Origin: a virus
IMG/VR virus record: IMGVR_UViG_3300045988_183062
Coordinates: 14,512-78,511 of that record
DNA length: 64,000 nt
Reading direction: 5' to 3' (one strand)
Part shown: in pieces, positions 1 through 64,000 of the stretch
How positions within the stretch are numbered: the stretch's first letter is position 1
Layout: the number at the start of each line of letters is the position of its first letter
Notes under the pieces: generated by a model
What the model saw: only the letters and a program-made list of their open reading frames with translations
What the model was told of the DNA's origin: nothing
Databases searched by the model: none
Position numbers and translations under genes: made by a program

Positions 1-1284
1 AACGCTACAGAAGAATCTGGAGCTCCCATTGCTACAGAAACACACGAGCTTGATAGCTCCGCCTTGACGAGTGAAACATCCAGCAACAGCTCTGACACTA
101 CTGACACTGTAGCTGATACAGTAGGTGACTCCACTTCCGATGATTCTGTTTATGAGCCGACGAACACTGGGGTTGCCAATAGTGTTGGTTCTGAGGGTGC
201 CTCTGATGATGGTATGGCTGCAACAAGTCCTGTGAACGATTCCAATGTGGCCGCATCTTCCAGTGATAGCGTCAACGATGGTGGTGATGAACCCGATTTT
301 GCATATACGCCCCATAGTTCTTCAGATGACGGCGATAATGACGAGACGGTTCACGATGCCAGCAGTGTTACGGATAAGCACTCTGATAACGCATCTTATA
401 ACGAAGATGCTGATGACGTAGACACCGCCACCTTTGAAGCAGATGATGCTCCGATTGCGGATGGCGCTGGATTCTACGGAGAAGGTACAGGCAATTCGTT
501 TAAGGAAAGCGAAACCAAATCCACAACGGATAGCAACGAGTCTCCAGCTGTAGAATCTGGAACGCAGAGTAACCCCACTGACGAACCTGACGCCACTGCT
601 GGTACAGTTACTGAAACGACGGCTGTACCTGATGCAAAACAAGACGTCGGCGAAGCAGCAAGTCAAGTTCAGGCTGAAGCCGTAACGCAGCAGAGTAGTG
701 AACAAGCTGAAACGGTATCCATTCCGTCCGTTCCTCAAGGCATTGTACTTTCCAATACCAGCGTCAACAAACTCAGCGACACCAATGGCACGATTCGTTC
801 TGCATCCGCAGGCGTATTCCAGTTGACGCGTGAGGGCCTTGACGAAGATACAGGTAAAACCGTATGGCGTGCAACGCTGAAACAGGATGCAGAAGGCAAT
901 CCCGTGACAGATTACAGTGCTAATACGTTTACCTTTGAACGCACTGCCAAGTGGAACGCACAGACAAGAAGCTATCAACCTGAGGGCTTCGATTCTGTTG
1001 CAAAAGAGGTTCGAGAAGCAGTAGATTTCCGCGACATCAGCCAAAGTGCAAATCAGGGCCGTGGCTCTCGCCGTTCGGATAAGCCTCAGAATCAACCGGA
1101 ACGCGAACGCTTCAAGCGTGAAAGGAATCCGAAAGCGTACACGGATGACGCACGACTGACTGAAGGACGTCGTACAACCTCGACAAGCCGTGGCGGAAAA
1201 CACCGCGCACAGCGCAAAAGCGATACGGCAAAGAAACGTGATAATCCGCTGAAAAATATGGATGGCTTCAAAACCAAAAGATAA
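1..1284 (+). CDS. 3'-part of a large acidic, Ser/Thr/Asp-rich low-complexity protein with a basic C-terminal tail (5' end outside window)
   Basis: Frame 1 is open from base 1, so the ORF continues upstream; strongly biased composition; C-terminal R/K-rich segment. Confidence 0.5.
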   Translation, partial: NATEESGAPIATETHELDSSALTSETSSNSSDTTDTVADTVGDSTSDDSVYEPTNTGVANSVGSEGASDDGMAATSPVNDSNVAASSSDSVNDGGDEPDFAYTPHSSSDDGDNDETVHDASSVTDKHSDNASYNEDADDVDTATFEADDAPIADGAGFYGEGTGNSFKESETKSTTDSNESPAVESGTQSNPTDEPDATAGTVTETTAVPDAKQDVGEAASQVQAEAVTQQSSEQAETVSIPSVPQGIVLSNTSVNKLSDTNGTIRSASAGVFQLTREGLDEDTGKTVWRATLKQDAEGNPVTDYSANTFTFERTAKWNAQTRSYQPEGFDSVAKEVREAVDFRDISQSANQGRGSRRSDKPQNQPERERFKRERNPKAYTDDARLTEGRRTTSTSRGGKHRAQRKSDTAKKRDNPLKNMDGFKTKR

Positions 1285-1427
1285 GGGATAACTCCCTTCT
1301 GGCAATCAGTAATGGTTGCCAGTGTCTTGCAATGGTCACCACCTCCACGTTGGTGCAAGACGGTAATGTACTGAAAAGCAGTATAGCTGAGAGTGACTCT
1401 GAAATATGTTCGCAAGGGAGTGACGTG

Positions 1428-3215
1428 ATGGCAGGATTTGGAAGCGGTAATAGCACTGACAACTTGGGCAATGAAGCTGTAAATGATGCAAAAAAGGCAA
1501 TGAGTGCGGCTTCCACAGGATACAAGGCGTATCAACAAGGCAAGAAAGATGCCAAAGCAGTTGCAAAAGCTGCTGGACAGCTTGCCTCTGGTAATGTTGC
1601 CGGAGCTGCGAAGACTGCTATTGAAAACCCGATGACAGCCTTGAAGGTCTTGCTTGTTGGCATCGTCATTTTGTCGATTCCGCTTATGGCTATCGTTGGA
1701 TGTGCAGTTTTTGTTCTTTCATTGCCTGGTAATATTGCAGAGGCCACGCAATCGGCTATCGGACAGTCTGTTGACAGTGTCGTTCTGGGCTGGGAAGACT
1801 ATAAGGCTCGTTTGAGCAATTCAATTGATGACTTCTTGACGCTTATCACCACTGGTAAAAGCGGCACGAAGATGGAAGCCTACAAGGATGACTTGGCGAT
1901 TGCAAACGACGATGTCTTTACCGGTTACATTGGCACATCAAATGTGATTGTTGCTGTTCTAAATAACTATTTCAAAGACGAGTATGAGGCTTTTGACGCT
2001 AAGGCTCGTGTGGCCGCAAATAACCGTTTGGAGCAACTGCAACAGCGTGCAGCAAATGAAGGTATTGCTTCAAGCGATGTAACGTACAGCGTTGACCCTG
2101 AAATCTACGAAGGCAAAAACTACCTGAACTGGACATTCTACATCATTGCCGGTGACAGCTATACCGCAAGAAACGAAGATGGCATTCACTTCCGTGTAAA
2201 GGAAATGATTGATGCCGCTAAAGCATTGGAAAAGTCCAATCTTTGGAAAGTTACGCTGAAATCAACTTATACGACAGAAAAGAAAACCAGAATGGTCACT
2301 CGCAGTGGTACTCGCGATAAGGAAGTTCCTGTTACCGATGAAAACGGGAATCAGTTATATGACGCCAAGGGGAATCCTCGTACTACAATCATCAAAGAAC
2401 CATATTCAGAAACAGTACCCGAAGAGTATACGGCAGCAAACATCACGGTGTCGTACAAGTATTCGCCTAAAGAAGGTGCCAAGCAGTACATTCTTGACCG
2501 CTTTGGAATTACTAACGATAAGGCCAATGATAAAGATATTTCGGATGAAGAGCTGTTTGACGAACAGGTTGCTCAGCTGCGTGAACTTTATCATGCTCGT
2601 GAAGCCGAATTCGATTACAACTCCGATTTGGTAATTGATGAAAACTATCCTGAAAACGGTGCAACCGGAACGGTCGTGACCAGTCCTGCAATCCGCACGT
2701 TGATTCAGCAGTTCTACGCCACACATTCCGCAGATTCATTGTTCGTTGCACCTTCTCCGGTAGGTGGCCCTTGGTCCGGCTGGAAATCCCGCGTCAACTC
2801 TCCTCTTGGTCAGATTCGCAATGGCGTTGCTCATAATGGCACCGACATTCTGGTTCCGTCAGTACAATACTCTTTGATTGCACCATCCCAAGGCATTATC
2901 GTTGGCATTCAAGATGGTTATGCAAATGGTGCCCTTCAAACGAGCGGTCAAGCTTCTCGTGGCAATTTCGTGTTTGTCTACTATGGCGAACAGGGGAGCG
3001 TAGGAGGGCAAAAGGGTGTATTTGTTCTGTATCAGCATCTAACGCCTGGTATTTCATGGCATGTCGGAGATACAATTCCAGCTGGCGCGGTAATTGGACG
3101 GACCGGATGGAGTGGCTACTGCGTTAGTTCTCATGGCGGTACTGGTGAGCATCTGCATCTTGAACAGTATATTGGCTTTGAGCAAGTTGACCCAGAATCT
3201 TATCTCGGCAATTAA
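1428..3215 (+). CDS. Membrane-anchored M23 (lysostaphin-like) peptidase, probable conjugation-associated cell-wall hydrolase
   Basis: RBS AAGGGAG 7 nt before ATG 1428; hydrophobic TM segment (VLLVGIVILSIPLMAIVGCAVFVLSL); C-terminal M23 motifs incl. HxH (GEHLHLE); sits in T4SS cluster. Confidence 0.7.
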   Translation: MAGFGSGNSTDNLGNEAVNDAKKAMSAASTGYKAYQQGKKDAKAVAKAAGQLASGNVAGAAKTAIENPMTALKVLLVGIVILSIPLMAIVGCAVFVLSLPGNIAEATQSAIGQSVDSVVLGWEDYKARLSNSIDDFLTLITTGKSGTKMEAYKDDLAIANDDVFTGYIGTSNVIVAVLNNYFKDEYEAFDAKARVAANNRLEQLQQRAANEGIASSDVTYSVDPEIYEGKNYLNWTFYIIAGDSYTARNEDGIHFRVKEMIDAAKALEKSNLWKVTLKSTYTTEKKTRMVTRSGTRDKEVPVTDENGNQLYDAKGNPRTTIIKEPYSETVPEEYTAANITVSYKYSPKEGAKQYILDRFGITNDKANDKDISDEELFDEQVAQLRELYHAREAEFDYNSDLVIDENYPENGATGTVVTSPAIRTLIQQFYATHSADSLFVAPSPVGGPWSGWKSRVNSPLGQIRNGVAHNGTDILVPSVQYSLIAPSQGIIVGIQDGYANGALQTSGQASRGNFVFVYYGEQGSVGGQKGVFVLYQHLTPGISWHVGDTIPAGAVIGRTGWSGYCVSSHGGTGEHLHLEQYIGFEQVDPESYLGN

Positions 3216-3232
3216 ACAGCAATGAAAGGAGC

Positions 3233-3260
3233 CCCACTCGCAATGAGTGGGGATTTTTAG
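3233..3260 (+). terminator. Stem-loop (ccccactc..gagtgggg) followed by T-run between peptidase and lipoprotein genes
   Basis: 8-bp GC-rich inverted repeat plus TTTTT. Confidence 0.5.
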
Positions 3261-3263
3261 TGT

Positions 3264-4601
3264 ATGAAATGTTTCTTGAAAAAGGCACTCGCGGTATGTC
3301 TCACGGCAACTACGCTATGTACATGCCTTGCAGGGTGCAAAAAGAAAGATGATGGCAGCGTATCGGACACTACGCCTATTCCGACACCGGCCATTGAAAG
3401 CACGCCTGAACCGTCTGCAAATCCGAACATTTACGGTGACGTTGACACATCAGGCGGCAACAAAATTCAAAACGGAAAGCTGGTTCTCACGAAGATTGAA
3501 CCTGCTGAGCCAAACAACTGCGCATCGAACGGCTATATGGAAGAAAAGAACCTGGATGGTACTTACCGCTATCAGGTCAAGGCGGAAACCGTTGCCGCCA
3601 AGAACCTTGTTCCGTATACGGATGCAAACGAAGCGGGTCTGAAAATCTTCTCTGGTCATACAGTCTATGTGCGTAAGACAGGCTTAGGCATTGGTGAGAT
3701 GCCTGAAGCTACGGTAGATGACTCCTCCAGTACAGAAGAAGTTATTACCGATACGACAACATCAACCGATACAAGTTCCGGCTACATTGACGAAAACGGC
3801 AATTATATTGAAGATGCCACTAATAGTAATGGAACAACATCTTCATCTACGCTTTCTGATACGGACCAGAAGTGCATTGTTTCCGGCGAGGAAGTATTTG
3901 ACCTTGACAACTACAGCGACGAAATCCAGTATCCTTCTGATTTCTCGCAGCTTCGCAAAGAGGGAACATGCGAGCGCCTTTACGTTTACCATTCGAAAGA
4001 GGAGTACGAACAAGCTCTCAAGAACCGCAAGAACGGTCAGGCTATTTTGACTGGCGAGATGGATGCGCCTATTAAAAGCGTCATCCTGAATGGTTCTCTG
4101 GTGCCCAAACTCAACTATACCATCAACAGCGACGGTCGCCTGTGTGTTTCTCTCCGTGCGCTGGCAGAGGCCTATGATTCCAATACACAGTATGACGATG
4201 TAGAGCATCTGCTTATTGTTCCTATCACATACGGTGAGCGCATCTATATCCCAGTCAAAGGCATTCTCCATAACGCCAGTGAGTATTACCAGATTGACAA
4301 TACAAACAACACCTTTGTGTTTACCAGCAAAAAACCGCCTGAGATTTGGACTGATACGTTCTCGCTCGCTACCACCAGTGATGTTGTGATGCCTGTCGAA
4401 GACATTGCCCGTATCCTTGGCTGGGATTTCTGGTATGGCGACAATGTCCTGAGCGTAGTTACTGATTCTCTCGACGACACGAAAGAAGAAAACATTCTGC
4501 TTCAGGAGCAGGATGTCGAAGAAATCGAAATTGATTTGAACGATTTACCTGATGTCGATAGTACGGCATCTGATTCAGAAAGTGAGGTGAGCGCATCGTG
4601 A
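3264..4601 (+). CDS. Surface lipoprotein (signal peptide with lipobox LAGC), Thr/Ser-rich linker
   Basis: N-terminus MKCFLKKALAVCLTATTLCTCLAGCKK; stop overlaps next gene start (ATGA at 4598). Confidence 0.65.
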   Translation: MKCFLKKALAVCLTATTLCTCLAGCKKKDDGSVSDTTPIPTPAIESTPEPSANPNIYGDVDTSGGNKIQNGKLVLTKIEPAEPNNCASNGYMEEKNLDGTYRYQVKAETVAAKNLVPYTDANEAGLKIFSGHTVYVRKTGLGIGEMPEATVDDSSSTEEVITDTTTSTDTSSGYIDENGNYIEDATNSNGTTSSSTLSDTDQKCIVSGEEVFDLDNYSDEIQYPSDFSQLRKEGTCERLYVYHSKEEYEQALKNRKNGQAILTGEMDAPIKSVILNGSLVPKLNYTINSDGRLCVSLRALAEAYDSNTQYDDVEHLLIVPITYGERIYIPVKGILHNASEYYQIDNTNNTFVFTSKKPPEIWTDTFSLATTSDVVMPVEDIARILGWDFWYGDNVLSVVTDSLDDTKEENILLQEQDVEEIEIDLNDLPDVDSTASDSESEVSAS

Positions 4602-6769
4602 CCAAATGGAACGAACTGAAGGTGAAGTTCTCTCTTCTTTCTAAAGAGGAGAAACTGGTCATCTTGTTCTGCTGCTCGTTTGTTGTTTCTCTTATCCCGG
4701 CGGGATTCATTGCGGCGGTATTTGCCGGAGAATGGGATGCGGGATTTTTCCGTAAGCTGTTTCTTAGCATTACAACCGGATATGGCATTATCTCGACTTT
4801 GATTTTCACTGCTGCCATTACATTTGTCATCGTGCTTCTTTCTCGGAAAAATACGGACCTCAACTCGGCAAAAGAAGTTGATGACCGTGGCATGATTACC
4901 TCCAATGCTGGTACTTACGGAACAGCAGAGTGGATGTCAGAGGACGAAGCCAAAAAGGTTTATGAGGTTGGCCCTGTTGAAGATGTGACGGGTACAATTC
5001 TTGGTCAGTTTACGACCGATGGCGAAGAAGTCATTGCTTTGCCGTATGAACCGACTGGCAACCGCAACCTTATCCTTATCGGACCTCCGGGCTCTGGCAA
5101 GTCGTTTGGCTATGTTCGTACTGCTGTGTTCCAGTCTATCGTACGCGGTGAGTCTGTAGTCGTTACTGACCCGAAGGGTGAAATTCACAATGATATGCGG
5201 AAATTACTCGAAGCAAACGGCTATAAGGTAAAGGTATTCAACCTCATCAACCTTGACCTTTCCAATGCCTGGGACTGCGTACAGGAAATCTATGACCCCA
5301 TTACGGGCAACATTGACGACCAGCGTGTTATTGCGTTCTGTAAGACCGTTATTGCCAATACAGGCGGTGGTGCAAACAGCAAGGGCGACCCGTTCTGGGA
5401 GAGTTCGGAAGAAAACTTGTTCCGTGTAGCCGTTTCTTACTGCGCCTATATGCGTGAGACGACCCTTATCAAAATCTATGAGCGCCGCACCAAAGAACTT
5501 CTTACGCAGCTGCCGTTCATTTCGGAAGAAGATGGCAAGGCACTGGTCGAAGCTGTTACAAATCCTGAATCTGCGATGGTGGACCGTCGCCGTGTTGTCG
5601 AGTACCTTGCCAAGAATCTCTATGGCGAGGAAGAAGGAGAGAAGAAGCTGCTGGCTTGGGAGGAAGACGCACCGACCAGCAACATTTCCGACATCTACAA
5701 CGCTCTGATGCACAATGACCTGAACTCTTGGGAAGAAAACTTCAAGAGCGTACCTATGAATCCCCCCGCCGCGTCTGCCTGGGCTGTATTCAAAGGCATG
5801 GGCGAGCGCGTACAGCCTAACATTGTCGGTGGCCTGAACACTCGTTTGCAGTTGTTTATGACCTTTAAGGTTCGCCGCGTTATCAGTAACGATGACATCC
5901 GCCTGGCAGACATTGGCGCTGAAAAGACCGCTCTGTTCCTGATTATCTCGGACGATAACGCATCCATGCAGCTGCTTTCTTCTCTGCTTCTGAGCTTCCT
6001 GTTTAAGGACCTGAAAGAGGCATTCGATGCCGTTGGCGGCGATGGTCGTATCCCTGTAAACGTCATTGCGGACGAGCTGGCAAATACCGGTGTCTGGCCC
6101 AACTTCGAGAAGACGATTGCTACCGCTCGTTCTCGCAAGATTGCAGTTTCCCTTATCTTGCAGAGCTTGCCGCAGTTGACGCAGTTGTATGGCGAGGAAA
6201 ACGCCGAAACCATCATTGGCTGCTGCAACACCATGCTTGTGCTGGGGTGCAACGATAAGTATACGGCCGAGTACATCTCCGACAAGAGCGGCATCGTTAC
6301 GATTCGTGCCAAGAGCGTGAGCGATTCCAGAGCAAATTCCGTTGGTTATCGCGGCGCTATGCAGGGATATTCTCTCAGTGAAGGCGATGGTAAACGCAAC
6401 TTGATGAACCCCGATGAAGTTCAGCACCTTGGCAAAGAAGAGATTCTGATTATGACAAACGGTCAGAACCTGCTGAAAGCCAAGCGCTTTGGCTTTATCC
6501 ATCATCCGCTGTTCTCCGACCCGCACTTTGTTCCGACACGCTGGTCCGAACTGCCTAAGACGGTTGACCTTTATCCCGATGCTCGTAAGCATGATGCTCT
6601 GGAGTCGCTGGTAGGTGACATCCAGCGCCAAAAGGAAGTCAATACGGAAATTGCGCAGAGACGTTCGGAAGTGCGTATGAATCCTCGTATGAGAAAGAGC
6701 GACCTTATCGGAAACGATAAAGTTCCTTCCAAGAAGAACGCTTTTGCAGACAAAGCTAAAAAGAAATAA
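4598..6769 (+). CDS. Type IV coupling protein, TraG/VirD4/TcpA-like ATPase
   Basis: N-terminal TM helices; Walker A LIGPPGSGKSF; Walker B-like hhhhDE (VIADELAN); size and context between T4SS genes. Confidence 0.8.
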   Translation: MTKWNELKVKFSLLSKEEKLVILFCCSFVVSLIPAGFIAAVFAGEWDAGFFRKLFLSITTGYGIISTLIFTAAITFVIVLLSRKNTDLNSAKEVDDRGMITSNAGTYGTAEWMSEDEAKKVYEVGPVEDVTGTILGQFTTDGEEVIALPYEPTGNRNLILIGPPGSGKSFGYVRTAVFQSIVRGESVVVTDPKGEIHNDMRKLLEANGYKVKVFNLINLDLSNAWDCVQEIYDPITGNIDDQRVIAFCKTVIANTGGGANSKGDPFWESSEENLFRVAVSYCAYMRETTLIKIYERRTKELLTQLPFISEEDGKALVEAVTNPESAMVDRRRVVEYLAKNLYGEEEGEKKLLAWEEDAPTSNISDIYNALMHNDLNSWEENFKSVPMNPPAASAWAVFKGMGERVQPNIVGGLNTRLQLFMTFKVRRVISNDDIRLADIGAEKTALFLIISDDNASMQLLSSLLLSFLFKDLKEAFDAVGGDGRIPVNVIADELANTGVWPNFEKTIATARSRKIAVSLILQSLPQLTQLYGEENAETIIGCCNTMLVLGCNDKYTAEYISDKSGIVTIRAKSVSDSRANSVGYRGAMQGYSLSEGDGKRNLMNPDEVQHLGKEEILIMTNGQNLLKAKRFGFIHHPLFSDPHFVPTRWSELPKTVDLYPDARKHDALESLVGDIQRQKEVNTEIAQRRSEVRMNPRMRKSDLIGNDKVPSKKNAFADKAKKK

Positions 6770-6781
6770 GCATCTACCCCA

Positions 6782-6815
6782 ATCCCGGTCTTGTGATAGG
6801 CCGGGATTTTTCTTT
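6782..6815 (+). terminator. Rho-independent terminator after coupling-protein gene
   Basis: atcccgg..ccgggat hairpin followed by TTTTTCTTTT. Confidence 0.7.
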
Positions 6816-6951
6816 TCCCCGATTCAGCAATGAGTCGGGAACTACGCACATCGACAGCCTCCGCGCGGCGCGTAGTGGTTAGTGCCCGTATCCTGCTATC
6901 GGGCAGCGAATGTCGATAACATACTACATCCCTACAAAGGAGACCAATACC

Positions 6952-8112
6952 ATGAACGAGAACGAAATGCTGAACCCCACCACCGTCGAAACCGACGAGG
7001 TGACCACCCCTGTTGCCCCTGCGGAGGAGGCTATGGAAAACGCTCAGAGCGTTGCTCCTGTTGCCGAGCCTGCTGAGGAAAAAGACTCCGTCGAGGCCGT
7101 TCCTGCCCCGGCTAACGACGTAGAGGACGAGGACGATGTCCCTGAAGCTCCCCGCGCTTCCCGCCGTTTCAATGACGACGATTTGCAGATTGGTGCCTTC
7201 ATTGACGATGGCAACGATATGCTGAAAGTCGATATGCCTGAAGACCGCCGCGCCCGTGACCTCGCTGAGATGCGCCGCTGCGTGGCTGACAACAAGCGCA
7301 GCCCTCGCCGCTTCCTGCAGGGTAAGGTCTTCGGTGTCCGTCCTGTTGGCAACGGCAGCGCGGTCGTCGAAGTCACCCGTGGTACGCTGCGCGTGATGAT
7401 TCAGGCTGAGGACTTCTTCCACTTCTCTCAGATGAAGGGCATCGAGAACGATGATGAAGCTACTCGTCAGCGCCGCTTCCTGCGCAAAGCTAAGCTGATG
7501 AATGGTGCTATCATCAACTTCTGCCCCTATCTGGAAGCCGAGTCTGAGGACGGCGAAGTTGTCTTCGCAGGCTCCCGCCAGGACGCCATGCAGCTCCAGC
7601 GCAATCGTCATTTCTTCGGCCGCAACGCCGATGTCAAGGAAGGCACCCGCGCTGCTGCATCTATCCTGTCTACCGGCCCTGATTACGTCATTGCTGAGGC
7701 TCTGGGCGTTGAGACCAGCATTGGTGCTGCTGCCCTGTCTGCTTACGAGTACATCGACAACGTGGCCGACAAGTTCCATGTTGGTGAAGGCATTCCCGTG
7801 GTCATCGAAGACCTGAACGTGGATGCTGAGAACGGCACTGTCAGCCTGCGTATGAACCGCGCTATCCTGGAGCGCCGTGCCAATCCTGCTATGAACATTC
7901 ATAGCCTGGCTCGTGGTGGCGCTTATGGTGCAACTGTTACATCTGTCAATGAGCGCTTCTACCGCCTCATTGTGGATGTCGGCAACATCCAGGCCCGCGT
8001 TGCACTGACTTCCTCTGATGAGCTGCTGACTCGTGGCGACCGCGTGACGCTGCTGGTCTACGGCTATGATGATAAGCGCAACTACGTCTGGGGCGCTTGC
8101 CACAAGGTCTAA
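6952..8112 (+). CDS. Acidic N-terminus protein with 2-3 S1/OB-like repeats (tentative), function unknown
   Basis: RBS AAGGAG upstream of ATG 6952; repeated G-x-V-x-G-x-V pattern reminiscent of S1 domains (GKVFGVRPVGNGSAVVEVTRG). Confidence 0.45.
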   Translation: MNENEMLNPTTVETDEVTTPVAPAEEAMENAQSVAPVAEPAEEKDSVEAVPAPANDVEDEDDVPEAPRASRRFNDDDLQIGAFIDDGNDMLKVDMPEDRRARDLAEMRRCVADNKRSPRRFLQGKVFGVRPVGNGSAVVEVTRGTLRVMIQAEDFFHFSQMKGIENDDEATRQRRFLRKAKLMNGAIINFCPYLEAESEDGEVVFAGSRQDAMQLQRNRHFFGRNADVKEGTRAAASILSTGPDYVIAEALGVETSIGAAALSAYEYIDNVADKFHVGEGIPVVIEDLNVDAENGTVSLRMNRAILERRANPAMNIHSLARGGAYGATVTSVNERFYRLIVDVGNIQARVALTSSDELLTRGDRVTLLVYGYDDKRNYVWGACHKV

Positions 8113-8251
8113 TTCTTACCGGCTGTCTACTGCTTACCCGGTTGACAGCCGGTTGCCATGCAAGATACCAGCCTTCGCGTGGCGCATGGTGAGCAACTGC
8201 TTAACCGCAGGCTGATGGTATCAGAATACAGATATTATGTGATAGGGGTGA

Positions 8252-8599
8252 ATGTTTGTGTGTCAAAATCACGGCGTTCGTTCGGGGCTGTTCTTCTCAC
8301 AGCTTGAAAACAGAGACGTGTTTGTTTCCTGTACTGTACGGAACAATGCGGTAGAGTTGACGGTTTCTGCTTTTCTCGAATTGAATGATGTGGATATGTC
8401 TGCCATTGAAGCGTCATGCAGAGAGAACCAAGCGTTTGTGTCATTGAACGTGAGTGAAAATGGCGTTGTTGCAAGTGTAAAAGAATCCGCACTTCTCTTG
8501 TCTGAGCTGGATAAGAATAAAGAGCTTGCAGTAAGTCTCTTCCACCAGTGCTGCACTGTGATGCTTGCAATCGTCCCGGAAGGGGAGGACAACCAGTAA
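8252..8599 (+). CDS. Small hypothetical protein, translationally coupled to downstream PrgI-like gene
   Basis: ORF ends TAATG overlap with next start; weak RBS. Confidence 0.35.
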   Translation: MFVCQNHGVRSGLFFSQLENRDVFVSCTVRNNAVELTVSAFLELNDVDMSAIEASCRENQAFVSLNVSENGVVASVKESALLLSELDKNKELAVSLFHQCCTVMLAIVPEGEDNQ

Positions 8600-9726
8600 T
8601 GAACAAAGAAGAAAAGCAGCCAAATGTTTACATGATTCCGAAGAACTCGTTCGATACCGGCTACGTCTTTGGTGGTGCGTTCAAAACCAAGAACTTCATC
8701 GAAGGTGTTGTGGTAGCGATTCCATTTCTTGGAATCTTTATTTACGGGTGGACACAACTTGGCTGGGATGTGGAGTCTACCGTAGCCTACGCCGCAATCG
8801 TGTGTGCCGGAGTATTCGTAGCGGTGTCGCACGGCGTAGGGGATGACAGCTTCTTTGAGTTCTTGGCTCACGTAATTCATTTCCGCAAAAGTCGTAGAAT
8901 TTCCAAGTATAATCCGCGTATTAAAACAGAGCTCGAACCCGACTACCTGATGAAGGAAAACGGAATGCTCCCGAAGGAAAAACTGAAAGAAGCATGGGAG
9001 AACTTCAAGAAGAAGGTTCTTGGCGGCGGAGACGGCCCGATTAGTGCAGACATCACCGCTGATGATTTACAGATTTACTACGATGACGATGAGGACTTCG
9101 TAGAAAAGCCTGATGAGCTCAAAACAAAAGCAGAACTCAAAGCAGAAGCAAAGCAACGTGCAAAGGAAGAAAAGGAGTTTATCAATTCCTTGCCGCGCAA
9201 CCAACGCCGTGCTGCGCGTGCTGCTTTGAGGCAGAAGCATAAGGAAGAAGCCGAAGCTAAGAAGCGTCAAGAGGAAGAGCACGAAAAGATGGTTCAGGAA
9301 CGCATTAAGCGCCGTATCGAAAAGGCTGAACGTATCAAAGCTGCTCAGTATCGCGCCAAGTTAGTCGCTATGCAGCAGATGCAGCAACAGACTGACCCCA
9401 ACTTTATTCCTGCTCAATCCGAAGAACAGACGATGGATGTTGTGCTGGACGAAGTCGAAACCATTACCGAGACTCCTGAAATGAGTCTTGATGATGTGAC
9501 GCTGTTGGATGATACGACCTCTGCTGAACCGGAAGAAATTGATGTCAGTTTTGATGAGGAAGCAGCTCCTAATGGACCGTTCGTGCCACGCATCATCACG
9601 AATGAACGCGTGAAGAATCAGGCGGGACCGGTTATTCGTCCTTTGAAAGCCAAGCCTCAAATCTATAACAGTCACAATGGAGACTTTTCCGCTGATTCGT
9701 TCTCCATCTTTGACGACGAGGAGTAA
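8599..9726 (+). CDS. PrgI/Orf17/TcpE-like small T4SS membrane protein fused to long charged coiled-coil tail
   Basis: Two TM helices at N-terminus (VVVAIPFLGIFIYGW..; YAAIVCAGVFVAVS) immediately upstream of VirB4 gene; K/E-rich repeat region. Confidence 0.6.
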   Translation: MNKEEKQPNVYMIPKNSFDTGYVFGGAFKTKNFIEGVVVAIPFLGIFIYGWTQLGWDVESTVAYAAIVCAGVFVAVSHGVGDDSFFEFLAHVIHFRKSRRISKYNPRIKTELEPDYLMKENGMLPKEKLKEAWENFKKKVLGGGDGPISADITADDLQIYYDDDEDFVEKPDELKTKAELKAEAKQRAKEEKEFINSLPRNQRRAARAALRQKHKEEAEAKKRQEEEHEKMVQERIKRRIEKAERIKAAQYRAKLVAMQQMQQQTDPNFIPAQSEEQTMDVVLDEVETITETPEMSLDDVTLLDDTTSAEPEEIDVSFDEEAAPNGPFVPRIITNERVKNQAGPVIRPLKAKPQIYNSHNGDFSADSFSIFDDEE

Positions 9727-9735
9727 CAAAGCAAT

Positions 9736-12444
9736 ATGTTTAGAAAGAAAAACAAACAGCAAGCTGTTCCGAATGGCGTTGTTGGGGACAGCTTGGAAAG
9801 CGTTCGTCTGACAAAGAAAGAGCGTGAAGAGATTGCCAACGCCGAACGTAAGCGTATCGACAAAGAGATGCAAGCCAATGCAGACCGGTATCAAATCGTT
9901 CGCAGTACACAACGCATCATTCCTGTTCAAGATATTTATAACGGCGTAATCATTACTAAAGACCACCGTTATGTGAAGATTCTTGAGTTTCGACCCATCA
10001 ACTTCGGTTACATGGATGCCGAGACACAGAACCGCATCATCTCACTCTTCTATCAGACTTTCAAGGCTGTTCCGGTCAACATCCAGTTCAAGACCTTCGC
10101 CCGTAAAGCAGATGTAGAGAAGACGATTGCTACAGTCACTTCCTATTATCGGGAAGAGACAAACATCAAACGCAAGCGGATGCTGAAAGCTTATATTGGG
10201 TTGCTTCGCAAGACGGCATTGTCCGTTGGCATCACGCGCCGCTTCTTTATCATCATCGAGTTTCAGCGCACCATCAGCAATGATGGCTCTAACTTTAATA
10301 TGGTTGTGGCGGACCTGAACGCAATGGCTGCCAACGTACGTTCCCACATGGAACAGTGTGGGAACATCTTTATCCCGGCGCTTGGTGACAGCAGCCGCAA
10401 CGAAGATGCCGGTATACACCAGCTGTTCTATCAGATGCTGAACCGTCGCAAGAGTGAGACGATTACGTTCCACGACCACGTTACGCCCATCATTGAACGC
10501 TATACCGAAGCGGATAAGAACGGCGTAAAGACCTCTCTGAATGCCACGGAATTGATTGCGCCCGACTGGATTGATTTTACCCATTATGACTATATTGTCA
10601 TTGATGGAAAGTTCTACACCTTCGCCTATATCCCGTCCACCGGCTATAATCAGCGTGTCTATGCTGGTTGGATTGCCACCTTCGTCAACGCTGGCGAGGG
10701 CGTTGATATGGATGTTTTCTTCGAACATCAGTCACGGGAAGCAGTCTACAACAAAATCAGTACGCAGCTTCGTTTGAGCCGTGCCAATGCAATGGATAGC
10801 CATGATACCGACTCGGATTATCATGCCCGCATGGAAAAGATTTCTTCCAGTGAATACATGCTGAAAGGTCTCTCCAGCGGTGAGGAATTCTATTACATGA
10901 GTATTCTTATCACCGTTGTTGGTGATAGTTTGGATGAGCTGGAATACAAATACAATTCCCTTGAAAAGCGCGTTAAAGGCCAGGGCATGAAGATTCGCCG
11001 TGCGAACTTTATGATGGAAGAGTGCTTTGAGTCTGCATTGCTTCCTCTTGGTAAGCTCCATAAGGACATCAAGCGCCGGGCACAGCGCAACGTACTGACC
11101 TCTGGTGTAGCATCTTGCTATCCGTTCATTTCCTTTGAAATGCAGGACCCTGATGGCGTTATGATTGGTACAAACCGTGCCAACAACTCCCTTGTCACTA
11201 TCGACATGTTCGATACAGACGTTCACGCCAATGCAAACGCTGTTATCCTCGGCTCTTCCGGTTATGGCAAGACCTTTACCGCACAGCTCTTTGCATTGCG
11301 TCTGTCTGAGATGGATACGCAAGTATTCGTCATCTCTCCGCTGAAGGGCTTGGAAGACTATGGCGGCGGATGTAAGGCGGTTGACGGTCAGTTCATCAGT
11401 ATGGACCCGTCTTCCATCAATAGCATCAACATCATGGACATCCGCGTGCCGGACGATGCGGATGCTAAAGAACTGGATGACTACGAGTCTACTGGTTCTC
11501 TGCTTACAAAGAAAATTCACACCATCAAGTCCTTCTTGCACTTGGTCGTTAAGGATATGACGCAGGAAGAGGAACAGCTTATTGATACGAGTCTTTACAG
11601 ATGCTATAAGGACTTCGGCATCACCAATGATAACGAATCGATTCTCGATAAAGAACACGGCGGTTATAAAAAGATGCCTCTGCTGGAAGACCTCCAAAAA
11701 GAGATGCAGAATGTTCCTGAACTCCATCGCATCTGCAATATCCTGAACCCGCTGATTACAGGTTCTATGGCATGCTACAACCGTCCCACGAATGTTGACC
11801 TGAAAGCAAAATACATCGTGTTTGACTTCAATGGCATGAAAGGCGCAATCCTTACAATGTCGATGTTTGTTGTTCTTGACTTTGTCTGGACCAAAATTAA
11901 AGAGGACCGTACGAAGCGCAAGGCCGTATTTATCGACGAGTGCTGGAAGCTGATTGGCACCGACTCGAACGAAATGGCAGCAGAGGACGTTGTAGAAATC
12001 TTCCGTACGATTCGTGCTTACGGTGGTTCGGCTTTCGCTATGACGCAGGACATCTCTCAGTTCTACGAGTATAAAGGCGGCAAGTATGGTAAGGCAATCA
12101 TCGGTAATGCTGACACCAAAATCATCATGCACCTTATCCCGTCTGAAGCGCAGGCATTGCAGTCGGCCATTCAGTTGACTGATGCGGAGATGGAAAATGT
12201 CTCCAACCTGCAACGTGGTCAAGGTCTGGTCTGTGCCGCTTCCGCCAAGCTGTTCGTTGACTTTGTTGCCGCACCTTATGAAAAGCAGGAAATCACGACA
12301 GATGCAAAGAGCTTCTATTTGCAAGAGAAAGCCCTCAAAGAGAAGCAGCACAGAGAAGAACAGGAACGCCTGGCTGCTGAAAACGCCAAAGGGGGGTCCG
12401 ACTCTAATAGCAATGACGAGGATTTGCTGAATGTGACATTCTGA
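9736..12444 (+). CDS. VirB4/TraE/PrgJ/TcpF-family conjugative ATPase
   Basis: Walker A ILGSSGYGKTF, Walker B AVFIDECWK, ~900 aa, follows PrgI-like gene as in Tn916/pCF10 layouts. Confidence 0.85.
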   Translation: MFRKKNKQQAVPNGVVGDSLESVRLTKKEREEIANAERKRIDKEMQANADRYQIVRSTQRIIPVQDIYNGVIITKDHRYVKILEFRPINFGYMDAETQNRIISLFYQTFKAVPVNIQFKTFARKADVEKTIATVTSYYREETNIKRKRMLKAYIGLLRKTALSVGITRRFFIIIEFQRTISNDGSNFNMVVADLNAMAANVRSHMEQCGNIFIPALGDSSRNEDAGIHQLFYQMLNRRKSETITFHDHVTPIIERYTEADKNGVKTSLNATELIAPDWIDFTHYDYIVIDGKFYTFAYIPSTGYNQRVYAGWIATFVNAGEGVDMDVFFEHQSREAVYNKISTQLRLSRANAMDSHDTDSDYHARMEKISSSEYMLKGLSSGEEFYYMSILITVVGDSLDELEYKYNSLEKRVKGQGMKIRRANFMMEECFESALLPLGKLHKDIKRRAQRNVLTSGVASCYPFISFEMQDPDGVMIGTNRANNSLVTIDMFDTDVHANANAVILGSSGYGKTFTAQLFALRLSEMDTQVFVISPLKGLEDYGGGCKAVDGQFISMDPSSINSINIMDIRVPDDADAKELDDYESTGSLLTKKIHTIKSFLHLVVKDMTQEEEQLIDTSLYRCYKDFGITNDNESILDKEHGGYKKMPLLEDLQKEMQNVPELHRICNILNPLITGSMACYNRPTNVDLKAKYIVFDFNGMKGAILTMSMFVVLDFVWTKIKEDRTKRKAVFIDECWKLIGTDSNEMAAEDVVEIFRTIRAYGGSAFAMTQDISQFYEYKGGKYGKAIIGNADTKIIMHLIPSEAQALQSAIQLTDAEMENVSNLQRGQGLVCAASAKLFVDFVAAPYEKQEITTDAKSFYLQEKALKEKQHREEQERLAAENAKGGSDSNSNDEDLLNVTF

Positions 12445-12467
12445 ACTGCAAAATATAACGATACATC

Positions 12468-12560
12468 ACCAATACCAACTGAAAACAGCACTTTTGAGAT
12501 ATGCAATGGCCCGGTACAAATAAAACGTGCTGCTTTTGTGTATCTCAAAAGTGCTTTTTC
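12468..12560 (+). terminator. Long inverted repeat (agcacttttgagata .. tatctcaaaagtgct) with T-run; end of T4SS operon
   Basis: 15-bp near-perfect arms, followed by TTTTTCTTTTT. Confidence 0.65.
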
Positions 12561-12691
12561 TTTTTGTCAAACCTCAAATTGCACATTTCTAAAAGCGCTG
12601 CATTTGAACGCTGCTATGTGTAAGATAGCACTCAACCAAACGCAAAATATGACAAATACACATTTTGCCAATACTGAAAGGAGACATTCTT

Positions 12692-13282
12692 ATGTCTGAA
12701 ATTCACAACACTGACATCCGCGAACTGCTCGATTCCATTCCGGTTATCCCTAATACGCTGATGGAAGAATATCTGACACGTCGGTACGAAATTACACCCA
12801 ACAAGGCTCGCGAAATCATCTACAACGCTTGCCGCAAAGGTTCAAACCGCCGTCCGGCCTGCTATGCTACCAATGACGGCCTTGCCAAAGCCGATTACAT
12901 TACTATGACGAGCCTGTATCGTAAGCGTTGCCGTGCATTCCGTGTTGCTTGCGAGTTCTTGCCGGAGAGCCGTCGTTTTTCGATTCCCGCCACCAGCCCT
13001 TGGTTGCTGAGCTTTTGCTTTGATAGCAGCGTCTATTATGTCTGTGAGTTTGAAAAAGGCAAGGAGCTCATTACGGCTGATATGATTCGCAACGCCGGTA
13101 TTCGCGAAGATATGATGTCCGTTACCTCTCGTATCGCTATTCTGCGCCCTGGCGCAAAGCGTGAGCTGTTGGATGGCTGCGGCATCCGCTTTTTCTGCAC
13201 GGTTGACGATGATTACAACCTCGATGTGACCGAGCAGGTTCCTGACGAGGAGGTTTGGGATGGCGTTCCCATCGTTGATTGA
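12692..13282 (+). CDS. Hypothetical protein
   Basis: RBS AAAGGAGA 8 nt before ATG; coding-like composition. Confidence 0.55.
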   Translation: MSEIHNTDIRELLDSIPVIPNTLMEEYLTRRYEITPNKAREIIYNACRKGSNRRPACYATNDGLAKADYITMTSLYRKRCRAFRVACEFLPESRRFSIPATSPWLLSFCFDSSVYYVCEFEKGKELITADMIRNAGIREDMMSVTSRIAILRPGAKRELLDGCGIRFFCTVDDDYNLDVTEQVPDEEVWDGVPIVD

Positions 13283-14033
13283 TTACAAACGATACATCGA
13301 AGAAAACAAGCCGAACGGAAAACCTGTTTCCAACCGTTCCGATTCACCATCTGAGAAGCCGGTTCTTTACCACGATACGGCAGGGTATGTAAAGAAACAC
13401 GTCCAAAATGCTTCTGCTATGATGAGCCAAATCCAAGATAATATGCCACTCAGCAAGATTTCAGCATCTATCCTGAATAGTGTTTCCATCGAACTTTTGA
13501 AGTCCGAACGCTCGATTTTAGCATCTTTCCAAGGACGAGAAAAGCCTGTTCCGTATAAAAAAGATGCTGGAATGGGTGCTATTCCAGATGATTTCTGTTC
13601 AGTATCAGCACCAAAACATGCGCTCCTGGCGGTACGCTATAAGTCGTTTTTGCCACCATTTCACTATGAGTGGTACAGCCGCAAAGCAAAAGAAAAAGAC
13701 GACGCCGGACAGTATTATTTGGATGCAGAATTCGACATTATTACCGAAGCAGCTGTGACAGAATACATCTCAAAGAATGGGCCTATCAACGTGCCATCAG
13801 GACTTGTGTATCTGGTATTTCGCAGAGGTATCCGACCAGGCGGTAAGATGCCGATAGACAACAATAACGTCTATACGGGGGCTATCACCAATGCTATCAG
13901 CCGCGTACTGCAACACGGTGATGGCTGGCAGCAAATGAGCTTCGTCTACACCGCCATAGAGGATACAGATGGGCCATATCTGGATGTGATTTTGTGCAAA
14001 AAATCAGACATCACAAGATGGATTGAAGCGTAG
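13260..14033 (+). CDS. Hypothetical protein
   Basis: RBS GGAGG 7 nt before ATG 13260, overlaps previous gene end. Confidence 0.55.
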   Translation: MAFPSLIDYKRYIEENKPNGKPVSNRSDSPSEKPVLYHDTAGYVKKHVQNASAMMSQIQDNMPLSKISASILNSVSIELLKSERSILASFQGREKPVPYKKDAGMGAIPDDFCSVSAPKHALLAVRYKSFLPPFHYEWYSRKAKEKDDAGQYYLDAEFDIITEAAVTEYISKNGPINVPSGLVYLVFRRGIRPGGKMPIDNNNVYTGAITNAISRVLQHGDGWQQMSFVYTAIEDTDGPYLDVILCKKSDITRWIEA

Positions 14034-14201
14034 CTCGGATACAACAATTTTGGGAACTGTAAAATACAACATTTTCAGGATGCTGTTTTTACGTCCCTGA
14101 AATTGTTGTATCTTTTCTTCGTTTTTAGGCGCAGTAATAGGCTTTCGGTGTATCATGTGGTACGGCATAGCGCTTCTTATATACAAATAGTAGGTGACAA
14201 A

Positions 14202-15467
14202 ATGACAAACGAGCAAAGGCTTCTGTGTTATCTCTACAGTGTGGATTCCATTCAGCGCAGACAGCTTGTGATTGCACTGTCGGATATGCCGTATCAGAGC
14301 GTTACGCTGGCAGTACGAAATGCAGTCAAGCACGGCTATGTAGAGGTATTTCGCAAGGATGAATCTAACCATCTGCGTATAACGCCAGACGGGGTAAAGT
14401 ACATCCGCTCTACGGCTCGTGATGCGCTGGATGGGCAAAAGCGAGCTACTATGAAGCGGAGGCTCAAGGGTGAAAATGGCAGGCGGCTGAACCGTATGGA
14501 AGTAGTAAGCTGCATGTGTCGAGCGGCAGGCATCAAACTCGCAAAGGAAGAACATATCCGTCTTGAAAATGTTCTGAATGCAGATGCGGATGACTACGCA
14601 AGATTCATGGACGACTACTTCTACGACAAAGGTCTGCTGTTTCTCTCTGACGAACTCTCTACAACCATCAAGGCTGAACAGACAGTTGGCGAGGAATACA
14701 CAACTGGCATGAGCCGTCTGGTAGGAGTGATAGTAAACTGCAAAGGAATCTTCTACGTTTACTGCACGCTGGACAGGTTGATGCGTTGGATTATCTCCTA
14801 TGAGCGCCGCAGAGTCGCAGCTATATCCAGGCTCTTTGAGAGCAGTGACGCAGCAAAAGCCAATGATGATTTTGCTGAAGTGTGTGCGTCTGTACCCAAA
14901 AGCGTCATCATTGGAAAGACTTGCGCCATGATTCCCAAAATCATCACAGGCAACAAGTACGGCAAGGTAGTCGAGAACGCAAGCAGAAGCACTATAACGG
15001 ATAAGCTGATGACTCTTGCGAATCTCGAACAGGTGTACGCATGCAACTACTTCGTTCCAACCAACACGCTCGGCGTAGAACTTCTCTCCAGAACAGTAAC
15101 GCTAACACGAAGCGACCTAAACAGTATGATTGAGATGTGGCTTTCAGAAATGACTGAACGATACACAACTGTTTCATCGCGAGAGTATGTAGAAGCCTAC
15201 ATCGAAGACCAAGAAGATAAGACGCTCATCTTTCCCATCATTGAGCTTGAAGAGCTTGTATTCCAAAAAGCAAGTAAAGAGCGCTATCACATTGTATGTG
15301 AAAGAGGAACGCAAGACGGAATCAGCCGAGTTATGGGCAAAAAACTCATTGACTTCAAAGATATGAACAACACGCCTATGCCTGCACACAAATATGACGA
15401 CTACGGAATCCGCCGTGATGGCATTAACCCGCTAACTCATTCTGGGTATTGGGAGGAAGAACAATGA
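14202..15467 (+). CDS. Hypothetical protein with N-terminal winged-helix-like segment (possible DNA-binding/replication-initiator-like)
   Basis: RBS AGGTGA before ATG 14202; N-terminal region resembles wHTH (LLCYLYS..QLVIALSDMPYQSVTLAVRNAVKHGYVEV). Confidence 0.5.
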   Translation: MTNEQRLLCYLYSVDSIQRRQLVIALSDMPYQSVTLAVRNAVKHGYVEVFRKDESNHLRITPDGVKYIRSTARDALDGQKRATMKRRLKGENGRRLNRMEVVSCMCRAAGIKLAKEEHIRLENVLNADADDYARFMDDYFYDKGLLFLSDELSTTIKAEQTVGEEYTTGMSRLVGVIVNCKGIFYVYCTLDRLMRWIISYERRRVAAISRLFESSDAAKANDDFAEVCASVPKSVIIGKTCAMIPKIITGNKYGKVVENASRSTITDKLMTLANLEQVYACNYFVPTNTLGVELLSRTVTLTRSDLNSMIEMWLSEMTERYTTVSSREYVEAYIEDQEDKTLIFPIIELEELVFQKASKERYHIVCERGTQDGISRVMGKKLIDFKDMNNTPMPAHKYDDYGIRRDGINPLTHSGYWEEEQ

Positions 15468-15739
15468 TAGCAATTCGAGTGTGCCCGATATGCAAGAAGA
15501 CGTTCGAGGGTAGAGTAGGCGTCCCGAAAGTCTATTGCGATGACTGCATGATAACGCAAGACCTTGCAGCAATGGACGAAGCCGTAAAGGAGTCAAGTTG
15601 GTTCTTTGACGGAGATGATGAGAAATTTGAAGAGATAGAAGACGAGAAAGACCCGATTCTCGTTCCATCACTTTTGCCGCCGCCTCCACGACAGAGTAAA
15701 GAGTCTCTTTTAAGTCTCATTCAAAAGAAGCGTAGCTGA
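15464..15739 (+). CDS. Small zinc-ribbon protein (CPICK...CDDC)
   Basis: RBS GGGAGGAAG before ATG; two CxxC pairs. Confidence 0.5.
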   Translation: MIAIRVCPICKKTFEGRVGVPKVYCDDCMITQDLAAMDEAVKESSWFFDGDDEKFEEIEDEKDPILVPSLLPPPPRQSKESLLSLIQKKRS

Positions 15740-15801
15740 TAGCGCACGTCCAAAACCTCAAAAGCAAATATTACTATTTTATGAACATCGAAGGACCACA
15801 A

Positions 15802-15830
15802 TTGAGACAATTACGAATTCGTGGTATAAT
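15802..15830 (+). promoter_or_regulatory. Sigma70-type promoter TTGAGA-17-TGgTATAAT
   Basis: Consensus -35, 17-bp spacer, extended -10. Confidence 0.6.
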
Positions 15831-15945
15831 GGCGATGAAAATAAAGAAGACGAAACACGGAAGGAGCGTAGCTGCCGAAGCGTAGCCGAAGAACTACAAA
15901 CCTCAAAGCGTAGCTCCTGACCGTAGGCACTTGAGGTTTTGAGAA

Positions 15946-16611
15946 ATGACTAAGAAGTTCATTGTTCCTTACGTAGTTGTATCGCTGGCAATGGCTGCTG
16001 CAATTAGCGTAGCCAGTAGTGATGGAGCCGTAGTTGCAAGAAGCTACTCTGGATACAACAACCAGAAGCCGAGCGTAGCTGCTGACTATACCTATCAAAC
16101 CGTAGGCATTCCCTGGAATAACACTTATGTTGAAGTGACTGCGACACAGGCGAGAGAAATCAAAGATGGCATCGTTATCTTTGCGTATCCTCGCTGCCCT
16201 TACTGCCGCAACCTGATTCCTGAACTTACCAGTATTGCCAAAGAAAAGAACCAGACCGTTTACTACTGCCAAATCGATGAGTACCGCGACATCTACGCAT
16301 ACGACGAGAATACTGGTGCTCCTGTGATGACAAAAGCAGCAGGGGAAGGGTATGATGAACTTCTCAATTGGCTGCAAGACTACCTGGCAGATTACACGAT
16401 AAGCGATAAGGATAAGAACAAGTACGAAATCGGAGAGAAGCGTATCGGCGCTCCTACCATTGTTCGCATCGAAGATGGTGAACCTGTTTCTACCTGGAAG
16501 CTAAGTTCGGTTGAAGATGTTTCGTACCCGGAGAACAAATACGACTCGTGGGATGATACTGTACGAGTTAAAGTCTCTGACTCGCTGAGAGACTACTTTG
16601 AGGAGGCATAA
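15946..16611 (+). CDS. Secreted thioredoxin-fold protein with CPYC active-site motif
   Basis: Signal-like N-terminus MTKKFIVPYVVVSLAMAAAISVASS; YPRCPYCRNLIPEL (CxxC). Confidence 0.65.
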   Translation: MTKKFIVPYVVVSLAMAAAISVASSDGAVVARSYSGYNNQKPSVAADYTYQTVGIPWNNTYVEVTATQAREIKDGIVIFAYPRCPYCRNLIPELTSIAKEKNQTVYYCQIDEYRDIYAYDENTGAPVMTKAAGEGYDELLNWLQDYLADYTISDKDKNKYEIGEKRIGAPTIVRIEDGEPVSTWKLSSVEDVSYPENKYDSWDDTVRVKVSDSLRDYFEEA

Positions 16612-16613
16612 AG

Positions 16614-16802
16614 ATGAAAGGCTTTAACATCGGATTGGTGCTGTACGTCGATTCGCAGTTTCTGGTAACGGCTTGTATTATGGCTGTTGTCTTCACGCTG
16701 ACCGGCGTGACTGAATACCTTCCCACTTGGGTTATTACGCTGTACTTCTTTGGCCTTTATGGGTTCTTTGCCTATAACGCACTCAAAGACGACGATAATT
16801 AA
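16614..16802 (+). CDS. Small membrane protein (2 predicted TM helices)
   Basis: ATG 4 nt after previous stop, hydrophobic. Confidence 0.45.
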   Translation: MKGFNIGLVLYVDSQFLVTACIMAVVFTLTGVTEYLPTWVITLYFFGLYGFFAYNALKDDDN

Positions 16803-16980
16803 AGCGTAGCCCGGCGGGTGAAACCGTAGGTGCGCGTGGAACGAACCGTAGGCAGAGGATGAAAGCATCGCTGCCAATAGCAAAGGAGCTTATGAACGAC
16901 GGAAGCGTAGCTGCCACCATGAAACTGGTTGCTGGTTGCGTAGCCGTCGTTCTTTTTCTTTTTAGGAGGCGTAACCAAAC

Positions 16981-17220
16981 ATGGTATATGAAGTGATAAG
17001 TCCGAGAGGACGCGGAACCGGAACTATCATTGGAGTTCATACGGAATCCGCACAGTGCATTGACTCTCTTGATATGCAAAAAGCGATGGTAGCAGGAGGT
17101 AGTAAAATCACCTTTGAGGGGACGACAGAAGAATATGAAGCTGTAAAGGATAAGCTGCATCCGAAGACGAAGGTGACTATTCTGAAAGAAGCCGGGAAGA
17201 AAATGAAAACGAAGAAGTAA
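16981..17220 (+). CDS. Small hypothetical protein
   Basis: RBS AGGAGG upstream; 79 aa. Confidence 0.45.
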   Translation: MVYEVISPRGRGTGTIIGVHTESAQCIDSLDMQKAMVAGGSKITFEGTTEEYEAVKDKLHPKTKVTILKEAGKKMKTKK

Positions 17221-17315
17221 GAGATAGGATGAAGCAGTTGCCTGATATAGAGCTATGAGACAACGCTTTGAAGCACACCGGAATTGGGCTGAAGTGAACA
17301 GCCGGAAAGGCAATT

Positions 17316-18074
17316 ATGACCACGAACTTTGAGAACACCTATCAGGCATTCATGCACTGCGACGTAGACAAGCTGGCTGCGGAGTTTGCAGCTATGTATC
17401 ACAGTGGCGGCGAGGAACGCGACCGGCTTACCGATGCGAAGGAAGAGGTCAATGCTGCATTCATGCGCATGAAGACACTCACCCTGAAAGTAGAGCCGGA
17501 ACAAAAACTGCTCTTCGTCTGCAAGGGCTTTGGCGATGTTGGAGATGACACCGTCTGCATCGAAGCCAATGACCTTCGCGAGTGGAAAGAGAAGCACAAA
17601 AAAGTGCCTGAAGCGGAAGCCATCAGCGATGAAATGCTTACCTTTATGAGCACCGACGACATCATGGCGGCCGTAATGAAGCAGGACCTGCCGACCCAAT
17701 ACGCCTTTGAATTTTGCAGCTGGGAAGAGATTCTCAGCTGGAAGCTGGCATCGTCCAGTATCTATATCTACGGCCTTGAGTGGTGCCTTTCCCGCGTGTT
17801 GTGGGAGATGACCTTTTTTGGCATCGAACCTGAAGGTATGGAGAACGCCAAAGCTGAAATCGACGCGAACCTTGAGGAAGCAAAGAAAGACCTCGCTGAA
17901 AACGGCGAACCCAGCAAAGGCATTCCGTTCGAGGAAGTCGTAAAGAAGCTGCTGGGCGACGACTATACCGAAGACTGGTATCCCGAAGAAGAGCAGGAGA
18001 GAGACCGGCGGAATATGGCGATTGCGGCCTACAAGGGAAACCATGAAGCAGAAAAACTGCTCGCGATGCTGTGA
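17316..18074 (+). CDS. Hypothetical acidic protein
   Basis: ORF with coding-like composition, RBS GAAAGG. Confidence 0.5.
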   Translation: MTTNFENTYQAFMHCDVDKLAAEFAAMYHSGGEERDRLTDAKEEVNAAFMRMKTLTLKVEPEQKLLFVCKGFGDVGDDTVCIEANDLREWKEKHKKVPEAEAISDEMLTFMSTDDIMAAVMKQDLPTQYAFEFCSWEEILSWKLASSSIYIYGLEWCLSRVLWEMTFFGIEPEGMENAKAEIDANLEEAKKDLAENGEPSKGIPFEEVVKKLLGDDYTEDWYPEEEQERDRRNMAIAAYKGNHEAEKLLAML

Positions 18075-18133
18075 GGCACCCGATAATCCATCCAGAACAA
18101 AATCAACGCAGAACAGAAAGGAGATGACGACGG

Positions 18134-18922
18134 ATGCTTCTTCATATTTTTGGCGATACACATGGACCGGATGAGATTTTCAAAATCAATCCGAAATGGT
18201 TCCTTAACCGTGACATCACAAAAGATGATGCGATTGTTGTTTGCGGAGACTTCGGATTCCCGTTCTTTCCGACAGACCGCATCCCGGCGGACGACCTCAA
18301 GACACTGGACATGCCGCAACACTGTATCAAGTCGGCGCGAGCGTACCAGATGTACACCGACTGGATGAAGTCTTTTCCTTGCAATATCCTCTTCATCGAT
18401 GGTAACCACGATAACCACACCTTCTGGGCAGAGCAGCCTACCGAACGGTGGAACGGTGGCATGATTCAACGCCTGCCGGAAGCACCGAATGTCATCCACC
18501 TGATGCGTGGCGAATACTACACGATTGATGGCATGACTGTATGGTGCATGGGCGGTGCAGAGTCTATCGACAAAGCATACCGTACGGAAGGCGTCACTTG
18601 GTGGAGGGAAGAAGTCCCATCTCAGAAAGAGATGTGGCACGGTCTTGATACGCTGGAATCTCACGGAAACGAAGTGGATGTTATCCTTACGCACATGCTT
18701 CCACAGATGCTCATGCCAATCTATTTCAGAGACATCAGTCCGATTCACGACCCAACGGGCGTATACCTTGATGAAATCTACCGCCGGGTGAAGTTCAAAC
18801 AATGGTATTGCGGCCACATGCACCAAGACATCGATAAACCGATGTACAAGCTCAGAGTGCTGTACAACCAGATTGCGGAAATAAACACGGACGCCTTTGG
18901 GAAAGAAGGTGATAACCAATGA
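18134..18922 (+). CDS. Calcineurin-like metallophosphoesterase
   Basis: Motifs GDTHG, GDFGFP, GNHDNH. Confidence 0.75.
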   Translation: MLLHIFGDTHGPDEIFKINPKWFLNRDITKDDAIVVCGDFGFPFFPTDRIPADDLKTLDMPQHCIKSARAYQMYTDWMKSFPCNILFIDGNHDNHTFWAEQPTERWNGGMIQRLPEAPNVIHLMRGEYYTIDGMTVWCMGGAESIDKAYRTEGVTWWREEVPSQKEMWHGLDTLESHGNEVDVILTHMLPQMLMPIYFRDISPIHDPTGVYLDEIYRRVKFKQWYCGHMHQDIDKPMYKLRVLYNQIAEINTDAFGKEGDNQ

Positions 18923-19761
18923 GCGACATCTATGTGGCAGGAGATGTGCATGGGAACTACAAAGGCCTCATCGAATCCCTCGTAGCAGCCGGATGGAATG
19001 AAGGAACCGACAAGCTCGTCTTCGTCGGTGATGTAGTAGACCGTGGAAAGGAAAACGCAAAGGTCGTCAACTTCATTACGGAACATCCAGATACAGTCCA
19101 TCTCGTTCTTGGTAACCACGAATACGAACATAGGCAGATGCTTCGATACTATAAAACACTCGCACAGTCTCTGACCGTCAGAAAGCTCGCAGCCTGGGTA
19201 TTTCTGCACTACAGACAGGGAGAGAACATCTTCAGAACAAAAGAAGAACTCGAAGCGCTCAGATGCGGCATGGAGGAGAGAAAGAATATTCTCGCCGCAA
19301 GACCTCATACATTCGCTGGGTGGCAAAAGCTCTTCATCACCTACACTCTCGCGTGGGAGAATGATGGGCTTTGGCAGATTGTCGTATACTTGCTTGACAA
19401 TATGTGTGGCACACCGTATGAAGCAGAGCATACCATCTACGAGTACCTGTCTGGTACGAAAAAGACGAGAGAGAACTTTGAAGTTATCTTCGAGAATCAG
19501 GCACAGGAACTCAACATCACACCTCTGCCTGGCTCTCGATTCAAACAAGTCGTAGTGACACACAACAATCCGTTCGGTCGAGTCTTTGATTATGATAAAG
19601 ACGAAATGCTGACCGGTCATCGGGATACGCTCTATATTTTTGGACACATCCCTCATAAAGAAATCACTCGCATGGACAGACCTAACTCCGGCTGCACATA
19701 CCTCGACATTGATACATCTCCATACGGAGTATCCGTCATTAAGCTATCTAACTATCTCTAA
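18919..19761 (+). CDS. Metallophosphoesterase of PPP/ApaH-like type
   Basis: Motifs GDVHGN, GDVVDRG, GNHE; start overlaps previous stop (ATGA). Confidence 0.75.
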   Translation: MSDIYVAGDVHGNYKGLIESLVAAGWNEGTDKLVFVGDVVDRGKENAKVVNFITEHPDTVHLVLGNHEYEHRQMLRYYKTLAQSLTVRKLAAWVFLHYRQGENIFRTKEELEALRCGMEERKNILAARPHTFAGWQKLFITYTLAWENDGLWQIVVYLLDNMCGTPYEAEHTIYEYLSGTKKTRENFEVIFENQAQELNITPLPGSRFKQVVVTHNNPFGRVFDYDKDEMLTGHRDTLYIFGHIPHKEITRMDRPNSGCTYLDIDTSPYGVSVIKLSNYL

Positions 19762-19771
19762 ATAACGATAC

Positions 19772-19815
19772 GCACGTCATAGGGGCCTACGGGCTTCTGT
19801 GACGTGCTTTTCTTG
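19772..19815 (+). terminator. Rho-independent terminator
   Basis: gcacgtcata..tgtgacgtgc hairpin followed by TTTTCTTG. Confidence 0.65.
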
Positions 19816-20232
19816 TTGTACGGGAAGAATGTCGGACTAAACGCTCGGAACCTCGTAGCAGGCAGCCTTGTGGCGCTGTGAAGGGAAACCAAAGGGAATA
19901 ATAATGCTGTGACTTACACGAATAGTTACACGCGTGTAAGCCATAGACGAATCCTGTTGCACGGCGTGTAAGTTCTCTTTGTGCTGGATGAACTACGGCA
20001 ATAGGCATGGTCCAGTACATCCGGCACGCGCTTCATAGCGTGCAAGCGCTGCCAGACATCATATCAGAGCAGCCAACCATGACACAGTTGGCAAGCAACT
20101 CTATGTGGGAGCCGAGTGCGGCGTTCACGCAAACCACAAACAGTAGAACGGAACTCGTTGTAAAAAGTGCCGGAATCAGCAAAAACTCGTCGGGAAAATG
20201 TGAAGCTTGCCGTACACGGAAAAGCGTGGCGA

Positions 20233-20261
20233 TTGATAAATACCGCAACATGTCGTATAAT
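20233..20261 (+). promoter_or_regulatory. Sigma70-type promoter TTGATA-17-TATAAT
   Basis: Consensus hexamers 46 nt upstream of ATG 20307. Confidence 0.55.
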
Positions 20262-20306
20262 GTTGTATTAGAGAAATCTGGCGCAACCCAGACAAAGGAG
20301 AACACG

Positions 20307-22451
20307 ATGGGCAAAAGCAAGGCAAAACACAATAGCAAGAAACCAACTGGCAGCTTCAAAGAACGATGCAAACAAGCGGTACTGAAGAACATAGCTGGAT
20401 TCGGCGGTGAGATTGAGAAGGACCCATCCCTTGCCTTTGAGTTTGACATCGACAACAAAACAATAGACCGGCGAGTGGAAGCTATTGCTGAAACACGAGA
20501 CATGGCAGTAGCTATTGCCAAAGAATATATACCGGAAGACCTTGAGGTACGATACGAGGCCGAATGGGTCCGCCTGAATATGGTGATGACACCTCCGTTC
20601 AACATAGGCGAGCGGCAGTTCAATTACTCGCTCGCTGCGGCCATCTGGATACTGGACACCATCAGAGCAAACCACAAGATGGATGAGGCCCTCGCTTTGC
20701 TGCCAAAGGACGAGGAAAAGCTCGCGTCTATCGAACTACCGTCTTGTGTATCGCCTTGTTATAGTGAAGCCGTAATTCGCAGTATGGTTTATGTCATCCT
20801 GCATCGAAACGAGGATTGTGTCGGCATCAACAACCCGGAGAAGCCTCCGCTCAAGTATCCTGTTACAGACAGCTATACCGTTGCGGGTAAGCAGCATCAG
20901 AATGTACTGTCCAGAAATGTGTTTGATACCATTATTGGCTTGCTCCCGGAAGACAAGGTCGATAATGCTGTAAATACGTATGCCATACAGGTAAGGGGAG
21001 CCATAAGTCGTTATTTCTGTTGCCGCTCCAAGTGGGTCAAGGAAGAAAAGAAATGCCTGGATGAAATCCATCGCCTTGATGACGAGCTTAATAAAGTGAG
21101 TGACGAGGCAAATGCTTTTTCCAAAAAGACGCATTCTATGGTCAAGGCAAAAGCCATGCCGCTTGCTAAAAATAATATGCCTGGAGTCGGCGCGAAAGCC
21201 GAAATGACCATCGGGCTCCATTCTATTGCAGAACGCGGAGAAACTATCGTTGCAAAGTTAGAGGCAATGCAAACCAAGCTCCAAAAGCTCAACGAGTTGG
21301 AAAGAGACTTTGCTTATGATAGTGCCGAATGCGCCTATTGGACAGAAGAAACATGGACAAAGAAATACTCGACGGCCGTAGCAAAACGTGCGGTGAAGTT
21401 TGAAGTCATGGACCCGTATGCAGTATGCTTCGCATTCTATTACATGATAGATAACGGCGATAATCTTCCGTGGCTTTACTATCCATCCTGTGTGCTTCTC
21501 TCCCACGCAGCGGCACAACTACCGTGGTGTGGAGGAGCAGTCAAACAATGCGTGGATGCAACAGGTCAAACCACTTTCTATATTGATGCCAATACAGCCA
21601 AGCTCCATCTGATGGAAGACAACCTAACAAGCGATAGTAGTGTTGTGCCAATCTGCTGGAATACGATGTCCTTGGTACAACAAGAAGGTGCAGACGCAAA
21701 TACTCCCGTGCGTATAACCCCGGCGGCCGCCGTATACACCTATACCGATGGAGTCCTCGTTCCACGTAACACAGCCAGCGCAGACCCGATAGAAGCAACA
21801 CTTGCCGATTTGGGTGTGACAGCGCCAGAAGGTAGAGCTGTATACGCCGCATACATATCTCTACTGTCCAACCTAAAAGGCCGCATCGATTTTCCCAACG
21901 ACGCAAAAGATGAGTGCGATGCTCTACGTGCCAAATGCGATGCGTATGAAGCAGAGATTGAGAATCTCAAGAGTAAGGATGAAAAGAATAAGCAGGCACT
22001 CTATAAAGCTGAAAAGACAATCGGTGAGCTGACTACTGCCATAGAGAAGGCTTCTGCAGAACACGAGAAAGAAAAGCAAGAGCTGAACGACCTTCGTGAG
22101 CTTGTGTTTGCGCTGACCAATGACGCAGACTCTGCCGCCAGGAAAGATTCCAAGACGCAGGTAGAGTTCCCGTACCACACCACCAAGAAGCACATCGTCT
22201 TTGGCGGACATCCTTCCTGGCTGAAGGCAATACGGCCGATGGTGCCGGATGTGAAATTCGTGGATGGAGTTCCGAGCACTGAACAAATCAAGGGCGCGGA
22301 CATCGTATGGCTGCAAACCAACTACCTCTCCCATAAGGCTTTCTACAAAATCATCGACATTGTCCGCAGCAAGAACATCCCGCTGCGCTATTTTACTTCC
22401 GCCTCCGCTGCAAAATGCGCAGAGCAGGTAGTCAATGCGGACCAGCAATAA
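20307..22451 (+). CDS. Large hypothetical protein: N-terminal unique region, coiled coil, C-terminal ~100 aa alpha/beta domain with VFGGHP motif (shared with 24043-25743 protein)
   Basis: RBS AAAGGAGAACACG before ATG 20307; heptad-like segment (EAEIENLKSKDEKNKQALYKAEKTIGEL..); C-terminal HIVFGGHPSWL..ADIVWLQTNYLSHKAFYKII. Confidence 0.6.
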   Translation: MGKSKAKHNSKKPTGSFKERCKQAVLKNIAGFGGEIEKDPSLAFEFDIDNKTIDRRVEAIAETRDMAVAIAKEYIPEDLEVRYEAEWVRLNMVMTPPFNIGERQFNYSLAAAIWILDTIRANHKMDEALALLPKDEEKLASIELPSCVSPCYSEAVIRSMVYVILHRNEDCVGINNPEKPPLKYPVTDSYTVAGKQHQNVLSRNVFDTIIGLLPEDKVDNAVNTYAIQVRGAISRYFCCRSKWVKEEKKCLDEIHRLDDELNKVSDEANAFSKKTHSMVKAKAMPLAKNNMPGVGAKAEMTIGLHSIAERGETIVAKLEAMQTKLQKLNELERDFAYDSAECAYWTEETWTKKYSTAVAKRAVKFEVMDPYAVCFAFYYMIDNGDNLPWLYYPSCVLLSHAAAQLPWCGGAVKQCVDATGQTTFYIDANTAKLHLMEDNLTSDSSVVPICWNTMSLVQQEGADANTPVRITPAAAVYTYTDGVLVPRNTASADPIEATLADLGVTAPEGRAVYAAYISLLSNLKGRIDFPNDAKDECDALRAKCDAYEAEIENLKSKDEKNKQALYKAEKTIGELTTAIEKASAEHEKEKQELNDLRELVFALTNDADSAARKDSKTQVEFPYHTTKKHIVFGGHPSWLKAIRPMVPDVKFVDGVPSTEQIKGADIVWLQTNYLSHKAFYKIIDIVRSKNIPLRYFTSASAAKCAEQVVNADQQ

Positions 22452-22589
22452 AAGCTGTTACTTGCTTCGGCTCAGAGCAAACTATCTACGCAGATTGCTA
22501 ATACTTGCTAAATATTTGCTACAAGTCACTTTCGCAATTTTGAAAATTTTCTCTGAAAAAGTCTCTGTTTTATAAAAGAGGGGATTGGT

Positions 22590-23396
22590 ATGAGCATCAT
22601 TCGAGCAGAAGTCTCAGGATACCGTCACATCGGATACTATGATTCAGAATTTGTCATAAAAGGCATCTTACACATTGATACCAGGCAATACAACTTCCTA
22701 CACTACGACGGAGCCTTTGGATTCTCTCGTCTTGAAATCAAAGCCGGAAAGGTGAAAGCATCCTACGACGAAGCAGAAGGCTTCCAGATGCAGCAGGGCA
22801 AAGAGGCCCCGGAAGGCGGGCTTCTGAATGTGAACCGAAAGGATGCTATCAAGCAAATACAGGAAGCAGCGACTTCCTATCTAACAACAGACCTCAATGC
22901 CTGGGCGGAATACTTCAACCTTGCAACTCGCAGCGCCGGGCCATTTGCCTACACCCTAACACAGTGCATTGCCTTTCCGACTGAAAAATACCGCTGCACG
23001 ATAACACCCGCATCACCTTACTGCGAACTGATTTATAATTTTGGCTTCGATGAAGAATGTCCGAAAGTCGAATCACCGTTGTTCCCAGGCGAAGAACTGT
23101 TCGACACAAAGATTGACCTTGACTTTATCGAAGGACCAGCCAGATGGCTCTATAGTATCCTGCTTTTGGATGACGAAGAGCACGAGCTTCCACTCAATAA
23201 GGACTATTCCCGTATCGTCAGCTTAGAGATGGCCCTCGACTGCAAACTGACCTTTGAGGGCTTCCAAGACGATGAACAGACAGGACAACGCAAGAACTTG
23301 ATTCTCTTCTCGGATGTTATGAGAGAAAAGAAGCAGAGAGAGTTTGACACTGCTTATCAGCGTGCGAAGGAAGGCGTTGAGAACCGCAAGCCATAA
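22590..23396 (+). CDS. Hypothetical protein
   Basis: RBS AGAGGGGA before ATG. Confidence 0.5.
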   Translation: MSIIRAEVSGYRHIGYYDSEFVIKGILHIDTRQYNFLHYDGAFGFSRLEIKAGKVKASYDEAEGFQMQQGKEAPEGGLLNVNRKDAIKQIQEAATSYLTTDLNAWAEYFNLATRSAGPFAYTLTQCIAFPTEKYRCTITPASPYCELIYNFGFDEECPKVESPLFPGEELFDTKIDLDFIEGPARWLYSILLLDDEEHELPLNKDYSRIVSLEMALDCKLTFEGFQDDEQTGQRKNLILFSDVMREKKQREFDTAYQRAKEGVENRKP

Positions 23397-23507
23397 AACG
23401 CGCTACACGCCATAAATTCAGGCATCGGCATGCAGAAAATGAAAACGAGTTGTGCATAGGGCGATAAACTATACAGAGACACATCGTACTCAGAAAGAGG
23501 CATCTTC

Positions 23508-23972
23508 ATGGAACTTGCAGACCATAACTCGAAGCAGTTCGAGGGAAACATCATCAGATTGCAGCTTCGTACCACTTGTACGAAACTAAGTCTCGATGCA
23601 GAACCAAACAAAGAATCAGAACAGCGACTTATTGTAGCAGAGCAGGGAGGTCATGTATATCTCGAACAGCTCGAATATCTGGATGGAGATGAACCAGTCC
23701 GAGACCACTACACCATCCATCATCTACCGGCCGATACAATACATTCCGTGCTCGCGAAAGTAAAACATCATTTGCCGATGCTCCTGCAAACAGATGAAGC
23801 GCAACACACCGACCGCTGGTATCTTACCCTGACAAACGATGTGGGGGAACAATATCTCTTCCGTGGCCGTATAGGTCTTGACCAGAACAAAGAGCTTTCA
23901 GATTACCTCCGCACGACTCTTCAATTGCCTAACTTATGGGCGTTTATCAAAGAAGAACTGAAAAATCTGTAA
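23508..23972 (+). CDS. Hypothetical protein
   Basis: RBS AAAGAGG before ATG. Confidence 0.5.
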   Translation: MELADHNSKQFEGNIIRLQLRTTCTKLSLDAEPNKESEQRLIVAEQGGHVYLEQLEYLDGDEPVRDHYTIHHLPADTIHSVLAKVKHHLPMLLQTDEAQHTDRWYLTLTNDVGEQYLFRGRIGLDQNKELSDYLRTTLQLPNLWAFIKEELKNL

Positions 23973-24042
23973 CATTCTTACCGCCAACATTGGTTGTTGA
24001 TACCGCTCTTGGTATAATACAGATAGAAAAGGAGTGAATGAC

Positions 24043-25743
24043 GTGGCAAAGAACAAAATTCCAAAAACCATGACAGTGGGCGCGTTGTACGATAAGTATG
24101 CCGAACGCATGGCGCTATTTGCGAGCCGAAGCAAAGCGTGCATAGAACTGTCCGACAAATACTACCGTGAACATCAAGACAAGGTAGATAAGCATATCAA
24201 AGCAATTTGCCACGGAGAGCATCCGCTTCAATACATATTAGGCTTAGATACAGTGCAGAGCCGCAATGCAGTCCTGTGCCTGGCATGTATTCTAAGCAGC
24301 GACGAAAAAGACAAGCCACAGTTTACCGAAGACCTCCTATCAACCTATCTGAAAAACACGAAGAAAGAAAAGTTGCCTCCGATTAACGAAAAAGCGCTCG
24401 AAGCAGTATACAGTAAGATAGAATCAACACCTGATAACGACAAGAATAAGCAAACCATAGCGTATGATGCTTTTACGGAGCATAAACTGAACCCTCCATC
24501 CAGGGCGTTCTTTGCGGTATATGCGTCTCGGTATAAGAACTTCGATTCTTGCAGCAATGACCTCTACACCAATGCACTCTTGGCGATGATGCTGCTTGGT
24601 AATATCAACACGACTGCCAAGGTCCGCTACATGGAACGCTACGACTATTTGTATCGAACCATAGTACGGCCGCGATTTGCTGCTAAAAGCTTCGGTGCCA
24701 CCTGGATTAACGACTCCAATACGATGCGCCGGAAAACAGGTATAGAGCGCGATGAAGAAAACGCTCTCCAGATGCCTCTTATCGCGACACTCACGGCCAG
24801 TGGCGTAATGAACCAGCAAAGAATGGATAAGAAGGTGCTGTCCAAGGAAATGCTGATGCACATGGCAGTCGCTGCTTATACGGCTGCCGGTATCGATAAA
24901 GTAGATGCACCGCTTGAGAAGGTATGGGAAGCGATTGACGCAGAAAACGAATCTGCTTACGATGACGAAACCATACAGATAGCAAAAGAGAAAGTAAAAA
25001 TATTTCGTACCGCACTCTTTAATGCTACTTACTATACGATGCTTTGCGAGCAAACGAAGAAAACTGTGCTGGAAGGATTGCAGGATTACTTCTTCAATCC
25101 GCAAGGCACACGTCTGAACAACGAGCTGAAGAAGTGCAAGCGACAGATGGAACGGGACGGTAAGCTGCTGAAACAGCAGAAAGAGTCTCTGAAGGAATAC
25201 AAGGTCCGCGCCGATGCGGCAGAACGTGCGGCCGAAGATGCCAGAAACCGTTATGCAGGTATCCAATCCAAGGTCGAGTCCCAGCAAAAGCAAATCACGG
25301 ACCTGGAGGAGCAGCTCAAGGCGCTGCAGGAAGAGAACGCCAGGCTGCGTCAGCAGCTTCCAGCTCAACCGACTGAAGAAAGAGCAGAGGCTGCCACGGC
25401 GGAACCAGACATCAACTATGAGGAGGAGCTTTCAGAAATCTTCTCGGCCAAGAAAATCGTCTTCATCGGCGGGCATCCAAACATCATGGGCAAATTTGCT
25501 CAGAAATACCCGGAAGCAGCTGTCGTCGAGAAAGATAAGGCAATGACGGCCGATAGGCAATTGGACGGTGCGGCCGCCGTACTCTTCAAGACTGACAGCA
25601 TGGGCCATAAAGAGTATACGCCAATCAAAGACCTTGCCGGACGAAAAGGCGTTCCGGTAGGCTACATCCGTGATGTCACATCGCTGAACCTTGTAGAGCA
25701 GAGCGTATACGAGGAACTCAAAAAACTGAATATCACAGAATAA
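24043..25743 (+). CDS. Large hypothetical protein with coiled coil and the same C-terminal VFIGGHP domain
   Basis: RBS AAAGGAG; probable GTG start 24034-24043; coiled coil (ESQQKQITDLEEQLKALQEENARLRQQL); C-terminal KIVFIGGHPNIMG..AAAVLFKTDSMGHKEYTPIKD. Confidence 0.6.
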   Translation: MAKNKIPKTMTVGALYDKYAERMALFASRSKACIELSDKYYREHQDKVDKHIKAICHGEHPLQYILGLDTVQSRNAVLCLACILSSDEKDKPQFTEDLLSTYLKNTKKEKLPPINEKALEAVYSKIESTPDNDKNKQTIAYDAFTEHKLNPPSRAFFAVYASRYKNFDSCSNDLYTNALLAMMLLGNINTTAKVRYMERYDYLYRTIVRPRFAAKSFGATWINDSNTMRRKTGIERDEENALQMPLIATLTASGVMNQQRMDKKVLSKEMLMHMAVAAYTAAGIDKVDAPLEKVWEAIDAENESAYDDETIQIAKEKVKIFRTALFNATYYTMLCEQTKKTVLEGLQDYFFNPQGTRLNNELKKCKRQMERDGKLLKQQKESLKEYKVRADAAERAAEDARNRYAGIQSKVESQQKQITDLEEQLKALQEENARLRQQLPAQPTEERAEAATAEPDINYEEELSEIFSAKKIVFIGGHPNIMGKFAQKYPEAAVVEKDKAMTADRQLDGAAAVLFKTDSMGHKEYTPIKDLAGRKGVPVGYIRDVTSLNLVEQSVYEELKKLNITE

Positions 25744-25938
25744 AGTAAAAGAGGGGAGCTAAACAAGCTCCTCTCTTTCTTTTGTCAAGGTCTTCCACAG
25801 TTGTAGAGTAACTAATGGGATTGCAAACGGCAAATTCTTCCATACCCCTTGCATCTCACCACTTGATAGGCTATAATAACAACAGTCAGTTGTTATATGC
25901 AAATTAGGAACCATCTGTACGAATTGAGGTTGTATATT

Positions 25939-27207
25939 ATGGCAAAAGAACGAGCCATCCTTCATTGCGATATGAACTGCTTCTATGCCAGCTGTGAGAT
26001 GGCCTACTATCCTGAATTACGGGACAAGCCGATTGCCGTGTGCGGTGACCCAGAACGGCGGAGTGGCATCGTATTGACCGCTTCATACCCGGCCAAGCGG
26101 ATGGGCGTGAAAACCGGTATGCCGCTTTGGGAGGCGCAGCAGCATTGCAGAGACATCACCTTTGTTCCGGCTCACTATGACCTATACACCCGATTCAGCG
26201 GCTACACCAGAGAAATCTTCCTGCGCTATACAGACCAAGTCGAACCGTTTGGCTTGGACGAGGCCTGGCTCGATTGTACCGCGAGTCAGTCTCTCTTTGG
26301 GACAGGGGAGGAGATAGCAAAGAAAATCTCCGACACCGTCAAGGACGAACTCGGCATTACCTGCTCGGTCGGAGTCAGTTGGAATAAAACGATGGCAAAA
26401 CTCGGCTCGGACTATAAAAAGCCGGATGCTATTACGGTCATCAACAGGCAGAACTTCGAGAAGATAGTTTTTCCGCTGCCTGCTTCGGATTTGCTATATG
26501 TAGGAAAGAAAACGGCTGCCAAGTTAGATAACTATGCTATACATACCATTGGAGACTTGGCAAAGACCAGACCTCAGTTTCTGCAGGAGAAGCTCGGCAA
26601 GGTGGGGCTCTTGCTCTGGAGGTTTGCCAACGGCCTGGATTCTGACCCGGTGGCAAAGTACGAGCAGCGGGAGGTGCTTGCTCCCATCAAGAGCATCGGA
26701 AATAGCTGGACGACACCACGGGACTTAAAGACCGACCAGGATGTTTGGATAGTGCTTTACCTGCTCGCAGAGAGTGTCGCGGCACGCCTCCGAGAGAACC
26801 ATTTCCGATGCCGAGGCGTGGAGGTGAGTTTGAGAGACTCCAACCTATTCAGCTTCGAGCGCCAGATGAAACTGTCCCTACCGACAATGCAGGAGCAGGA
26901 GATAGCGACGGCCGCGTTCACGTTATATAAAAAGCACTATCATTGGAGCGAGCATCTTCGTTCCATTGGCGTGCGGGCCATAGACCTACAGCCGGATACG
27001 GAGCCTTGCCAAATCTCGTTCGACTTCAGTGCCGAAAAGCAAGAAGAGATGGAACGCTTAGAATCTGCCATTGATGGGGTCAGAAACCGATTTGGATACT
27101 ATTCTGTACAGCGAACCGTGATGTATAAGGACCGACTCCTCTCGCATTGCGACGCGAGGGCAGACCATACGATTCACCCACACGGATACTTACAAGGGAG
27201 CATATAA
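25939..27207 (+). CDS. Y-family DNA polymerase (UmuC/DinB-like)
   Basis: N-terminal HCDMNCFYASCE motif (cf. DMDAFFASVE), typical length. Confidence 0.8.
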   Translation: MAKERAILHCDMNCFYASCEMAYYPELRDKPIAVCGDPERRSGIVLTASYPAKRMGVKTGMPLWEAQQHCRDITFVPAHYDLYTRFSGYTREIFLRYTDQVEPFGLDEAWLDCTASQSLFGTGEEIAKKISDTVKDELGITCSVGVSWNKTMAKLGSDYKKPDAITVINRQNFEKIVFPLPASDLLYVGKKTAAKLDNYAIHTIGDLAKTRPQFLQEKLGKVGLLLWRFANGLDSDPVAKYEQREVLAPIKSIGNSWTTPRDLKTDQDVWIVLYLLAESVAARLRENHFRCRGVEVSLRDSNLFSFERQMKLSLPTMQEQEIATAAFTLYKKHYHWSEHLRSIGVRAIDLQPDTEPCQISFDFSAEKQEEMERLESAIDGVRNRFGYYSVQRTVMYKDRLLSHCDARADHTIHPHGYLQGSI

Positions 27208-27210
27208 TCC

Positions 27211-27483
27211 ATGCCAGAACAGAGAATCAAGAAATATGTTGAGGTCATCGCTGACTTTCAGCCGGACGGAACACTCATACCACAGACCGTTATCTGGGAT
27301 ACGGGCCAACGCTTCGACATCACAAACATTTCGGAGGTGATGCCGCGCAAATACTCTAAGACCGGCGGTGTGGGGGTACGCTATACATGCCAGATTGGCA
27401 GAGCCAGCACATATCTCTATTATGAAGTAGATAAATGGTTCGTGGAAGCACGAAAAAGCGCCACAGCAGCAGACCCTTGTTAA
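27211..27483 (+). CDS. Small protein immediately downstream of Y-family polymerase (possible accessory subunit)
   Basis: ATG 4 nt after polymerase stop. Confidence 0.45.
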   Translation: MPEQRIKKYVEVIADFQPDGTLIPQTVIWDTGQRFDITNISEVMPRKYSKTGGVGVRYTCQIGRASTYLYYEVDKWFVEARKSATAADPC

Positions 27484-27505
27484 GGCCCACCACCGTGGCG
27501 TGCGG

Positions 27506-27814
27506 TTAGCATAATACCGCGTCTCTGACATCCATGTAATCCCAGATGATGTCGAGCACTTTCTTTTTAGGGGTATCCTCCTCAAGTTGAGAGGCGTTCC
27601 GCAGGAGTTCATGCACAGATAAGCCAAGATACTCAGCAATCTGCTTCATCTGCGGATACGTCGCAAGTACACGGCCGCATAAAAACCTTTCTGCCTCGAC
27701 TTCCTGGCATCCGAGCAGGGAAGCAACAGAGGACACTGAAACATTCCGCTCTTCCATTTTCTGCCTGATATAAGCACCCAGCATTCGTGCATTTGGCACA
27801 AGAATCACCTCCAA
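27506..27814 (-). CDS. XRE/Cro-C1-type helix-turn-helix transcriptional regulator
   Basis: HTH segment VSSVASLLGCQEVEAERF; minus strand. Confidence 0.65.
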   Translation of the reverse strand: MEVILVPNARMLGAYIRQKMEERNVSVSSVASLLGCQEVEAERFLCGRVLATYPQMKQIAEYLGLSVHELLRNASQLEEDTPKKKVLDIIWDYMDVRDAVLC

Positions 27815-27820
27815 ATGAGG

Positions 27821-28204
27821 TCAAGCCTCCTCGTCAGGAGACTCAGTGTCTTCACTCGCCAGCTGACGCATAGCACGGCGGAACTCGACCAGCTCCTTCT
27901 TTGTCAGAGCGCTTGTAACCATAGCAGCGTAGAACTCCGGACGGCTCATAGCTGCGACAAAGGTTCTCGCATAGGTCTTACCTGCGCGGACCATACCATC
28001 TTCCTTAATACAGCCTTTCTTCATCAAGGAATTGATGATGGCGAAGATGGAACGCTCTTTCCAGAACAGGTCACCATTCTCTTTCACATGGTCAAGGATA
28101 TCCTGCTGGCACAGCGGCTTTTTGCTGTTCCAGAAAGCCTTCATAACGGTTTCCTCTGCGGGAGTCAAATGATACGGACGGGGCGCATGGCTGGAAGCTG
28201 CCAT
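27821..28204 (-). CDS. BlaI/MecI/CopY-family winged-helix repressor
   Basis: LTPAEETVMKAFW...DILDHV.. pattern characteristic of penicillinase-repressor family; minus strand, co-oriented with XRE gene. Confidence 0.7.
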   Translation of the reverse strand: MAASSHAPRPYHLTPAEETVMKAFWNSKKPLCQQDILDHVKENGDLFWKERSIFAIINSLMKKGCIKEDGMVRAGKTYARTFVAAMSRPEFYAAMVTSALTKKELVEFRRAMRQLASEDTESPDEEA

Positions 28205-28346
28205 AACAAACACCAACTTTCATTGTTATTCTGTAATGCTGATTTCAATTATACGGAATTGCGCTAATTCGTCAATATCGTCACTTTAATTATGAACGAC
28301 ATTGACAAAAGATGATAAATTGTCCAATTGACAGAAAGGAGCCTGT

Positions 28347-28871
28347 ATGGGAAAATTTAAGAAGCAAACATGCTGCTTTACGGGGCATCGAGACATTCCG
28401 CCGGGCGAGCAGACAAAGATACTGACCAGGGTAAGGCACCGGCTTATCCCGCTTGTTCAGAGCGGAATCATCTACTATGGAGTGGGTGGTGCTTTAGGGT
28501 TCGATACCCTCGTAGCTGAGATGCTTATTGAGCTGAAGAAAGAAAACAGCCGCCTGCGTATCATCGAGGTGCTTCCCTTTGAAGGCTACCGCGACCGATG
28601 GACTCCAGAACAGCAGCTCCATGCCAAGAACTTAGACAAAAAGATGGACAAAATCGTCTATGTCAGTAAAGAACCGAGCAAGAGCGCTTACTTGACCCGT
28701 GACCGCCACCTGGTTGATTGCTCCGACTACTGCATCTCTTACTGCACGAAACAAACGGGAGGTACAGCCTATACTGTGAAATACGCTCTTGAGAAACAGT
28801 TGACGGTCTATAACGCATCATCGTTCGATGTGACATCATTACTCGGAGCAGCACCTCTTCATCACAAATAA
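28347..28871 (+). CDS. SLOG/DUF1273(YpsA)-like Rossmann-fold protein (tentative)
   Basis: N-terminal CCFTGHR motif and size ~170 aa; RBS AAAGGAG. Confidence 0.45.
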   Translation: MGKFKKQTCCFTGHRDIPPGEQTKILTRVRHRLIPLVQSGIIYYGVGGALGFDTLVAEMLIELKKENSRLRIIEVLPFEGYRDRWTPEQQLHAKNLDKKMDKIVYVSKEPSKSAYLTRDRHLVDCSDYCISYCTKQTGGTAYTVKYALEKQLTVYNASSFDVTSLLGAAPLHHK

Positions 28872-28872
28872 C

Positions 28873-28903
28873 AGCAGCCTCCAGAATTTCGGAGGCTTTT
28901 TGT
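28873..28903 (+). terminator. Rho-independent terminator
   Basis: agcctccagaatttcggaggct hairpin + TTTTTG. Confidence 0.7.
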
Positions 28904-29030
28904 GTATGGCGGTTTACATTTTCACAGAAAATATCTCTTTATAGAATGAACTTATAAAGAAAGGAGGCAAGGACTCGGCCAACTACCACAAACTTGGAAG
29001 AAACGCAAATAAAGAAAGGACCTGTAAAAG

Positions 29031-29420
29031 ATGACGGAAATGAACATGAACGGATACGAATACCTCTTTAACAGCAAGGAAGGCCAAGAGGCACTCAAAG
29101 GGCTCCAGCGTTACGGCGTGAACGACCTGACTCCGTACGAGGAATGGCAGCTTGAATTCTATCTTGACAACCCTCTGCCGTGGCCCAGATGCTGTGAGCT
29201 GTTTGGGCAGTATGCTAAATACATCGCAGGCCATGACGAAATGCCGTTCGATGCTTGGCTCGCAACGATTGAGTATGACCCGGCGCTGAGTGACGGCGAG
29301 AAGGAAGACTTCGATTATTCCGAATACGATAAGGACCCTCTTGTCATCAACTTCTCTGTGGGGCAGCGCCTTGACAGGGGAGAGAACTTTGATGGAGACC
29401 CGGAAACTCTCGAATGCTGA
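29031..29420 (+). CDS. Hypothetical acidic protein
   Basis: RBS before ATG. Confidence 0.5.
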   Translation: MTEMNMNGYEYLFNSKEGQEALKGLQRYGVNDLTPYEEWQLEFYLDNPLPWPRCCELFGQYAKYIAGHDEMPFDAWLATIEYDPALSDGEKEDFDYSEYDKDPLVINFSVGQRLDRGENFDGDPETLEC

Positions 29421-29426
29421 AAAAGT

Positions 29427-29840
29427 TCAGCTGTCAAGCATCAGGAAATAGTCACCAACCAGAACCTCCCCGGCTTGCATAGTCGTGTTCTTATCCGGCT
29501 CAATGTGTTGAGCATGACAAAACGCCTGCATCTCAGGAGTCAGAACAGACTGTATCACAATCTTGGGAACGCCGACCTCAGCACATATCTTCTTCAGCTC
29601 TTCCAGAACAGCAGTCATCGTGCCACGGTGCTTGTGATTGAAACCGACGCGGGATACGATGAGTTCGAAATCTCCAAGAAAAGAGACACGCAGCTCATTG
29701 AGTTCATCATCCGATGTAATCCATACAGTACCAAACGATACATCTGCCTGGCACTTGCAGTTTTGCTTTGACTCTATGATAGCTTGAAGCCGTTCAATCT
29801 GCTCGTTTGAAAGACACAGTCTCTGCATTGAGGTTTGCAT
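29427..29840 (-). CDS. Hypothetical protein, possible GNAT-like fold (weak)
   Basis: Minus-strand ORF; NHKHRGTMTAVLEEL resembles acetyl-CoA binding motif A loosely. Confidence 0.4.
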   Translation of the reverse strand: MQTSMQRLCLSNEQIERLQAIIESKQNCKCQADVSFGTVWITSDDELNELRVSFLGDFELIVSRVGFNHKHRGTMTAVLEELKKICAEVGVPKIVIQSVLTPEMQAFCHAQHIEPDKNTTMQAGEVLVGDYFLMLDS

Positions 29841-30077
29841 TGTACACCATTCCTCTCATTTTCTATCCTCATTATACCATATCAGAACAAAACATGACAG
29901 TACATAGTGATTTGTTTACAAATGCTTCACTATACCTGAAAGCGAACACAGCATTAAGCTCGTCCCATAGTGGTCGGGCTTTTTTGTTGCCAAAACGCGC
30001 GAATTGGCTACAATATCTATTGCAATGGTTGTTACATTATGACTTTTCGCAGAAAATGATAGCAAAGGGGTGATTGA

Positions 30078-30584
30078 GTGACAACCGCAAAAAGAGTCAC
30101 AAGCCTTTCTGCAGCACTGTTGCTGGCAGCTCAGTTATTTGCTCCTTTTCTGCCTGCTGCTTATGCCGATGACGCGAAAGAAGCGGCAGAGCCCTTCATC
30201 GCAACGGCAGAGACTGCGATACAAAGCAATTCATCAGCAGATGAAGAGGAAGACATCTCGATTGAAAACGAAGATGGGGCCACGGCAGATTTCTTTGCCT
30301 GCATTAACGGCGACTGGGTAAAGGTAGGAAGTACAACGGACCTGCAAGGGCCCGAACATCTGGCTGGGCGAGAACGCTACTATCTGTCGGCCGAGCAACT
30401 GGAAGAAGTCTACGCGCCGTTTGGCTTTGATGCCGAGTCATTCTCAGGCGAGGAATACATCAACCAGGATGTGCTGGCAGCCTACAAAAAAGATTCTGCG
30501 GCGTATAAAGTGCTGGCGCTGACTACCTGCGCTTCGGATTACTCAAATGCTCGAACGGTCATCATTACTCTAATTCAAGAATGA
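30078..30584 (+). CDS. Secreted hypothetical protein (signal peptide)
   Basis: N-terminus LSAALLLAAQLFAPFLPAAYA; GTG/ATG start; RBS AAAGGGGTG. Confidence 0.5.
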   Translation: MTTAKRVTSLSAALLLAAQLFAPFLPAAYADDAKEAAEPFIATAETAIQSNSSADEEEDISIENEDGATADFFACINGDWVKVGSTTDLQGPEHLAGRERYYLSAEQLEEVYAPFGFDAESFSGEEYINQDVLAAYKKDSAAYKVLALTTCASDYSNARTVIITLIQE

Positions 30585-30725
30585 GTTGAACTTAAAAGTG
30601 CATCTCATTTCCAAAAAGATAGGAAAGCAGGCACATTTTGGGGTTGAGTTCCACAAACTGGGGCCTAAAAGTTGAACTTGTAACGGAACCGGCATACTAA
30701 ATGTGCCATAATTTTGTATTATATC

Positions 30726-30754
30726 TTGATTTTATATACCACATGTGGTATAAT
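30726..30754 (+). promoter_or_regulatory. Strong sigma70 promoter TTGATT-17-TGgTATAAT with embedded perfect 16-bp palindrome ATACCACATGTGGTAT (operator)
   Basis: Consensus hexamers, extended -10, palindrome occupies the spacer/-10. Confidence 0.7.
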
Positions 30755-30760
30755 ACAATA

Positions 30761-30973
30761 TAGAGAGCAAGGACAAAGACCCGACGGTGCTGTCGATGGC
30801 AGCCACGTAAACCGGGGCAGGGTATAGTGCCTGAGTTCTCACAAACTTTGCCGTCCCTCTCCGACGGTTCTATCTGCTTCCATGCAGTCACCTCGTTCCT
30901 TACATCCTTTCTTTATCCTTTCTTACGGACCCCGCTGCTTTCCCCGCAAAGAGCAGCGGGGGTTCTTTTTTGT
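30761..30973 (+). ncRNA. Candidate ~210-nt small RNA of unknown class (own promoter and intrinsic terminator, no credible ORF)
   Basis: Promoter at 30726-30754; terminator hairpin ccccgctgc..gcagcgggg + TTCTTTTTTG at 30929-30973; CU-rich 3' half (UCACCUCGUUCCUUACAUCCUUUCUUUAUCCUUUCUU) resembling anti-SD-type sRNA seed. Confidence 0.5.
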
Positions 30974-30989
30974 TCATCGAAATAATGTC

Positions 30990-31030
30990 TTGTGCATTCG
31001 TGCGAATTGCGTAGAATTAAAATTGTACAA
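30990..31030 (+). promoter_or_regulatory. Conserved-family promoter copy a (TTGTGC-16[..GTGCGAATTGCG]-TAGAAT)
   Basis: Member of 8-copy element family, see findings. Confidence 0.6.
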
Positions 31031-31261
31031 GCGGAATTGGGTTCCGGTGGGTCTTAACCTCTTCCTGCCGGTGTTTACGGTGTTGTTTTCTCTCACTCTT
31101 ACATGTTGTGTGGTCCGCTTGTATTCACCCCATCGGCTTTTTCCTGGGCCGGTGGTTCATATAAAAGGCTGTGGTTGCTTTTGCTTCCGCAGCTTTTTTG
31201 TTTGTATTCGCGCCTGCACAAAAGACAGGCATTGGTTGTGATGAGCGAAAGGAGTATGAAT

Positions 31262-32947
31262 ATGGCGCTTATCATCGGGATTGTAGCAGTCCTTATTATC
31301 ATCTTCGGCTTTCTGTGCTACAAGAAGGCCCCTCCGACGGAGGCTATCGTCGTGACCGGCTTTGGGTTGTCAAAGCCCAAAGTAGTATCCGGTAAAGGCA
31401 CGTTTGTGCTTCCTGTCTTGCAACGAGCAGACAAACTGAACATGCGGCTTCTGAAGATTGATGTCAAGACCCCGGAAACAGGCGTTAAGACTCAGAATGG
31501 TGTCAGCCTTTGGATTGATTCTGTTGTGACGATTCAGGTTTACAGTGAGAACTCCACTGTGTTGGACGATGAGGTCAAAGCATCTGGTCTGAAGGACGCC
31601 AAGGCGTATATCATGTCCCGCCAGCAGGCAGCTATCTCGAACTTCTTGGGCATGAACGAGCAGGGCATCAACGACAAGGTCAATGACGTTCTGCAGGGCA
31701 ACCTGCGTGAGATTGTCTCCGACATGACCGTTGACCAGATTCTGACAAACCGCAAGCAGATGGCACTGAGCGTCATTGAGAACGCTCGTCCAGACCTCGC
31801 CAAGATGGGCCTTGAGGTCGTGACCTTCAATGTTCAAGACATTAGGGACGCGATTGATGCACAGGGCCACAATCACGGTGTCATCGAAGCTATCGGCATC
31901 GAGCAGGAAGAACTGGTGAAGAAGCAGGCTGAGATTGCTCGTGCCCAGGCTGCTCGCGATGTGGCATGTGCCAAAGCAGATGCTGAGATGGCAGCGAACG
32001 CCAAGGAAGTTGAAGCCCAGACCGCTATCGCACAGCGCAACAACGAGTTGCAGCTTGCCAAGGCAAAGCTGAAGGCAGAAGCTGACAAGGCTGCGGCCGA
32101 CGCAGATGCTGCCGGTCGTATCCAGATGAACCTCCGTGCCAAGGAAATCAAAGAAGCTGAGGCTGACGCAGAGATTGCCAAGCAGAAAAAGATGGTTGAC
32201 CTTGCTGCGCAGGAAGCAGAAGTTCAGCAGCGTAAGTTGGACGCAGAAGTTCGTAAACAGGCTGATGCAGACCTGTACCGCCGTCAGAAAGAGGCGGAGG
32301 CCAAGAAGTACGAGGCTGAGCGTGCGGCCGAGGCTACCAAGTTCGCCAAGCAGCAGGAGGCAGAAGGCATCGAGATGGTCGGTAAAGCTGAGGCTGAAGC
32401 CATTCGCCAGAAAGGTCTGGCAGAGGCCGAAGCCATGAAACAGAAAGCCGAAGCCTACAAACAGTACAACGATGCGGCCGTGGCTGAAATGCTCATTAAG
32501 GTTCTGCCCGACATCGCCAAGAGCGTGGCTCAGCCGCTGTCCAGCATCGACAAGGTCTCCATCATCGGCGGCGATGCCTCCGGCGTATCCGGCGTTTCCG
32601 GTAACGTCCCGGTGCTCATGGCACAGACCATGCAGACGGTGAAGGAAGCCACCGGCATTGATATGGGCGAGATTGTTCGCGCCAATAGCATCCAGGCCAA
32701 GACGGACCGCAACATCCATATCGATGGTGTGGAGTTGGACGAGCCGAAAACTCACATCACCTCCGAGCGTGTCGAAGATGGTTGGATGTTCCATGAGAAG
32801 GACCCCATCACCGGTGAGGACAAAACTTCTTTCCGTCCCGATTTTACGGACGAGGAAAAGGCCATCATAGATGCTCACGCCAAGGCAGCTGAGAATCATG
32901 CTACCACCAACAAAACCAATCCGTATAAAAAGGGCTTCAATAAATAA
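31262..32947 (+). CDS. Flotillin/SPFH (band-7) domain membrane protein with long Ala/Glu/Lys-rich coiled coil
   Basis: RBS AAAGGAG before ATG 31262; N-terminal TM then SPFH-like core; EA-repeat coiled-coil typical of FloT/YuaG. Confidence 0.7.
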   Translation: MALIIGIVAVLIIIFGFLCYKKAPPTEAIVVTGFGLSKPKVVSGKGTFVLPVLQRADKLNMRLLKIDVKTPETGVKTQNGVSLWIDSVVTIQVYSENSTVLDDEVKASGLKDAKAYIMSRQQAAISNFLGMNEQGINDKVNDVLQGNLREIVSDMTVDQILTNRKQMALSVIENARPDLAKMGLEVVTFNVQDIRDAIDAQGHNHGVIEAIGIEQEELVKKQAEIARAQAARDVACAKADAEMAANAKEVEAQTAIAQRNNELQLAKAKLKAEADKAAADADAAGRIQMNLRAKEIKEAEADAEIAKQKKMVDLAAQEAEVQQRKLDAEVRKQADADLYRRQKEAEAKKYEAERAAEATKFAKQQEAEGIEMVGKAEAEAIRQKGLAEAEAMKQKAEAYKQYNDAAVAEMLIKVLPDIAKSVAQPLSSIDKVSIIGGDASGVSGVSGNVPVLMAQTMQTVKEATGIDMGEIVRANSIQAKTDRNIHIDGVELDEPKTHITSERVEDGWMFHEKDPITGEDKTSFRPDFTDEEKAIIDAHAKAAENHATTNKTNPYKKGFNK

Positions 32948-32989
32948 CTGAAGTTCTTTCACACAGTCCCTGCGGGGGCTGTTGCCGCT

Positions 32990-33030
32990 TTAAGAAGACA
33001 GCCTCCACGGGGCGAGCGGCGGGCAACGGG
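32990..33030 (+). repeat. GC-rich structured intergenic repeat, copy 1 (GCCTCCACGGGGCGAGCGGCGGGCAACGG)
   Basis: About 80% identical to 35530-35570; embedded in inverted-repeat hairpins, no T-run. Confidence 0.5.
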
Positions 33031-33080
33031 AAAGGCTCCTGGCGAATAGTCTTCAGAACGAAAAAGAAGGGGAGAAAGCC

Positions 33081-33479
33081 ATGAAAACACAACAGGTCCC
33101 AAACTCTCCCTATTTCATCCATTACGACGATAACGGTTATTACAATGTATCCAAAGATAAGGATGGCAAAGAGCCAATTCCGGAGTCTGAGATGCAAGAG
33201 TTTCTCAGCGCGGTCGCCAATGGTTTGCTCTACATCGAGCAGGAACGAAAGAACAGATACCAGCGTATTGACGAAGCGGAAAAAGCTGCTTTTGCCAGAG
33301 GAGAAGCGAAAGGCAGAGAGGATAAACTCATTGCCACGGTCAAGACGTTGGAGGAAAAACAAGCATTAAGGGAAGAGCAAGAGCGTAAGGCAGACTACGA
33401 AGCGTATACTCATTCTCCGTATTACTGGGGGACAAGGACAGAGTGGGTTCGCCTTTCTCGTGGAGGATGGTGTGATTAA
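33081..33479 (+). CDS. Hypothetical protein
   Basis: RBS GAAGGGGAG. Confidence 0.5.
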   Translation: MKTQQVPNSPYFIHYDDNGYYNVSKDKDGKEPIPESEMQEFLSAVANGLLYIEQERKNRYQRIDEAEKAAFARGEAKGREDKLIATVKTLEEKQALREEQERKADYEAYTHSPYYWGTRTEWVRLSRGGWCD

Positions 33480-33480
33480 C

Positions 33481-33819
33481 ATGATGGGAAGCATTCCAAT
33501 TCCGAACACCAGATTTTATCTAACCAGCGTTGACGGTAAGAAATGGTTTATAACAGAATATTACAGGACTGCACCATTCAATCCTGCAAAAGAAACATAC
33601 GATTTATACAAAGCGTTTGCGGAAGCGTTCCGAGAAAACGAGAGAGAAGAGCAGAAATTTTCCGAGGAACTTAAAGAGGCAGCGAAGAAAGCCTACGCCA
33701 AAGGTTTGTCTGCAGGACGGCACAGCCATCTGTTAGCACCTGCGAGTTTGAGTGAAGGCAGACCGGGACGGGAGCAATATGATGGATTCTATGCGTGGTA
33801 TGCTGCGCATGGGAGGTAA
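33481..33819 (+). CDS. Hypothetical protein
   Basis: ATG 2 nt after previous stop. Confidence 0.45.
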   Translation: MMGSIPIPNTRFYLTSVDGKKWFITEYYRTAPFNPAKETYDLYKAFAEAFRENEREEQKFSEELKEAAKKAYAKGLSAGRHSHLLAPASLSEGRPGREQYDGFYAWYAAHGR

Positions 33820-33823
33820 CGAT

Positions 33824-34399
33824 ATGAAAAAGAAAACGAAAGCAGTGATGCAGATACTTCTCATGCTGGTGATGGCGATTCTGTTTGCATTCGTACCGAT
33901 TTCCTATATGCAGCAGGTTATCAGAACGAACCTGGCTACGGTTGAGCCTTCTCAATTGGAGCAATATGTGAAGAAGCCCATTGCGCTTGACTCTGAAGAC
34001 TATAACATTGTATCCAACATCATTATGTGGGAGCGGCATCAGGCTACAAGCGATGAGCTATCCGGCGATTACGTGACAGCTTTCTATCCGATAAAGGTAT
34101 ACACCAAAAGTGGTGATGATTACATCATCGCGGCCGAGTTTGATGATAGCGAAAAAGGCTCCTATATCTATAGTCATGCTCCTATTAAAGGCAATATCCT
34201 GGCAGTACCGGCAGAACACCTGGAGGAATATCAGGAAGCAATTGGAGACATGAACGCATATCCGTACTATATCAGCGTAGACAGCAGCTCAGACGCCGAG
34301 AATTTTTGGGCATCGTTTCTGTGCGGATTCCTTTCACTGCTGTCTGCAACAAGCGCAGTTCTGCTAATCAAAATGCAAATGGAGGGGGCAAACAACTAA
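33824..34399 (+). CDS. Membrane/secreted hypothetical protein
   Basis: RBS GGGAGG 7 nt before ATG; N-terminal hydrophobic helix, C-terminal TM. Confidence 0.55.
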   Translation: MKKKTKAVMQILLMLVMAILFAFVPISYMQQVIRTNLATVEPSQLEQYVKKPIALDSEDYNIVSNIIMWERHQATSDELSGDYVTAFYPIKVYTKSGDDYIIAAEFDDSEKGSYIYSHAPIKGNILAVPAEHLEEYQEAIGDMNAYPYYISVDSSSDAENFWASFLCGFLSLLSATSAVLLIKMQMEGANN

Positions 34400-34929
34400 T
34401 GGGGTGGTATCACGTAAACAACACCGGGAAAGGCATTACCCTTGGAGACGGTGAGGAAGTCCATTACAACGAGGATTATCTGGCAAAATACGCTCCGACA
34501 AAAGAAGAAGTTCTCGATTCAGTGCCATCTTTCAAAAATGAAGACCTCAAAGGGTATGAATCCTGGCCGCTGTACATGAAATTCGTTGCGGCAGCCGGTG
34601 ATTGGTACAATCTGCGCCGGGCCAAGGACTACGGAAGTGACTGCTTAAAAGAAGATGCACATATCATCTATGCGAATGCACTGTGCCGTGTTTTTGAAAA
34701 ATGCTACGGTTATCCCGCCGGGAGCTTTTACAGCACCTTTGACTACGATGGCAACACGATGATTTTCTGCGCCATTGATTGGCCGCCGAAAGAGTATAAC
34801 GAAAAGCTCGCCACTCTGACCGAGAAAAAGCTCGAAGCTGAACTACGCGAATTTCTGGTCAACGTCACGGGCAATAAGAGTTATGCAAGACGTAATCTGG
34901 AACTCTGTGAGGAATATATCAAGGAATGA
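34399..34929 (+). CDS. Hypothetical protein
   Basis: TAATG overlap with previous; RBS GGAGGGGG. Confidence 0.5.
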   Translation: MGWYHVNNTGKGITLGDGEEVHYNEDYLAKYAPTKEEVLDSVPSFKNEDLKGYESWPLYMKFVAAAGDWYNLRRAKDYGSDCLKEDAHIIYANALCRVFEKCYGYPAGSFYSTFDYDGNTMIFCAIDWPPKEYNEKLATLTEKKLEAELREFLVNVTGNKSYARRNLELCEEYIKE

Positions 34930-35501
34930 AAAGGATAGAACCTAATATCATTGAAACCAACTACTATACCCTCGTATCTGCCAATGAAGGGGTGGGGAAG
35001 ACGTTCTGGTGTAAGCGCCAGATTGCCAAGGTGCTGCGTACCACCTCAGACCGAATCATTGTCTTTGATGTGACAGGGGAGTACGCAGACTTTGTGTTGG
35101 ACCATGACCGTATCGTTCCAGGTCGTATCCCGATGATTCTGCATCAATATAAGATTACGGACGATAAGCCCGTTGTGGCGCATACCATCGAAGTCGATAT
35201 GGCGATGGGGAAGCAGCCCCAACTTATTGTCCATGATGTGAGCCGAACTATGACCTACACATGGCATAAGGGCGTGCTTGCCATTACCGCATCACTCATT
35301 CATTATCTGGCAGGCAGGGAACACACCAAGACCTGGCTATTTTTGAATCTTGACCCGTATTCCTTTAAGGATGAAAGCGAGCCGTCCTGGACGGTGCTCG
35401 AACGGTTTGTAAAGCAGCATGGGCAGGAGGTAATGCCTGTATTTACATCTCGGAAACTCGGCGTGAAAGAAATCAATCGACGACTAAACATCAAATCTTG
35501 A
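34926..35501 (+). CDS. Small P-loop NTPase (Walker A GVGKT)
   Basis: SANEGVGKTFW; ATGA overlap with previous gene. Confidence 0.5.
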   Translation: MKRIEPNIIETNYYTLVSANEGVGKTFWCKRQIAKVLRTTSDRIIVFDVTGEYADFVLDHDRIVPGRIPMILHQYKITDDKPVVAHTIEVDMAMGKQPQLIVHDVSRTMTYTWHKGVLAITASLIHYLAGREHTKTWLFLNLDPYSFKDESEPSWTVLERFVKQHGQEVMPVFTSRKLGVKEINRRLNIKS

Positions 35502-35529
35502 GCGGGGTTCTCCCCGCAGCTGCCTTTAC

Positions 35530-35570
35530 GCAAAGAGGCCTCCACGAGGCGGGCAGCGGGCAACAGCTAC
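35530..35570 (+). repeat. GC-rich structured intergenic repeat, copy 2 (GCCTCCACGAGGCGGGCAGCGGGCAACAG)
   Basis: See copy 1. Confidence 0.5.
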
Positions 35571-35644
35571 GGCTGGCAGACGACTTTGCACTCTAACAAT
35601 CTATCGGGAAACCGAAAACAAATAACATATTTTGGAGGATATTT

Positions 35645-36532
35645 ATGACTTCTGAACAGGTTCGTATCGCACTCACCGCCAACGCCGTTACCCGCTCGAC
35701 CCGTACCGGCTTCGATTTTGAGGACCCCTGCGGCAAGACGCTGGACGAGTTTACCAAGGGCGCTACGCTTCAGTGCCTGCGTGTTGCCCAGCAGATGCAG
35801 CAGCCGGGCTTTGAAAAGGTATTGGCTGCCCAGATTTTCCCGTGCTATACCATCGCCAACTGGAACCAGACCAAGGTCATCTATGATTTCGGCAAGGATT
35901 TTCTGGAGCTGCTGATGGATACCGATGACCTCACCATCCATCGCGAGGTGCTGGAGCGCCTGCCGTTCAAGAACTTCTATGTGCCTCTGTACAACAGCGT
36001 AGACTACTGCGGCATGTTCGTACATATCGAGTTTGATACAAAGACGGATGACACCTTCGTTGGCATCGTCCTCGTGGGCCCGGTCCAGAACGAAAAGGAG
36101 AACTTCGCGTTCCTGTCTCTGCCCGCTTGGATTAAGGAGGGTCAGAGCCTGACGGAGGCGACTCGCAGCACGAAACAGTACATCGAAAAAGCATCTTCGA
36201 CTCGCGATAAAGATGACATCACTATTCCTGAAACGCTGGACGCTATCCCGTCTGTTTACGGCGAAGGCACGCCCTATGTCCGCCTCGCAATGCTGTGTGC
36301 CTACTACCTTGCCAGCAAAGGCGCGGAGATTCGTCTGGACAGTCCGAAAAAGGACGAGCGTCCTGTCTTTACGTTCAAGGGCCAGACCAAGAAAGTCAAT
36401 ATCAAGACCTTCGTGGTGGGCCATTATCTGATGGAGCGTTACAAGAGGGAAGCAAACGGTAAGGCTCCCACCTGGCGGCACTATTGGTGCGGCAATGGCC
36501 GCGAGCGCCGTGAGTGCAAGTTCTCCTTCTGA
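35645..36532 (+). CDS. Hypothetical protein
   Basis: RBS GGAGGATATTT before ATG. Confidence 0.5.
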   Translation: MTSEQVRIALTANAVTRSTRTGFDFEDPCGKTLDEFTKGATLQCLRVAQQMQQPGFEKVLAAQIFPCYTIANWNQTKVIYDFGKDFLELLMDTDDLTIHREVLERLPFKNFYVPLYNSVDYCGMFVHIEFDTKTDDTFVGIVLVGPVQNEKENFAFLSLPAWIKEGQSLTEATRSTKQYIEKASSTRDKDDITIPETLDAIPSVYGEGTPYVRLAMLCAYYLASKGAEIRLDSPKKDERPVFTFKGQTKKVNIKTFVVGHYLMERYKREANGKAPTWRHYWCGNGRERRECKFSF

Positions 36533-37014
36533 TTCCTATGGGTATCGTTGATATTTGCAGAGTGGCGCTGTTCTCCATAACGGCTATCCTTTTCGCTGCA
36601 AATGGTGTTTATAACTTGTATTTTGGGCGTAAAGCCTTCCAAGAAGTAACCTATTGCTGCGGCAAAAGAAAATACCTATCACCCGAAGATACTCTGAACC
36701 ATACGGTACGAATCCTTGTCATTAGCTGTGTGATTTCAACGGCATTTGCTTTGTTGGCTTTGCGCTTAATTGAAGTCAATAAGGTCGAAGCTCAACTCAT
36801 GCTGAACTACTGTTTAACTGTGTTTGTTTGTTTAGCGTTTGACATTTCGCTGCTGATGGTATCCGCAATTCCTCTTGCATTCGGGAAATTGGCGTCGGTC
36901 CGAAAGGTATTACCCATCTATACAAAGGTTATCTGGGCTGGAAAAGCAGGATGGTGCTTTGTATCTGCTATCGGGTTTACAAAGATGGCGATTCACTATC
37001 TGGCTGCACTGTGA
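36514..37014 (+). CDS. Integral membrane protein (4 predicted TM helices)
   Basis: Hydrophobic segments throughout. Confidence 0.5.
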   Translation: MQVLLLIPMGIVDICRVALFSITAILFAANGVYNLYFGRKAFQEVTYCCGKRKYLSPEDTLNHTVRILVISCVISTAFALLALRLIEVNKVEAQLMLNYCLTVFVCLAFDISLLMVSAIPLAFGKLASVRKVLPIYTKVIWAGKAGWCFVSAIGFTKMAIHYLAAL

Positions 37015-37018
37015 GGGA

Positions 37019-37189
37019 ATGCCTATGGGTACTAAGAACTATGTCGTTGATGACCGCTGCATTGTTCCGCCGGAAATCAAAATGCTGAGCGCTGCCGAAC
37101 TGGCTGAAAAGATTGCGGAGTACGAGCAGGTCTTGCCACCTCTAAAGCATAACGAGGCGGAAATCAAACTACCTATCCATATAGAGTAA
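37019..37189 (+). CDS. Small hypothetical protein
   Basis: RBS GAGGGA before ATG. Confidence 0.35.
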   Translation: MPMGTKNYVVDDRCIVPPEIKMLSAAELAEKIAEYEQVLPPLKHNEAEIKLPIHIE

Positions 37190-37199
37190 AGGAGCTTTT

Positions 37200-38066
37200 A
37201 TGAGCACTGAACTTGTCGCTATTGAGCGCATCATTATCGGGAAAGGCGAGAAGGGTGCCGAGCAGGTACGTAAAGATTTGGCGCGATATTTGCGCCAGTT
37301 CCTCGATACCGCCAGCATCGAGTCCATGAGTCTTAGCGCAATGGTCATCAAACTTGACGGGAAAACTGTTCTGGACATTCACGACAAGACCGGCGGGAAG
37401 GGGCTTGATGGTCTCGATACCAGCTGGCAGCATACGTCCGAAACAGAAGAAGCTGTTTCTGGCATTCTCCGTGATGTGGACGTAGAAGCGTTTCTGTCTT
37501 ACGGCATGATTCACTACTTCAGCCACAGCATCTTCTACGGCTCTGCATTCTGGAGTGATGTCTTGCAGGATTGCGGGGCTGAATCGGTCCGGTATCAGGG
37601 CCTTGAATACTACGACGTGGACAGCCATGTGTCGATGCTGACCTTTGATGGCAAGACGCTGTGCGACAGTCCCGATTATGTGTCGGAAGAAGCGGTAAAG
37701 GACATTCCTTTCTGGTTCTGCTACACCTTCGAGATGGAGCTGGAAGCAGGGGAGACCTTCACCGTTCAGCAGGTCGATAAGATGCTGGCCGCAGTTCAGT
37801 CCGTCAAGAGCGTCTTCGGCCGCGAAGAAGGCGATGCGGCAGATGTAGATGAGGGTTGCCTCTCTATCTGTACAAGTGTCACCCTCAAACCTAACCAGAT
37901 TCAGGACTTTACAGCATTCCTCAAGACAATGCTTGACATTGCAGAAGAGTCCGGCGGCTCGCTCAGCTACACGGCTGAGTTCGTGCCGATTCAGATGGAT
38001 ATTTTCGCCGCCATGATTCTGGACATGGACAAAGATGGTATTATGCCTCGGTTCTTCAAGTTCTAA
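37200..38066 (+). CDS. Hypothetical acidic protein
   Basis: RBS AAAGGAG before ATG 37200. Confidence 0.5.
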   Translation: MSTELVAIERIIIGKGEKGAEQVRKDLARYLRQFLDTASIESMSLSAMVIKLDGKTVLDIHDKTGGKGLDGLDTSWQHTSETEEAVSGILRDVDVEAFLSYGMIHYFSHSIFYGSAFWSDVLQDCGAESVRYQGLEYYDVDSHVSMLTFDGKTLCDSPDYVSEEAVKDIPFWFCYTFEMELEAGETFTVQQVDKMLAAVQSVKSVFGREEGDAADVDEGCLSICTSVTLKPNQIQDFTAFLKTMLDIAEESGGSLSYTAEFVPIQMDIFAAMILDMDKDGIMPRFFKF

Positions 38067-38083
38067 TTCGGATTAGTGATACG

Positions 38084-38117
38084 CAGCCGCTTCCTTCGGG
38101 AGGTGGCTGCTTTTTTC
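38084..38117 (+). terminator. Hairpin + TTTTTTCG terminator
   Basis: gcagcc..ggctgc stem then T-run. Confidence 0.55.
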
Positions 38118-38131
38118 GTATCTGCGAAAAT

Positions 38132-38175
38132 TTGATGATTTGTGCGAATTGCAGATAATAAAAATCAGATACATA
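38132..38175 (+). promoter_or_regulatory. Conserved-family promoter copy b (TTGATG-16[..GTGCGAATTGCA]-GATAAT)
   Basis: See findings. Confidence 0.6.
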
Positions 38176-38194
38176 TTGGGAGGGAGGAAAGAAC

Positions 38195-39469
38195 ATGTTT
38201 CCGTTTTTCAAGAAAAAAGAGCCGGTCAAAGCACCTGAGCCCGACGTGATTCACGAAGATGGTGGCATTTGCATTGCCAATCGCTGGTGGTTTGAGCCAG
38301 AAATAGGAGAACTGTCCTTCAATATGACAGATTCTTCTAAGCACAGGAGCTCGGTCATTTCTATCGTGGGGAGCCACGGTACAGGCAAGAATTTCACCAG
38401 CAAGCTTATTCTCTATCGGCTTTGCAAAGAAGGGGCGCAGGCAACAGTTCTTGTGAGCGGGTTGAGCCGACAGAAATATGGATATATGTGCGACCTGTTG
38501 GGCGGTAAAACCGTTTTCCTTGGCGAAAACGCTCACATCAATTTGTTCGATATACGTAAACCAAACGAGGATAGATGTAAAGGTTCTGTGCTGGAGAGAA
38601 AAATTCGTGAATTGCTGGCTGTGTTTAAGACTCTGATGCCCGGCATTATACCAAAGCAAACTGCTCTTTTGGACATGATGCTGCATGAGGTTTACAAAAA
38701 GAAAGGCATTACGCTTGACAACGCGAGCCTGTTTGTAGAAGGGACAAACCAGTACAAAGAGTTTCCTACCATCGAAGACCTGTACATGACCATTAAACTT
38801 TCAAAAGTGAAAGAGCTTGAAGAATTTGCTGACCGGCTTTCGCTTTTCGTTGACGGTCCCTATGGCTGGTTCAACTACAAGACAGATATTGATTGGGACA
38901 GTCCATTCCTTGTTTTGGACTTTATGGAGTATAAAGGCAAAATCAACAAAGATAACAGCGCCAAAGAATTTATGATGGCTTACTGTTTTGAAATCCTGAG
39001 TGAACGGATGCAAAACGATGCAGACAAAAAAGCCATCTTGTTGTGCGATGTGTTTTTTGGCGAAAGTCAAGACGTTATGAAGTATGGCCCTTATATGCTG
39101 GAGCAAGACACCACGCTGGGCTGGAGTAAATATATTTGCCAGAACGCAATGCTGAACAACTGCACAGTAATTTCCGCAACCAGCGTCTTTAACTATGACG
39201 AGGACCTTGCGTTTCTTCACGAAATTATGCTTGATGCCGATGTTCAGGTATATCACCACATTTGGAGCCATCTAGTTCCAGAGGTGGCAAAAGCATGCCA
39301 TCTTACCAAGAAACAGGCGGAGCTCATTTCTGACCTTACTATTGCTCAAGTCTATATTTTGGCTGACGGTAAATTCATTTGGGGACGGGTAGATGCGAGC
39401 GAAGAAGAATACAAAACGCTTACCGAATATCCTCCTGATATCAGAGTTTATGGGAGAGACTGGCAATGA
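38195..39469 (+). CDS. VirB4/DUF87/HerA-like P-loop ATPase paralog with atypical Walker A (GTGKN) and Walker B (LLCDV)
   Basis: IVGSHGTGKNFTSKL aligns to VirB4 ILGSSGYGKTFTAQL in same window; Lys followed by Asn, DE replaced by DV. Confidence 0.55.
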   Translation: MFPFFKKKEPVKAPEPDVIHEDGGICIANRWWFEPEIGELSFNMTDSSKHRSSVISIVGSHGTGKNFTSKLILYRLCKEGAQATVLVSGLSRQKYGYMCDLLGGKTVFLGENAHINLFDIRKPNEDRCKGSVLERKIRELLAVFKTLMPGIIPKQTALLDMMLHEVYKKKGITLDNASLFVEGTNQYKEFPTIEDLYMTIKLSKVKELEEFADRLSLFVDGPYGWFNYKTDIDWDSPFLVLDFMEYKGKINKDNSAKEFMMAYCFEILSERMQNDADKKAILLCDVFFGESQDVMKYGPYMLEQDTTLGWSKYICQNAMLNNCTVISATSVFNYDEDLAFLHEIMLDADVQVYHHIWSHLVPEVAKACHLTKKQAELISDLTIAQVYILADGKFIWGRVDASEEEYKTLTEYPPDIRVYGRDWQ

Positions 39470-39891
39470 ATATCGCTTTATTCGCAATCTCAACATTTAT
39501 CGTCATCATCTGTATTGGTATTCCGGTTGCTACCCACCCTCGTTGGTTTAAAACCTATGAAGAGAAAATACATTCGGCAAAAGACAAAGGCTACTGCGCT
39601 ATGGCAACGCCTGTCAAAATCCAAGACCAGCCGTATAACTCCAATGAACCTGCCTATAAGAGCCACAACTATTCCGTCACATATCAATTTGAGTTTGCAG
39701 GCAGGATATATACAAAGCGCCGCCAACAGAATGACTACCCGGAGCCAAGGATGTTCTATTTTCCGAACGGGAACCCAAAAAGAGCATTTTGCTGCAGGGA
39801 AGACCAGCCCATGACATTCGGTAGCTGGATTCCGGTGCTTATGCTTGTTGCAGTCGGCATCGTATATCGAATTCTATCTATATTTGCATAA
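39466..39891 (+). CDS. Small two-TM membrane protein (DUF3592-like topology)
   Basis: TM at both termini; ATGA overlap. Confidence 0.45.
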   Translation: MNIALFAISTFIVIICIGIPVATHPRWFKTYEEKIHSAKDKGYCAMATPVKIQDQPYNSNEPAYKSHNYSVTYQFEFAGRIYTKRRQQNDYPEPRMFYFPNGNPKRAFCCREDQPMTFGSWIPVLMLVAVGIVYRILSIFA

Positions 39892-39993
39892 AGGACTTTT
39901 AGGCTATTCAACCTGCGGACTCTTTGCAGCATCTGTAATCTTGGCAAGAGCGACAAGTATGATGAAAATAGCTTGAACTGAAAGAGGTGAAAC

Positions 39994-40884
39994 ATGTACA
40001 ACTACGGTAAGCCAATTGACTTTGGTGATTGGCTGATTGACATGCCGGACGAGTTTTCGTTCTGGATTGAGGACCAAATGGCAATGATAACGCCCTTGGA
40101 TATTGTGCTGGTGGCCGCAGGCTTGCTGGGAATTATCGGGCTCATCTGGTTTCTGGTCACACGTCATGCCAAGAAGAATGTAGAACAGACGAGTAACATC
40201 CTCGATGGGCTACGAGAAATCAATCAAGGCTATGAGTTCTATGATGTCGATGCGGAAATCACGCTGGAGTATCCTCAAGATACGAAGGAAGACTATGAAA
40301 ACGCTTCTTTTGACCGGCTCTTTATGAGCACCGTCCAGAAGAAAATTGATGCGTTTGAAGAGGTCTTCGGTTGGGCCAATAGCAACAACATTCAGTTTGG
40401 AATGTACAAAAAAGAACTCGAAGGCCTGCCAAACTGGACGGAGAAAGATGACGATTGCGGCCGCCGGGTGCCGTTCCGCCTCTATCACAAGTGGGAACAG
40501 AAGCTCGTGAACGATGCGGTGTATGGCACACCTGTCACACAGCCTGTCTTCCATGTGGTCAAACAGTATACTCCCGCAAGGGGAAAATCACTCGCTGAGA
40601 CCCGTACATATTCTATGGCAGAGGCTAAGGAGTTTGTGAAGCTTGCAAAGGAACATGAGGCAGAGAAGCAAAAACGAGCAGCAGCTCGCAAGGCTGCATC
40701 TGCCGAACTTCGTTACTCGGTCTTGCAGCGTGATGAGTTCCACTGCACTCTCTGCGGCCGCTCACCAGCGGAGGGTGTGAGCCTTCATGTCCAGCCCATC
40801 ATGCCGCTTCCTAAAGGCGAGCAGCCTACGGCAGATTATTACCGCACTGTCTGTAATGAATGCCTGGAGGTGAACCATGTATAA
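39994..40884 (+). CDS. N-terminally membrane-anchored HNH-family nuclease
   Basis: TM (IVLVAAGLLGIIGLIWFLV); C-terminal CTLC...LHV...CNECLEVNH HNH-type zinc/His motif. Confidence 0.6.
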   Translation: MYNYGKPIDFGDWLIDMPDEFSFWIEDQMAMITPLDIVLVAAGLLGIIGLIWFLVTRHAKKNVEQTSNILDGLREINQGYEFYDVDAEITLEYPQDTKEDYENASFDRLFMSTVQKKIDAFEEVFGWANSNNIQFGMYKKELEGLPNWTEKDDDCGRRVPFRLYHKWEQKLVNDAVYGTPVTQPVFHVVKQYTPARGKSLAETRTYSMAEAKEFVKLAKEHEAEKQKRAAARKAASAELRYSVLQRDEFHCTLCGRSPAEGVSLHVQPIMPLPKGEQPTADYYRTVCNECLEVNHV

Positions 40885-41077
40885 AATCTGCCCTACATGC
40901 TTTGAAATGCTAAATAGAGCAAATGCCAATCGAGTCAGAGCTTATACACCTAAACAAAGTGCTATTGTTAGTCATAAACGCAATTCGTTCCAGTTGGAAC
41001 ACAATGTTTCGGAAATGGGACGTATTGTAGCAAAAGCAACTCCTAAAAAGTTATAAGTGGAGGAGGCGTAATTTGTT

Positions 41078-41278
41078 ATGATTGAAACGAAATCAGGCGT
41101 CAGCCTTCGTATCAATGGTACGGTCATCTTTGCTTCCAATAATGTATCCTACTGGTTCATCAATGGCCGCCTAATTCGGAGTGATGGCGAAATCGAAGGA
41201 GAAGCCACAACCATGAAAGACGCAGTCGCTATTGTGCTTGAAAAGTACGGCGGCAGAAAGGAGCCAATCAATGGATGA
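41078..41278 (+). CDS. Small protein, paralog of the next gene
   Basis: RBS GGAGGAGG; SGVSLRINGTVI.. similar to SGVTLRVSNGSTI.. downstream. Confidence 0.45.
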   Translation: MIETKSGVSLRINGTVIFASNNVSYWFINGRLIRSDGEIEGEATTMKDAVAIVLEKYGGRKEPING

Positions 41279-41468
41279 AATCAGGACCAATAGCGGAGTA
41301 ACTCTCCGGGTATCCAATGGAAGCACAATCTACACCTCTGACGGTAAAGCATTCTGGTGCTGCGGCTCGATGCTCGTAGGTAACGGAACCGTCATCAGCT
41401 ATAAATGTAAATCGGCAGAAGAAGCGCTGGATATGGTTGCGGCACTTTATAACGGCCGTGCCAAATAA
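41271..41468 (+). CDS. Small protein, tandem paralog
   Basis: RBS AAAGGAG; overlaps previous by 8 nt. Confidence 0.45.
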   Translation: MDEIRTNSGVTLRVSNGSTIYTSDGKAFWCCGSMLVGNGTVISYKCKSAEEALDMVAALYNGRAK

Positions 41469-41469
41469 A

Positions 41470-41513
41470 ATAGGCTGTCACCTCAAACTCCGGGGTGGCA
41501 GCCTTCTTTTTTG
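41470..41513. terminator. Bidirectional terminator between convergent genes
   Basis: ggctgtcacc..ggtggcagcc hairpin with flanking A/T runs. Confidence 0.65.
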
Positions 41514-41515
41514 TT

Positions 41516-41983
41516 TTACAGGGCATGATGGCATACATGCTCAAAATCGACGAGCAGTTCTTTCGCAGCTTTCTGCATATACGCCGCAGCCGACTCATCA
41601 TGGTCTTTTTCAGATAAAAGTATCAGGCACGGGCGGTTCATGGCGGTCGAACCACTACAGTGGCAGGAGAGCAATTCTTCTCCAAATTCGTGATTAAGGA
41701 TAGCAGTAAGGCATTCGCCCATCAAGGCACAATCGTCATCCTTTGCCAAAAGCCTATCCGCATCATCGTAGTTAATGCGGCCGTTATCGAGACATACACG
41801 GTCAAGAAACGCCCGAACAGTGTCAGATACAATCATAGCGTCTATAGTCTGGCGATGATTCTCAAGAAAAACATAAAATATAATCTTTTCAATTTCATCC
41901 AGGTAAAAGCCAAAGCCTGTAATGCGAGTCTTGGTATCGGTTTGTGTCATAGGGAACACCTCATCCATCTTTTCTATTTGCAT
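41516..41983 (-). CDS. Hypothetical protein (minus strand)
   Basis: Clean ORF opposite orientation, convergent with upstream genes. Confidence 0.5.
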   Translation of the reverse strand: MQIEKMDEVFPMTQTDTKTRITGFGFYLDEIEKIIFYVFLENHRQTIDAMIVSDTVRAFLDRVCLDNGRINYDDADRLLAKDDDCALMGECLTAILNHEFGEELLSCHCSGSTAMNRPCLILLSEKDHDESAAAYMQKAAKELLVDFEHVCHHAL

Positions 41984-42079
41984 TATAACACATAAAACAC
42001 AAAAATGCGAGATTTGACGCTATTTATTAAAAGCGTGATAACAATTTCTAAAGAAACCATGTACATGTCGTAAGGTTCC

Positions 42080-42120
42080 TTGTTCATCCGTGCGAATCGA
42101 GTATCATTGTAGGTAAACTG
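42080..42120 (+). promoter_or_regulatory. Conserved-family promoter copy c (TTGTTC-16-TATCAT; spacer GTGCGAATCGAG variant)
   Basis: See findings. Confidence 0.5.
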
Positions 42121-42147
42121 ATAAAGAGATGAAAAGGAGATGTGTAT

Positions 42148-42759
42148 ATGAGTGATTTCAACCCGAAAAACGACCCGCAAGTCCAGGCATACATTGCCTT
42201 CGTGGAAGACTTCAAAGAGTTTATTCGCAGAGAGGATAGAGTCGGCAAAGACCAGTACAAGCTGGTCAATCTCTATGGTGAGAAGGGGCTGGATGACCCC
42301 GATGCCAAGATTGTGACTTTGCAGGACGAAAAGGCTCAGCTGCTTGCCGCAGCCAGCTGTGACCTTGCAAAAGCAACGCTCTGGCTGTATTACTTCCGCG
42401 ACAAGTTCACAGACATCGAGCTCGTTGACATCAGAGGGGAAGACTACACTTCCTATCTGAAGCAAATCATCCATAAACTGAACGATAATACGAGTCCGCT
42501 CTACCTGGATGCGTGGGATATGCTTATCCGCCTTGTGGCAGAAGACTGTATGCCGGATGCTTATGTCGGCGACAAGAAGAAATGGCAGCTGGTATACACC
42601 AACATGTACTGGAATGTCCACCTGGCGATGAAATCTCTCAAGACGGGTGGCTCCATCAAACGCATGGTGGACAAGCTGCCGAAGGATGCCGATAAAATCG
42701 GGAACCTGGCTTTCAAGTATTTCAACGACGCGCTGATTGCTTACGAGATGAATCCGTGA
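42148..42759 (+). CDS. Hypothetical protein, paralog A1 (pairs with 43987-44598)
   Basis: RBS AAAGGAG 7 nt upstream; ~35% identity to A2 incl. C-terminal DADKIGNLAFKYF/DADKITNLAFVLF. Confidence 0.55.
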   Translation: MSDFNPKNDPQVQAYIAFVEDFKEFIRREDRVGKDQYKLVNLYGEKGLDDPDAKIVTLQDEKAQLLAAASCDLAKATLWLYYFRDKFTDIELVDIRGEDYTSYLKQIIHKLNDNTSPLYLDAWDMLIRLVAEDCMPDAYVGDKKKWQLVYTNMYWNVHLAMKSLKTGGSIKRMVDKLPKDADKIGNLAFKYFNDALIAYEMNP

Positions 42760-42776
42760 GGTGTCGCGATTTCGCC

Positions 42777-42825
42777 TTGCGTGTCTGTGCGAATTGCATA
42801 AAATGAAAATTGTAAGCTAAATAAG
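42777..42825 (+). promoter_or_regulatory. Conserved-family promoter copy d (TTGCGT-16-TAAAAT)
   Basis: See findings. Confidence 0.6.
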
Positions 42826-42885
42826 TGTCTTGAGGAGAACGGCTCGACCGCTCTTTCTTTTTACTATGCAGAAAGAGGTTTCAGC

Positions 42886-43548
42886 ATGAACAAAAACATC
42901 CATTATACCGCAACGCGCATCACCTGCGAGTTGGAGAACGACATCTACAATTACATCGAGAGCCAGCTGGCAAAGAAGCTCGTACAGAAAGCTACCGCCG
43001 GGCGCAAGCAGTATTTCTATTATGGCAACGACTCGGACAGCACGGCCATGCAGGTTGCGATGACCGATGAGGAAGCAAAGCACCTGGCTGAGTGTTCTGT
43101 CCTGCTTGCCGAGCGGCTTATGGTGATGTACAACATGACGGCTGGCTTCAAAAACATCGAGATGCAGGCAACTACAGGCAAGCCGAAAGAAGCTACCTGG
43201 CCCAAGGTCTACAATACGATGGTTGCGAAAGGTTCGCCCTTGTATGATGAGCCGCTCCTTGGCCGCGTTTACAACCTGCCGAGCTACTATGCTTTGAAGA
43301 AGTACGACCGCCAGCTGATGTCCGACATGTATGAAGCCATGCTGATGGTGGTCTACGATACGGCCGCCGAGCTCAAAGGTCAGTGGGATACTAACGGCAA
43401 GATGACCTTGCAGAATCCTCTGTTCACACATATCGCTGTGACCATCTTCAACGGTCTCCTGGGTGCCACGACGATGCGCTACAAGGTTCTCAAAGATACG
43501 CCCGCCGGGGTTATGGAGGGAATGCACATTGAATCTGCTGCGGTTTAA
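42886..43548 (+). CDS. Hypothetical protein Q1, paralog of 49721-50320 protein; upstream partner of NADAR gene
   Basis: RBS AGAGG; region AKHLAECSVLLAERLMVMYNMTAGF ~ AKSLAYAATKMAERLIELSNKTDGFF. Confidence 0.55.
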   Translation: MNKNIHYTATRITCELENDIYNYIESQLAKKLVQKATAGRKQYFYYGNDSDSTAMQVAMTDEEAKHLAECSVLLAERLMVMYNMTAGFKNIEMQATTGKPKEATWPKVYNTMVAKGSPLYDEPLLGRVYNLPSYYALKKYDRQLMSDMYEAMLMVVYDTAAELKGQWDTNGKMTLQNPLFTHIAVTIFNGLLGATTMRYKVLKDTPAGVMEGMHIESAAV

Positions 43549-43972
43549 GAAAGACGACCCGACCTACGGGTTTCTGAGCAATTATTATCCTTGCTCCTTT
43601 GTGCTGGATGGAATCTACTACCTCAACGCGGAAGCAGCATTCCAAGCCCAGAAGGTCCCGCCGGAGGAAAGACGCCAGTTTGCCTGCCTCATGCCGAACG
43701 AGGCGAAGAAACTCGGCCGCCGGGTCCAACTTTCTCCAGATTGGGACGAAGTTCGAGACGAAGCGATGCGCCGGGTGCTGTATGCCAAGTTCAGCCAGAA
43801 CGAGGAGTTCAAACAGCGACTGCTCGCTACAGGCGACCGGCACATTATCGAAGACACGACCGGCTGGCACGATAACTATTGGGGGAAATGCCAGTGTCCC
43901 AGATGCAAGGGCGTTCACGGTCAGAACAAACTGGGCATGATGCTCGAAGAAATCAGGACCAAATTAAGATAA
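43529..43972 (+). CDS. NADAR (YbiA/DUF1768) domain protein, predicted ADP-ribose N-glycosidase
   Basis: TTG start with RBS GGAGGG; motifs GFLSNYYP..F..DGIYYLNAEAAFQAQK and GWHDNYWG; overlaps Q1 gene end by 20 nt. Confidence 0.7.
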   Translation: MNLLRFKKDDPTYGFLSNYYPCSFVLDGIYYLNAEAAFQAQKVPPEERRQFACLMPNEAKKLGRRVQLSPDWDEVRDEAMRRVLYAKFSQNEEFKQRLLATGDRHIIEDTTGWHDNYWGKCQCPRCKGVHGQNKLGMMLEEIRTKLR

Positions 43973-43986
43973 AAGGAGAACTCAAC

Positions 43987-44598
43987 ATGAGCGAACAGAA
44001 TACGATTGCCGAAGAGCAGCAGAAAGCCTATGAGGCCTTGGCGCACGACTTTATCGACTTCATCAAGAAGAAGGTACGCGCAGGGGAGAACAGCTACAAG
44101 CTGGTGAACATTTACAAGCAGTATGACATCGATGCTGACAGCTTCGATACGGTTCAGCTGGATGATGCCAAAGCCGAAAAGCTGGCACTTATCTGCATGG
44201 ACCTTGCCAACGCTATCCTGTGGCTTCACTGCCACCGCGATGAGTTCAAAGATACCGAGTTCATTGAGGTCGTGAACGGTAACTACCCGAAGTATCAGGT
44301 CAAGATTCAGCAGGCGATGAACGATGAGGGTGGTGCTTTGTACCTTTCCTGTTGGTATCCGCTCATCAAGTCACTTTCCGTGGATTGCATGCCGGAGCAC
44401 ATTACCAAGGACCGCGTGATGCAGCAGGCCATCTACGTCAACACCTACATGCTCGTCTACCAGGCGGCTAAGAGCCTCAAGGACGGCGGTGCGGTCAAGG
44501 AACTTGTCGGGCATCTCGATACGGATGCCGATAAAATCACCAACCTGGCCTTCGTACTTTTCTGTATGGAGTTGGATATGGTGAATTCTATTGCGTAA
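43987..44598 (+). CDS. Hypothetical protein, paralog A2
   Basis: RBS AAAGGAG; similarity to 42148 protein. Confidence 0.55.
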   Translation: MSEQNTIAEEQQKAYEALAHDFIDFIKKKVRAGENSYKLVNIYKQYDIDADSFDTVQLDDAKAEKLALICMDLANAILWLHCHRDEFKDTEFIEVVNGNYPKYQVKIQQAMNDEGGALYLSCWYPLIKSLSVDCMPEHITKDRVMQQAIYVNTYMLVYQAAKSLKDGGAVKELVGHLDTDADKITNLAFVLFCMELDMVNSIA

Positions 44599-44609
44599 CG
44601 GAGGCATCT

Positions 44610-45227
44610 ATGAAGTGCAATTACAAGAATCGCAATAGCGAAGGGGATAAAGGCTTTCAAGCCCTTGAAAGCTATACAAAAAGTCTGATGCCTGCAGTTC
44701 GAGCTATCGAGACGACGATGAAGCAGCAGTACATTGTAGATAGTACGACCTGTTACAATCCAGAAACCGAGCAGCGTGTAAAGGCAAACGATTTTACGCG
44801 AACCAGACTTGCTTTCATGTCGGCAAAATATGCTGACGGCATCCTTAAAGCTTGGGATGCCACAAAAGAGTCTGACAAGCTCGAATCGCCGAAAGATGAC
44901 GAGGACCTTTACAAACTGGCACTTGCAGCTTTCGCACCCGGCGGGAAGCTGGCCTTTGAAGGAGAAGACGAAAAGTTTTCAGAACTCATGTGCGTCTGCA
45001 CCTGGGCATCGAAAGACATCGTGGCTGTACTCAAAGAAGATGCAGACCTCCGAAAGACCATCTATGGAGCCATCTATAAGGCGCTGCTTCAAATTCAGGA
45101 AAGCGGCTGCCTACAAGTAGAAGGAAGAACAAAAACAGAGAGGTTCTGCCTGGTAGCTGTAGCAATCTTCCAAAAGCTGTTTACTGCTACTACGAGTGGC
45201 ATCTACCCGAAAAAAGAAACAGCATAA
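44610..45227 (+). CDS. Hypothetical protein
   Basis: RBS ACGGAGG. Confidence 0.5.
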   Translation: MKCNYKNRNSEGDKGFQALESYTKSLMPAVRAIETTMKQQYIVDSTTCYNPETEQRVKANDFTRTRLAFMSAKYADGILKAWDATKESDKLESPKDDEDLYKLALAAFAPGGKLAFEGEDEKFSELMCVCTWASKDIVAVLKEDADLRKTIYGAIYKALLQIQESGCLQVEGRTKTERFCLVAVAIFQKLFTATTSGIYPKKETA

Positions 45228-45235
45228 CCGAAACT

Positions 45236-45282
45236 GCACGCATGTGATTCGTAAACGCATGTGTGCAGTTTTTGCTCTATTT
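45236..45282 (+). terminator. Rho-independent terminator
   Basis: aactgcacgcatgtg..cgcatgtgtgcagtt hairpin + TTTTTG. Confidence 0.65.
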
Positions 45283-45302
45283 CGTGCAATGCAAGAAAAT
45301 TT

Positions 45303-46736
45303 ATGAGCAATGCAAACAAGCCAATCATAGCAATCCAAATCTATTACGAACAGCGAATCGGAGCAGAACGAGAAGTCCTGAAAACATTTTTTACCTTCAT
45401 TGGCTGCTTGGTCAGGACGACCCCAATGTCTGCAGAAGATATGCTGAAACAGCATAAGACTCTGGTGCATCCAGAGAATAAGCAGACTACGTATCTGTTT
45501 CTCACTGACCGCTATCCCGGCGATGCAGAACCGGCTGAGAATGAATTGTGGTGCGCTTTTAGTATTAAGAAACAGGAACTGATTATCAATAACGCTGCGG
45601 CTATACAGAGCCATTCTTCCGTAATGCAGTTTGGGAAGGAAGCGCTCGACAACATCATCTTCCACATCTGGCGAGAAGATTCGATGGCAGTAGCGAGTCT
45701 CCAGCACATCAATGAGGCCTTCTGGCAGTTTGACATGTTCGCGCACCTGGAAATCAAGAGTACGTTTCAGGTCCTGAAAATGAGCGAGTTGAAGACTCTT
45801 AGCCCAAAGAACGATTACAAGCTGCCGGATAACAGCTACTTCAACGAGATAGCTGATTCCTTCATTGGGCTGGAAAAGCATTGCCGAACAGGGCTTCAAA
45901 GCGTTTATTCCGTGTACACCTGTGTGAACGCCCAGAGGCATCTGAGAGAGCTTACGGCCACGTTGGAGACATTTTCATCGTTGAGAATAAGGCTACTTTC
46001 GGTTCTTGAGTCGGTAGAGAAGCTGCTTTCAGAGCTGAACAAAATCTACCGCGTAGACCCTGGCTTCGTGCCTATGTACAGCCTGGCTGCTGCACTGTGC
46101 GATGGGCAGCCTCAATTTGCCCTCGATGCCCGGCCATACCTGCGCGAAGCCATAGAGCACGCCACGAAAGAGACAACGCCTTTTACGGCCGAGATATTCC
46201 TGCAATACGGCATCTCCGAGAAGCAAATGTATTCTGACAAGGAAAGAGCCTTGCAATGCTTCCAGAAAGTGCTGCAACTGGATGATTCCTCTTACAAGGC
46301 AATGTTTCAAATTGCTTGCCTGGATGCGGCCGACAGGAAGTACCAGCAGGCAAAGGCAGGCTTCAAGGAGGTAATCGTCACCATCCAAGGCGGCGACGCC
46401 AATCCCGATTGGGGCCTTCTATCTCTGGAGGAGATGCTCTATGTGTACCGTGCTTACATCTGGCTTGCAAAGCTTGCATTGGTCTCAGATGGTGAATTTG
46501 CCATTGGAGCGCCCATTGCGATGGCGCTTAACGCAGCGGATGCGTTTAGGCAAGCAACGATGCTGCATGATTGTTGCGACTATGAAAAGTACCAGCATGT
46601 TGGGAGCTATTATGGCTCCGGCATTGTTGTGAGAGCTATGTTTGTAGTGCTGAGAGATATGGTGGGAGATGCGGAGATAAATAGGGAGTTAGGGGAAGAG
46701 ATTGAAAACAATATTAAATGCTATGGAATCAAATGA
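45303..46736 (+). CDS. Hypothetical protein with TPR-like helical repeats in C-terminal half
   Basis: Long ORF; start uncertain (45261-45303). Confidence 0.5.
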   Translation: MSNANKPIIAIQIYYEQRIGAEREVLKTFFTFIGCLVRTTPMSAEDMLKQHKTLVHPENKQTTYLFLTDRYPGDAEPAENELWCAFSIKKQELIINNAAAIQSHSSVMQFGKEALDNIIFHIWREDSMAVASLQHINEAFWQFDMFAHLEIKSTFQVLKMSELKTLSPKNDYKLPDNSYFNEIADSFIGLEKHCRTGLQSVYSVYTCVNAQRHLRELTATLETFSSLRIRLLSVLESVEKLLSELNKIYRVDPGFVPMYSLAAALCDGQPQFALDARPYLREAIEHATKETTPFTAEIFLQYGISEKQMYSDKERALQCFQKVLQLDDSSYKAMFQIACLDAADRKYQQAKAGFKEVIVTIQGGDANPDWGLLSLEEMLYVYRAYIWLAKLALVSDGEFAIGAPIAMALNAADAFRQATMLHDCCDYEKYQHVGSYYGSGIVVRAMFVVLRDMVGDAEINRELGEEIENNIKCYGIK

Positions 46737-46917
46737 TAAGCACTTCAAAAGAAAAGTAAAGCCTGTTTACGTTTGGAGCATTTCCGCAATCATTATACTA
46801 ATAGTCAGGGTAGCTCTGTATTGTCTGAAAATCAATGATGCGTGGGAAATTATAGCAAGCGTCGTTGAAACGCTTAATTTAGTCAGCATTATAATCCTCA
46901 CACAAAAAAACAGCTGA
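46702..46917 (+). CDS. Small membrane protein (tentative)
   Basis: 71 aa with 2 hydrophobic helices, overlaps upstream gene end. Confidence 0.3.
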   Translation: MKTILNAMESNDKHFKRKVKPVYVWSISAIIILIVRVALYCLKINDAWEIIASVVETLNLVSIIILTQKNS

Positions 46918-46975
46918 TATAGAAGAAAAGCAATATTGTTTACAAGCAAGCAAAAGTGCAAATGTAATCGCGAGA

Positions 46976-47320
46976 ATGAACGCCAATGACTTTGAAGAAG
47001 CGCTGCTCGACCACGCCCAAAAATTTGCAATCAAACTTGATATATATAACAAAGGAAATGATGTTGCAACTGACATAGAAATTGTTGTCAACGAACAGAA
47101 ATTTGTTACAATCGAATTTATCGCGCCAAGTGAGACAAAGCAAATTCTGCTTGGAATTGTTGATTATGAAAATAATAGTATAGAGCTTCTAACAGGAGAA
47201 AAAATAGCATTAGACAAAACGAACAAGGCGCGGGTAATATATCATAAGGTAGAATGTAGGAGTGGTCACTGGTTCTTAGCTGTCAAAATTGGGACACCGT
47301 TAACAATAACACCCAAATAA
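46976..47320 (+). CDS. Hypothetical protein
   Basis: 114 aa ORF. Confidence 0.4.
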   Translation: MNANDFEEALLDHAQKFAIKLDIYNKGNDVATDIEIVVNEQKFVTIEFIAPSETKQILLGIVDYENNSIELLTGEKIALDKTNKARVIYHKVECRSGHWFLAVKIGTPLTITPK

Positions 47321-47335
47321 GCGCCTTATATAGTC

Positions 47336-47363
47336 TTGCGCAATTCTCAAAACATGCTATAAT
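47336..47363 (+). promoter_or_regulatory. Sigma70 promoter TTGCGC-16-TGcTATAAT followed by leader hairpin
   Basis: Consensus hexamers; hairpin cagcctcc..ggaggct + TTTTTATTTTT at 47390-47442 before RBS. Confidence 0.55.
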
Positions 47364-47455
47364 ACAGACATCACAACAGGTTCACAGCCTCCTATCGTAA
47401 TCAGTATCACACTGACTGCGGTGGGAGGCTTTTTATTTTTAGGAGGTAAAATACT

Positions 47456-47938
47456 ATGGAAAAGCCGATTGAGTACAAGGAAATGGCAGCACGACACATT
47501 TACGCGTATCATAATACTGCTGGAAAAAGGAGCATTTCACGCAGTGAGAAAGTGAAAGTATCCGCCGAAGAAGCTACAAAATGGCTTGACGCGCAATACG
47601 GAAAAGAAGCACTGCTCATTTTAAAGAAAATCCTTGAAATATCCGATGGAAAAGATAGCTGTGACATCAAACTGCATGGTAATGGAGAATTACGAATGCT
47701 CTTTATGACCGGAGACGGCATCGATTACAAAAGCGGCAACATGTCAGATGAACAAGCACAAGCTACCAAACGAGCATATAAGCGTTTTGAAGATTTAAAG
47801 CGACGTGGATACCTTGATGGGAACGGAAGCGTTCTGTATATTACGCTTAAAGGCAAAGAATATTTCTATCAAAGCACTAAAAATGCAGAAAAAGTAATGA
47901 CGGGAAACAAAAGAGCCGCACAAGAACCGCAAAATTAA
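47456..47938 (+). CDS. Hypothetical basic protein
   Basis: RBS AGGAGGT 8 nt before ATG. Confidence 0.55.
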   Translation: MEKPIEYKEMAARHIYAYHNTAGKRSISRSEKVKVSAEEATKWLDAQYGKEALLILKKILEISDGKDSCDIKLHGNGELRMLFMTGDGIDYKSGNMSDEQAQATKRAYKRFEDLKRRGYLDGNGSVLYITLKGKEYFYQSTKNAEKVMTGNKRAAQEPQN

Positions 47939-47991
47939 AGAAATCACGAATTTAATTCAAATATGCCGGATTCGATTAAGTAAATTTTATA

Positions 47992-48040
47992 TTGCTGTAT
48001 CGTGCGATTTGCGTACAATTAAAGGTGCAAGAAGACCCCC
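47992..48040 (+). promoter_or_regulatory. Conserved-family promoter copy e (TTGCTG-16[..GTGCGATTTGCG]-TACAAT)
   Basis: See findings. Confidence 0.55.
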
Positions 48041-48066
48041 AATAACATATACAAAGGAGATTTCCC

Positions 48067-48387
48067 ATGAATACTTGCACTCTGAAATTTGAAGCTACCG
48101 TATTCCGCAATGATGACGACAACAACCTCGAGAGTTTTTCGGCATCCATCAGCGTTCCCGTGGAGAACGATGACGAAGTGATTGGGAACATGCTGGGCGA
48201 TGAGAAGCTGATTGTTCATGCTGTTGCAGCACTGTACAACCTTATCAGCGACCTGCACCCCAACTGGCTGGACGGCGAGGATACCAGCCTGACGCTGGAT
48301 ATTTCCATCGACGGCAGCGAGGCCCAGTCACGCGGCGGTCTCGTCGCTATGAAAGGGAACGGCTTCACTTTCGACCTCGAAGATTAA
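48067..48387 (+). CDS. Small acidic protein, duplicated cassette copy 1
   Basis: RBS AAAGGAGA; ~45% identity to 48572-48899 protein. Confidence 0.55.
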   Translation: MNTCTLKFEATVFRNDDDNNLESFSASISVPVENDDEVIGNMLGDEKLIVHAVAALYNLISDLHPNWLDGEDTSLTLDISIDGSEAQSRGGLVAMKGNGFTFDLED

Positions 48388-48400
48388 GCTGAGACAATTC

Positions 48401-48439
48401 GGAGCCTTGCCTGCAGCAGCGGGTGAGGCTCCTTTTTTG
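48401..48439 (+). terminator. Terminator ggagcc..ggctcc + TTTTTTG
   Basis: Near-identical to terminator at 48912-48951. Confidence 0.7.
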
Positions 48440-48571
48440 TTGCGTAGCTGCTAAACGGATAAGAGAGCGTAGCTGCAAAAACCGTAGGCGCGACGGTTGA
48501 CGCGATATGCGAACCGCATACAATAATAAGTACCACAGGAAACCAATAACACATACAAAGGAGAATACCAC

Positions 48572-48899
48572 TATGAACACCAACCCAAACCTGATTGAGT
48601 TCAGCGCCACCGCTTTTCGTCCCAAGGATGACAACACCCTTGACAGCCTCACCGCTTCTATCAGCTTTCCCGCCGACAAGGAAAACGACGTGATTGCTCA
48701 GACTCTGGACGATGAGGACCTGGTTGCCTATGTCATTGGTGCGCTGCATGACCTCGTTGTTTACATGCGTCCCAACTGGCTGGACAACGAAGATTCCAGC
48801 CTGACTCTCGATGTCAGTCTGGACGGCGTAAAGTGCAAGTCTTGCGGCGGCCTGGTCACCATGACGCAGAAGGGCTACACCTTCGACGTGGAAGGCTAA
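48572..48899 (+). CDS. Small acidic protein, duplicated cassette copy 2
   Basis: Same RBS context (ccaataacacatacaaaggaga). Confidence 0.55.
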
Positions 48900-48911
48900 A
48901 CCGAACGAATG

Positions 48912-48951
48912 AGGAGTCTTGCCTGCAGAAGCGGGTGAGGCTCCTTTTTTC
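48912..48951 (+). terminator. Terminator ggagtc..ggctcc + TTTTTTC
   Basis: Hairpin + T-run. Confidence 0.7.
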
Positions 48952-49256
48952 TGCTGCATGGCCGCGATATGCAGTTGACACGATATGCGACCACCATATA
49001 CTAATAGATATTGAACAGCGCTGATAGTGTTGCTTCGGTAAAGACGAATAGGGTCTTGAGCGGACCTTAAACGCTCACTGCGAGAACGGCCTGCCTGCTG
49101 CTAACAGGCGGGTCTTTTCTTTTTATACGATGGCAAAGACTCTCTTTCAAAATGTGTACAGAAGATTAAAAACAAACTACTATCGTTGTATTTCGCCACA
49201 TTTACAGGTAAAATTATAGATAGAGAAAGCAAAAAAAGCACATTGCATCCACAAAA

Positions 49257-49682
49257 ATGGTGGTGATTCATTTGAAGCAGATTATTCGATTTGCAAAGAA
49301 AGCATTGGTCGTGTGCGTGATTCTGGTCGTTGCGGTAGCCTTTGAGGGCTGCGGTGAAGTAGCAGACCAGACGCTGGAAGAGCTGAAAGGCATTCCGTCG
49401 CAGCTGTTCGCAACGAGTGAGACGGCTGAACCGGGAACGGCCGAGTCTGCAGAGCCTGATTATGATTACATCTACTACCGGCACAACAACCAGTGGGTCA
49501 TAGCCAGGCTCGTAAAGTACGAGATTGTCGATGGTGGTCTGAACATCAAGTTCGAGGTCGAAGACACTATGAGCGGAGACAAAGACTACTATACCAGCAT
49601 GGCGAACGTGATGCTGATACATAGTGAATCGAGAACATCCCGTAACGACTATGCGCTTTATCCGGGAAATAAACTGAATTGA
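49257..49682 (+). CDS. Lipoprotein (lipobox AFEGC)
   Basis: N-terminal hydrophobic signal, Cys after EG. Confidence 0.5.
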   Translation: MVVIHLKQIIRFAKKALVVCVILVVAVAFEGCGEVADQTLEELKGIPSQLFATSETAEPGTAESAEPDYDYIYYRHNNQWVIARLVKYEIVDGGLNIKFEVEDTMSGDKDYYTSMANVMLIHSESRTSRNDYALYPGNKLN

Positions 49683-49720
49683 GTTGAGGCATTTATCATT
49701 TGAACTGAAAGGAACACAAC

Positions 49721-50320
49721 ATGGCAAACAGCGGTTACATTGAAAAAGCGAAGGCTGGTGCAAGCAAGGCTATTCTGGATGCTATGCCCCGTATCCTGCG
49801 AGAAAGCGCTGCCATCGGCAAGAACAAGTATAAATACATCAAGCCTGATGGGGAAGAGCTGCCCATCGAAATAGATGATACCGACGCCAAGTCTCTGGCC
49901 TACGCTGCCACCAAGATGGCAGAACGGCTCATAGAACTCAGCAACAAAACGGACGGCTTCTTTGGTCCTTCCATCGACAATGTCACTGGCAAGAGCTACG
50001 CGAACGCCTGGCGCATCATGCGACCGTTGATGGGCAACGAAAACGCTCGCTTCTGGGATGCGGACCTGTGGGCCATTTCGGTTCGCGCCGCTGTGTGGGT
50101 CGCAAAGCCGGACTGTGCCCAAATGCGGAATGTGTCTTTTGCCCACTTGCAGAAGAAGGTTTTTGCCATTCCGTTTAACATGGCATCTATGATGCAGCAG
50201 GACAATCGATTCCTGCGCAGGATAAGCCCTTGCAGCGAGACATTCATTGAAATTGCTGCGGAACTTTACAACAAGCTGCTGGGCTTTGCCACGGGCAACT
50301 ATACCGTCATAAAGGAGTGA
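49721..50320 (+). CDS. Hypothetical protein Q2, paralog of Q1; upstream partner of macro-domain gene
   Basis: RBS GAAAGGAACACAAC; similarity to 42886 protein. Confidence 0.55.
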   Translation: MANSGYIEKAKAGASKAILDAMPRILRESAAIGKNKYKYIKPDGEELPIEIDDTDAKSLAYAATKMAERLIELSNKTDGFFGPSIDNVTGKSYANAWRIMRPLMGNENARFWDADLWAISVRAAVWVAKPDCAQMRNVSFAHLQKKVFAIPFNMASMMQQDNRFLRRISPCSETFIEIAAELYNKLLGFATGNYTVIKE

Positions 50321-50324
50321 GGAC

Positions 50325-50804
50325 ATGAGCATCAAGATTATCTCCGGCAACATCCTGACGAATCTTCCTACTAACAAGGATGTCTACATCTGTCAACAGG
50401 TGAATTGTCGAGGCGTGATGGGCGCGGGGCTTGCTCTCAAAATTCGCCGTAAGTGGCCCGTTGTGTACCAGCAATATATGGAAATTCCGGCATGGAAGGA
50501 GTTCCTTGGCAGTTACCAGAAAGTCCGGGTTGAGCCGAACATTCATGTTGTGAACCTGTTCGGGCAAAATAACTATGGACTTGGTGAACGTCAGACGAAC
50601 TATGCTGCCTTTGCAACGGCACTGTTTACGTTTATGCGAGATTGTTCGAAAATTGCCCCGGAAGCAACCATCCGTATTCCGAGCAGCATCGGCTGCGGCC
50701 TGGCGGGCGGTGATTGGGACACGGTCTTTTCTCTCATTGCCGAAGCTGCTGAGGCGTGGAACGCTAATGTTGAGATTTGGGTGTTGTCGCCCAATAAGAG
50801 ATAA
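50325..50804 (+). CDS. Macro domain protein (ADP-ribose binding/hydrolase)
   Basis: Motifs GNILTNL..DVYICQQVNCRGVMGAGLAL and SIGCGLAGGDW; RBS AAGGAG. Confidence 0.7.
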   Translation: MSIKIISGNILTNLPTNKDVYICQQVNCRGVMGAGLALKIRRKWPVVYQQYMEIPAWKEFLGSYQKVRVEPNIHVVNLFGQNNYGLGERQTNYAAFATALFTFMRDCSKIAPEATIRIPSSIGCGLAGGDWDTVFSLIAEAAEAWNANVEIWVLSPNKR

Positions 50805-50855
50805 GACAAATAAATACGGGTTGGAGAATCCACCAACAAAAAAGCAAGGAGCAAT

Positions 50856-51068
50856 ATGTATAATACAAACTACAAATGTGTCAAGCCTCTGACATTATGG
50901 TACGATGGTCCAGATGGCAAAAAGAAACCGTACCGTGTCGAACGCGGGACCATCTGGCATCTGGTATGGTGCGGCGGGCAATATAGCTTCAAAGAATTTA
51001 CCGGACCGGACAAGATGCGTATGGAGCTGCCGGATGAATATGTTAGGGAATATTTTAAAAAGGTATAA
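50856..51068 (+). CDS. Small hypothetical protein
   Basis: RBS AAGGAG. Confidence 0.45.
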   Translation: MYNTNYKCVKPLTLWYDGPDGKKKPYRVERGTIWHLVWCGGQYSFKEFTGPDKMRMELPDEYVREYFKKV

Positions 51069-51162
51069 CAAGCATAAACTATATAAGATTAAAACGGCGA
51101 TTACGGAATAACAGTTAGTTCCGAAACGAATTGCAGCTTGAAAGACTGCGTAAGATTAAGAA

Positions 51163-51201
51163 CACCCCACCACTTGTTAAAGCGATGGGGGGGTTCTTTT
51201 T
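51163..51201 (+). terminator. Terminator ccccacc..gggggggt + TTCTTTTTG preceded by conserved GACTGCGTAAGATTAAGAACA box
   Basis: Hairpin + T-run. Confidence 0.65.
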
Positions 51202-51320
51202 GCCACAAACCGGAATGTGTACAATCCGTAAACAAATAGAACATACAATCGCTATTTCTTTTCGATTGTGAGAGAATACAGGTAGTAAATAAATCGTGTC
51301 TAAAGGTGTGATGGTGTCAA

Positions 51321-51593
51321 ATGAGTAGCTACTGTCCCTATACGAACAGCAACGTGGTATATCTTCAGTGCAAAGAATGCGATGCCAAAATCTGCGAGAA
51401 GGATTGGTTCTTTTGTGGTGTCGCTGCCACACAGCAGCCGATGGTGAAGTACCGCAAGCAGGTGGCTGAATATCTCGACAAGATGCTGGCTTGGCCGCAA
51501 TGTACGCCAGTGAGCGTGGATACCTATTTGTGCCTGTCGCAAACGATGATTTGCCTACATACCTTTACAAACAGCAGCAAAAAGGATGTGTAA
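51321..51593 (+). CDS. Small Cys-rich protein; possible frameshift/overlap with ORF 51491-51685
   Basis: CPYTNS..CKECDAKICEKDWFFC; two overlapping frames both look coding. Confidence 0.35.
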   Translation: MSSYCPYTNSNVVYLQCKECDAKICEKDWFFCGVAATQQPMVKYRKQVAEYLDKMLAWPQCTPVSVDTYLCLSQTMICLHTFTNSSKKDV

Positions 51594-51689
51594 TGTTTGA
51601 TGAAGCCGAAAACGGACAAGAAATCGAAAGTGCCTACCGTAAGCTGTGCATACCGCTGCGGCACTGTAAATTGGAGGGAAAATAAACCT

Positions 51690-52025
51690 ATGATGCACCA
51701 GAAACTGGTTCGGGATAATATCCCGGCTATTATTGAGAAAAACGGAGAAACTTGCGTGACTCGCAAGCTGACCGACAAAGAATACGAGACTGCTTTGGCC
51801 GAAAAGTTGCAAGAAGAAGTCAAAGAGCTGCTGGAAGCCTACACAGCAAAACAGCGGAGTGTTCTGGACTGTGCCGAGGAAATGGCGGATGTTATGGAGG
51901 TCATGTACGCTATGGGTAAGACTTGCGCTGTTTCCAAGCGAGAAATTGAACAGGTCAGAAGTCAGAAGGCGGCGGAGAAGGGGACTTTCTCTAAGAAAAT
52001 CTTCTTGGTTTCGACTGAAAAGTGA
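51690..52025 (+). CDS. MazG/HisE-like all-alpha NTP pyrophosphohydrolase
   Basis: N-terminal KLVRDNIPAIIEKNG and EE-rich helices typical of house-cleaning NTP-PPases. Confidence 0.55.
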   Translation: MMHQKLVRDNIPAIIEKNGETCVTRKLTDKEYETALAEKLQEEVKELLEAYTAKQRSVLDCAEEMADVMEVMYAMGKTCAVSKREIEQVRSQKAAEKGTFSKKIFLVSTEK

Positions 52026-52037
52026 AAGGAGCGTGCT

Positions 52038-52461
52038 TGTGACACAGCAAGACGCAGCGCGGTTAATCCGAAAGCTGATTTTCGCCAAAAACAGTCAAGA
52101 CCTCACGCATTTTTGCCGGTGTGTGGAGGAGATGGCGCAAGACTTTGAGCAACGCGGTGAGAGAGAAAATGCCCACGCTATTCGTAATGCCCTTTACAAC
52201 GGGTACGTTAGGTCACGCTTTGAGCTTAGTCGTCAGACGCAACCTGAAGGCTCTCCATTTGTTTGCTACGAACCCGCATACACAGTTGAGAACAGAGATG
52301 CAGCACTAAGGATAGCACAGGATGCAAAACGTCCCATGCGTGTGCGGCAAATTCTTAAATATATCGAAGGAAGCACCGTGGTTGCGAAGGATGTGCTGGA
52401 GTATGACAGAGGTACGGAGAAGTGGGTCCGGGTTGAAAGCGAATGTATGCCATTAACATAA
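52038..52461 (+). CDS. Hypothetical protein (GTG start)
   Basis: RBS AAAGGAG 7 nt before GTG. Confidence 0.5.
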
Positions 52462-52478
52462 AATAAGGAAGTGATTTA

Positions 52479-53486
52479 GTGACAAACGCAGAATTTAAAG
52501 CAATCCTCCAGCGTGAAGAATACGATTTTTTACGTACCAACAAGCATCTGGGAGATAACATCCTGTTTTTGACCATCGGCGGCAGCCACGCCTACGGCAC
52601 GAATGTTGAGGGTTCAGATGTTGACATCCGTGGTGCAGCCGGTTCGCCTGAAATCTTGGGGGTTAACCGCTTTGAGCAGGTAATCAACAACCAGACGGAC
52701 ACCGTCATCTACGCCATCAATAAGTTCGTAAACTTACTTGTCCAATGCAATCCCAATGTCATCGAGCTTCTTGGCAATGACCTGGAGCTGTATGTGAACA
52801 TGACTCCTGAAGGGCAGATGCTGCTCGACAACAAAGAACTTTTCCTGTCCAAGCGCGTTGCATACAGCTATGGTGGCTTTGCGAACGACCAGCTCAGACG
52901 CTTGCAGATGGGGCTACTGCGGAACGGCGCTTCTCCTGAGCCGCTCAAAAACAAGTTTGAAAAGAGAAGCCTCGAACGACTGATTGCAGGTCAGGGTAAA
53001 GATGATGTCTTTGAAATCAGCATCAGTGAAGATGTCGATTCTGAAGGCAAACATCCTCTCTTGATTTCTGGAAATCTGAGTAACTATCCTGTCAACTCTC
53101 TCAAGTCCCTGCTTCGAGGTCTGACAACGACTATCGACCAGTATGAACAGCCGCAGCATCCGAAAGCGCAAAAGGATGCTGCCCATATCAATAAGCACGC
53201 CATGCACCTTGTGAGACTGTATTACACAGCATTTGACATTCTGGAGCAAGGACGCATCATCACCCGCCGGGACAAGGAGCACGAAGAACTGCTGGCTATC
53301 CGCAACGGCAAGTATATGCGTGAGGATGGGTCGTATGCACCCGAATTCTTCGAGTCTGTGGACCAGCTCGAAACGAAATTCCAGCGTGACGTGAAGAAAA
53401 CTGAACTCCCGACAAAACCCGATTTTGCGAAAATCGAGGAGTTGCTCGTAGAAATCAACAAATCCTATCTGCATCGAATTATGTAA
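52479..53486 (+). CDS. Pol-beta-superfamily nucleotidyltransferase (GS-x9-DxD), cGAS/DncV-like or minimal NTase class undetermined
   Basis: GGSHAYGTNVEGSDVDIRG motif; GTG start with RBS AAGGAAGTGA. Confidence 0.6.
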   Translation: MTNAEFKAILQREEYDFLRTNKHLGDNILFLTIGGSHAYGTNVEGSDVDIRGAAGSPEILGVNRFEQVINNQTDTVIYAINKFVNLLVQCNPNVIELLGNDLELYVNMTPEGQMLLDNKELFLSKRVAYSYGGFANDQLRRLQMGLLRNGASPEPLKNKFEKRSLERLIAGQGKDDVFEISISEDVDSEGKHPLLISGNLSNYPVNSLKSLLRGLTTTIDQYEQPQHPKAQKDAAHINKHAMHLVRLYYTAFDILEQGRIITRRDKEHEELLAIRNGKYMREDGSYAPEFFESVDQLETKFQRDVKKTELPTKPDFAKIEELLVEINKSYLHRIM

Positions 53487-53765
53487 AACCGCAAAGAGAT
53501 GCGGTGATAGCAAACAAAAATAACGTAGAACCAATAGTGGCAGAATATACAATGCTGAATATATGCAAAATTCTTTGTTATGTAATTTTGCCGTAGCAGC
53601 CCGTGTGACTGCGTAAGATTGAAACGAGGACGGTATCGACTACATGTCGTCCGAAAGCATCGTAGCAGCCCATGTGGCTGCGTAAGGTTGAACGTCCATC
53701 CGTAAATCACGGGTGGGCGTTATTTTTGTACCCGCAAAACTCAAAACAAAATACGATAAAAAGTG

Positions 53766-53815
53766 CTTGACCATCTGTGCGAATTGCCTACAATTGATAT
53801 TGTAAGATAAATAAT
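53766..53815 (+). promoter_or_regulatory. Conserved-family promoter copy f (TTGACC-16[..GTGCGAATTGCC]-TACAAT) followed by leader terminator hairpin 53822-53862
   Basis: See findings. Confidence 0.65.
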
Positions 53816-53893
53816 TGTACCCCGGTAGAACGCTTTACGTGTTTGCCGGGGTATTCTTTTTGTGTTGATACGTATTCTTGGAGGATTCAAACC

Positions 53894-56722
53894 ATGACTC
53901 TCGCTAACCTGTCTACTGAGCAACAGGACCTTGTACGCCTGGCTCTCGCAGGCAGAAATATACTCTGTGACGCTTGCATCGGCAGCGGTAAAACATCGAC
54001 CATCAACGTGTTGTGTAACGAGTTTGATGCCTCCAAACAGATTCTGTATCTGACCTATAACCGTCTGCTAAAACTTGATGCACAGGAGAAAATCCTGAAC
54101 GATAACGTCACCGTGCAGAACTACCACGGCTATGCTTCTAAACTCCTCTATCGACACGGAATCCGTAACATCGGACAGGGCGAACAAATTAAAAAAGCGC
54201 TCGACTTGCATGTCCCGGTCGGTCGCTATGACGTGCTCATCATCGATGAGTACCAAGATATTAACGAAGAAATCTCACGTTTGCTTGAATACATCAAGGA
54301 AGAAAACCCCACCATGCAAATTATTGCGGTGGGGGATATGGCGCAGAAAATCTACGACACCACGTCCTTGGACATTTGGAAATTCATCCACGGTTTCCTT
54401 GGCGCACACACGCAGGTCAATTTCACACAATGTTTCCGTCTATCCCACAACTTGGCCGAGCGACTTGGCACTATCTGGAATAAGGAAATCAATGGTGTAA
54501 ATGAGAACTGCGAAGTCAAGTCCATGACGAAAGACGAGGTTATCGAGTACCTGAACGACTTGGACCCCAAGAATGTCCTTTGCCTTGGCGCTCGTACCGG
54601 CCAGATGGCCGCAGTTTTGAATGCCTTGGAAGAGCGCCCCGATAATCTTTACGACAAAAAACATGTTTATGCCAGCATCAAAGACAACGACGGCGAAAAA
54701 AGCGTGGCTCCGAACAGCAATGTGGGCATCTTCACGACATTCGATGGCAGCAAGGGCATGGAGCGCCCTATCTGCGTAGTCTTTGATTTTACCGAGGATT
54801 ACTGGGCGACCCGTATGCGCCAGCCTCTGACTCGCTACGAAATCATGCGCAACCTCTTTTGCGTAGCTGCGAGCCGTGGCAAGCAGGAGGTCATCTTCGT
54901 CAAACCCGATAAGCGTAGCCTCGTGAGCGACAAGACACTAATGACCCCTGTCAAGACTCGCACCACCTTTAAGGACAAATTCGACATCAGTGAAATGTTC
55001 GATTTCAAGTTCGATGAAGATGTGGATGCGTGCTACAACCTTATCACGGCCAAGCAGGTATTCCAACAAGACCAGACGGAAATCGAAATCAAGCACTCCG
55101 ATGCGATGATTGACCTGTCTCCCTGCATTGGCATCTACCAGCAGGCAAACTTCTTCGATTTTTACGACATCGACAGCGCCATCGCCTTCTTCATGTACCT
55201 ACACAAGGACAAGATGGCGAAGGTTCCAACCACTTGGAAGTCAGTTGAGCAAAAAGTTCTGTTTCTTACAATGCTGATGACGAGCCAGGACCGTTATATC
55301 AAGCAGGTAGAACTGCCTTTCATCACGCCGGAGCAGGCTAAAGCACTGACCGACCGTCTTTCTACTATGTTCACGCATGACGAAGAGGTTCAGGAACGCG
55401 CCGAGTTGAAACTTGTTGTGGAGCAGGATGAATTGAAACAGCCTGTCACTTCTCTTATCGTCAGTGGCATGGCCGATGTAGTCAAAGATAATAAAGTTTA
55501 TTGCCTTAAATTTGTGTCGAACCTCGCGCACAAGCATTTCATCCAGTGCGCCTGCTATATGCTCGCTACAGGCCTGCCTACCGGTGTACTTTGGAACATT
55601 CGGGATAACACGATGTATGAAGTCGAAATTCCGGACCGCACGGCGTTTTTGAACGCAGTGGTGAAGTGTATCACAAAGGGCGTCTATACGGAAGCTCTCT
55701 CCTACAATCTGGAGAAAGACTACTCCCAAAGCCTCGATACGATTCTTGACCGAGTTATGTCCGACACTTCGCTGCCTGAATTTGATACCGGCGGCAACAT
55801 TGTAGAGGAAACGCCGCAGGACGAAGGTGTTGCTATTATCAAGCAGGGTGAGCAGTATGTCATCCTGGATGCCGGAACCCGCTCTATCGTGGATGGCACA
55901 GCAGTAAACGGCTACGACACGATTCTGGCCGCCTGCGAAGCATACGTAAAGCAGAACAAGAAAGCCACGGAGGAATCGGTGAACAAAAAAGAACTTCTCC
56001 ATATCATCGAACAGTGGCTTGATGACCATGCAGAGTTTGAGCATCAGATGTCTTGCGTGGCAGTCGATATTGAGAACCATGTCGGCCCGTATTCAGGCTA
56101 TTCAACCTTCTCTACCTATGTAGTTCGCAAGATGCTCAAAGACTGCGGCTTGGTCATCGACTTCAACGAACGTCAGCTTCTCAAGGTCTGGAAAGTCCGC
56201 GAGAAGAAGCGCCCGAAGCCTGTCACCCAGTACAGCACGGCTCAAGCCCCGAAACAGGTAGTTTTGAATCCAGCTGACAGCTTTGAGCAGATGCTGAACA
56301 GCTTGCAGAGCATGGGCGTGGATGTCAAAGTCGCGGAAGAGACCGCAACGGAACCTTACGACTTCTCCCAGTACAAGCGTTTGCCGCCGGAGCGTAAGAC
56401 GTATGATTCTGAGCCCGTCGGCTGGTGGAAGGATGGGGAAGAGCAGTATAAAAAAGAGAAAGAAGCTCTTCCGGCCGACTATCGAGTTATTCGCTCCTCT
56501 AAGCTGTCTAAACCCGGTGATGTACGCTACGTTATCATGGAAGAGGATTCCAACACTGTGCTGGACGACGCAAACGGGTATGGGTACAAATCCGTTCAGG
56601 CTGCGCACAAGGGCTATGGCTATAAGCGGCGCAACGGTGGCAGTTTTGGTTCCAAGAAGAAAGAAAAGAGTGAAGCAAAGCCTCAGACCACGGGCGAGCA
56701 GCTTTCGTTTGGAGGTCTGTGA
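53894..56722 (+). CDS. UvrD/PcrA-like superfamily-1 DNA helicase with long C-terminal extension
   Basis: Motif I CIGSGKTST, motif II VLIIDEYQDI; RBS GGAGGA. Confidence 0.75.
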   Translation: MTLANLSTEQQDLVRLALAGRNILCDACIGSGKTSTINVLCNEFDASKQILYLTYNRLLKLDAQEKILNDNVTVQNYHGYASKLLYRHGIRNIGQGEQIKKALDLHVPVGRYDVLIIDEYQDINEEISRLLEYIKEENPTMQIIAVGDMAQKIYDTTSLDIWKFIHGFLGAHTQVNFTQCFRLSHNLAERLGTIWNKEINGVNENCEVKSMTKDEVIEYLNDLDPKNVLCLGARTGQMAAVLNALEERPDNLYDKKHVYASIKDNDGEKSVAPNSNVGIFTTFDGSKGMERPICVVFDFTEDYWATRMRQPLTRYEIMRNLFCVAASRGKQEVIFVKPDKRSLVSDKTLMTPVKTRTTFKDKFDISEMFDFKFDEDVDACYNLITAKQVFQQDQTEIEIKHSDAMIDLSPCIGIYQQANFFDFYDIDSAIAFFMYLHKDKMAKVPTTWKSVEQKVLFLTMLMTSQDRYIKQVELPFITPEQAKALTDRLSTMFTHDEEVQERAELKLVVEQDELKQPVTSLIVSGMADVVKDNKVYCLKFVSNLAHKHFIQCACYMLATGLPTGVLWNIRDNTMYEVEIPDRTAFLNAVVKCITKGVYTEALSYNLEKDYSQSLDTILDRVMSDTSLPEFDTGGNIVEETPQDEGVAIIKQGEQYVILDAGTRSIVDGTAVNGYDTILAACEAYVKQNKKATEESVNKKELLHIIEQWLDDHAEFEHQMSCVAVDIENHVGPYSGYSTFSTYVVRKMLKDCGLVIDFNERQLLKVWKVREKKRPKPVTQYSTAQAPKQVVLNPADSFEQMLNSLQSMGVDVKVAEETATEPYDFSQYKRLPPERKTYDSEPVGWWKDGEEQYKKEKEALPADYRVIRSSKLSKPGDVRYVIMEEDSNTVLDDANGYGYKSVQAAHKGYGYKRRNGGSFGSKKKEKSEAKPQTTGEQLSFGGL

Positions 56723-57342
56723 TGGGAAATAGCGATACTAAGATGAAGCCAAGACATAACGGCGTCCATGAATCCTTGAAAGAACGTAATGACGCGATTT
56801 ACCGAGATTATATGGATGGCGTGTGTGTCGTGGATTTGGCCGATAAATATGGCGTGTCTGGCTATAGGATTGTACAAATCCTTCGTTCAGACTCTGAATA
56901 CGGCTTGGAAAAGACACGCCTTAACTGGCAAAGAAACACACAGGCAAAGCGTGCCAGAAACAAGGAAATCTACGAAGATTACATAAATGGTGTGCCCTAT
57001 AATACCATCGCCGAAAAGTGGGGCATGACCAGCAGCGGCATTCAGGCAATCGCGAAGAAGTACCAAAAAGACCTCGAAATCAACTTCGAGAGAACCGTTC
57101 GCTCTGCACCCAAAACAAAGAAATCCGAAATCGATTGGGCCGAGAGGAAAAGACGATTGATTGCCCAAGCCAGAGCTATTCCAAATCAGTCTCTATCGAA
57201 TCTTGCCAAGCAATATGGATTAACGCCAAATGAAGCAAGAAAAATTTTAAGAGAAGCGGGTATTATCAAGTGCCCGCGCAACGACTTGAGTGATGAAGCT
57301 CTTTGGGCCGGAATCGGAGGCAGCTATGACGACATCTATTGA
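56719..57342 (+). CDS. DNA-binding protein with three tandem HTH (sigma-70 region-4-like) repeats
   Basis: Three ~45-aa repeats (IYRDYMDGVCVVDLADKYGVS..; IYEDYINGVPYNTIAEKWGMT..; SLSNLAKQYGLTPNEARKIL). Confidence 0.55.
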   Translation: MMGNSDTKMKPRHNGVHESLKERNDAIYRDYMDGVCVVDLADKYGVSGYRIVQILRSDSEYGLEKTRLNWQRNTQAKRARNKEIYEDYINGVPYNTIAEKWGMTSSGIQAIAKKYQKDLEINFERTVRSAPKTKKSEIDWAERKRRLIAQARAIPNQSLSNLAKQYGLTPNEARKILREAGIIKCPRNDLSDEALWAGIGGSYDDIY

Positions 57343-57610
57343 GTTTGCCAAGACTGTAACCGAGTCTAATCTTCAAGGAGGTACAGATAGGGACTTCTCG
57401 CATGAGGAAACCGCCAGCATCCAACACACAAACGCAGCTATCCGCCAGGCGGTCAGGCAGCATGCCGTTTCACGTGCAAAGCGGAAACAGCACACCTCAA
57501 TGCAGGCAGTGCTTCAGCTTGAGCAGGATGCTCTGCTGGTGGAAGCCAAAAGTCATGCTCGGCAGTACGCAGAGGCAGAAGCTGCGGTAAAAGACCGCAT
57601 CGTGAAGTAA
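57326..57610 (+). CDS. Small hypothetical protein
   Basis: RBS GGAGG 6 nt before ATG. Confidence 0.45.
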   Translation: MTTSIEFAKTVTESNLQGGTDRDFSHEETASIQHTNAAIRQAVRQHAVSRAKRKQHTSMQAVLQLEQDALLVEAKSHARQYAEAEAAVKDRIVK

Positions 57611-57623
57611 AGCAGGAAGGTAT

Positions 57624-57911
57624 ATGATGGTCAAAATCTACGGTTCGAGTGACGACCTCGTCTGCTTGGACAATTCAAATTATACAGAGGATGAAATCGG
57701 CTGCTATGATGTGGCTGGTGTCTGGCTCTTTCTGGAAGATGACACGGTTTTGTTCGTCCACTACACCGACGGTATCTGGCGCATCGATGTGGAGCAAGAA
57801 GGCTCCATGCCGTATGAACACCGGGTCTGCGCCGGAACGGATGATGACGACTACAGTGATGTCTTTCTGACAGAATCAGATGTTGTGAGCCATGAAATCA
57901 GCTATAAGTAA
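57624..57911 (+). CDS. Small hypothetical acidic protein
   Basis: RBS AGGAAGG. Confidence 0.45.
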   Translation: MMVKIYGSSDDLVCLDNSNYTEDEIGCYDVAGVWLFLEDDTVLFVHYTDGIWRIDVEQEGSMPYEHRVCAGTDDDDYSDVFLTESDVVSHEISYK

Positions 57912-57924
57912 AGGAGAAAGCAAC

Positions 57925-58431
57925 ATGAACCTTTCCAAAATCAAGATGATGTTCTTCGATTTTGATGACACCTTGCTCATCCATTATCGGGAACATCGGC
58001 TCGACGCTACGGGAGAAGCACATAGAGAACGGCTCCTGCGCCGGGAAAAAGAAACGAAGGACGGCTACCGAATCTTTGATGAAATCGGTGAGCCAAATGA
58101 CCTCATCCAGCACTTCCTTGAGAGCTGCCCCGACATTCCGAAATACTGCATCTCTTTTGTGCAGGACAGCATCACGCTGCCGTTCAAAAAGCAGTGGCTT
58201 GAGATGCACTTTCCGGGTCAGTTCCATGACATGCTGGGCACATCCAGCCCGGAACGCAAAGTGACCGTTATGCAGATGTTTGCTAAAGTCTATGGCTTGG
58301 AGCCTTCCCAAATTCTCTTTGTGGATGACTACTTCAAGGCGGTTGACGCGGCCGCTGATGCAGGGCTCTGCGCCATGAGTACACAGGAACTGGTCAATCG
58401 GCAGTATTCTGCGGAAAAGCCCGTCATCTAA
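57925..58431 (+). CDS. HAD-superfamily hydrolase (DxDxT motif)
   Basis: MFFDFDDTLL; C-terminal VDD motif; RBS AAAGGAG. Confidence 0.65.
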   Translation: MNLSKIKMMFFDFDDTLLIHYREHRLDATGEAHRERLLRREKETKDGYRIFDEIGEPNDLIQHFLESCPDIPKYCISFVQDSITLPFKKQWLEMHFPGQFHDMLGTSSPERKVTVMQMFAKVYGLEPSQILFVDDYFKAVDAAADAGLCAMSTQELVNRQYSAEKPVI

Positions 58432-58508
58432 TCCATCTCATTCATCGACAAATCACAGTAAATATAAATCAGTCATATTACATGCCTATAAGGCAGGAAG
58501 GAATCACA

Positions 58509-59375
58509 ATGGGACGTTATAATTTTGAACAGCATACTCGTGACGGCTATGTCGTTACGCCCGCACTGGCAAAGCAGTGGCTGGAGAAGAACACCAATAA
58601 CCGCAACGTGAACTTTGCCAAGGTCAAGAAAATGGCAAAGGATATGCGCGAGGGTCACTGGGACACGACTCATCAGGGCATTGCGATTGCCACCGATGGC
58701 ACGTTGGTCGATGGTCAGCACCGTCTGATGGCGGTGGTAGAATCCGGTGTCACTGTGCGCATGAACGTGACCTTCAATGCGCCCAAGTCTCAGCACATCG
58801 ATTCCGGCAACAGCCGCTCGATGGCGAACCGTGTCCAGATGTCAGACTACGACATGAGTTGGACCGACAAAACAATTCTCTCGGCAGCCAACCTTATCGG
58901 CCGTATGTTTTCCGGCTCCAATTTAAGCCATGAGGAAGACCTGACCGAGTGGCTCGCCAAGTATCGGCCTCAGATTGAGATGGTCACGAGCCATATCAAG
59001 CGTGGCTCGATGCGCGGCCTGTCTTCCGCCGGTATCACTGCCGCAATGATTGTGGCAGCGATGAACGATGTGCCCGAAGCCTATATTGCCAAGTTCCTCG
59101 AAGTATTCTATAGCGGTTTCACGACCAATGAAGCCGAGCACTATGCCGTCATGCTGCGTGATGACCTGATTCGCAACAACACTTCCAAAACCGGCACACA
59201 GTATGCAAAGTATGCCTTCTACCGTACTGCGAACCGACTGAACCAGTATTATAAGACTGCCACCGGCCAGCGTGTCGCAAAGCGCATCAATGACGGTGAT
59301 TTTCCGTACAACATCTACGATGCCACGGGACGTATCGTAAAGCCTGAAACCAAAAAGGCCAAGAAAAAGTCGTAA
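58509..59375 (+). CDS. ParB/Srx-like N-terminal domain protein
   Basis: GQHRLMA motif (ParB GxxR box); RBS GGAAGG. Confidence 0.6.
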   Translation: MGRYNFEQHTRDGYVVTPALAKQWLEKNTNNRNVNFAKVKKMAKDMREGHWDTTHQGIAIATDGTLVDGQHRLMAVVESGVTVRMNVTFNAPKSQHIDSGNSRSMANRVQMSDYDMSWTDKTILSAANLIGRMFSGSNLSHEEDLTEWLAKYRPQIEMVTSHIKRGSMRGLSSAGITAAMIVAAMNDVPEAYIAKFLEVFYSGFTTNEAEHYAVMLRDDLIRNNTSKTGTQYAKYAFYRTANRLNQYYKTATGQRVAKRINDGDFPYNIYDATGRIVKPETKKAKKKS

Positions 59376-59392
59376 CCTGAAAGGAGAACCCC

Positions 59393-59512
59393 ATGAAGAA
59401 GTTTCTGAAAATCGTAATGGTAGCCGGTATCGCAGCTGCCGTTGCGCATCTTGTCTCTTTGCACAAAAAGCGTAAAAAGATGATTCAGCTGGGCCATGAT
59501 ATTCTGAGGTAA
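59393..59512 (+). CDS. 39-aa hydrophobic/basic peptide
   Basis: RBS AAAGGAG 7 nt before ATG; TM then KKRKK. Confidence 0.35.
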   Translation: MKKFLKIVMVAGIAAAVAHLVSLHKKRKKMIQLGHDILR

Positions 59513-59518
59513 ACACAA

Positions 59519-60184
59519 GTGGCTAAAACACAATTGACCCGCGAAATTGAGGTGGCGCTCCATAACTGGAATCCAACCAACTACGGCGGGTATAGAACGG
59601 ATACATTCCGCCAGGGCTTCGATGCTCTTGAAGTGCCTGTGGAGTGCGGCACGACACGCTCTGGGCTTGTAGATTTCGTCCGTGTGCAGGAGTGTTTTAC
59701 TTCTGAGACAAAGTGTGGAACTTGCAAATTGTCGATGTACTCCGACGAGGATAAAGACCTCGTTATGCCGTCTATCGAACAATGGACGCAGGAAGTGAAT
59801 TGCCCGAAGGACATCTCCAACTGGAATTTTCGCAACGAACCTTGCACCGAGCGGTTCTGTAGGTTGTATAAGACACAGCATCTCTACACGATTGATACCG
59901 TCATCACCTGTGTAGAAATAAAAGTCTCATTAGGGGACTTTCACTCTGACCACGGGCATAACTTTGTAGGGCATTGCAACTACTATGCTATGCCGACGGC
60001 TCTCTATAAAAAAGTGAAAGGCGAAATTCCCGATGGCATCGGTGTCCTGATTTACTATGACGGTGAAAGCACCTATGGTATCCGCAAGAAGGTAGAGTGC
60101 AAACCGCACCAACTCTCAGAAGAAACGCAAAAATGGCTTATCATGTCCGTTGCCAAAAAGCTGCCTCGATTCGTTAAGCATTGA
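59519..60184 (+). CDS. Hypothetical Cys-rich protein, possible PD-(D/E)xK-like nuclease fold (weak)
   Basis: D..E.K-like spacing VDFVRV..CVEIKVS. Confidence 0.4.
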   Translation: MAKTQLTREIEVALHNWNPTNYGGYRTDTFRQGFDALEVPVECGTTRSGLVDFVRVQECFTSETKCGTCKLSMYSDEDKDLVMPSIEQWTQEVNCPKDISNWNFRNEPCTERFCRLYKTQHLYTIDTVITCVEIKVSLGDFHSDHGHNFVGHCNYYAMPTALYKKVKGEIPDGIGVLIYYDGESTYGIRKKVECKPHQLSEETQKWLIMSVAKKLPRFVKH

Positions 60185-60226
60185 GGCAGCTTTGATTTTT
60201 ACTAACGACCAGAAAGGACTTGTTAT

Positions 60227-61000
60227 ATGAGACGGACAAAAGCAGTGATAACTGCTGTGGCAGTAGGCGTACTGACCTTTGCCACAGCTTGCGCGAGTAG
60301 TGCATCTACTCCCGTATCAGTACCACCAGACTCTTTTGCCAGCATAACGGAATCAGCGGCAACGGTTGAGACAGCGAATGATGCGATTTATCTAAGCACC
60401 GACAGCATCCCGGAACCCACACCTCATGCTCCTTTGTCGAAGCCAACAGCTGCACCAGAGCCTACTCCTACACAGACTCCTGAACCAACCGAAGCGCCAA
60501 CGCCGGTCCCTACAGATACTCCTGCTCCACTCACGACTAGCGTATGGGGTGATGTGGTGCCAGCAGCATACGGTTCGTCCTACGGGACCATCTCATGTAA
60601 CAGCGCAGGTATCAACGCTTCCCTTATCTGGGGCGATGACCAAGCTCTCCTCGACAGCCGCAGTGGTGTATATCAGTACACAGGCTCCTATCAGGTAGGC
60701 TACGGTGGTTGCCATCTTCTTTGCTCTCATAACGACAGCACTTTGGCTTTGCTTCAATACGTGAGTATTGGAGACGAATTTGTGGTCACTACAGACTACG
60801 GACAATACGTATATACGATAGATTCCGCTAGGCCCGGAACCGTAACGGAAGATGCAAGCACTGTAGTGGCAGATGATGGGACAATTCTCGTAGACCTGTC
60901 GGACAGCACGGACAGACTTGTAATGTATACTTGCTATCCGTTCGGATACTACCAAACCACAAACCAACGCTATGTCGTTAGAGCCACGCTGTCTGCTTAG
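60227..61000 (+). CDS. Lipoprotein with Pro/Thr-rich linker and sortase-like C-terminal domain
   Basis: Signal LTFATAC; C-terminal His..Cys pattern and LVMYTCYP resembling sortase TLxTC. Confidence 0.5.
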   Translation: MRRTKAVITAVAVGVLTFATACASSASTPVSVPPDSFASITESAATVETANDAIYLSTDSIPEPTPHAPLSKPTAAPEPTPTQTPEPTEAPTPVPTDTPAPLTTSVWGDVVPAAYGSSYGTISCNSAGINASLIWGDDQALLDSRSGVYQYTGSYQVGYGGCHLLCSHNDSTLALLQYVSIGDEFVVTTDYGQYVYTIDSARPGTVTEDASTVVADDGTILVDLSDSTDRLVMYTCYPFGYYQTTNQRYVVRATLSA

Positions 61001-61012
61001 GAGTGCCAAAAG

Positions 61013-61234
61013 ATGTCAAAGGAAAAACTACTGAAAATCTGGAAGGTCACAAAGACCATTATCATTCCGCTCACCATTGCTTTGGCGGACGTTCTTTTTT
61101 GGGCAAAGGCGATGACTGACCCCACTTGGCTTATTCTTTATCCTCGCCATATAGCACTTGGATGTATCTGCAGCCTGGGTCTTATTGGGTGCTGCATTTA
61201 TGCTGACCTTAAAGTGTCCCATAACCAAAAGTGA
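61013..61234 (+). CDS. Small membrane protein
   Basis: 2 TM helices, RBS weak. Confidence 0.4.
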   Translation: MSKEKLLKIWKVTKTIIIPLTIALADVLFWAKAMTDPTWLILYPRHIALGCICSLGLIGCCIYADLKVSHNQK

Positions 61235-61239
61235 AGGCC

Positions 61240-61300
61240 TTGCCATTCCTTTCGAATTGACTACAATATTGATTGTACGATAGATACCAAACACATAAAG
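61240..61300 (+). promoter_or_regulatory. Conserved-family promoter copy h (TTGCCA-16[..CGAATTGAC]-TACAAT) with leader hairpin 61337-61376
   Basis: See findings. Confidence 0.55.
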
Positions 61301-61398
61301 ATGTTACGATTTTCTATCGTTCACAATCTGTTTTAAGAGCGGACTTATCCCATTCCGGGGTAGGCCCGCTCTTTTTTATTTGAAAGGAGAAATTTCCA

Positions 61399-62556
61399 AT
61401 GCAAAGCAAAAACACATTCTTGCGGAGAGCAGCGGCAGCGATTGCGGCACTCTTCATCCTCAGCTTCGCAGGCTGCGGTCAGACCCCGATTGATTCGGGT
61501 AGTCTTCCTGTATCCGGGGTCGTCTCAGAAAGTCCTGTCTCTGACAGCGAGCAGACGGCTGGCGTAACGGAAGACGGCAGCTTTACTATCCACTTCATTG
61601 ATGTGGGGCAGGCGGACTCTGCTCTCGTTACCTGTGATGGGCATTCTATGCTTATTGATGGCGGCAATGTAGATGATTCCAACCTCGTGTATTCTGTTCT
61701 GGGACGTGAGACAGACGGGCATCTGGATTACGTTATCGGCACACATGCCCATGAGGACCATATTGGAGGTCTTTCCGGTGCATTCGAAGCCGTGACGGCC
61801 GACGTCACTTATTGCCCTGTTACAGAGTATGACAGCAAAGCCTTTCGGAGCTTTAAGCAGCGAGCGGAAGAAAAAGGCAACGGCCTTACGATTCCGTCGG
61901 TAGGGGATACATTCTCCCTTGGCGATGCCGAAGTGACTGTTATCGCTGTAAACTCAGTTCCGGACGATACCAACAATACCTCCATTGTCCTACGCATCGT
62001 TTATGGAGAAACCTCATTCCTGTTTACAGGTGATGCAGAAGAGCCAGCCGAAGATGTTATCCTGCAGTCTGGTCAGGACATCCAGTCCACTGTTCTGAAG
62101 GTAGGCCATCATGGTTCTCGAACCTCCACATCCGAAGCGTTCCTTGACACTGTGAACCCTGCCTATGCTGTTATTTCCTGCGGCAAGGGTAACAGCTATG
62201 GACACCCCCATGATGTGACGCTGGCAAAACTCCAGAGCAAGGATATTGAAGTTTTCAGGACCGACGAGATGGGAGACATCTACTGCACCTCAGATGGTAA
62301 AGACGTAACTTTCACCTATGGCGAATATCACCAGGCAGCAGAAAGCACTACCACCGATACAGTCGAAGTTGAGGAGTCACAGCAAAAGGATACGACGGTC
62401 AGCACCTATGTTCTGAACACAAGTTCTATGAAGTTTCATAAGCCTAACTGCTCCGCTGTAGCTCAAATGAGCGATGCAAACCGCAAAGACTATACCGGTT
62501 CCCGCGATGACCTAATCGAACAGGGCTATACACCTTGCGGGTATTGCAATCCGTAA
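61399..62556 (+). CDS. Lipoprotein with ComEC/Rec2-type metallo-beta-lactamase domain (predicted secreted hydrolase/nuclease)
   Basis: Lipobox SFAGC; HFIDVGQADS, THAHEDHIGG, VGHHGS motifs; C-terminal Cys pairs. Confidence 0.65.
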   Translation: MQSKNTFLRRAAAAIAALFILSFAGCGQTPIDSGSLPVSGVVSESPVSDSEQTAGVTEDGSFTIHFIDVGQADSALVTCDGHSMLIDGGNVDDSNLVYSVLGRETDGHLDYVIGTHAHEDHIGGLSGAFEAVTADVTYCPVTEYDSKAFRSFKQRAEEKGNGLTIPSVGDTFSLGDAEVTVIAVNSVPDDTNNTSIVLRIVYGETSFLFTGDAEEPAEDVILQSGQDIQSTVLKVGHHGSRTSTSEAFLDTVNPAYAVISCGKGNSYGHPHDVTLAKLQSKDIEVFRTDEMGDIYCTSDGKDVTFTYGEYHQAAESTTTDTVEVEESQQKDTTVSTYVLNTSSMKFHKPNCSAVAQMSDANRKDYTGSRDDLIEQGYTPCGYCNP

Positions 62557-62728
62557 ATGGTATCAACTGTTCCGTTCTTGATTAGATATTAACTCATAGC
62601 AATACAAAATCTATCCAATTCTATCCAATAACCAATCCAATCTATTACTAATATGGTAAACGCGACCCTTCATCTCAAATATGACGATGCCACTCGTATC
62701 CAGTCATTCATCCAACAAAAGCTCTTGG

Positions 62729-62790
62729 TTGTCAAAATATGCGAATTGCGTAAGATAAAAGTGTACGATAGATAACATTATCGAAAAGGC
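62729..62790 (+). promoter_or_regulatory. Conserved-family promoter copy g (TTGTCA-16[..TGCGAATTGCG]-TAAGAT) with leader hairpin 62828-62866
   Basis: See findings. Confidence 0.6.
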
Positions 62791-62885
62791 GTCTTGCCCT
62801 TCGTATTCACAATTTCGCTTGAAGAGCGGACTTCCCACGCGGGAGGCCCGCTCTTTTTGTGTCAAAACAAAGGAGTGTATTTACC

Positions 62886-63218
62886 ATGACTAAAATTTTT
62901 ACTATCGCAGCAAACGAAATCATCGGCCCATTCAGCACCGAGACGACCATGTTGCAGTTTGAGTATGACTCTGAAAAAGCGTATGACGTTCTCACGCAAG
63001 TACGCAACGCCGTAAAGTCTTATCTGGATACCGAAGAAGGCAAAAAGACGCTGCGACTCAACAGTGGCTACTTCAACTGGGGTGATGCGGCCGAGATTCC
63101 TGATGGCTTCTATGAGTCGTTCGGCCTTAAAAAGCTGGACGCGCCGGTTGCTGATTTGACCGTGGACTTCAACGAAGACCTGACGGCAGATGAAATTTCC
63201 GATGAGGAGGACTACTGA
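62886..63218 (+). CDS. Small acidic hypothetical protein
   Basis: RBS AAAGGAG. Confidence 0.5.
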   Translation: MTKIFTIAANEIIGPFSTETTMLQFEYDSEKAYDVLTQVRNAVKSYLDTEEGKKTLRLNSGYFNWGDAAEIPDGFYESFGLKKLDAPVADLTVDFNEDLTADEISDEEDY

Positions 63219-64000
63219 TGGCTCAGTTCAATGACATGCTTGCTCAAATCGGTGCAATGCTATCTAAGAAAGAAAATGAGCCGTTTTCCTATGAAGAGCT
63301 TGCATCGATGCTGAAAACGAGCCCTGATGTTCTCAAGACCTTTGAGGATGTCTACAAGACCCAAGTGCTGGAAAGCAGCACGTTATCTGACAATCTTCTC
63401 CAGTGGGATACGGCAACCGTAAAGGCAATGCTCGATAAGAGCGTGCCTTTTACGAAAGAGCTGGACAATCTCATTGACCAAATCGTTGCCGAGCTGATGG
63501 ATGGCACCAGAATGTACATCTATGAGCCGGAGCGTGGTGGATATTACGTGCGGTATTCTACTAACCAGCACATTCTCCCGCCTGTAACGAACGGAGACCT
63601 CCAGAAGTTCCCGGAAGAGCTTCGGCCACAGCTGACCGGCAATCTGATGAAGATTGACATTTCGGAACCGTCTTATAAGGTGCTGCTCAGCCACTACAAA
63701 GCGTATCTCGATGCGAGAAATGACCGAAACAAGGCGATGCAGTATCACATGTTCCGCCAGGGCCTCGACATTCTGGACCTCGATGACATCACATATCAAA
63801 TGCTTGAAATGAATCCGAACACGATGAGCTACTGGCTGCCGCCACTGGTTGCCGCCTTGGACGGCAACAAGTTCTTCAAGGTGCCGGAGACAAAACTCTT
63901 GCATGTGCCCATCACGATGCTCCAACTCACGAGACTCGGCTTTGAGACGCTTAATCCCGTGACGAAAGCGATTGTGAATCGTTACTGCAAGAGAATCTTC
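63218..64000 (+). CDS. Hypothetical protein, 5' part (continues past window end)
   Basis: ATG overlaps previous stop (TGATG); open to end of window. Confidence 0.5.
   Translation, partial: MAQFNDMLAQIGAMLSKKENEPFSYEELASMLKTSPDVLKTFEDVYKTQVLESSTLSDNLLQWDTATVKAMLDKSVPFTKELDNLIDQIVAELMDGTRMYIYEPERGGYYVRYSTNQHILPPVTNGDLQKFPEELRPQLTGNLMKIDISEPSYKVLLSHYKAYLDARNDRNKAMQYHMFRQGLDILDLDDITYQMLEMNPNTMSYWLPPLVAALDGNKFFKVPETKLLHVPITMLQLTRLGFETLNPVTKAIVNRYCKRIF

What the first reader, a model, noticed from the sequence alone, without database searches (positions are those of the whole stretch)
42886..50804. Two paralogous two-gene modules: unknown ~200-aa protein (Q1/Q2) immediately upstream of an ADP-ribose-removing enzyme (NADAR or macro domain)
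The protein at 42886-43548 is a clear paralogue of the one at 49721-50320. Each sits directly upstream of, and is translationally coupled to, a different ADP-ribose hydrolase: Q1 to the NADAR protein at 43529, Q2 to the macro-domain protein at 50325. This upstream-partner/downstream-hydrolase layout is the architecture of DarT-DarG (macro antitoxin) and of DarT1-NADAR toxin-antitoxin pairs. Here, however, the upstream partners show no obvious ART motifs and the hydrolases are minimal single-domain proteins. Two independent copies with different hydrolase folds argue for a functional coupling. The candidates are: a novel DNA/protein ADP-ribosylating toxin family with cognate erasers, or an anti-defence pair protecting incoming ICE DNA from host DarT-like systems.
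Basis: partly seen in the sequence, partly recalled or inferred. Interest (0 to 1): 0.85.

Follow-up and report, generated by a model that had tools for sequence, protein, structure and literature searches.

The report
Orphan helical partners of ADP-ribose erasers
A large conjugative DNA element from gut metagenomes carries two conserved gene pairs, each joining an unknown, apparently non-enzymatic helical protein to an enzyme that removes ADP-ribose from DNA; they look like a two-part counter-measure against host DNA ADP-ribosylating defences, not a toxin-antitoxin pair of the DarT-DarG kind.

Summary
Q1 (42886-43548) and Q2 (49721-50320) are true paralogues. Each sits directly upstream of an ADP-ribose hydrolase: NADAR at 43529-43972 (20-nt overlap) and a macro domain at 50325-50804 (4-nt gap). 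Across 116 related loci, Q1-type genes precede a NADAR in 39 of 40 cases and Q2-type genes precede a macro gene in 65 of 66, with Q diverged to 37% identity.

The family is larger than reported. A1 (42142-42759) and A2 (43984-44598) are further paralogues. This A clade and a 213-aa clade never precede a hydrolase (0 of 65).

The toxin reading is not supported:
- The Q2 model (pLDDT 89.7) is a helical bundle with a small hairpin, not an ART fold, and has no significant match in the PDB or BFVD.
- The only conserved polar residues are two aspartates.
- No DarT or ART gene is in the window.
- Twelve macro genes lack Q2, and one Q1-type gene lacks a NADAR.

The most likely reading is an orphan-antitoxin-like counter-defence enzyme plus a non-catalytic partner. 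The partner's role is inferred, possibly a binder of the transferase. The family is tiny (68 clusters among 1.84 billion proteins) and confined to uncultivated conjugative elements.

The parts
42142..42759 (+). A1, an A-clade paralogue of the Q family (205 aa). It is not followed by a hydrolase.
   Evidence: 42% identical to A2. The A profile matches the Q profile with hhalign probability 94%, E 1.2e-7 over 175 columns.
42886..43548 (+). Q1, the Q-clade protein paired with the NADAR (220 aa).
   Evidence: Paralogue of Q2. No Pfam, PHROG, NCBIfam or PADLOC hit. AF2 model pLDDT 72.5 with the same helix order as Q2; residues 199-220 are disordered.
43516..43531 (+). Q1/NADAR junction: GGAGGG Shine-Dalgarno sequence, then the TTG start of the NADAR gene inside the 3' end of Q1.
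   Evidence: Read directly from the sequence. A gene caller made the same 147-aa call with the same 20-nt overlap in the syntenic locus L001.
43529..43972 (+). NADAR ADP-ribosyl N-glycohydrolase (147 aa, single domain).
   Evidence: Pfam NADAR E 9.9e-29. PDB matches to YbiA 2b3w (4.8e-15) and NADAR 8bau (1.3e-13). E35, K42, AKKLGR 59-64, E108 and HDNYWG 114-119 are present.
43984..44598 (+). A2, an A-clade paralogue (204 aa), starting 11 nt after the NADAR stop.
44610..45227 (+). B, a protein of the same size (205 aa) next in the operon. It is not demonstrably related to the family.
   Evidence: hhalign probability 1.3% against the Q profile.
49257..49682 (+). Lipoprotein-like gene (141 aa) upstream of Q2. 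In the Q1b lineage it directly precedes the macro gene, with no Q2 between them.
   Evidence: 43% identical to L026:9971-10420, which abuts the macro gene there.
49721..50320 (+). Q2, the Q-clade protein paired with the macro domain (199 aa).
   Evidence: AF2 model pLDDT 89.7, pTM 0.88: seven helices plus three short strands. No fold relative.
50312..50327 (+). Q2/macro junction: AAGGAG, the Q2 stop codon TGA, a 4-nt gap, then the macro ATG.
   Evidence: Read directly from the sequence.
50325..50804 (+). Single-domain macro protein (159 aa) of the SCO6735/BT1257/DarG-like group.
   Evidence: The GVMGAGLA and GCGLAGG motifs are present. The position aligned to the DarG catalytic lysine is Q or N (FGQNNYG against FPTKKHW).

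Best explanation
The accessory region of a large conjugative element holds two counter-defence modules.

The enzymes. Each module has a stand-alone ADP-ribose-removing enzyme. One is a NADAR, the kind shown elsewhere to take ADP-ribose off guanine in DNA. The other is a macro domain of the SCO6735/DarG-like group. These act like the 'orphan antitoxin' enzymes that phages use against DarT-type defence toxins: they strip ADP-ribose from the element's own DNA. That DNA enters a recipient as single-stranded DNA, which is the DarT substrate.

The partners. Directly upstream of each enzyme, and co-transcribed with it, is a member of the Q clade. This is a roughly 200-aa helical protein with no enzyme-like signature. 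It serves as a dedicated non-catalytic partner.

Most likely role of Q. Q1 and Q2 are paralogous, while their hydrolases are unrelated folds. The enzymes those hydrolases oppose (DarT1 and DarT2) are homologous to each other. I therefore think the partner most likely recognises the transferase, or the ADP-ribosylated single-stranded DNA, rather than the hydrolase. That would reproduce in two genes the double action of DarG, which combines an eraser domain with a DarT-blocking domain.

Shown here: the paralogy, the enzyme identities and intact catalytic residues of the NADAR, the conserved clade-specific pairing, the non-ART helical fold, purifying selection on Q, and cassette-like co-inheritance of Q1b and its NADAR.

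Inferred: the anti-DarT role, any physical interaction, and what Q binds.

The confidence of 0.4 is for the overall reading (counter-defence erasers plus a non-catalytic partner). The specific guess that Q binds the transferase is much less certain, about 0.15.
For: Pairing:
- Q1-type genes precede a NADAR in 39 of 40 loci, and Q2-type genes precede a macro gene in 65 of 66 loci that have room downstream.
- A NADAR-seeded scan found a Q gene upstream of all 34 NADARs at 57% identity or more.
- The pairs persist while Q diverges to 37-39% identity and the hydrolases to 54-60%.
- Genes are inserted between the lipoprotein gene and Q2 in some lineages, but never between Q2 and the macro gene.

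Selection and co-inheritance:
- Q1b has dN/dS 0.24, against 0.054 for its NADAR and 0.07 for the A-type gene.
- Q1b and NADAR distances are correlated (r 0.67, Mantel p 5e-4), while either gene against its flanks gives r 0.06-0.19. The pair is 7-14% divergent inside flanks that are about 2% divergent.

Q is not an enzyme by the available signs:
- The fold is helical with no relative.
- The only conserved polar residues are D53 and D113.

Context:
- No DarT or ART family appears among 76 window ORFs.
- The window is a T4SS element: VirD4-type and VirB4-like ATPases and no phage structural hits.

Precedents in the literature:
- The phage orphan NADAR AdfN counters DarTG1 (PMC11257639).
- A chimallivirus DarG2-like antitoxin has been described (PMC13309987, abstract only).
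- The DarG C-terminal domain and AdfB block DarT by binding it (PMC11481870).
Against: - No activity, interaction or DarT target was tested.
- All loci come from one syntenic family of elements, so the conserved adjacency is not many independent events.
- The co-inheritance test does not discriminate for Q2c and the macro gene, because flanks correlate as well or better.
- The macro domain lacks the DarG catalytic lysine at the aligned position and is closer to SCO6735, which I recall (from memory, not checked here) as a protein de-ADP-ribosylase. Thymine-ADP-ribose reversal is therefore uncertain.
- Q net charge is not consistently acidic (pI 4.9 to 9.0), which argues against a simple single-stranded-DNA mimic of the kind described for the DarG C-terminal domain.
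- NADARs at 29-49% identity work alone in other viral contigs, with no Q. The macro gene also occurs without Q2 in 12 loci. Q is therefore not needed for the enzymes as such.
- The position relative to oriT is unknown, because no relaxase was found in the window.
Confidence: 0.4

Rival explanations
1. Toxin-antitoxin or defence module with partner swapping. Q is a non-ART toxin or effector, its damage is reversed by the downstream N-glycohydrolase, and the element carries the pairs for addiction or for defence against phages and rival elements.
For: - The gene order (partner upstream, hydrolase downstream, tightly coupled) matches darT-darG (PMC11543638).
- The same partner family pairs with either a NADAR or a macro domain, just as DarT does.
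- A validated defence system, DS-32, pairs a NADAR with a non-ART gene, a PRTase (bioRxiv 10.1101/2025.01.08.631726).
- The NADAR also matches the PADLOC candidate defence component PDC-M42C at 2.4e-15.
Against: - Q has no catalytic-looking conserved residues and no enzyme-like fold.
- The A and D213 clades of the same family never have a hydrolase neighbour (0 of 65).
- Locus L056 keeps an intact Q1-type gene after a deletion that removed the NADAR and most of the macro gene.
- Q matches no PADLOC model.
- The hydrolases lack the toxin-binding C-terminal domain of DarG.
Confidence: 0.17
2. Historical synteny only. The Q/A family is a general accessory or structural protein family of these elements, present in several copies. 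Two copies happen to sit next to hydrolase genes and have stayed there because the whole region is syntenic.
For: - All loci belong to one family of elements with the same backbone order: small paralogue, lipoprotein, Q2, macro, MazG-like, 51859-type gene, RlaP nucleotidyltransferase, helicase.
- Tight spacing is the rule for all genes in these operons. For example, the NADAR-A2 and A2-B gaps are both 11 nt.
- Most family members (A and D213 clades) have other neighbours, for example lipoproteins in L009.
- The co-inheritance test for Q2c and the macro gene is no better than for its flanks.
Against: - Two separate loci each put a Q-clade paralogue directly upstream of an ADP-ribose eraser, and the two erasers have unrelated folds.
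- The pairing is restricted to one clade of the family: 104 of 106 against 0 of 65.
- The Q1b-NADAR pair moves as a unit between otherwise near-identical backbones.
- Q2 and the macro gene are lost together in L110.
Confidence: 0.2
3. Q is a helper of the hydrolase itself. It could be a chaperone or a localisation or export adaptor, for example delivering the enzyme to the transferred strand, the replisome or the type IV secretion channel. In this reading it does not act on the host transferase.
For: - Strict adjacency and probable translational coupling would give a fixed stoichiometry.
- The element has a type IV coupling protein.
- Q1b and NADAR distances co-vary.
- The Q fold looks non-catalytic.
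Against: - Paralogous Q proteins would have to bind two structurally unrelated enzymes.
- The same macro gene works without Q2 in the Q1b lineage (12 loci).
- Related NADARs in other viral contigs have no such helper.
- No interaction was tested here.
Confidence: 0.2

Closest known systems
Orphan antitoxin-like anti-DarT enzymes of phages: AdfN (T4 gp30.3 and other phage NADARs, PMC11257639) and the chimallivirus DarG2-like macro protein (PMC13309987)
   Same: Stand-alone single-domain NADAR or macro hydrolases carried by a mobile element that has no DarT of its own. The window NADAR also scores on the Pfam Phage_30_3 model (2.6e-8, below its cutoff) and on phrog_1017 (2e-36). The macro protein scores on phrog_335 (1.8e-35).
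   Different: - The carrier here is a conjugative T4SS element, not a phage.
- Both eraser types are present together.
- Each is preceded by a dedicated paralogous partner gene, which the phage enzymes lack. The 25 more distant viral NADARs have no Q gene.
- Activity was not tested.
DarT-DarG toxin-antitoxin systems: DarTG2 with a macro DarG and DarTG1 with a NADAR (PMC11543638)
   Same: A partner gene of about 200 aa lies directly upstream of a DNA ADP-ribose eraser. One partner family is used with either eraser fold.
   Different: - The upstream protein is not DarT. It has no DUF4433 or ART hit, a helical fold and no catalytic motif.
- The erasers lack the DarG C-terminal DarT-binding domain.
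- The macro domain lacks the DarG catalytic lysine at the aligned position.
Non-enzymatic DarT blockers: the DarG C-terminal domain, AdfB (ICP1 Gp145, 77 aa) and AdfA (PMC11481870)
   Same: Proposed analogy only: a small non-catalytic protein, encoded by a mobile element, that could neutralise DarT by binding it.
   Different: - No sequence or fold similarity was detected.
- Q is about 200 aa.
- Q is not consistently acidic.
- Binding was not tested.
DS-32 defence system (PRTase plus NADAR; bioRxiv 10.1101/2025.01.08.631726)
   Same: A two-gene unit with a NADAR downstream of a non-ART partner. It is an example of partner swapping around a NADAR.
   Different: The partner here is not a PRTase and does not look like an enzyme. 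The NADAR scores far below the NCBIfam DS32_2 cutoff (63.8 bits against 240).

Membership tests
DarTG toxin-antitoxin system | The upstream gene encodes DarT, an ADP-ribosyltransferase (DUF4433, ART fold with a catalytic Glu). | tested here: not met
   - Q1 and Q2 have no Pfam, NCBIfam or PADLOC hit at E 0.1 or better.
- The Q2 model is helical with only three short strands.
- The only conserved polar residues are D53 and D113.
DarTG toxin-antitoxin system | The antitoxin DarG has two domains: a hydrolase plus a C-terminal DarT-binding domain. | tested here: not met
   The macro protein is 159 aa and matches only positions 1-149 of the 338-position DarG model. The NADAR is 147 aa and is covered end to end by the NADAR domain.
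DarG-type macrodomain | A catalytic lysine (K80 in Thermus aquaticus DarG). | tested here: not met
   The phmmer alignment to 5m3i places FGQNNYG opposite FPTKKHW, so neither lysine is matched. The alignment is weak (E 3.7e-5), so the register could be off by a residue or two.
Macro domain superfamily (SCO6735/BT1257/TARG1-like group) | Sequence homology to solved macrodomains, with the two glycine-rich ADP-ribose-binding loops. | tested here: met
   Matches to 5e3b (1.6e-13) and 2fg1 (2.9e-10). GVMGAGLA at residues 30-37 and GCGLAGG at residues 123-129. The Pfam Macro model itself is below its cutoff (14.8 bits against 22).
NADAR superfamily (YbiA-like subgroup) | A Pfam NADAR match above the gathering score, with residues equivalent to E43, K50 and E125 of the P. 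nicotianae NADAR. | tested here: met
   101.1 bits against a cutoff of 35.1. E35, K42 and E108 align to those residues in 8bau (PMC11543638 section 12).
Orphan antitoxin-like anti-DarT factor (AdfN type) | A stand-alone eraser on a mobile element with no cognate DarT. | tested here: met
   No DarT or ART family among 76 window ORFs at E 1e-5 or better in Pfam and PADLOC. Only 64 kb of the element was seen.
Orphan antitoxin-like anti-DarT factor (AdfN type) | Removes ADP-ribose from DarT-modified DNA and rescues the element from DarTG. | not testable with these tools
   This needs biochemistry and conjugation assays.
DS-32 (PRTase plus NADAR) | The partner is a phosphoribosyltransferase, and the NADAR reaches the NCBIfam DS32_2 cutoff. 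| tested here: not met
   Q has no PRTase hit. The NADAR scores 63.8 bits against a cutoff of 240.
Generic toxin-antitoxin pair | The toxin gene is never kept without its antitoxin. | tested here: inconclusive
   One contig (L056) has an intact Q1-type gene after a deletion that removed the NADAR gene and most of the macro gene. It is a single metagenomic contig and could be an assembly artefact or a dead element.

The most novel reading that the evidence does not exclude
Q1 and Q2 are founding members of a new family of anti-defence proteins. In this reading they bind and block the two homologous DNA ADP-ribosyltransferases, DarT1 and DarT2, and each is teamed with the eraser that removes the matching DNA adduct. 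Together they would form a 'split DarG' that conjugative elements use to protect their incoming single strand. The A and 213-aa clades of the family would be binders of other defence effectors.
Probability: 0.15. Interest if true: 0.8.

Novelty: new variant of a known kind. Interest (0 to 1): 0.6.

Why it matters
DarT-type toxins modify single-stranded DNA, and conjugation delivers exactly that. Anti-DarT functions have so far been described for phages (PMC11257639, PMC11481870, PMC13309987). My searches found no such description for conjugative elements; the leading-region anti-defence survey (PMC11541004) held no 'ADP-ribos' term in the full-text search.

This element family carries both eraser types. 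Each is locked to a paralogue of an orphan-fold protein that looks non-catalytic. If the partner proves to be a transferase blocker or a targeting factor, that would have two consequences:
- It would add a new protein family to the anti-defence repertoire.
- It would show that the two-pronged DarG mechanism can be assembled from separate genes.

The hypervariable, co-inherited Q1b-NADAR cassette in otherwise near-identical backbones is the sort of pattern an arms race leaves. That makes the pair a good experimental target. If the pairing is only synteny, the result is still a clean annotation of two ordinary orphan ADP-ribose hydrolases.

Tried and rejected
- **Q as an ART or DarT:** rejected on fold, family searches and conservation.
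- **B (44610-45227) as a fifth paralogue:** not supported (hhalign probability 1.3%).
- **Apparent domain fusions of Q/A with SPFH, TraG-like and surface proteins (P0038, P0044, P0062, P0064, P0034):** the joins are abrupt and the flanking text is identical to separate window genes. I treat them as deletions or assembly chimeras, not architectures. P0063 (Q1-like plus HNH) may be real.
- **Relatives in annotated collections:** none in PLSDB or INPHARED by DNA or protein search, and none in 185,579 GTDB species genomes. The host therefore remains unknown.
- **DNA-mimic idea from charge:** the pI of Q members ranges from 4.9 to 9.0, so there is no consistent signal.
- **AcrVA2-like annotation seen in locus L001:** not reproduced for the 295-aa window ORF at 35645-36532, the same size as the L001 gene (homology between the two not tested).
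- **Co-inheritance test for Q2c and the macro gene:** uninformative, because two deep sub-lineages make all genes correlate.
- **Co-folding of Q with a hydrolase or with DarT:** could not be run, because the structure tool takes single chains from the window only.

Full report
**What is in the window**

The 64-kb window is part of a conjugative element.
- It encodes a VirD4-type coupling protein (4598-6769), a VirB4-like ATPase (9736-12444) and an M23 peptidase.
- It also encodes a sortase, a UvrD-like helicase and a Y-family polymerase.
- Ten large unknown proteins gave no phage structural hits.

The region from 41 to 53 kb is a run of small plus-strand genes of unknown function.
- Q1 (42886-43548, 220 aa) and Q2 (49721-50320, 199 aa) align over 186 residues at 24% identity, E 3e-11.
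- The gene at 43529-43972 is a NADAR (Pfam E 1e-28).
- The gene at 50325-50804 is a macro domain. Its nearest solved relatives are SCO6735 (5e3b, 1.6e-13) and BT1257. It also matches the N-terminal half of the DarG models.
- The NADAR starts at TTG 43529, 7 nt after GGAGGG and 20 nt inside Q1. The macro ATG is 7 nt after AAGGAG and 4 nt after the Q2 stop.

**The family is larger than reported**

An all-against-all search of the window ORFs shows two more paralogues: A1 (42142-42759) and A2 (43984-44598).
- A1 and A2 are 42% identical to each other.
- They are related to Q at the profile level (hhalign probability 94%, E 1.2e-7 over 175 columns).
- The next gene, B (44610-45227), has the same size but is not demonstrably related.

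The local order is A1, Q1, NADAR, A2, B and a 491-aa protein, with no strong terminator between them. The second unit runs lipoprotein, Q2, macro. The pairs are therefore embedded in operons.

**How rare the family is**

- No member hits Pfam, PHROGs, NCBIfam or PADLOC.
- A word-indexed search of 5.8 billion proteins found 3 relatives for Q1 and 15 for Q2.
- A profile search found 30 relatives.
- An exhaustive HMM search of 1.84 billion cluster representatives found only 68 hits, many of them fragments.
- There is nothing in PLSDB, INPHARED or 185,579 GTDB species genomes.
- The carriers are metagenomic contigs of up to 389 kb; those whose record names state a source are from the human gut. 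IMG/VR files many of them as viral.

**Fold**

With a 21-sequence alignment, AlphaFold2 gives a confident Q2 model (pLDDT 89.7, pTM 0.88).
- The order of elements is a long helix, a three-stranded hairpin region (31-50), a long helix, a conserved 15-residue loop, and five more helices.
- Q1 gives the same order of elements at pLDDT 72.5, with a disordered C-terminal tail.
- Foldseek against the PDB and BFVD gives nothing at E 0.001 or better.
- A profile search of PDB sequences is empty.

This is not an ADP-ribosyltransferase fold. Across 16 Q-clade sequences filtered at 85% identity, the conserved positions are D53, A56, L70, L73, G79, F80, G82, G90, A109, D113, A149, A155, M158, F175, A179, L186 and L187. 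That is a structural signature with two aspartates, not a catalytic constellation.

**Is the pairing real?**

I collected 116 related loci by exact-protein look-ups and pattern scans. Every family member was classified by its best reference.

| Clade | Followed directly by a hydrolase | Gap to the hydrolase gene |
|---|---|---|
| Q1-type | NADAR in 39 of 40 | -20, +15/16, +29, or +167 nt (one locus) |
| Q2-type | macro in 65 of 66 with room downstream | +4, -4 or +2 nt |
| A-type | 0 of 53 | not applicable |
| 213-aa clade | 0 of 12 | not applicable |

The two exceptions are rearrangements:
- L056 has a deletion of about 4.3 kb from the NADAR gene into the macro gene, and it leaves Q1 intact.
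- L110 has a truncated or fused Q2 and no macro gene.

The pairs persist while Q diverges much faster than its enzyme:
- Q1 is 37% identical between the window and L026, against 59% for the NADAR.
- Q2 is 37-39% identical, against 54-60% for the macro protein.

The Q-seeded sampling is biased, so I also seeded a scan with the NADAR.
- All 34 NADARs at 57% identity or more have a Q gene upstream.
- The 25 next-closest NADARs (29-49% identity, other viral contigs) have none, and their neighbours vary.

In the Q1b lineage the macro gene is present without Q2 in 12 loci. There it directly follows the homologue of the window lipoprotein gene. Q is therefore a lineage-specific addition to enzymes that can stand alone.

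**Selection and co-inheritance**

In 32 Q1b loci, dN/dS is 0.24 for Q1b, 0.054 for the NADAR and 0.07 for the nearby A-type gene. Q is a real, constrained gene but evolves about four times more freely than its partner.

Pairwise protein distances tell the same story:
- Q1b and NADAR distances are correlated (r 0.67, Mantel p 5e-4).
- Neither correlates with the A-type gene upstream or the 628-aa gene immediately downstream (r 0.06-0.19).
- The pair is 7-14% divergent inside flanks that differ by about 2%.

The pair behaves as a hypervariable cassette that is exchanged as a unit. The same test on Q2c and the macro gene is uninformative, because two deep sub-lineages make every gene correlate. 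All Q2 loci share one syntenic backbone, so the many loci are not many independent events.

**The enzymes**

- The NADAR keeps the residues equivalent to E43, K50 and E125 and the AKKLGR phosphate loop of the Phytophthora enzyme. That enzyme's guanine-ADP-ribose hydrolase activity was characterised by Schuller and colleagues (E35, K42, E108, 59-64; PMC11543638).
- The macro protein has both glycine-rich loops. At the position aligned to the DarG catalytic lysine it has Q or N. It is therefore not a DarG-type macrodomain in the strict sense, and its substrate is open.
- No DarT or other ART family is found among 76 window ORFs.

**Interpretation**

The DarT-DarG reading fails on its defining feature, because the upstream protein is not a transferase. 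Phage work gives a closer model:
- Orphan NADARs (AdfN) and a DarG2-like macro protein counter DarTG by erasing DNA ADP-ribose (PMC11257639; PMC13309987, abstract only).
- DarG itself also blocks DarT with a C-terminal domain, and phage AdfB does the same as a small binder (PMC11481870).

I therefore read the hydrolases as orphan-antitoxin-like counter-defence enzymes of a conjugative element, and Q as a dedicated non-catalytic partner.

What Q binds is inference. My preferred guess rests on one argument. The two Q proteins are homologous and the two erasers are not, while the two transferases the erasers oppose (DarT1 and DarT2) are homologous to each other. Paralogous recognition of the writers, or of ADP-ribosylated single-stranded DNA, is therefore more economical than paralogous recognition of unrelated erasers.

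Three points count against this guess:
- Q is not consistently acidic.
- Q resembles no known DarT binder.
- Nothing has been tested.

The rivals remain open:
- A partner-swapped toxin-antitoxin or defence pair, as in DS-32.
- A helper of the hydrolase itself.
- Plain synteny.

**Verdict**

The toxin interpretation is not supported, and the anti-defence interpretation is plausible but untested. The hydrolases are ordinary members of known families. The conserved, clade-specific coupling to an orphan-fold partner is new as far as my searches show. I rate it a new variant of a known kind.

Noticed in passing
window 28347-28871: A YpsA-type SLOG protein. It hits Pfam PF06908 in the window-wide scan and PDB 2nx2 at E 1e-3. 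With the NADAR, the macro protein, a PRA-PH/MazG-like pyrophosphohydrolase (51597-52025) and an RlaP-type nucleotidyltransferase (52479-53486), the element carries a set of genes typical of NAD/ADP-ribose and nucleotide-signal conflicts.
   Followed up: partly
window 48067-48387 and 48507-48899; hairpins at 48401-48432 and 48911-48946: Two paralogous small proteins (50% identical). Each is followed by a nearly identical strong terminator-like hairpin, so the duplicated unit is gene plus terminator. A homologue sits upstream of the lipoprotein gene in L026 (9364-9729).
   Followed up: partly
window 41078-41278 and 41232-41468: Two more small overlapping-end paralogues (31% identical over 62 residues), just upstream of the A1 operon.
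   Followed up: no
L006, L007, L009 and L011 (for example L006:1632-4729): Related elements that carry A-type paralogues also encode SecY, SecE and an FKBP/trigger-factor-like protein. This is an unusual cargo for a mobile element.
   Followed up: no
IMG/VR contigs behind L024-L175 (for example IMGVR_UViG_3300045988_181067, 389 kb): Elements of this family are filed as viral genomes in IMG/VR. The window, however, has type IV secretion genes and no phage structural hits. No relative of Q is present in any of 185,579 GTDB species genomes, so the host is unknown.
   Followed up: partly
L009:7611-10621: A-type paralogues alternate with two paralogous lipoproteins (265 and 263 aa, 34% identical) in the order lipoprotein, A, lipoprotein, A. 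This is a second kind of recurring pair for this family. The window Q2 also follows a lipoprotein gene.
   Followed up: partly
proteins P0063, P0038, P0044, P0062, P0064 and P0034: P0063 is a Q1-like domain with a C-terminal HNH nuclease motif. The others are abrupt joins of A2 or Q1 sequence to SPFH, TraG-like or surface-protein sequence identical to other window genes. They are probably large deletions or assembly chimeras.
   Followed up: partly
window 43889-43906 (NADAR residues 121-126): A CxCxxC insert (CQCPRC) after the HDNYWG motif. Its cysteines are invariant in all four Q-linked NADARs aligned (A12). It has no counterpart in the YbiA alignment and gave a weak zinc-finger hit in NCBIfam.
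   Followed up: no
L026-L059, genes at about 6001-7030: Synonymous divergence differs strongly between neighbouring genes of the same loci: NADAR 0.61, Q1b 0.30 and the A-type gene 0.12. This indicates mosaic recombination at the scale of single genes.
   Followed up: partly

Follow-up and report, generated by a model that had tools for sequence, protein, structure and literature searches.

Leader attenuators and repeated regulatory sequences placed before establishment genes are established features of Gram-positive conjugative plasmids (PMC13401043; PMC8708921). The zipper-type attenuator cATT of the pLS20 family is present as a single copy before the conjugation operon and the conAn1 gene, and its anti-terminator, the default structure, is a long central stem extended by its complementary flanks, a weak hairpin upstream and the terminator downstream (PMC13401043). 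In pLS20 and p576, the conserved sequences EGeRS1 and EGeRS2 are repeated before variable establishment operons, among whose genes are anti-restriction and ssDNA-related ones. EGeRS2, a strong sigma-A promoter, has operators, one of which in p576 lies just downstream of the start site, and EGeRS1 (420-750 bp) is structured, has no constitutive promoter and blocks read-through (PMC8708921). Firmicutes conjugative elements also encode the processive anti-termination systems conAn (pLS20) and canT (Tn916), of which conAn2 and canT are single RNAs of 260-600 nt acting on downstream terminators. The timing of the establishment and anti-defence burst has been well studied only in a few Proteobacterial plasmids, which use ssDNA promoters, and in Bacillus plasmids, which use EGeRS.

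Here we describe a set of promoter-proximal leaders in IMG/VR record IMGVR_UViG_3300045988_183062, within a stretch of 64,000 nt that was analysed as a whole (the window) and is part of a conjugative element. Beyond the genes for a VirD4-type coupling protein, a VirB4/TraG-like ATPase and an M23 peptidase come about 50 kb in which most genes could not be annotated, and almost all genes in the window lie on the + strand. Among the recognisable products are an ImpB/UmuC polymerase, NADAR, a YpsA-SLOG protein, metallophosphatases, a nucleotidyltransferase, a UvrD-like helicase, a sortase and an MBL hydrolase. No near match or near-identical relative of the window was found among annotated plasmid and phage collections. 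The coordinates of the features discussed are collected in Table 1.

Table 1. Promoters, leaders, boxes and selected genes of the window (positions counted from its first letter).
Feature	Position	Strand	Remarks
VirD4-type coupling protein	4598-6769
VirB4/TraG-like ATPase	9736-12444
Thioredoxin-like gene, leader hairpin	15893-15948	+	-13.2 kcal/mol, z -1.55; four U's; overlaps/sequesters RBS
TGCGA-box promoter copies	29986 (a), 30990 (b), 38131 (c), 42080, 42777 (d), 47992, 48497, 48975, 53767 (f), 61240 (h), 62729 (g)	+
Promoter b	30990-31017	+	TGCGA-box family
Leader b	31023-31199	+	terminator 31163-31199
47336 promoter	from 47336	+	TTGCGC ... TATAAT, without TGCGA box
47336 leader hairpin	47386-47430	+	then U-run directly 5' of RBS; unit 47336-47440; -30.1 kcal/mol, z -7.0
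48975 promoter	48975-49002	+	TGCGA box
48975 leader	48975-49125 including promoter	+	structured, ~120 nt; terminator 49082-49119
Box copy 3	51133-51163	+	then terminator 51158-51198; downstream of gene 50856-51068
Box copies 1 and 2	53593-53625 and 53662-53693	+	terminator 53691-53721
Promoter f	53767-53794	+	promoter-like site, TGCGA-box family; TTGACC-N8-TGCGAATTG-CC-TACAAT
f transcript start	53801-53814	+	TGTAAGATAAATAA, resembling the g/h 5' motif TGTACGATAGATAA
f leader hairpin and U-run	53817-53862	+	hairpin 53817-53854, tail UCUUUUU; -23.9 kcal/mol, z -4.6
RBS and start of UvrD-like helicase gene	53879-53896	+	GGAGG; ATG 53894
Triple-HTH Mor-like regulator gene	56719-57342		3' of helicase gene
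Promoter h	61240-61267	+	TTGCCA ... TTCGAATTG ... TACAAT
h leader RNA (g/h family)	61272-61379	+	R1 64.5 bits, E 3e-9
h anti-terminator 5' strand X	61327-61331	+	UCUGU
h terminator hairpin	61335-61373	+	then U6 (to 61379); -25 kcal/mol; whole leader -36.7, z -6.8
h segment Y	61339-61343	+	GCGGA; common to anti-terminator and terminator base
h first gene	RBS 61383, ATG 61399	+	MBL-fold lipoprotein
Promoter g	62729-62756	+	TTGTCA-N8-TGCGAATTG-CG-TAAGAT
g leader RNA (g/h family)	62760-62861	+	R1 80.1 bits, E 6e-12
g anti-terminator 5' strand X	62814-62818	+	UUCGC
g terminator hairpin	62821-62856	+	then U5 (to 62861); -25 kcal/mol; whole leader -35.8, z -3.8
g segment Y	62826-62830	+	GCGGA; common to anti-terminator and terminator
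g first gene	RBS 62869, ATG 62886	+	110-aa acidic protein without family match

A family of promoters recurs in the window, all copies on the + strand, with the form TTG-N8-(T)TGCGA-N6-TAnnnT, usually followed by TTGTA at the start site; a stricter version of the pattern gave 8 matches against 0.62 expected. By inspection, the -35/-10 region has no complementary partner in its flanks and no inverted repeat lies over it, so a single-stranded leading-region promoter of the Frpo type was rejected. When IMG/VR was scanned for the promoter-plus-start pattern, at least 119 stretches with several different leader types were recovered. Some of these relatives' leaders reach the RBS directly, and at least three unrelated leader types carry a hairpin and U-run just 5' of the RBS. 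Because several leader types in relatives bear terminators, leader terminators are a recurrent feature behind this promoter family, which also supports attenuation as the general logic that the original prediction had proposed for the island.

Terminator sites were called under a strict criterion (hairpin of dG <= -17 kcal/mol followed by a U-run), which gave 18 sites on the + strand versus 3 on the - strand, and terminators stand 5' of almost every promoter in the window. Six leaders carry such a site: f, g, h, b, 48975 and 47336. Their hairpins have the properties of intrinsic terminators (dG of -20 to -30 kcal/mol, at least five U in the next 8 nt) and the location of attenuators, between promoter and first gene with no other promoter. 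Dinucleotide shuffles of the six leaders gave 0/60 each, except for b (6/60), and the fold z-scores of f, g, h and 47336 range from -3.8 to -7. The GC-rich hairpins and U-runs expected between promoters f, g and h and the RBS are therefore present, as is the one proposed for the 47336 promoter, and the leader terminators of b and 48975 add to those listed in the original prediction. The leader of the thioredoxin-like gene had been thought to have the same feature, and is not convincing as a terminator, its hairpin being weak and overlapping the RBS. Two CGUAG motifs lie in the loop of that hairpin. Promoters a, c, 42080, 47992 and 48497 bear the box without a leader terminator, and promoter d is followed by no real hairpin (z +0.32). 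In the reading preferred here, held with moderate confidence, the leader hairpins would be intrinsic terminators close to their promoters, each gating its own transcription unit of the conjugative element; the attenuation model for g and h set out below is part of the same reading.

The leaders of g and h belong to a single family of RNAs of about 100 nt, of which at least 170 distinct copies were found in human-gut metagenome contigs, as many as six of them within 13 kb. The 16-mer TGTACGATAGATANCA, which is the 5' motif of the family, was recovered from at least 118 stretches of IMG/VR, with a maximum of 6 copies on the same strand within 13 kb; its extreme conservation is partly built in by the way the copies were collected. 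A hairpin and T-run lie 80-110 nt downstream of it in 172 of 181 unique contexts, the exceptions being chance coding matches, truncations or an insertion, and a TGCGR box and -10 element stand at a fixed distance, 5-6 nt upstream, in 124 of 131 parsed leaders. The covariance model R1 gave 167 matches at E < 1e-3, in 100 loci, and in the window it recovered g and h only. Searches of Rfam 15, at gathering thresholds and at E <= 5, returned no credible family for any leader or for the conserved box discussed at the end; the sole overlap, L20_leader over 61292-61383 in h (23.1 bits versus a 58.7-bit threshold, E 3.7), is at chance level. As judged by these searches, the g/h leader is an RNA family absent from Rfam 15. 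Its promoter-plus-leader pattern was found in 2 of 185,579 species-representative genomes, both Clostridiales MAGs, one of which has 13 matches on a 224-kb contig (DYBQ01000001.1). The g/h family is part of a lineage found commonly in gut metagenomes and hardly at all in reference genomes.

In an alignment of 64 representatives with less than 90% identity to one another, the g/h leader resolves into a 5' domain, a linker and a terminator. The transcript start lies within the conserved motif UGUACGAUAGAUAnCA, which is always base-paired into the 5' domain, a closing helix round one or two hairpins. Pairing registers of the invariant 5' segment include UGUACG with a distal CGUACA plus UAGA/UCUA, and CGAU(A)/(U)AUCG, and the domain encloses a variable, clearly covarying hairpin. 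Diverged members found with R1 have compensatory changes in this domain (UGUAUG/CAUACG and UGGAU/AUCCA). The linker that follows, (A)AUUCACAAU, is conserved and single-stranded. In h, the long 5' hairpin is one continuous ACGAUAGA/UCUAUCGU helix, followed by the linker UUCACAAU, the anti-terminator strand and the terminator; in g, P1 (GUACG/CGUAU) and two inner hairpins precede the same linker, the anti-terminator and the terminator. The terminator helix of the RNAalifold consensus has compensatory changes at 8 of 12 pairs (e.g., GC in 35 and AU in 27), and an unpaired column separates its basal from its upper stem. The description of the g and h leaders as near-identical holds for the bases of their terminators, but the upper stems differ by compensating changes.

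Alignments of the family also contain a second helix. Segment X (UYYGY), a 5-mer that follows the linker, is complementary to segment Y (GCRGA), the first five bases of the terminator 5' arm. X was located without reference to the terminator, as the 5-mer round the first G that stands 3 nt or more beyond the linker motif, and all five positions pair with Y in 49 of 59 representatives and in none when the segments are slid by 1-3 nt in either direction. Counted by cells, 94.9% are paired versus 19-58% when slid. The middle pair is CG in 26 cases, UA in 22, UG in 9 and CA in 2. Double changes occur at two of the five pairs and the observed covariation score was reached by 0 of 500 shuffles; further pair types were not above chance in the shuffle control. 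For 55 of 61 representatives the X-Y hairpin belongs to the predicted minimum-energy fold of the nascent transcript, and it and the basal terminator stem are mutually exclusive, so the family has a conserved alternative helix of the kind found in attenuators. The helix is only 5 bp long with real covariation at two positions, and this covariation could largely trace to two lineages, the GCGGA and GCAGA classes. Because many G-U pairs occur in them, the X-Y and terminator helices are selected on the transcript (mRNA-sense) strand. Two other partners for X were rejected: its pairing with GCG/GCA 3' of the U-run is no better than in slid controls, and the promoter-box TGCGA, which might pair with it in read-through transcripts, stays TGCGA whatever X is, with no covariation seen by eye.

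The best-supported reading of these features, which we hold with moderate confidence, is factor-dependent attenuation at g and h within a regulon sharing the boxed promoter. The conserved, covarying terminator and the exclusive anti-terminator helix support regulated read-through, and the conditional read-through proposed for the island is thus supported for g and h; at f no alternative structure was found. When X and Y pair, the basal stem next to the U-run would be blocked and RNA polymerase would read into the gene; when they are unpaired, the terminator would form and an RNA of about 100 nt would be released. The basal stem with which X must compete is only 5-7 bp, and the energies are about -5 kcal/mol for X-Y and about -22 kcal/mol for the whole terminator. 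Because the X-Y helix is weak, termination would be the default and a trans-acting factor, more likely a protein than a metabolite, would stabilise the anti-terminator by way of the conserved linker and hairpin. No leader peptide was seen. The conserved 5' motif could equally be a DNA operator, or serve as one in addition, lying just 3' of the start site, by analogy with the p576 EGeRS2 operator; the motif is also present in f and d without the RNA fold.

The module shares with cATT a promoter-proximal leader terminator in a Gram-positive conjugative element, a mutually exclusive anti-terminator and a conserved segment suspected of recruiting an RNA-binding factor (PMC13401043). However, it is a unit of about 100 nt repeated before cargo and establishment genes, its anti-terminator is a separate hairpin of 5-7 bp adjoining the terminator, and the terminator is the favoured structure. 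The zipper arrangement is also lacking: X, placed after the 5' domain and before the terminator, folds into a small hairpin of its own, and the 5' flank is not complementary to the terminator. Like EGeRS1 and EGeRS2, the module is a conserved regulatory sequence repeated before variable operons, but there is no sequence similarity to either, and the g/h unit joins a boxed promoter to a short terminator/anti-terminator leader. In the RAT sites of the BglG-LicT-SacY systems, a small imperfect hairpin likewise overlaps the 5' side of the terminator and needs stabilising, and the site is conserved across operons; g and h have no RAT consensus and have an additional 5' structured domain, and no CAT_RBD/PRD protein was matched among the window ORFs scanned, although one could be encoded elsewhere. 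The window resembles elements with conAn or canT in its long same-strand gene arrays punctuated by terminators. Unlike those systems, each leader here has its own terminator and local competitor, and in a test for conAn no PF17362 match reached E <= 0.01 among the window ORFs that were scanned, though the operon may begin outside the window. The g/h module thus fails the defining features of the zipper attenuator, conAn and RAT/LicT systems. By analogy, it would work like a cATT attenuator and an EGeRS combined, while matching no Rfam family.

The main rival of attenuation at g and h, which we consider unlikely, is processive anti-termination, in which the leader terminators, like the many between genes on the same strand, are unconditional and are passed only by a polymerase that has been modified at or near the promoter. 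A Q-like protein could be the modifier, binding the TGCGA box and engaging a polymerase paused at a -10-like element (TACGAT/TAAGAT) in the first transcribed bases; alternatively, a conAn/canT-like system could be loaded further upstream. In keeping with this explanation, every promoter copy conserves the TGCGA box and the TTGTA start, regardless of leader type. The layout, with a box between -35 and -10, an early conserved region and then a terminator about 100-190 nt further on, has a parallel in lambda PR'-qut-tR', and lambdoid Q systems likewise have an element between -35 and -10, a conserved early transcribed sequence and a terminator 100-200 nt downstream that yields a short default RNA. 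Also in its favour are the 18 strong terminators on the coding strand and the multi-HTH proteins, resembling 'late transcriptional activators', that are encoded behind such leaders. However, many promoters are involved here and not one, the Q mechanism uses no local RNA anti-terminator helix, and the covarying X-Y helix would be left without a role. Promoters a, c, 42080, 47992 and 48497 are boxed yet have no leader terminator, and the idea of a pause element is a matter of resemblance only. Processive systems are known in conjugative elements (PMC8191782; PMC11658703). The search for an anti-terminator gene, which had been suggested earlier, found no NusG/KOW, ConAn1 (PF17362), CAT_RBD, ANTAR or Q-type match, nor one to any other RNA-binding family, among the window ORFs scanned with Pfam, and no anti-terminator family in PHROGs among ten of them. 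The nearest leads for such a protein are the Mor-like triple-HTH protein and a sub-threshold S1 match (6910-8112, E 0.008).

The remaining leaders bear on a second alternative, somewhat less probable still, in which the terminators are unregulated dampers or insulators: leaky, fixing low expression and blocking read-through between cassettes, with X-Y only tuning their efficiency. No alternative fold or competing structure was found in the f, b, 48975 and 47336 leaders; in the preferred reading these have plain leader terminators that probably serve as leaky or co-regulated gates. In f, the leader 5' of the hairpin is A/U-rich and, because no segment is able to compete with the stem, it appears from its sequence to be a plain leader terminator. 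Its orthologues in our data are confined to two relatives (L072 and L313), where the hairpin is kept despite several substitutions; an AT-rich search pattern for f-type leaders otherwise gave mostly chance matches, and f as a diverged member of the g/h family was rejected (R1 10.6 bits, E 8). The operon behind f includes genes for the helicase and for a protein with three Mor-like HTH repeats, and similar multi-HTH proteins in relatives lie behind their own promoter and leader terminator. The b leader has a long closing helix (UUGUACAAGCGGA/UCCGCUUGUAUUCAC) round a branched domain, a second hairpin and then the terminator, with two tandem leader terminators in b-type leaders of relatives; the real start of the SPFH/flotillin gene behind it is ATG 31262, not 31103. 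A damping role would be in line with these leaders, with the terminators also found 5' of almost every promoter, and with pLS20 EGeRS1, which has no known switch (PMC8708921). It would leave unexplained why the linker and 5' domain are conserved in more than 170 g/h copies whose inner hairpins vary, and why C-A is avoided at the middle X-Y pair.

A metabolite or ion riboswitch, in which the 5' three-way junction is an aptamer whose ligand decides between X-Y and the terminator, seems improbable. It would account for a junction domain, conserved in its loop and linker nucleotides, ahead of a terminator/anti-terminator platform, but no credible Rfam 15 family was found even at E <= 5, the leader is common to dozens of unrelated cargo genes, no structural connection from the junction to X was found, and the register of inner hairpin P2 varies by subtype at fixed sequence, which is unusual for an aptamer. 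That each promoter-to-terminator unit (about 60-125 nt) is an independent sRNA acting in trans, with the downstream genes incidental, is very improbable: the units are complete and a few precede another promoter, but most are followed closely by a gene (below) and no antisense partner or complementary target of the conserved leader segments was found in the window.

Attenuation at g and h, the reading preferred here, is of interest for the genes it would control. About 90% of g/h copies have an RBS and ORF within about 10-60 nt of the U-run with no intervening promoter, and because no promoter lies between terminator and RBS, the downstream genes need read-through; the few copies that precede another promoter, not a gene, are in L043, L057 and L074. 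The downstream proteins form 51 clusters, mostly without a Pfam family, among them many small acidic proteins without an assigned family, and the clusters with a family include SSB, N6 DNA methylase, MBL hydrolase, YopX and NT5C. Content of the SSB and methylase type is expected of establishment or leading-region cargo (PMC11541004; PMC8708921). The gene content suggests that the genes behind g/h leaders are establishment or anti-defence cargo, for which the leaders and the shared TGCGA-box promoter would form a two-layer regulon. The leaders are probably on/off gates, and the genes under their control would help the element to settle in a new host. A bolder version, which we regard as doubtful, is that the g/h leader is a new signal-responsive RNA switch copied before dozens of establishment and anti-defence genes in poorly sampled, large gut Clostridiales conjugative elements, with an effector that reports the newly arrived versus the resident state. 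If so, entry-triggered transient expression would be set at transcription elongation, instead of or besides repressor control. A compact promoter and RNA-switch module appears to time the establishment and anti-defence genes at many places in each element of these uncultured gut Firmicutes. It is short and highly recurrent, offers a clear mutational prediction (X-Y versus terminator), and could help, as a tag recognisable in sequence, to locate the cargo and establishment regulons of this element lineage and their regulator.

A conserved box, GACTGCGTAAGATT with its upstream CGTAGCAGCC, had been proposed as a possible recognition site of an RNA-binding anti-terminator, placed immediately before some terminator hairpins of the island. 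The box exists, with 2 matches in the window against 0.03 expected and a third, diverged copy (occurrences at 51133, 53593 and 53662), but the period of the tandem pair is 69 bp, not 40 bp. All three copies lie between the stop codon and the 3'-end terminator of the upstream gene, not in promoter-proximal leaders; copies 1 and 2 stand between gene 52479-53486 and promoter f. Leaders of the g/h family lack the box. Beyond the window it was found, among the sequences searched, only in the close relatives L072 and L313, the latter with two diverged copies in which the stem is broken. As a widespread motif it was rejected, the matches of an IMG/VR scan being chance coding matches apart from L072. 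Its absence from g and h, its narrow distribution and its unconserved stem speak against an anti-terminator site. Because the CGTAGC half of the box resembles AAGCGTAGCTGC, a direct repeat of which relatives have three copies immediately upstream of the -35 of family promoters, the box is unlikely to be an RNA anti-terminator site, and the CGTAGC motif is likely a DNA site for a transcription factor. Sites of the form [GC]CGTAG[GC] on the + strand are intergenic in 13 of 24 cases, though only 13.5% of the window is intergenic. The sequence AGCGTAGC occurs 12 times in the window against 1.95 expected, with clusters at 15865-15914, 16803-16945 and 48442-48490.

The family promoter is carried exclusively on the + strand of the window and has a conserved TGCGA(ATTG) box between its -35 and -10 elements, with TTGTA as the start. 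At least 119 IMG/VR stretches are headed by the same promoter. The TGCGA box might serve as operator, as activator site or as Q-binding-like element.

Among 185,579 species-representative genomes, the pattern of family promoter plus leader was recovered from only two; both are Clostridiales MAGs, and one of them has 13 matches on a 224-kb contig. In contrast, it turns up often in gut-metagenome contigs classed as viral (30-390 kb), and this difference suggests that the pattern is carried by large conjugative elements of a poorly catalogued lineage.

A second sequence signature, the AGCGTAGC / CCGTAGG motif, was strongly over-represented in the window (12 copies against 1.95 expected), with enrichment in + strand intergenic DNA. 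At 15893-15948, and likewise at 16895-16950, two copies lie within the loop of a hairpin near the RBS, and in relatives three AAGCGTAGCTGC repeats were observed directly upstream of the -35 boxes. A candidate binder of these triple DNA repeats or of the promoter box is the triple-HTH protein encoded in the operon of promoter f, whose ORF overlaps the stop codon of the helicase gene. Related contigs also encode multi-HTH proteins that look similar, as judged by eye, each preceded by a leader terminator of its own.

Five HDV-like ribozyme sites were found in the conjugation and cargo array, all intergenic and directly 5' of the next ORF. A single site exceeded the Rfam threshold in the window (HDV-F-prausnitzii, 47 bits), and the other four scored below it at 33-38 bits, with E values of 0.002-0.03 for three and 0.5 for the site at 1322-1400. 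A long polycistronic transcript may be processed by repeated self-cleavage at these HDV-like ribozymes.

Coordinates of repeated and associated features
Feature	Position or locus	Strand	Remarks
AGCGTAGC / CCGTAGG motif	15865-15914, 16803-16945, 48442-48490, 14027, 15729, 16006, 16072		window
HDV-like ribozyme sites	32984-33055, 35519-35587, 8155-8222, 6841-6917, 1322-1400	+	Rfam
Family promoter copies	29986, 30990, 38131, 42080, 42777, 47992, 48497, 48975, 53767, 61240, 62729	+	
Promoter-plus-leader loci	L239-L249 (DYBQ01000001.1, DYBQ01000017.1, QAMJ01000006.1); IMG/VR sample 3300045988 contigs		
ORF with three Mor/C-like "late transcriptional activator" HTH repeats	56719-57342		residues ~20-59, 77-118, 149-183
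Two tandem small genes	48067-48387, 48573-48899		window; apparent paralogues, each with own family promoter
Terminators of tandem small genes	48401-48432, 48911-48946		near-identical, GGAGCCTTGCCTGCAG.AGCGGGTGAGGCTCC

The two tandem small genes look like a recent cassette duplication. For the SPFH/flotillin-like gene downstream of promoter b, the start at 31103 given by a mechanical listing (ORF 31103-32947) falls within the structured leader and was rejected; the real start is the ATG at 31262, with its RBS at 31248. Several relatives (L036, L046, L057, L071, L089, L132) contain a structured GC-rich insertion (GTCAACAACCCCGCCTAAACCGGTTC...), positioned directly after the RBS-proximal start of a leader or within a leader of the g/h type, the ~100-nt RNA family of promoters g and h; this insertion may be a mobile intron or other inserted RNA element. 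At four further related loci (L001, L016, L082, L119), the family promoter is present without a leader and drives an ORF beginning LNITSSYQVRIVNC..., judged from its sequence to be a putative TnpB/OrfB-like gene.
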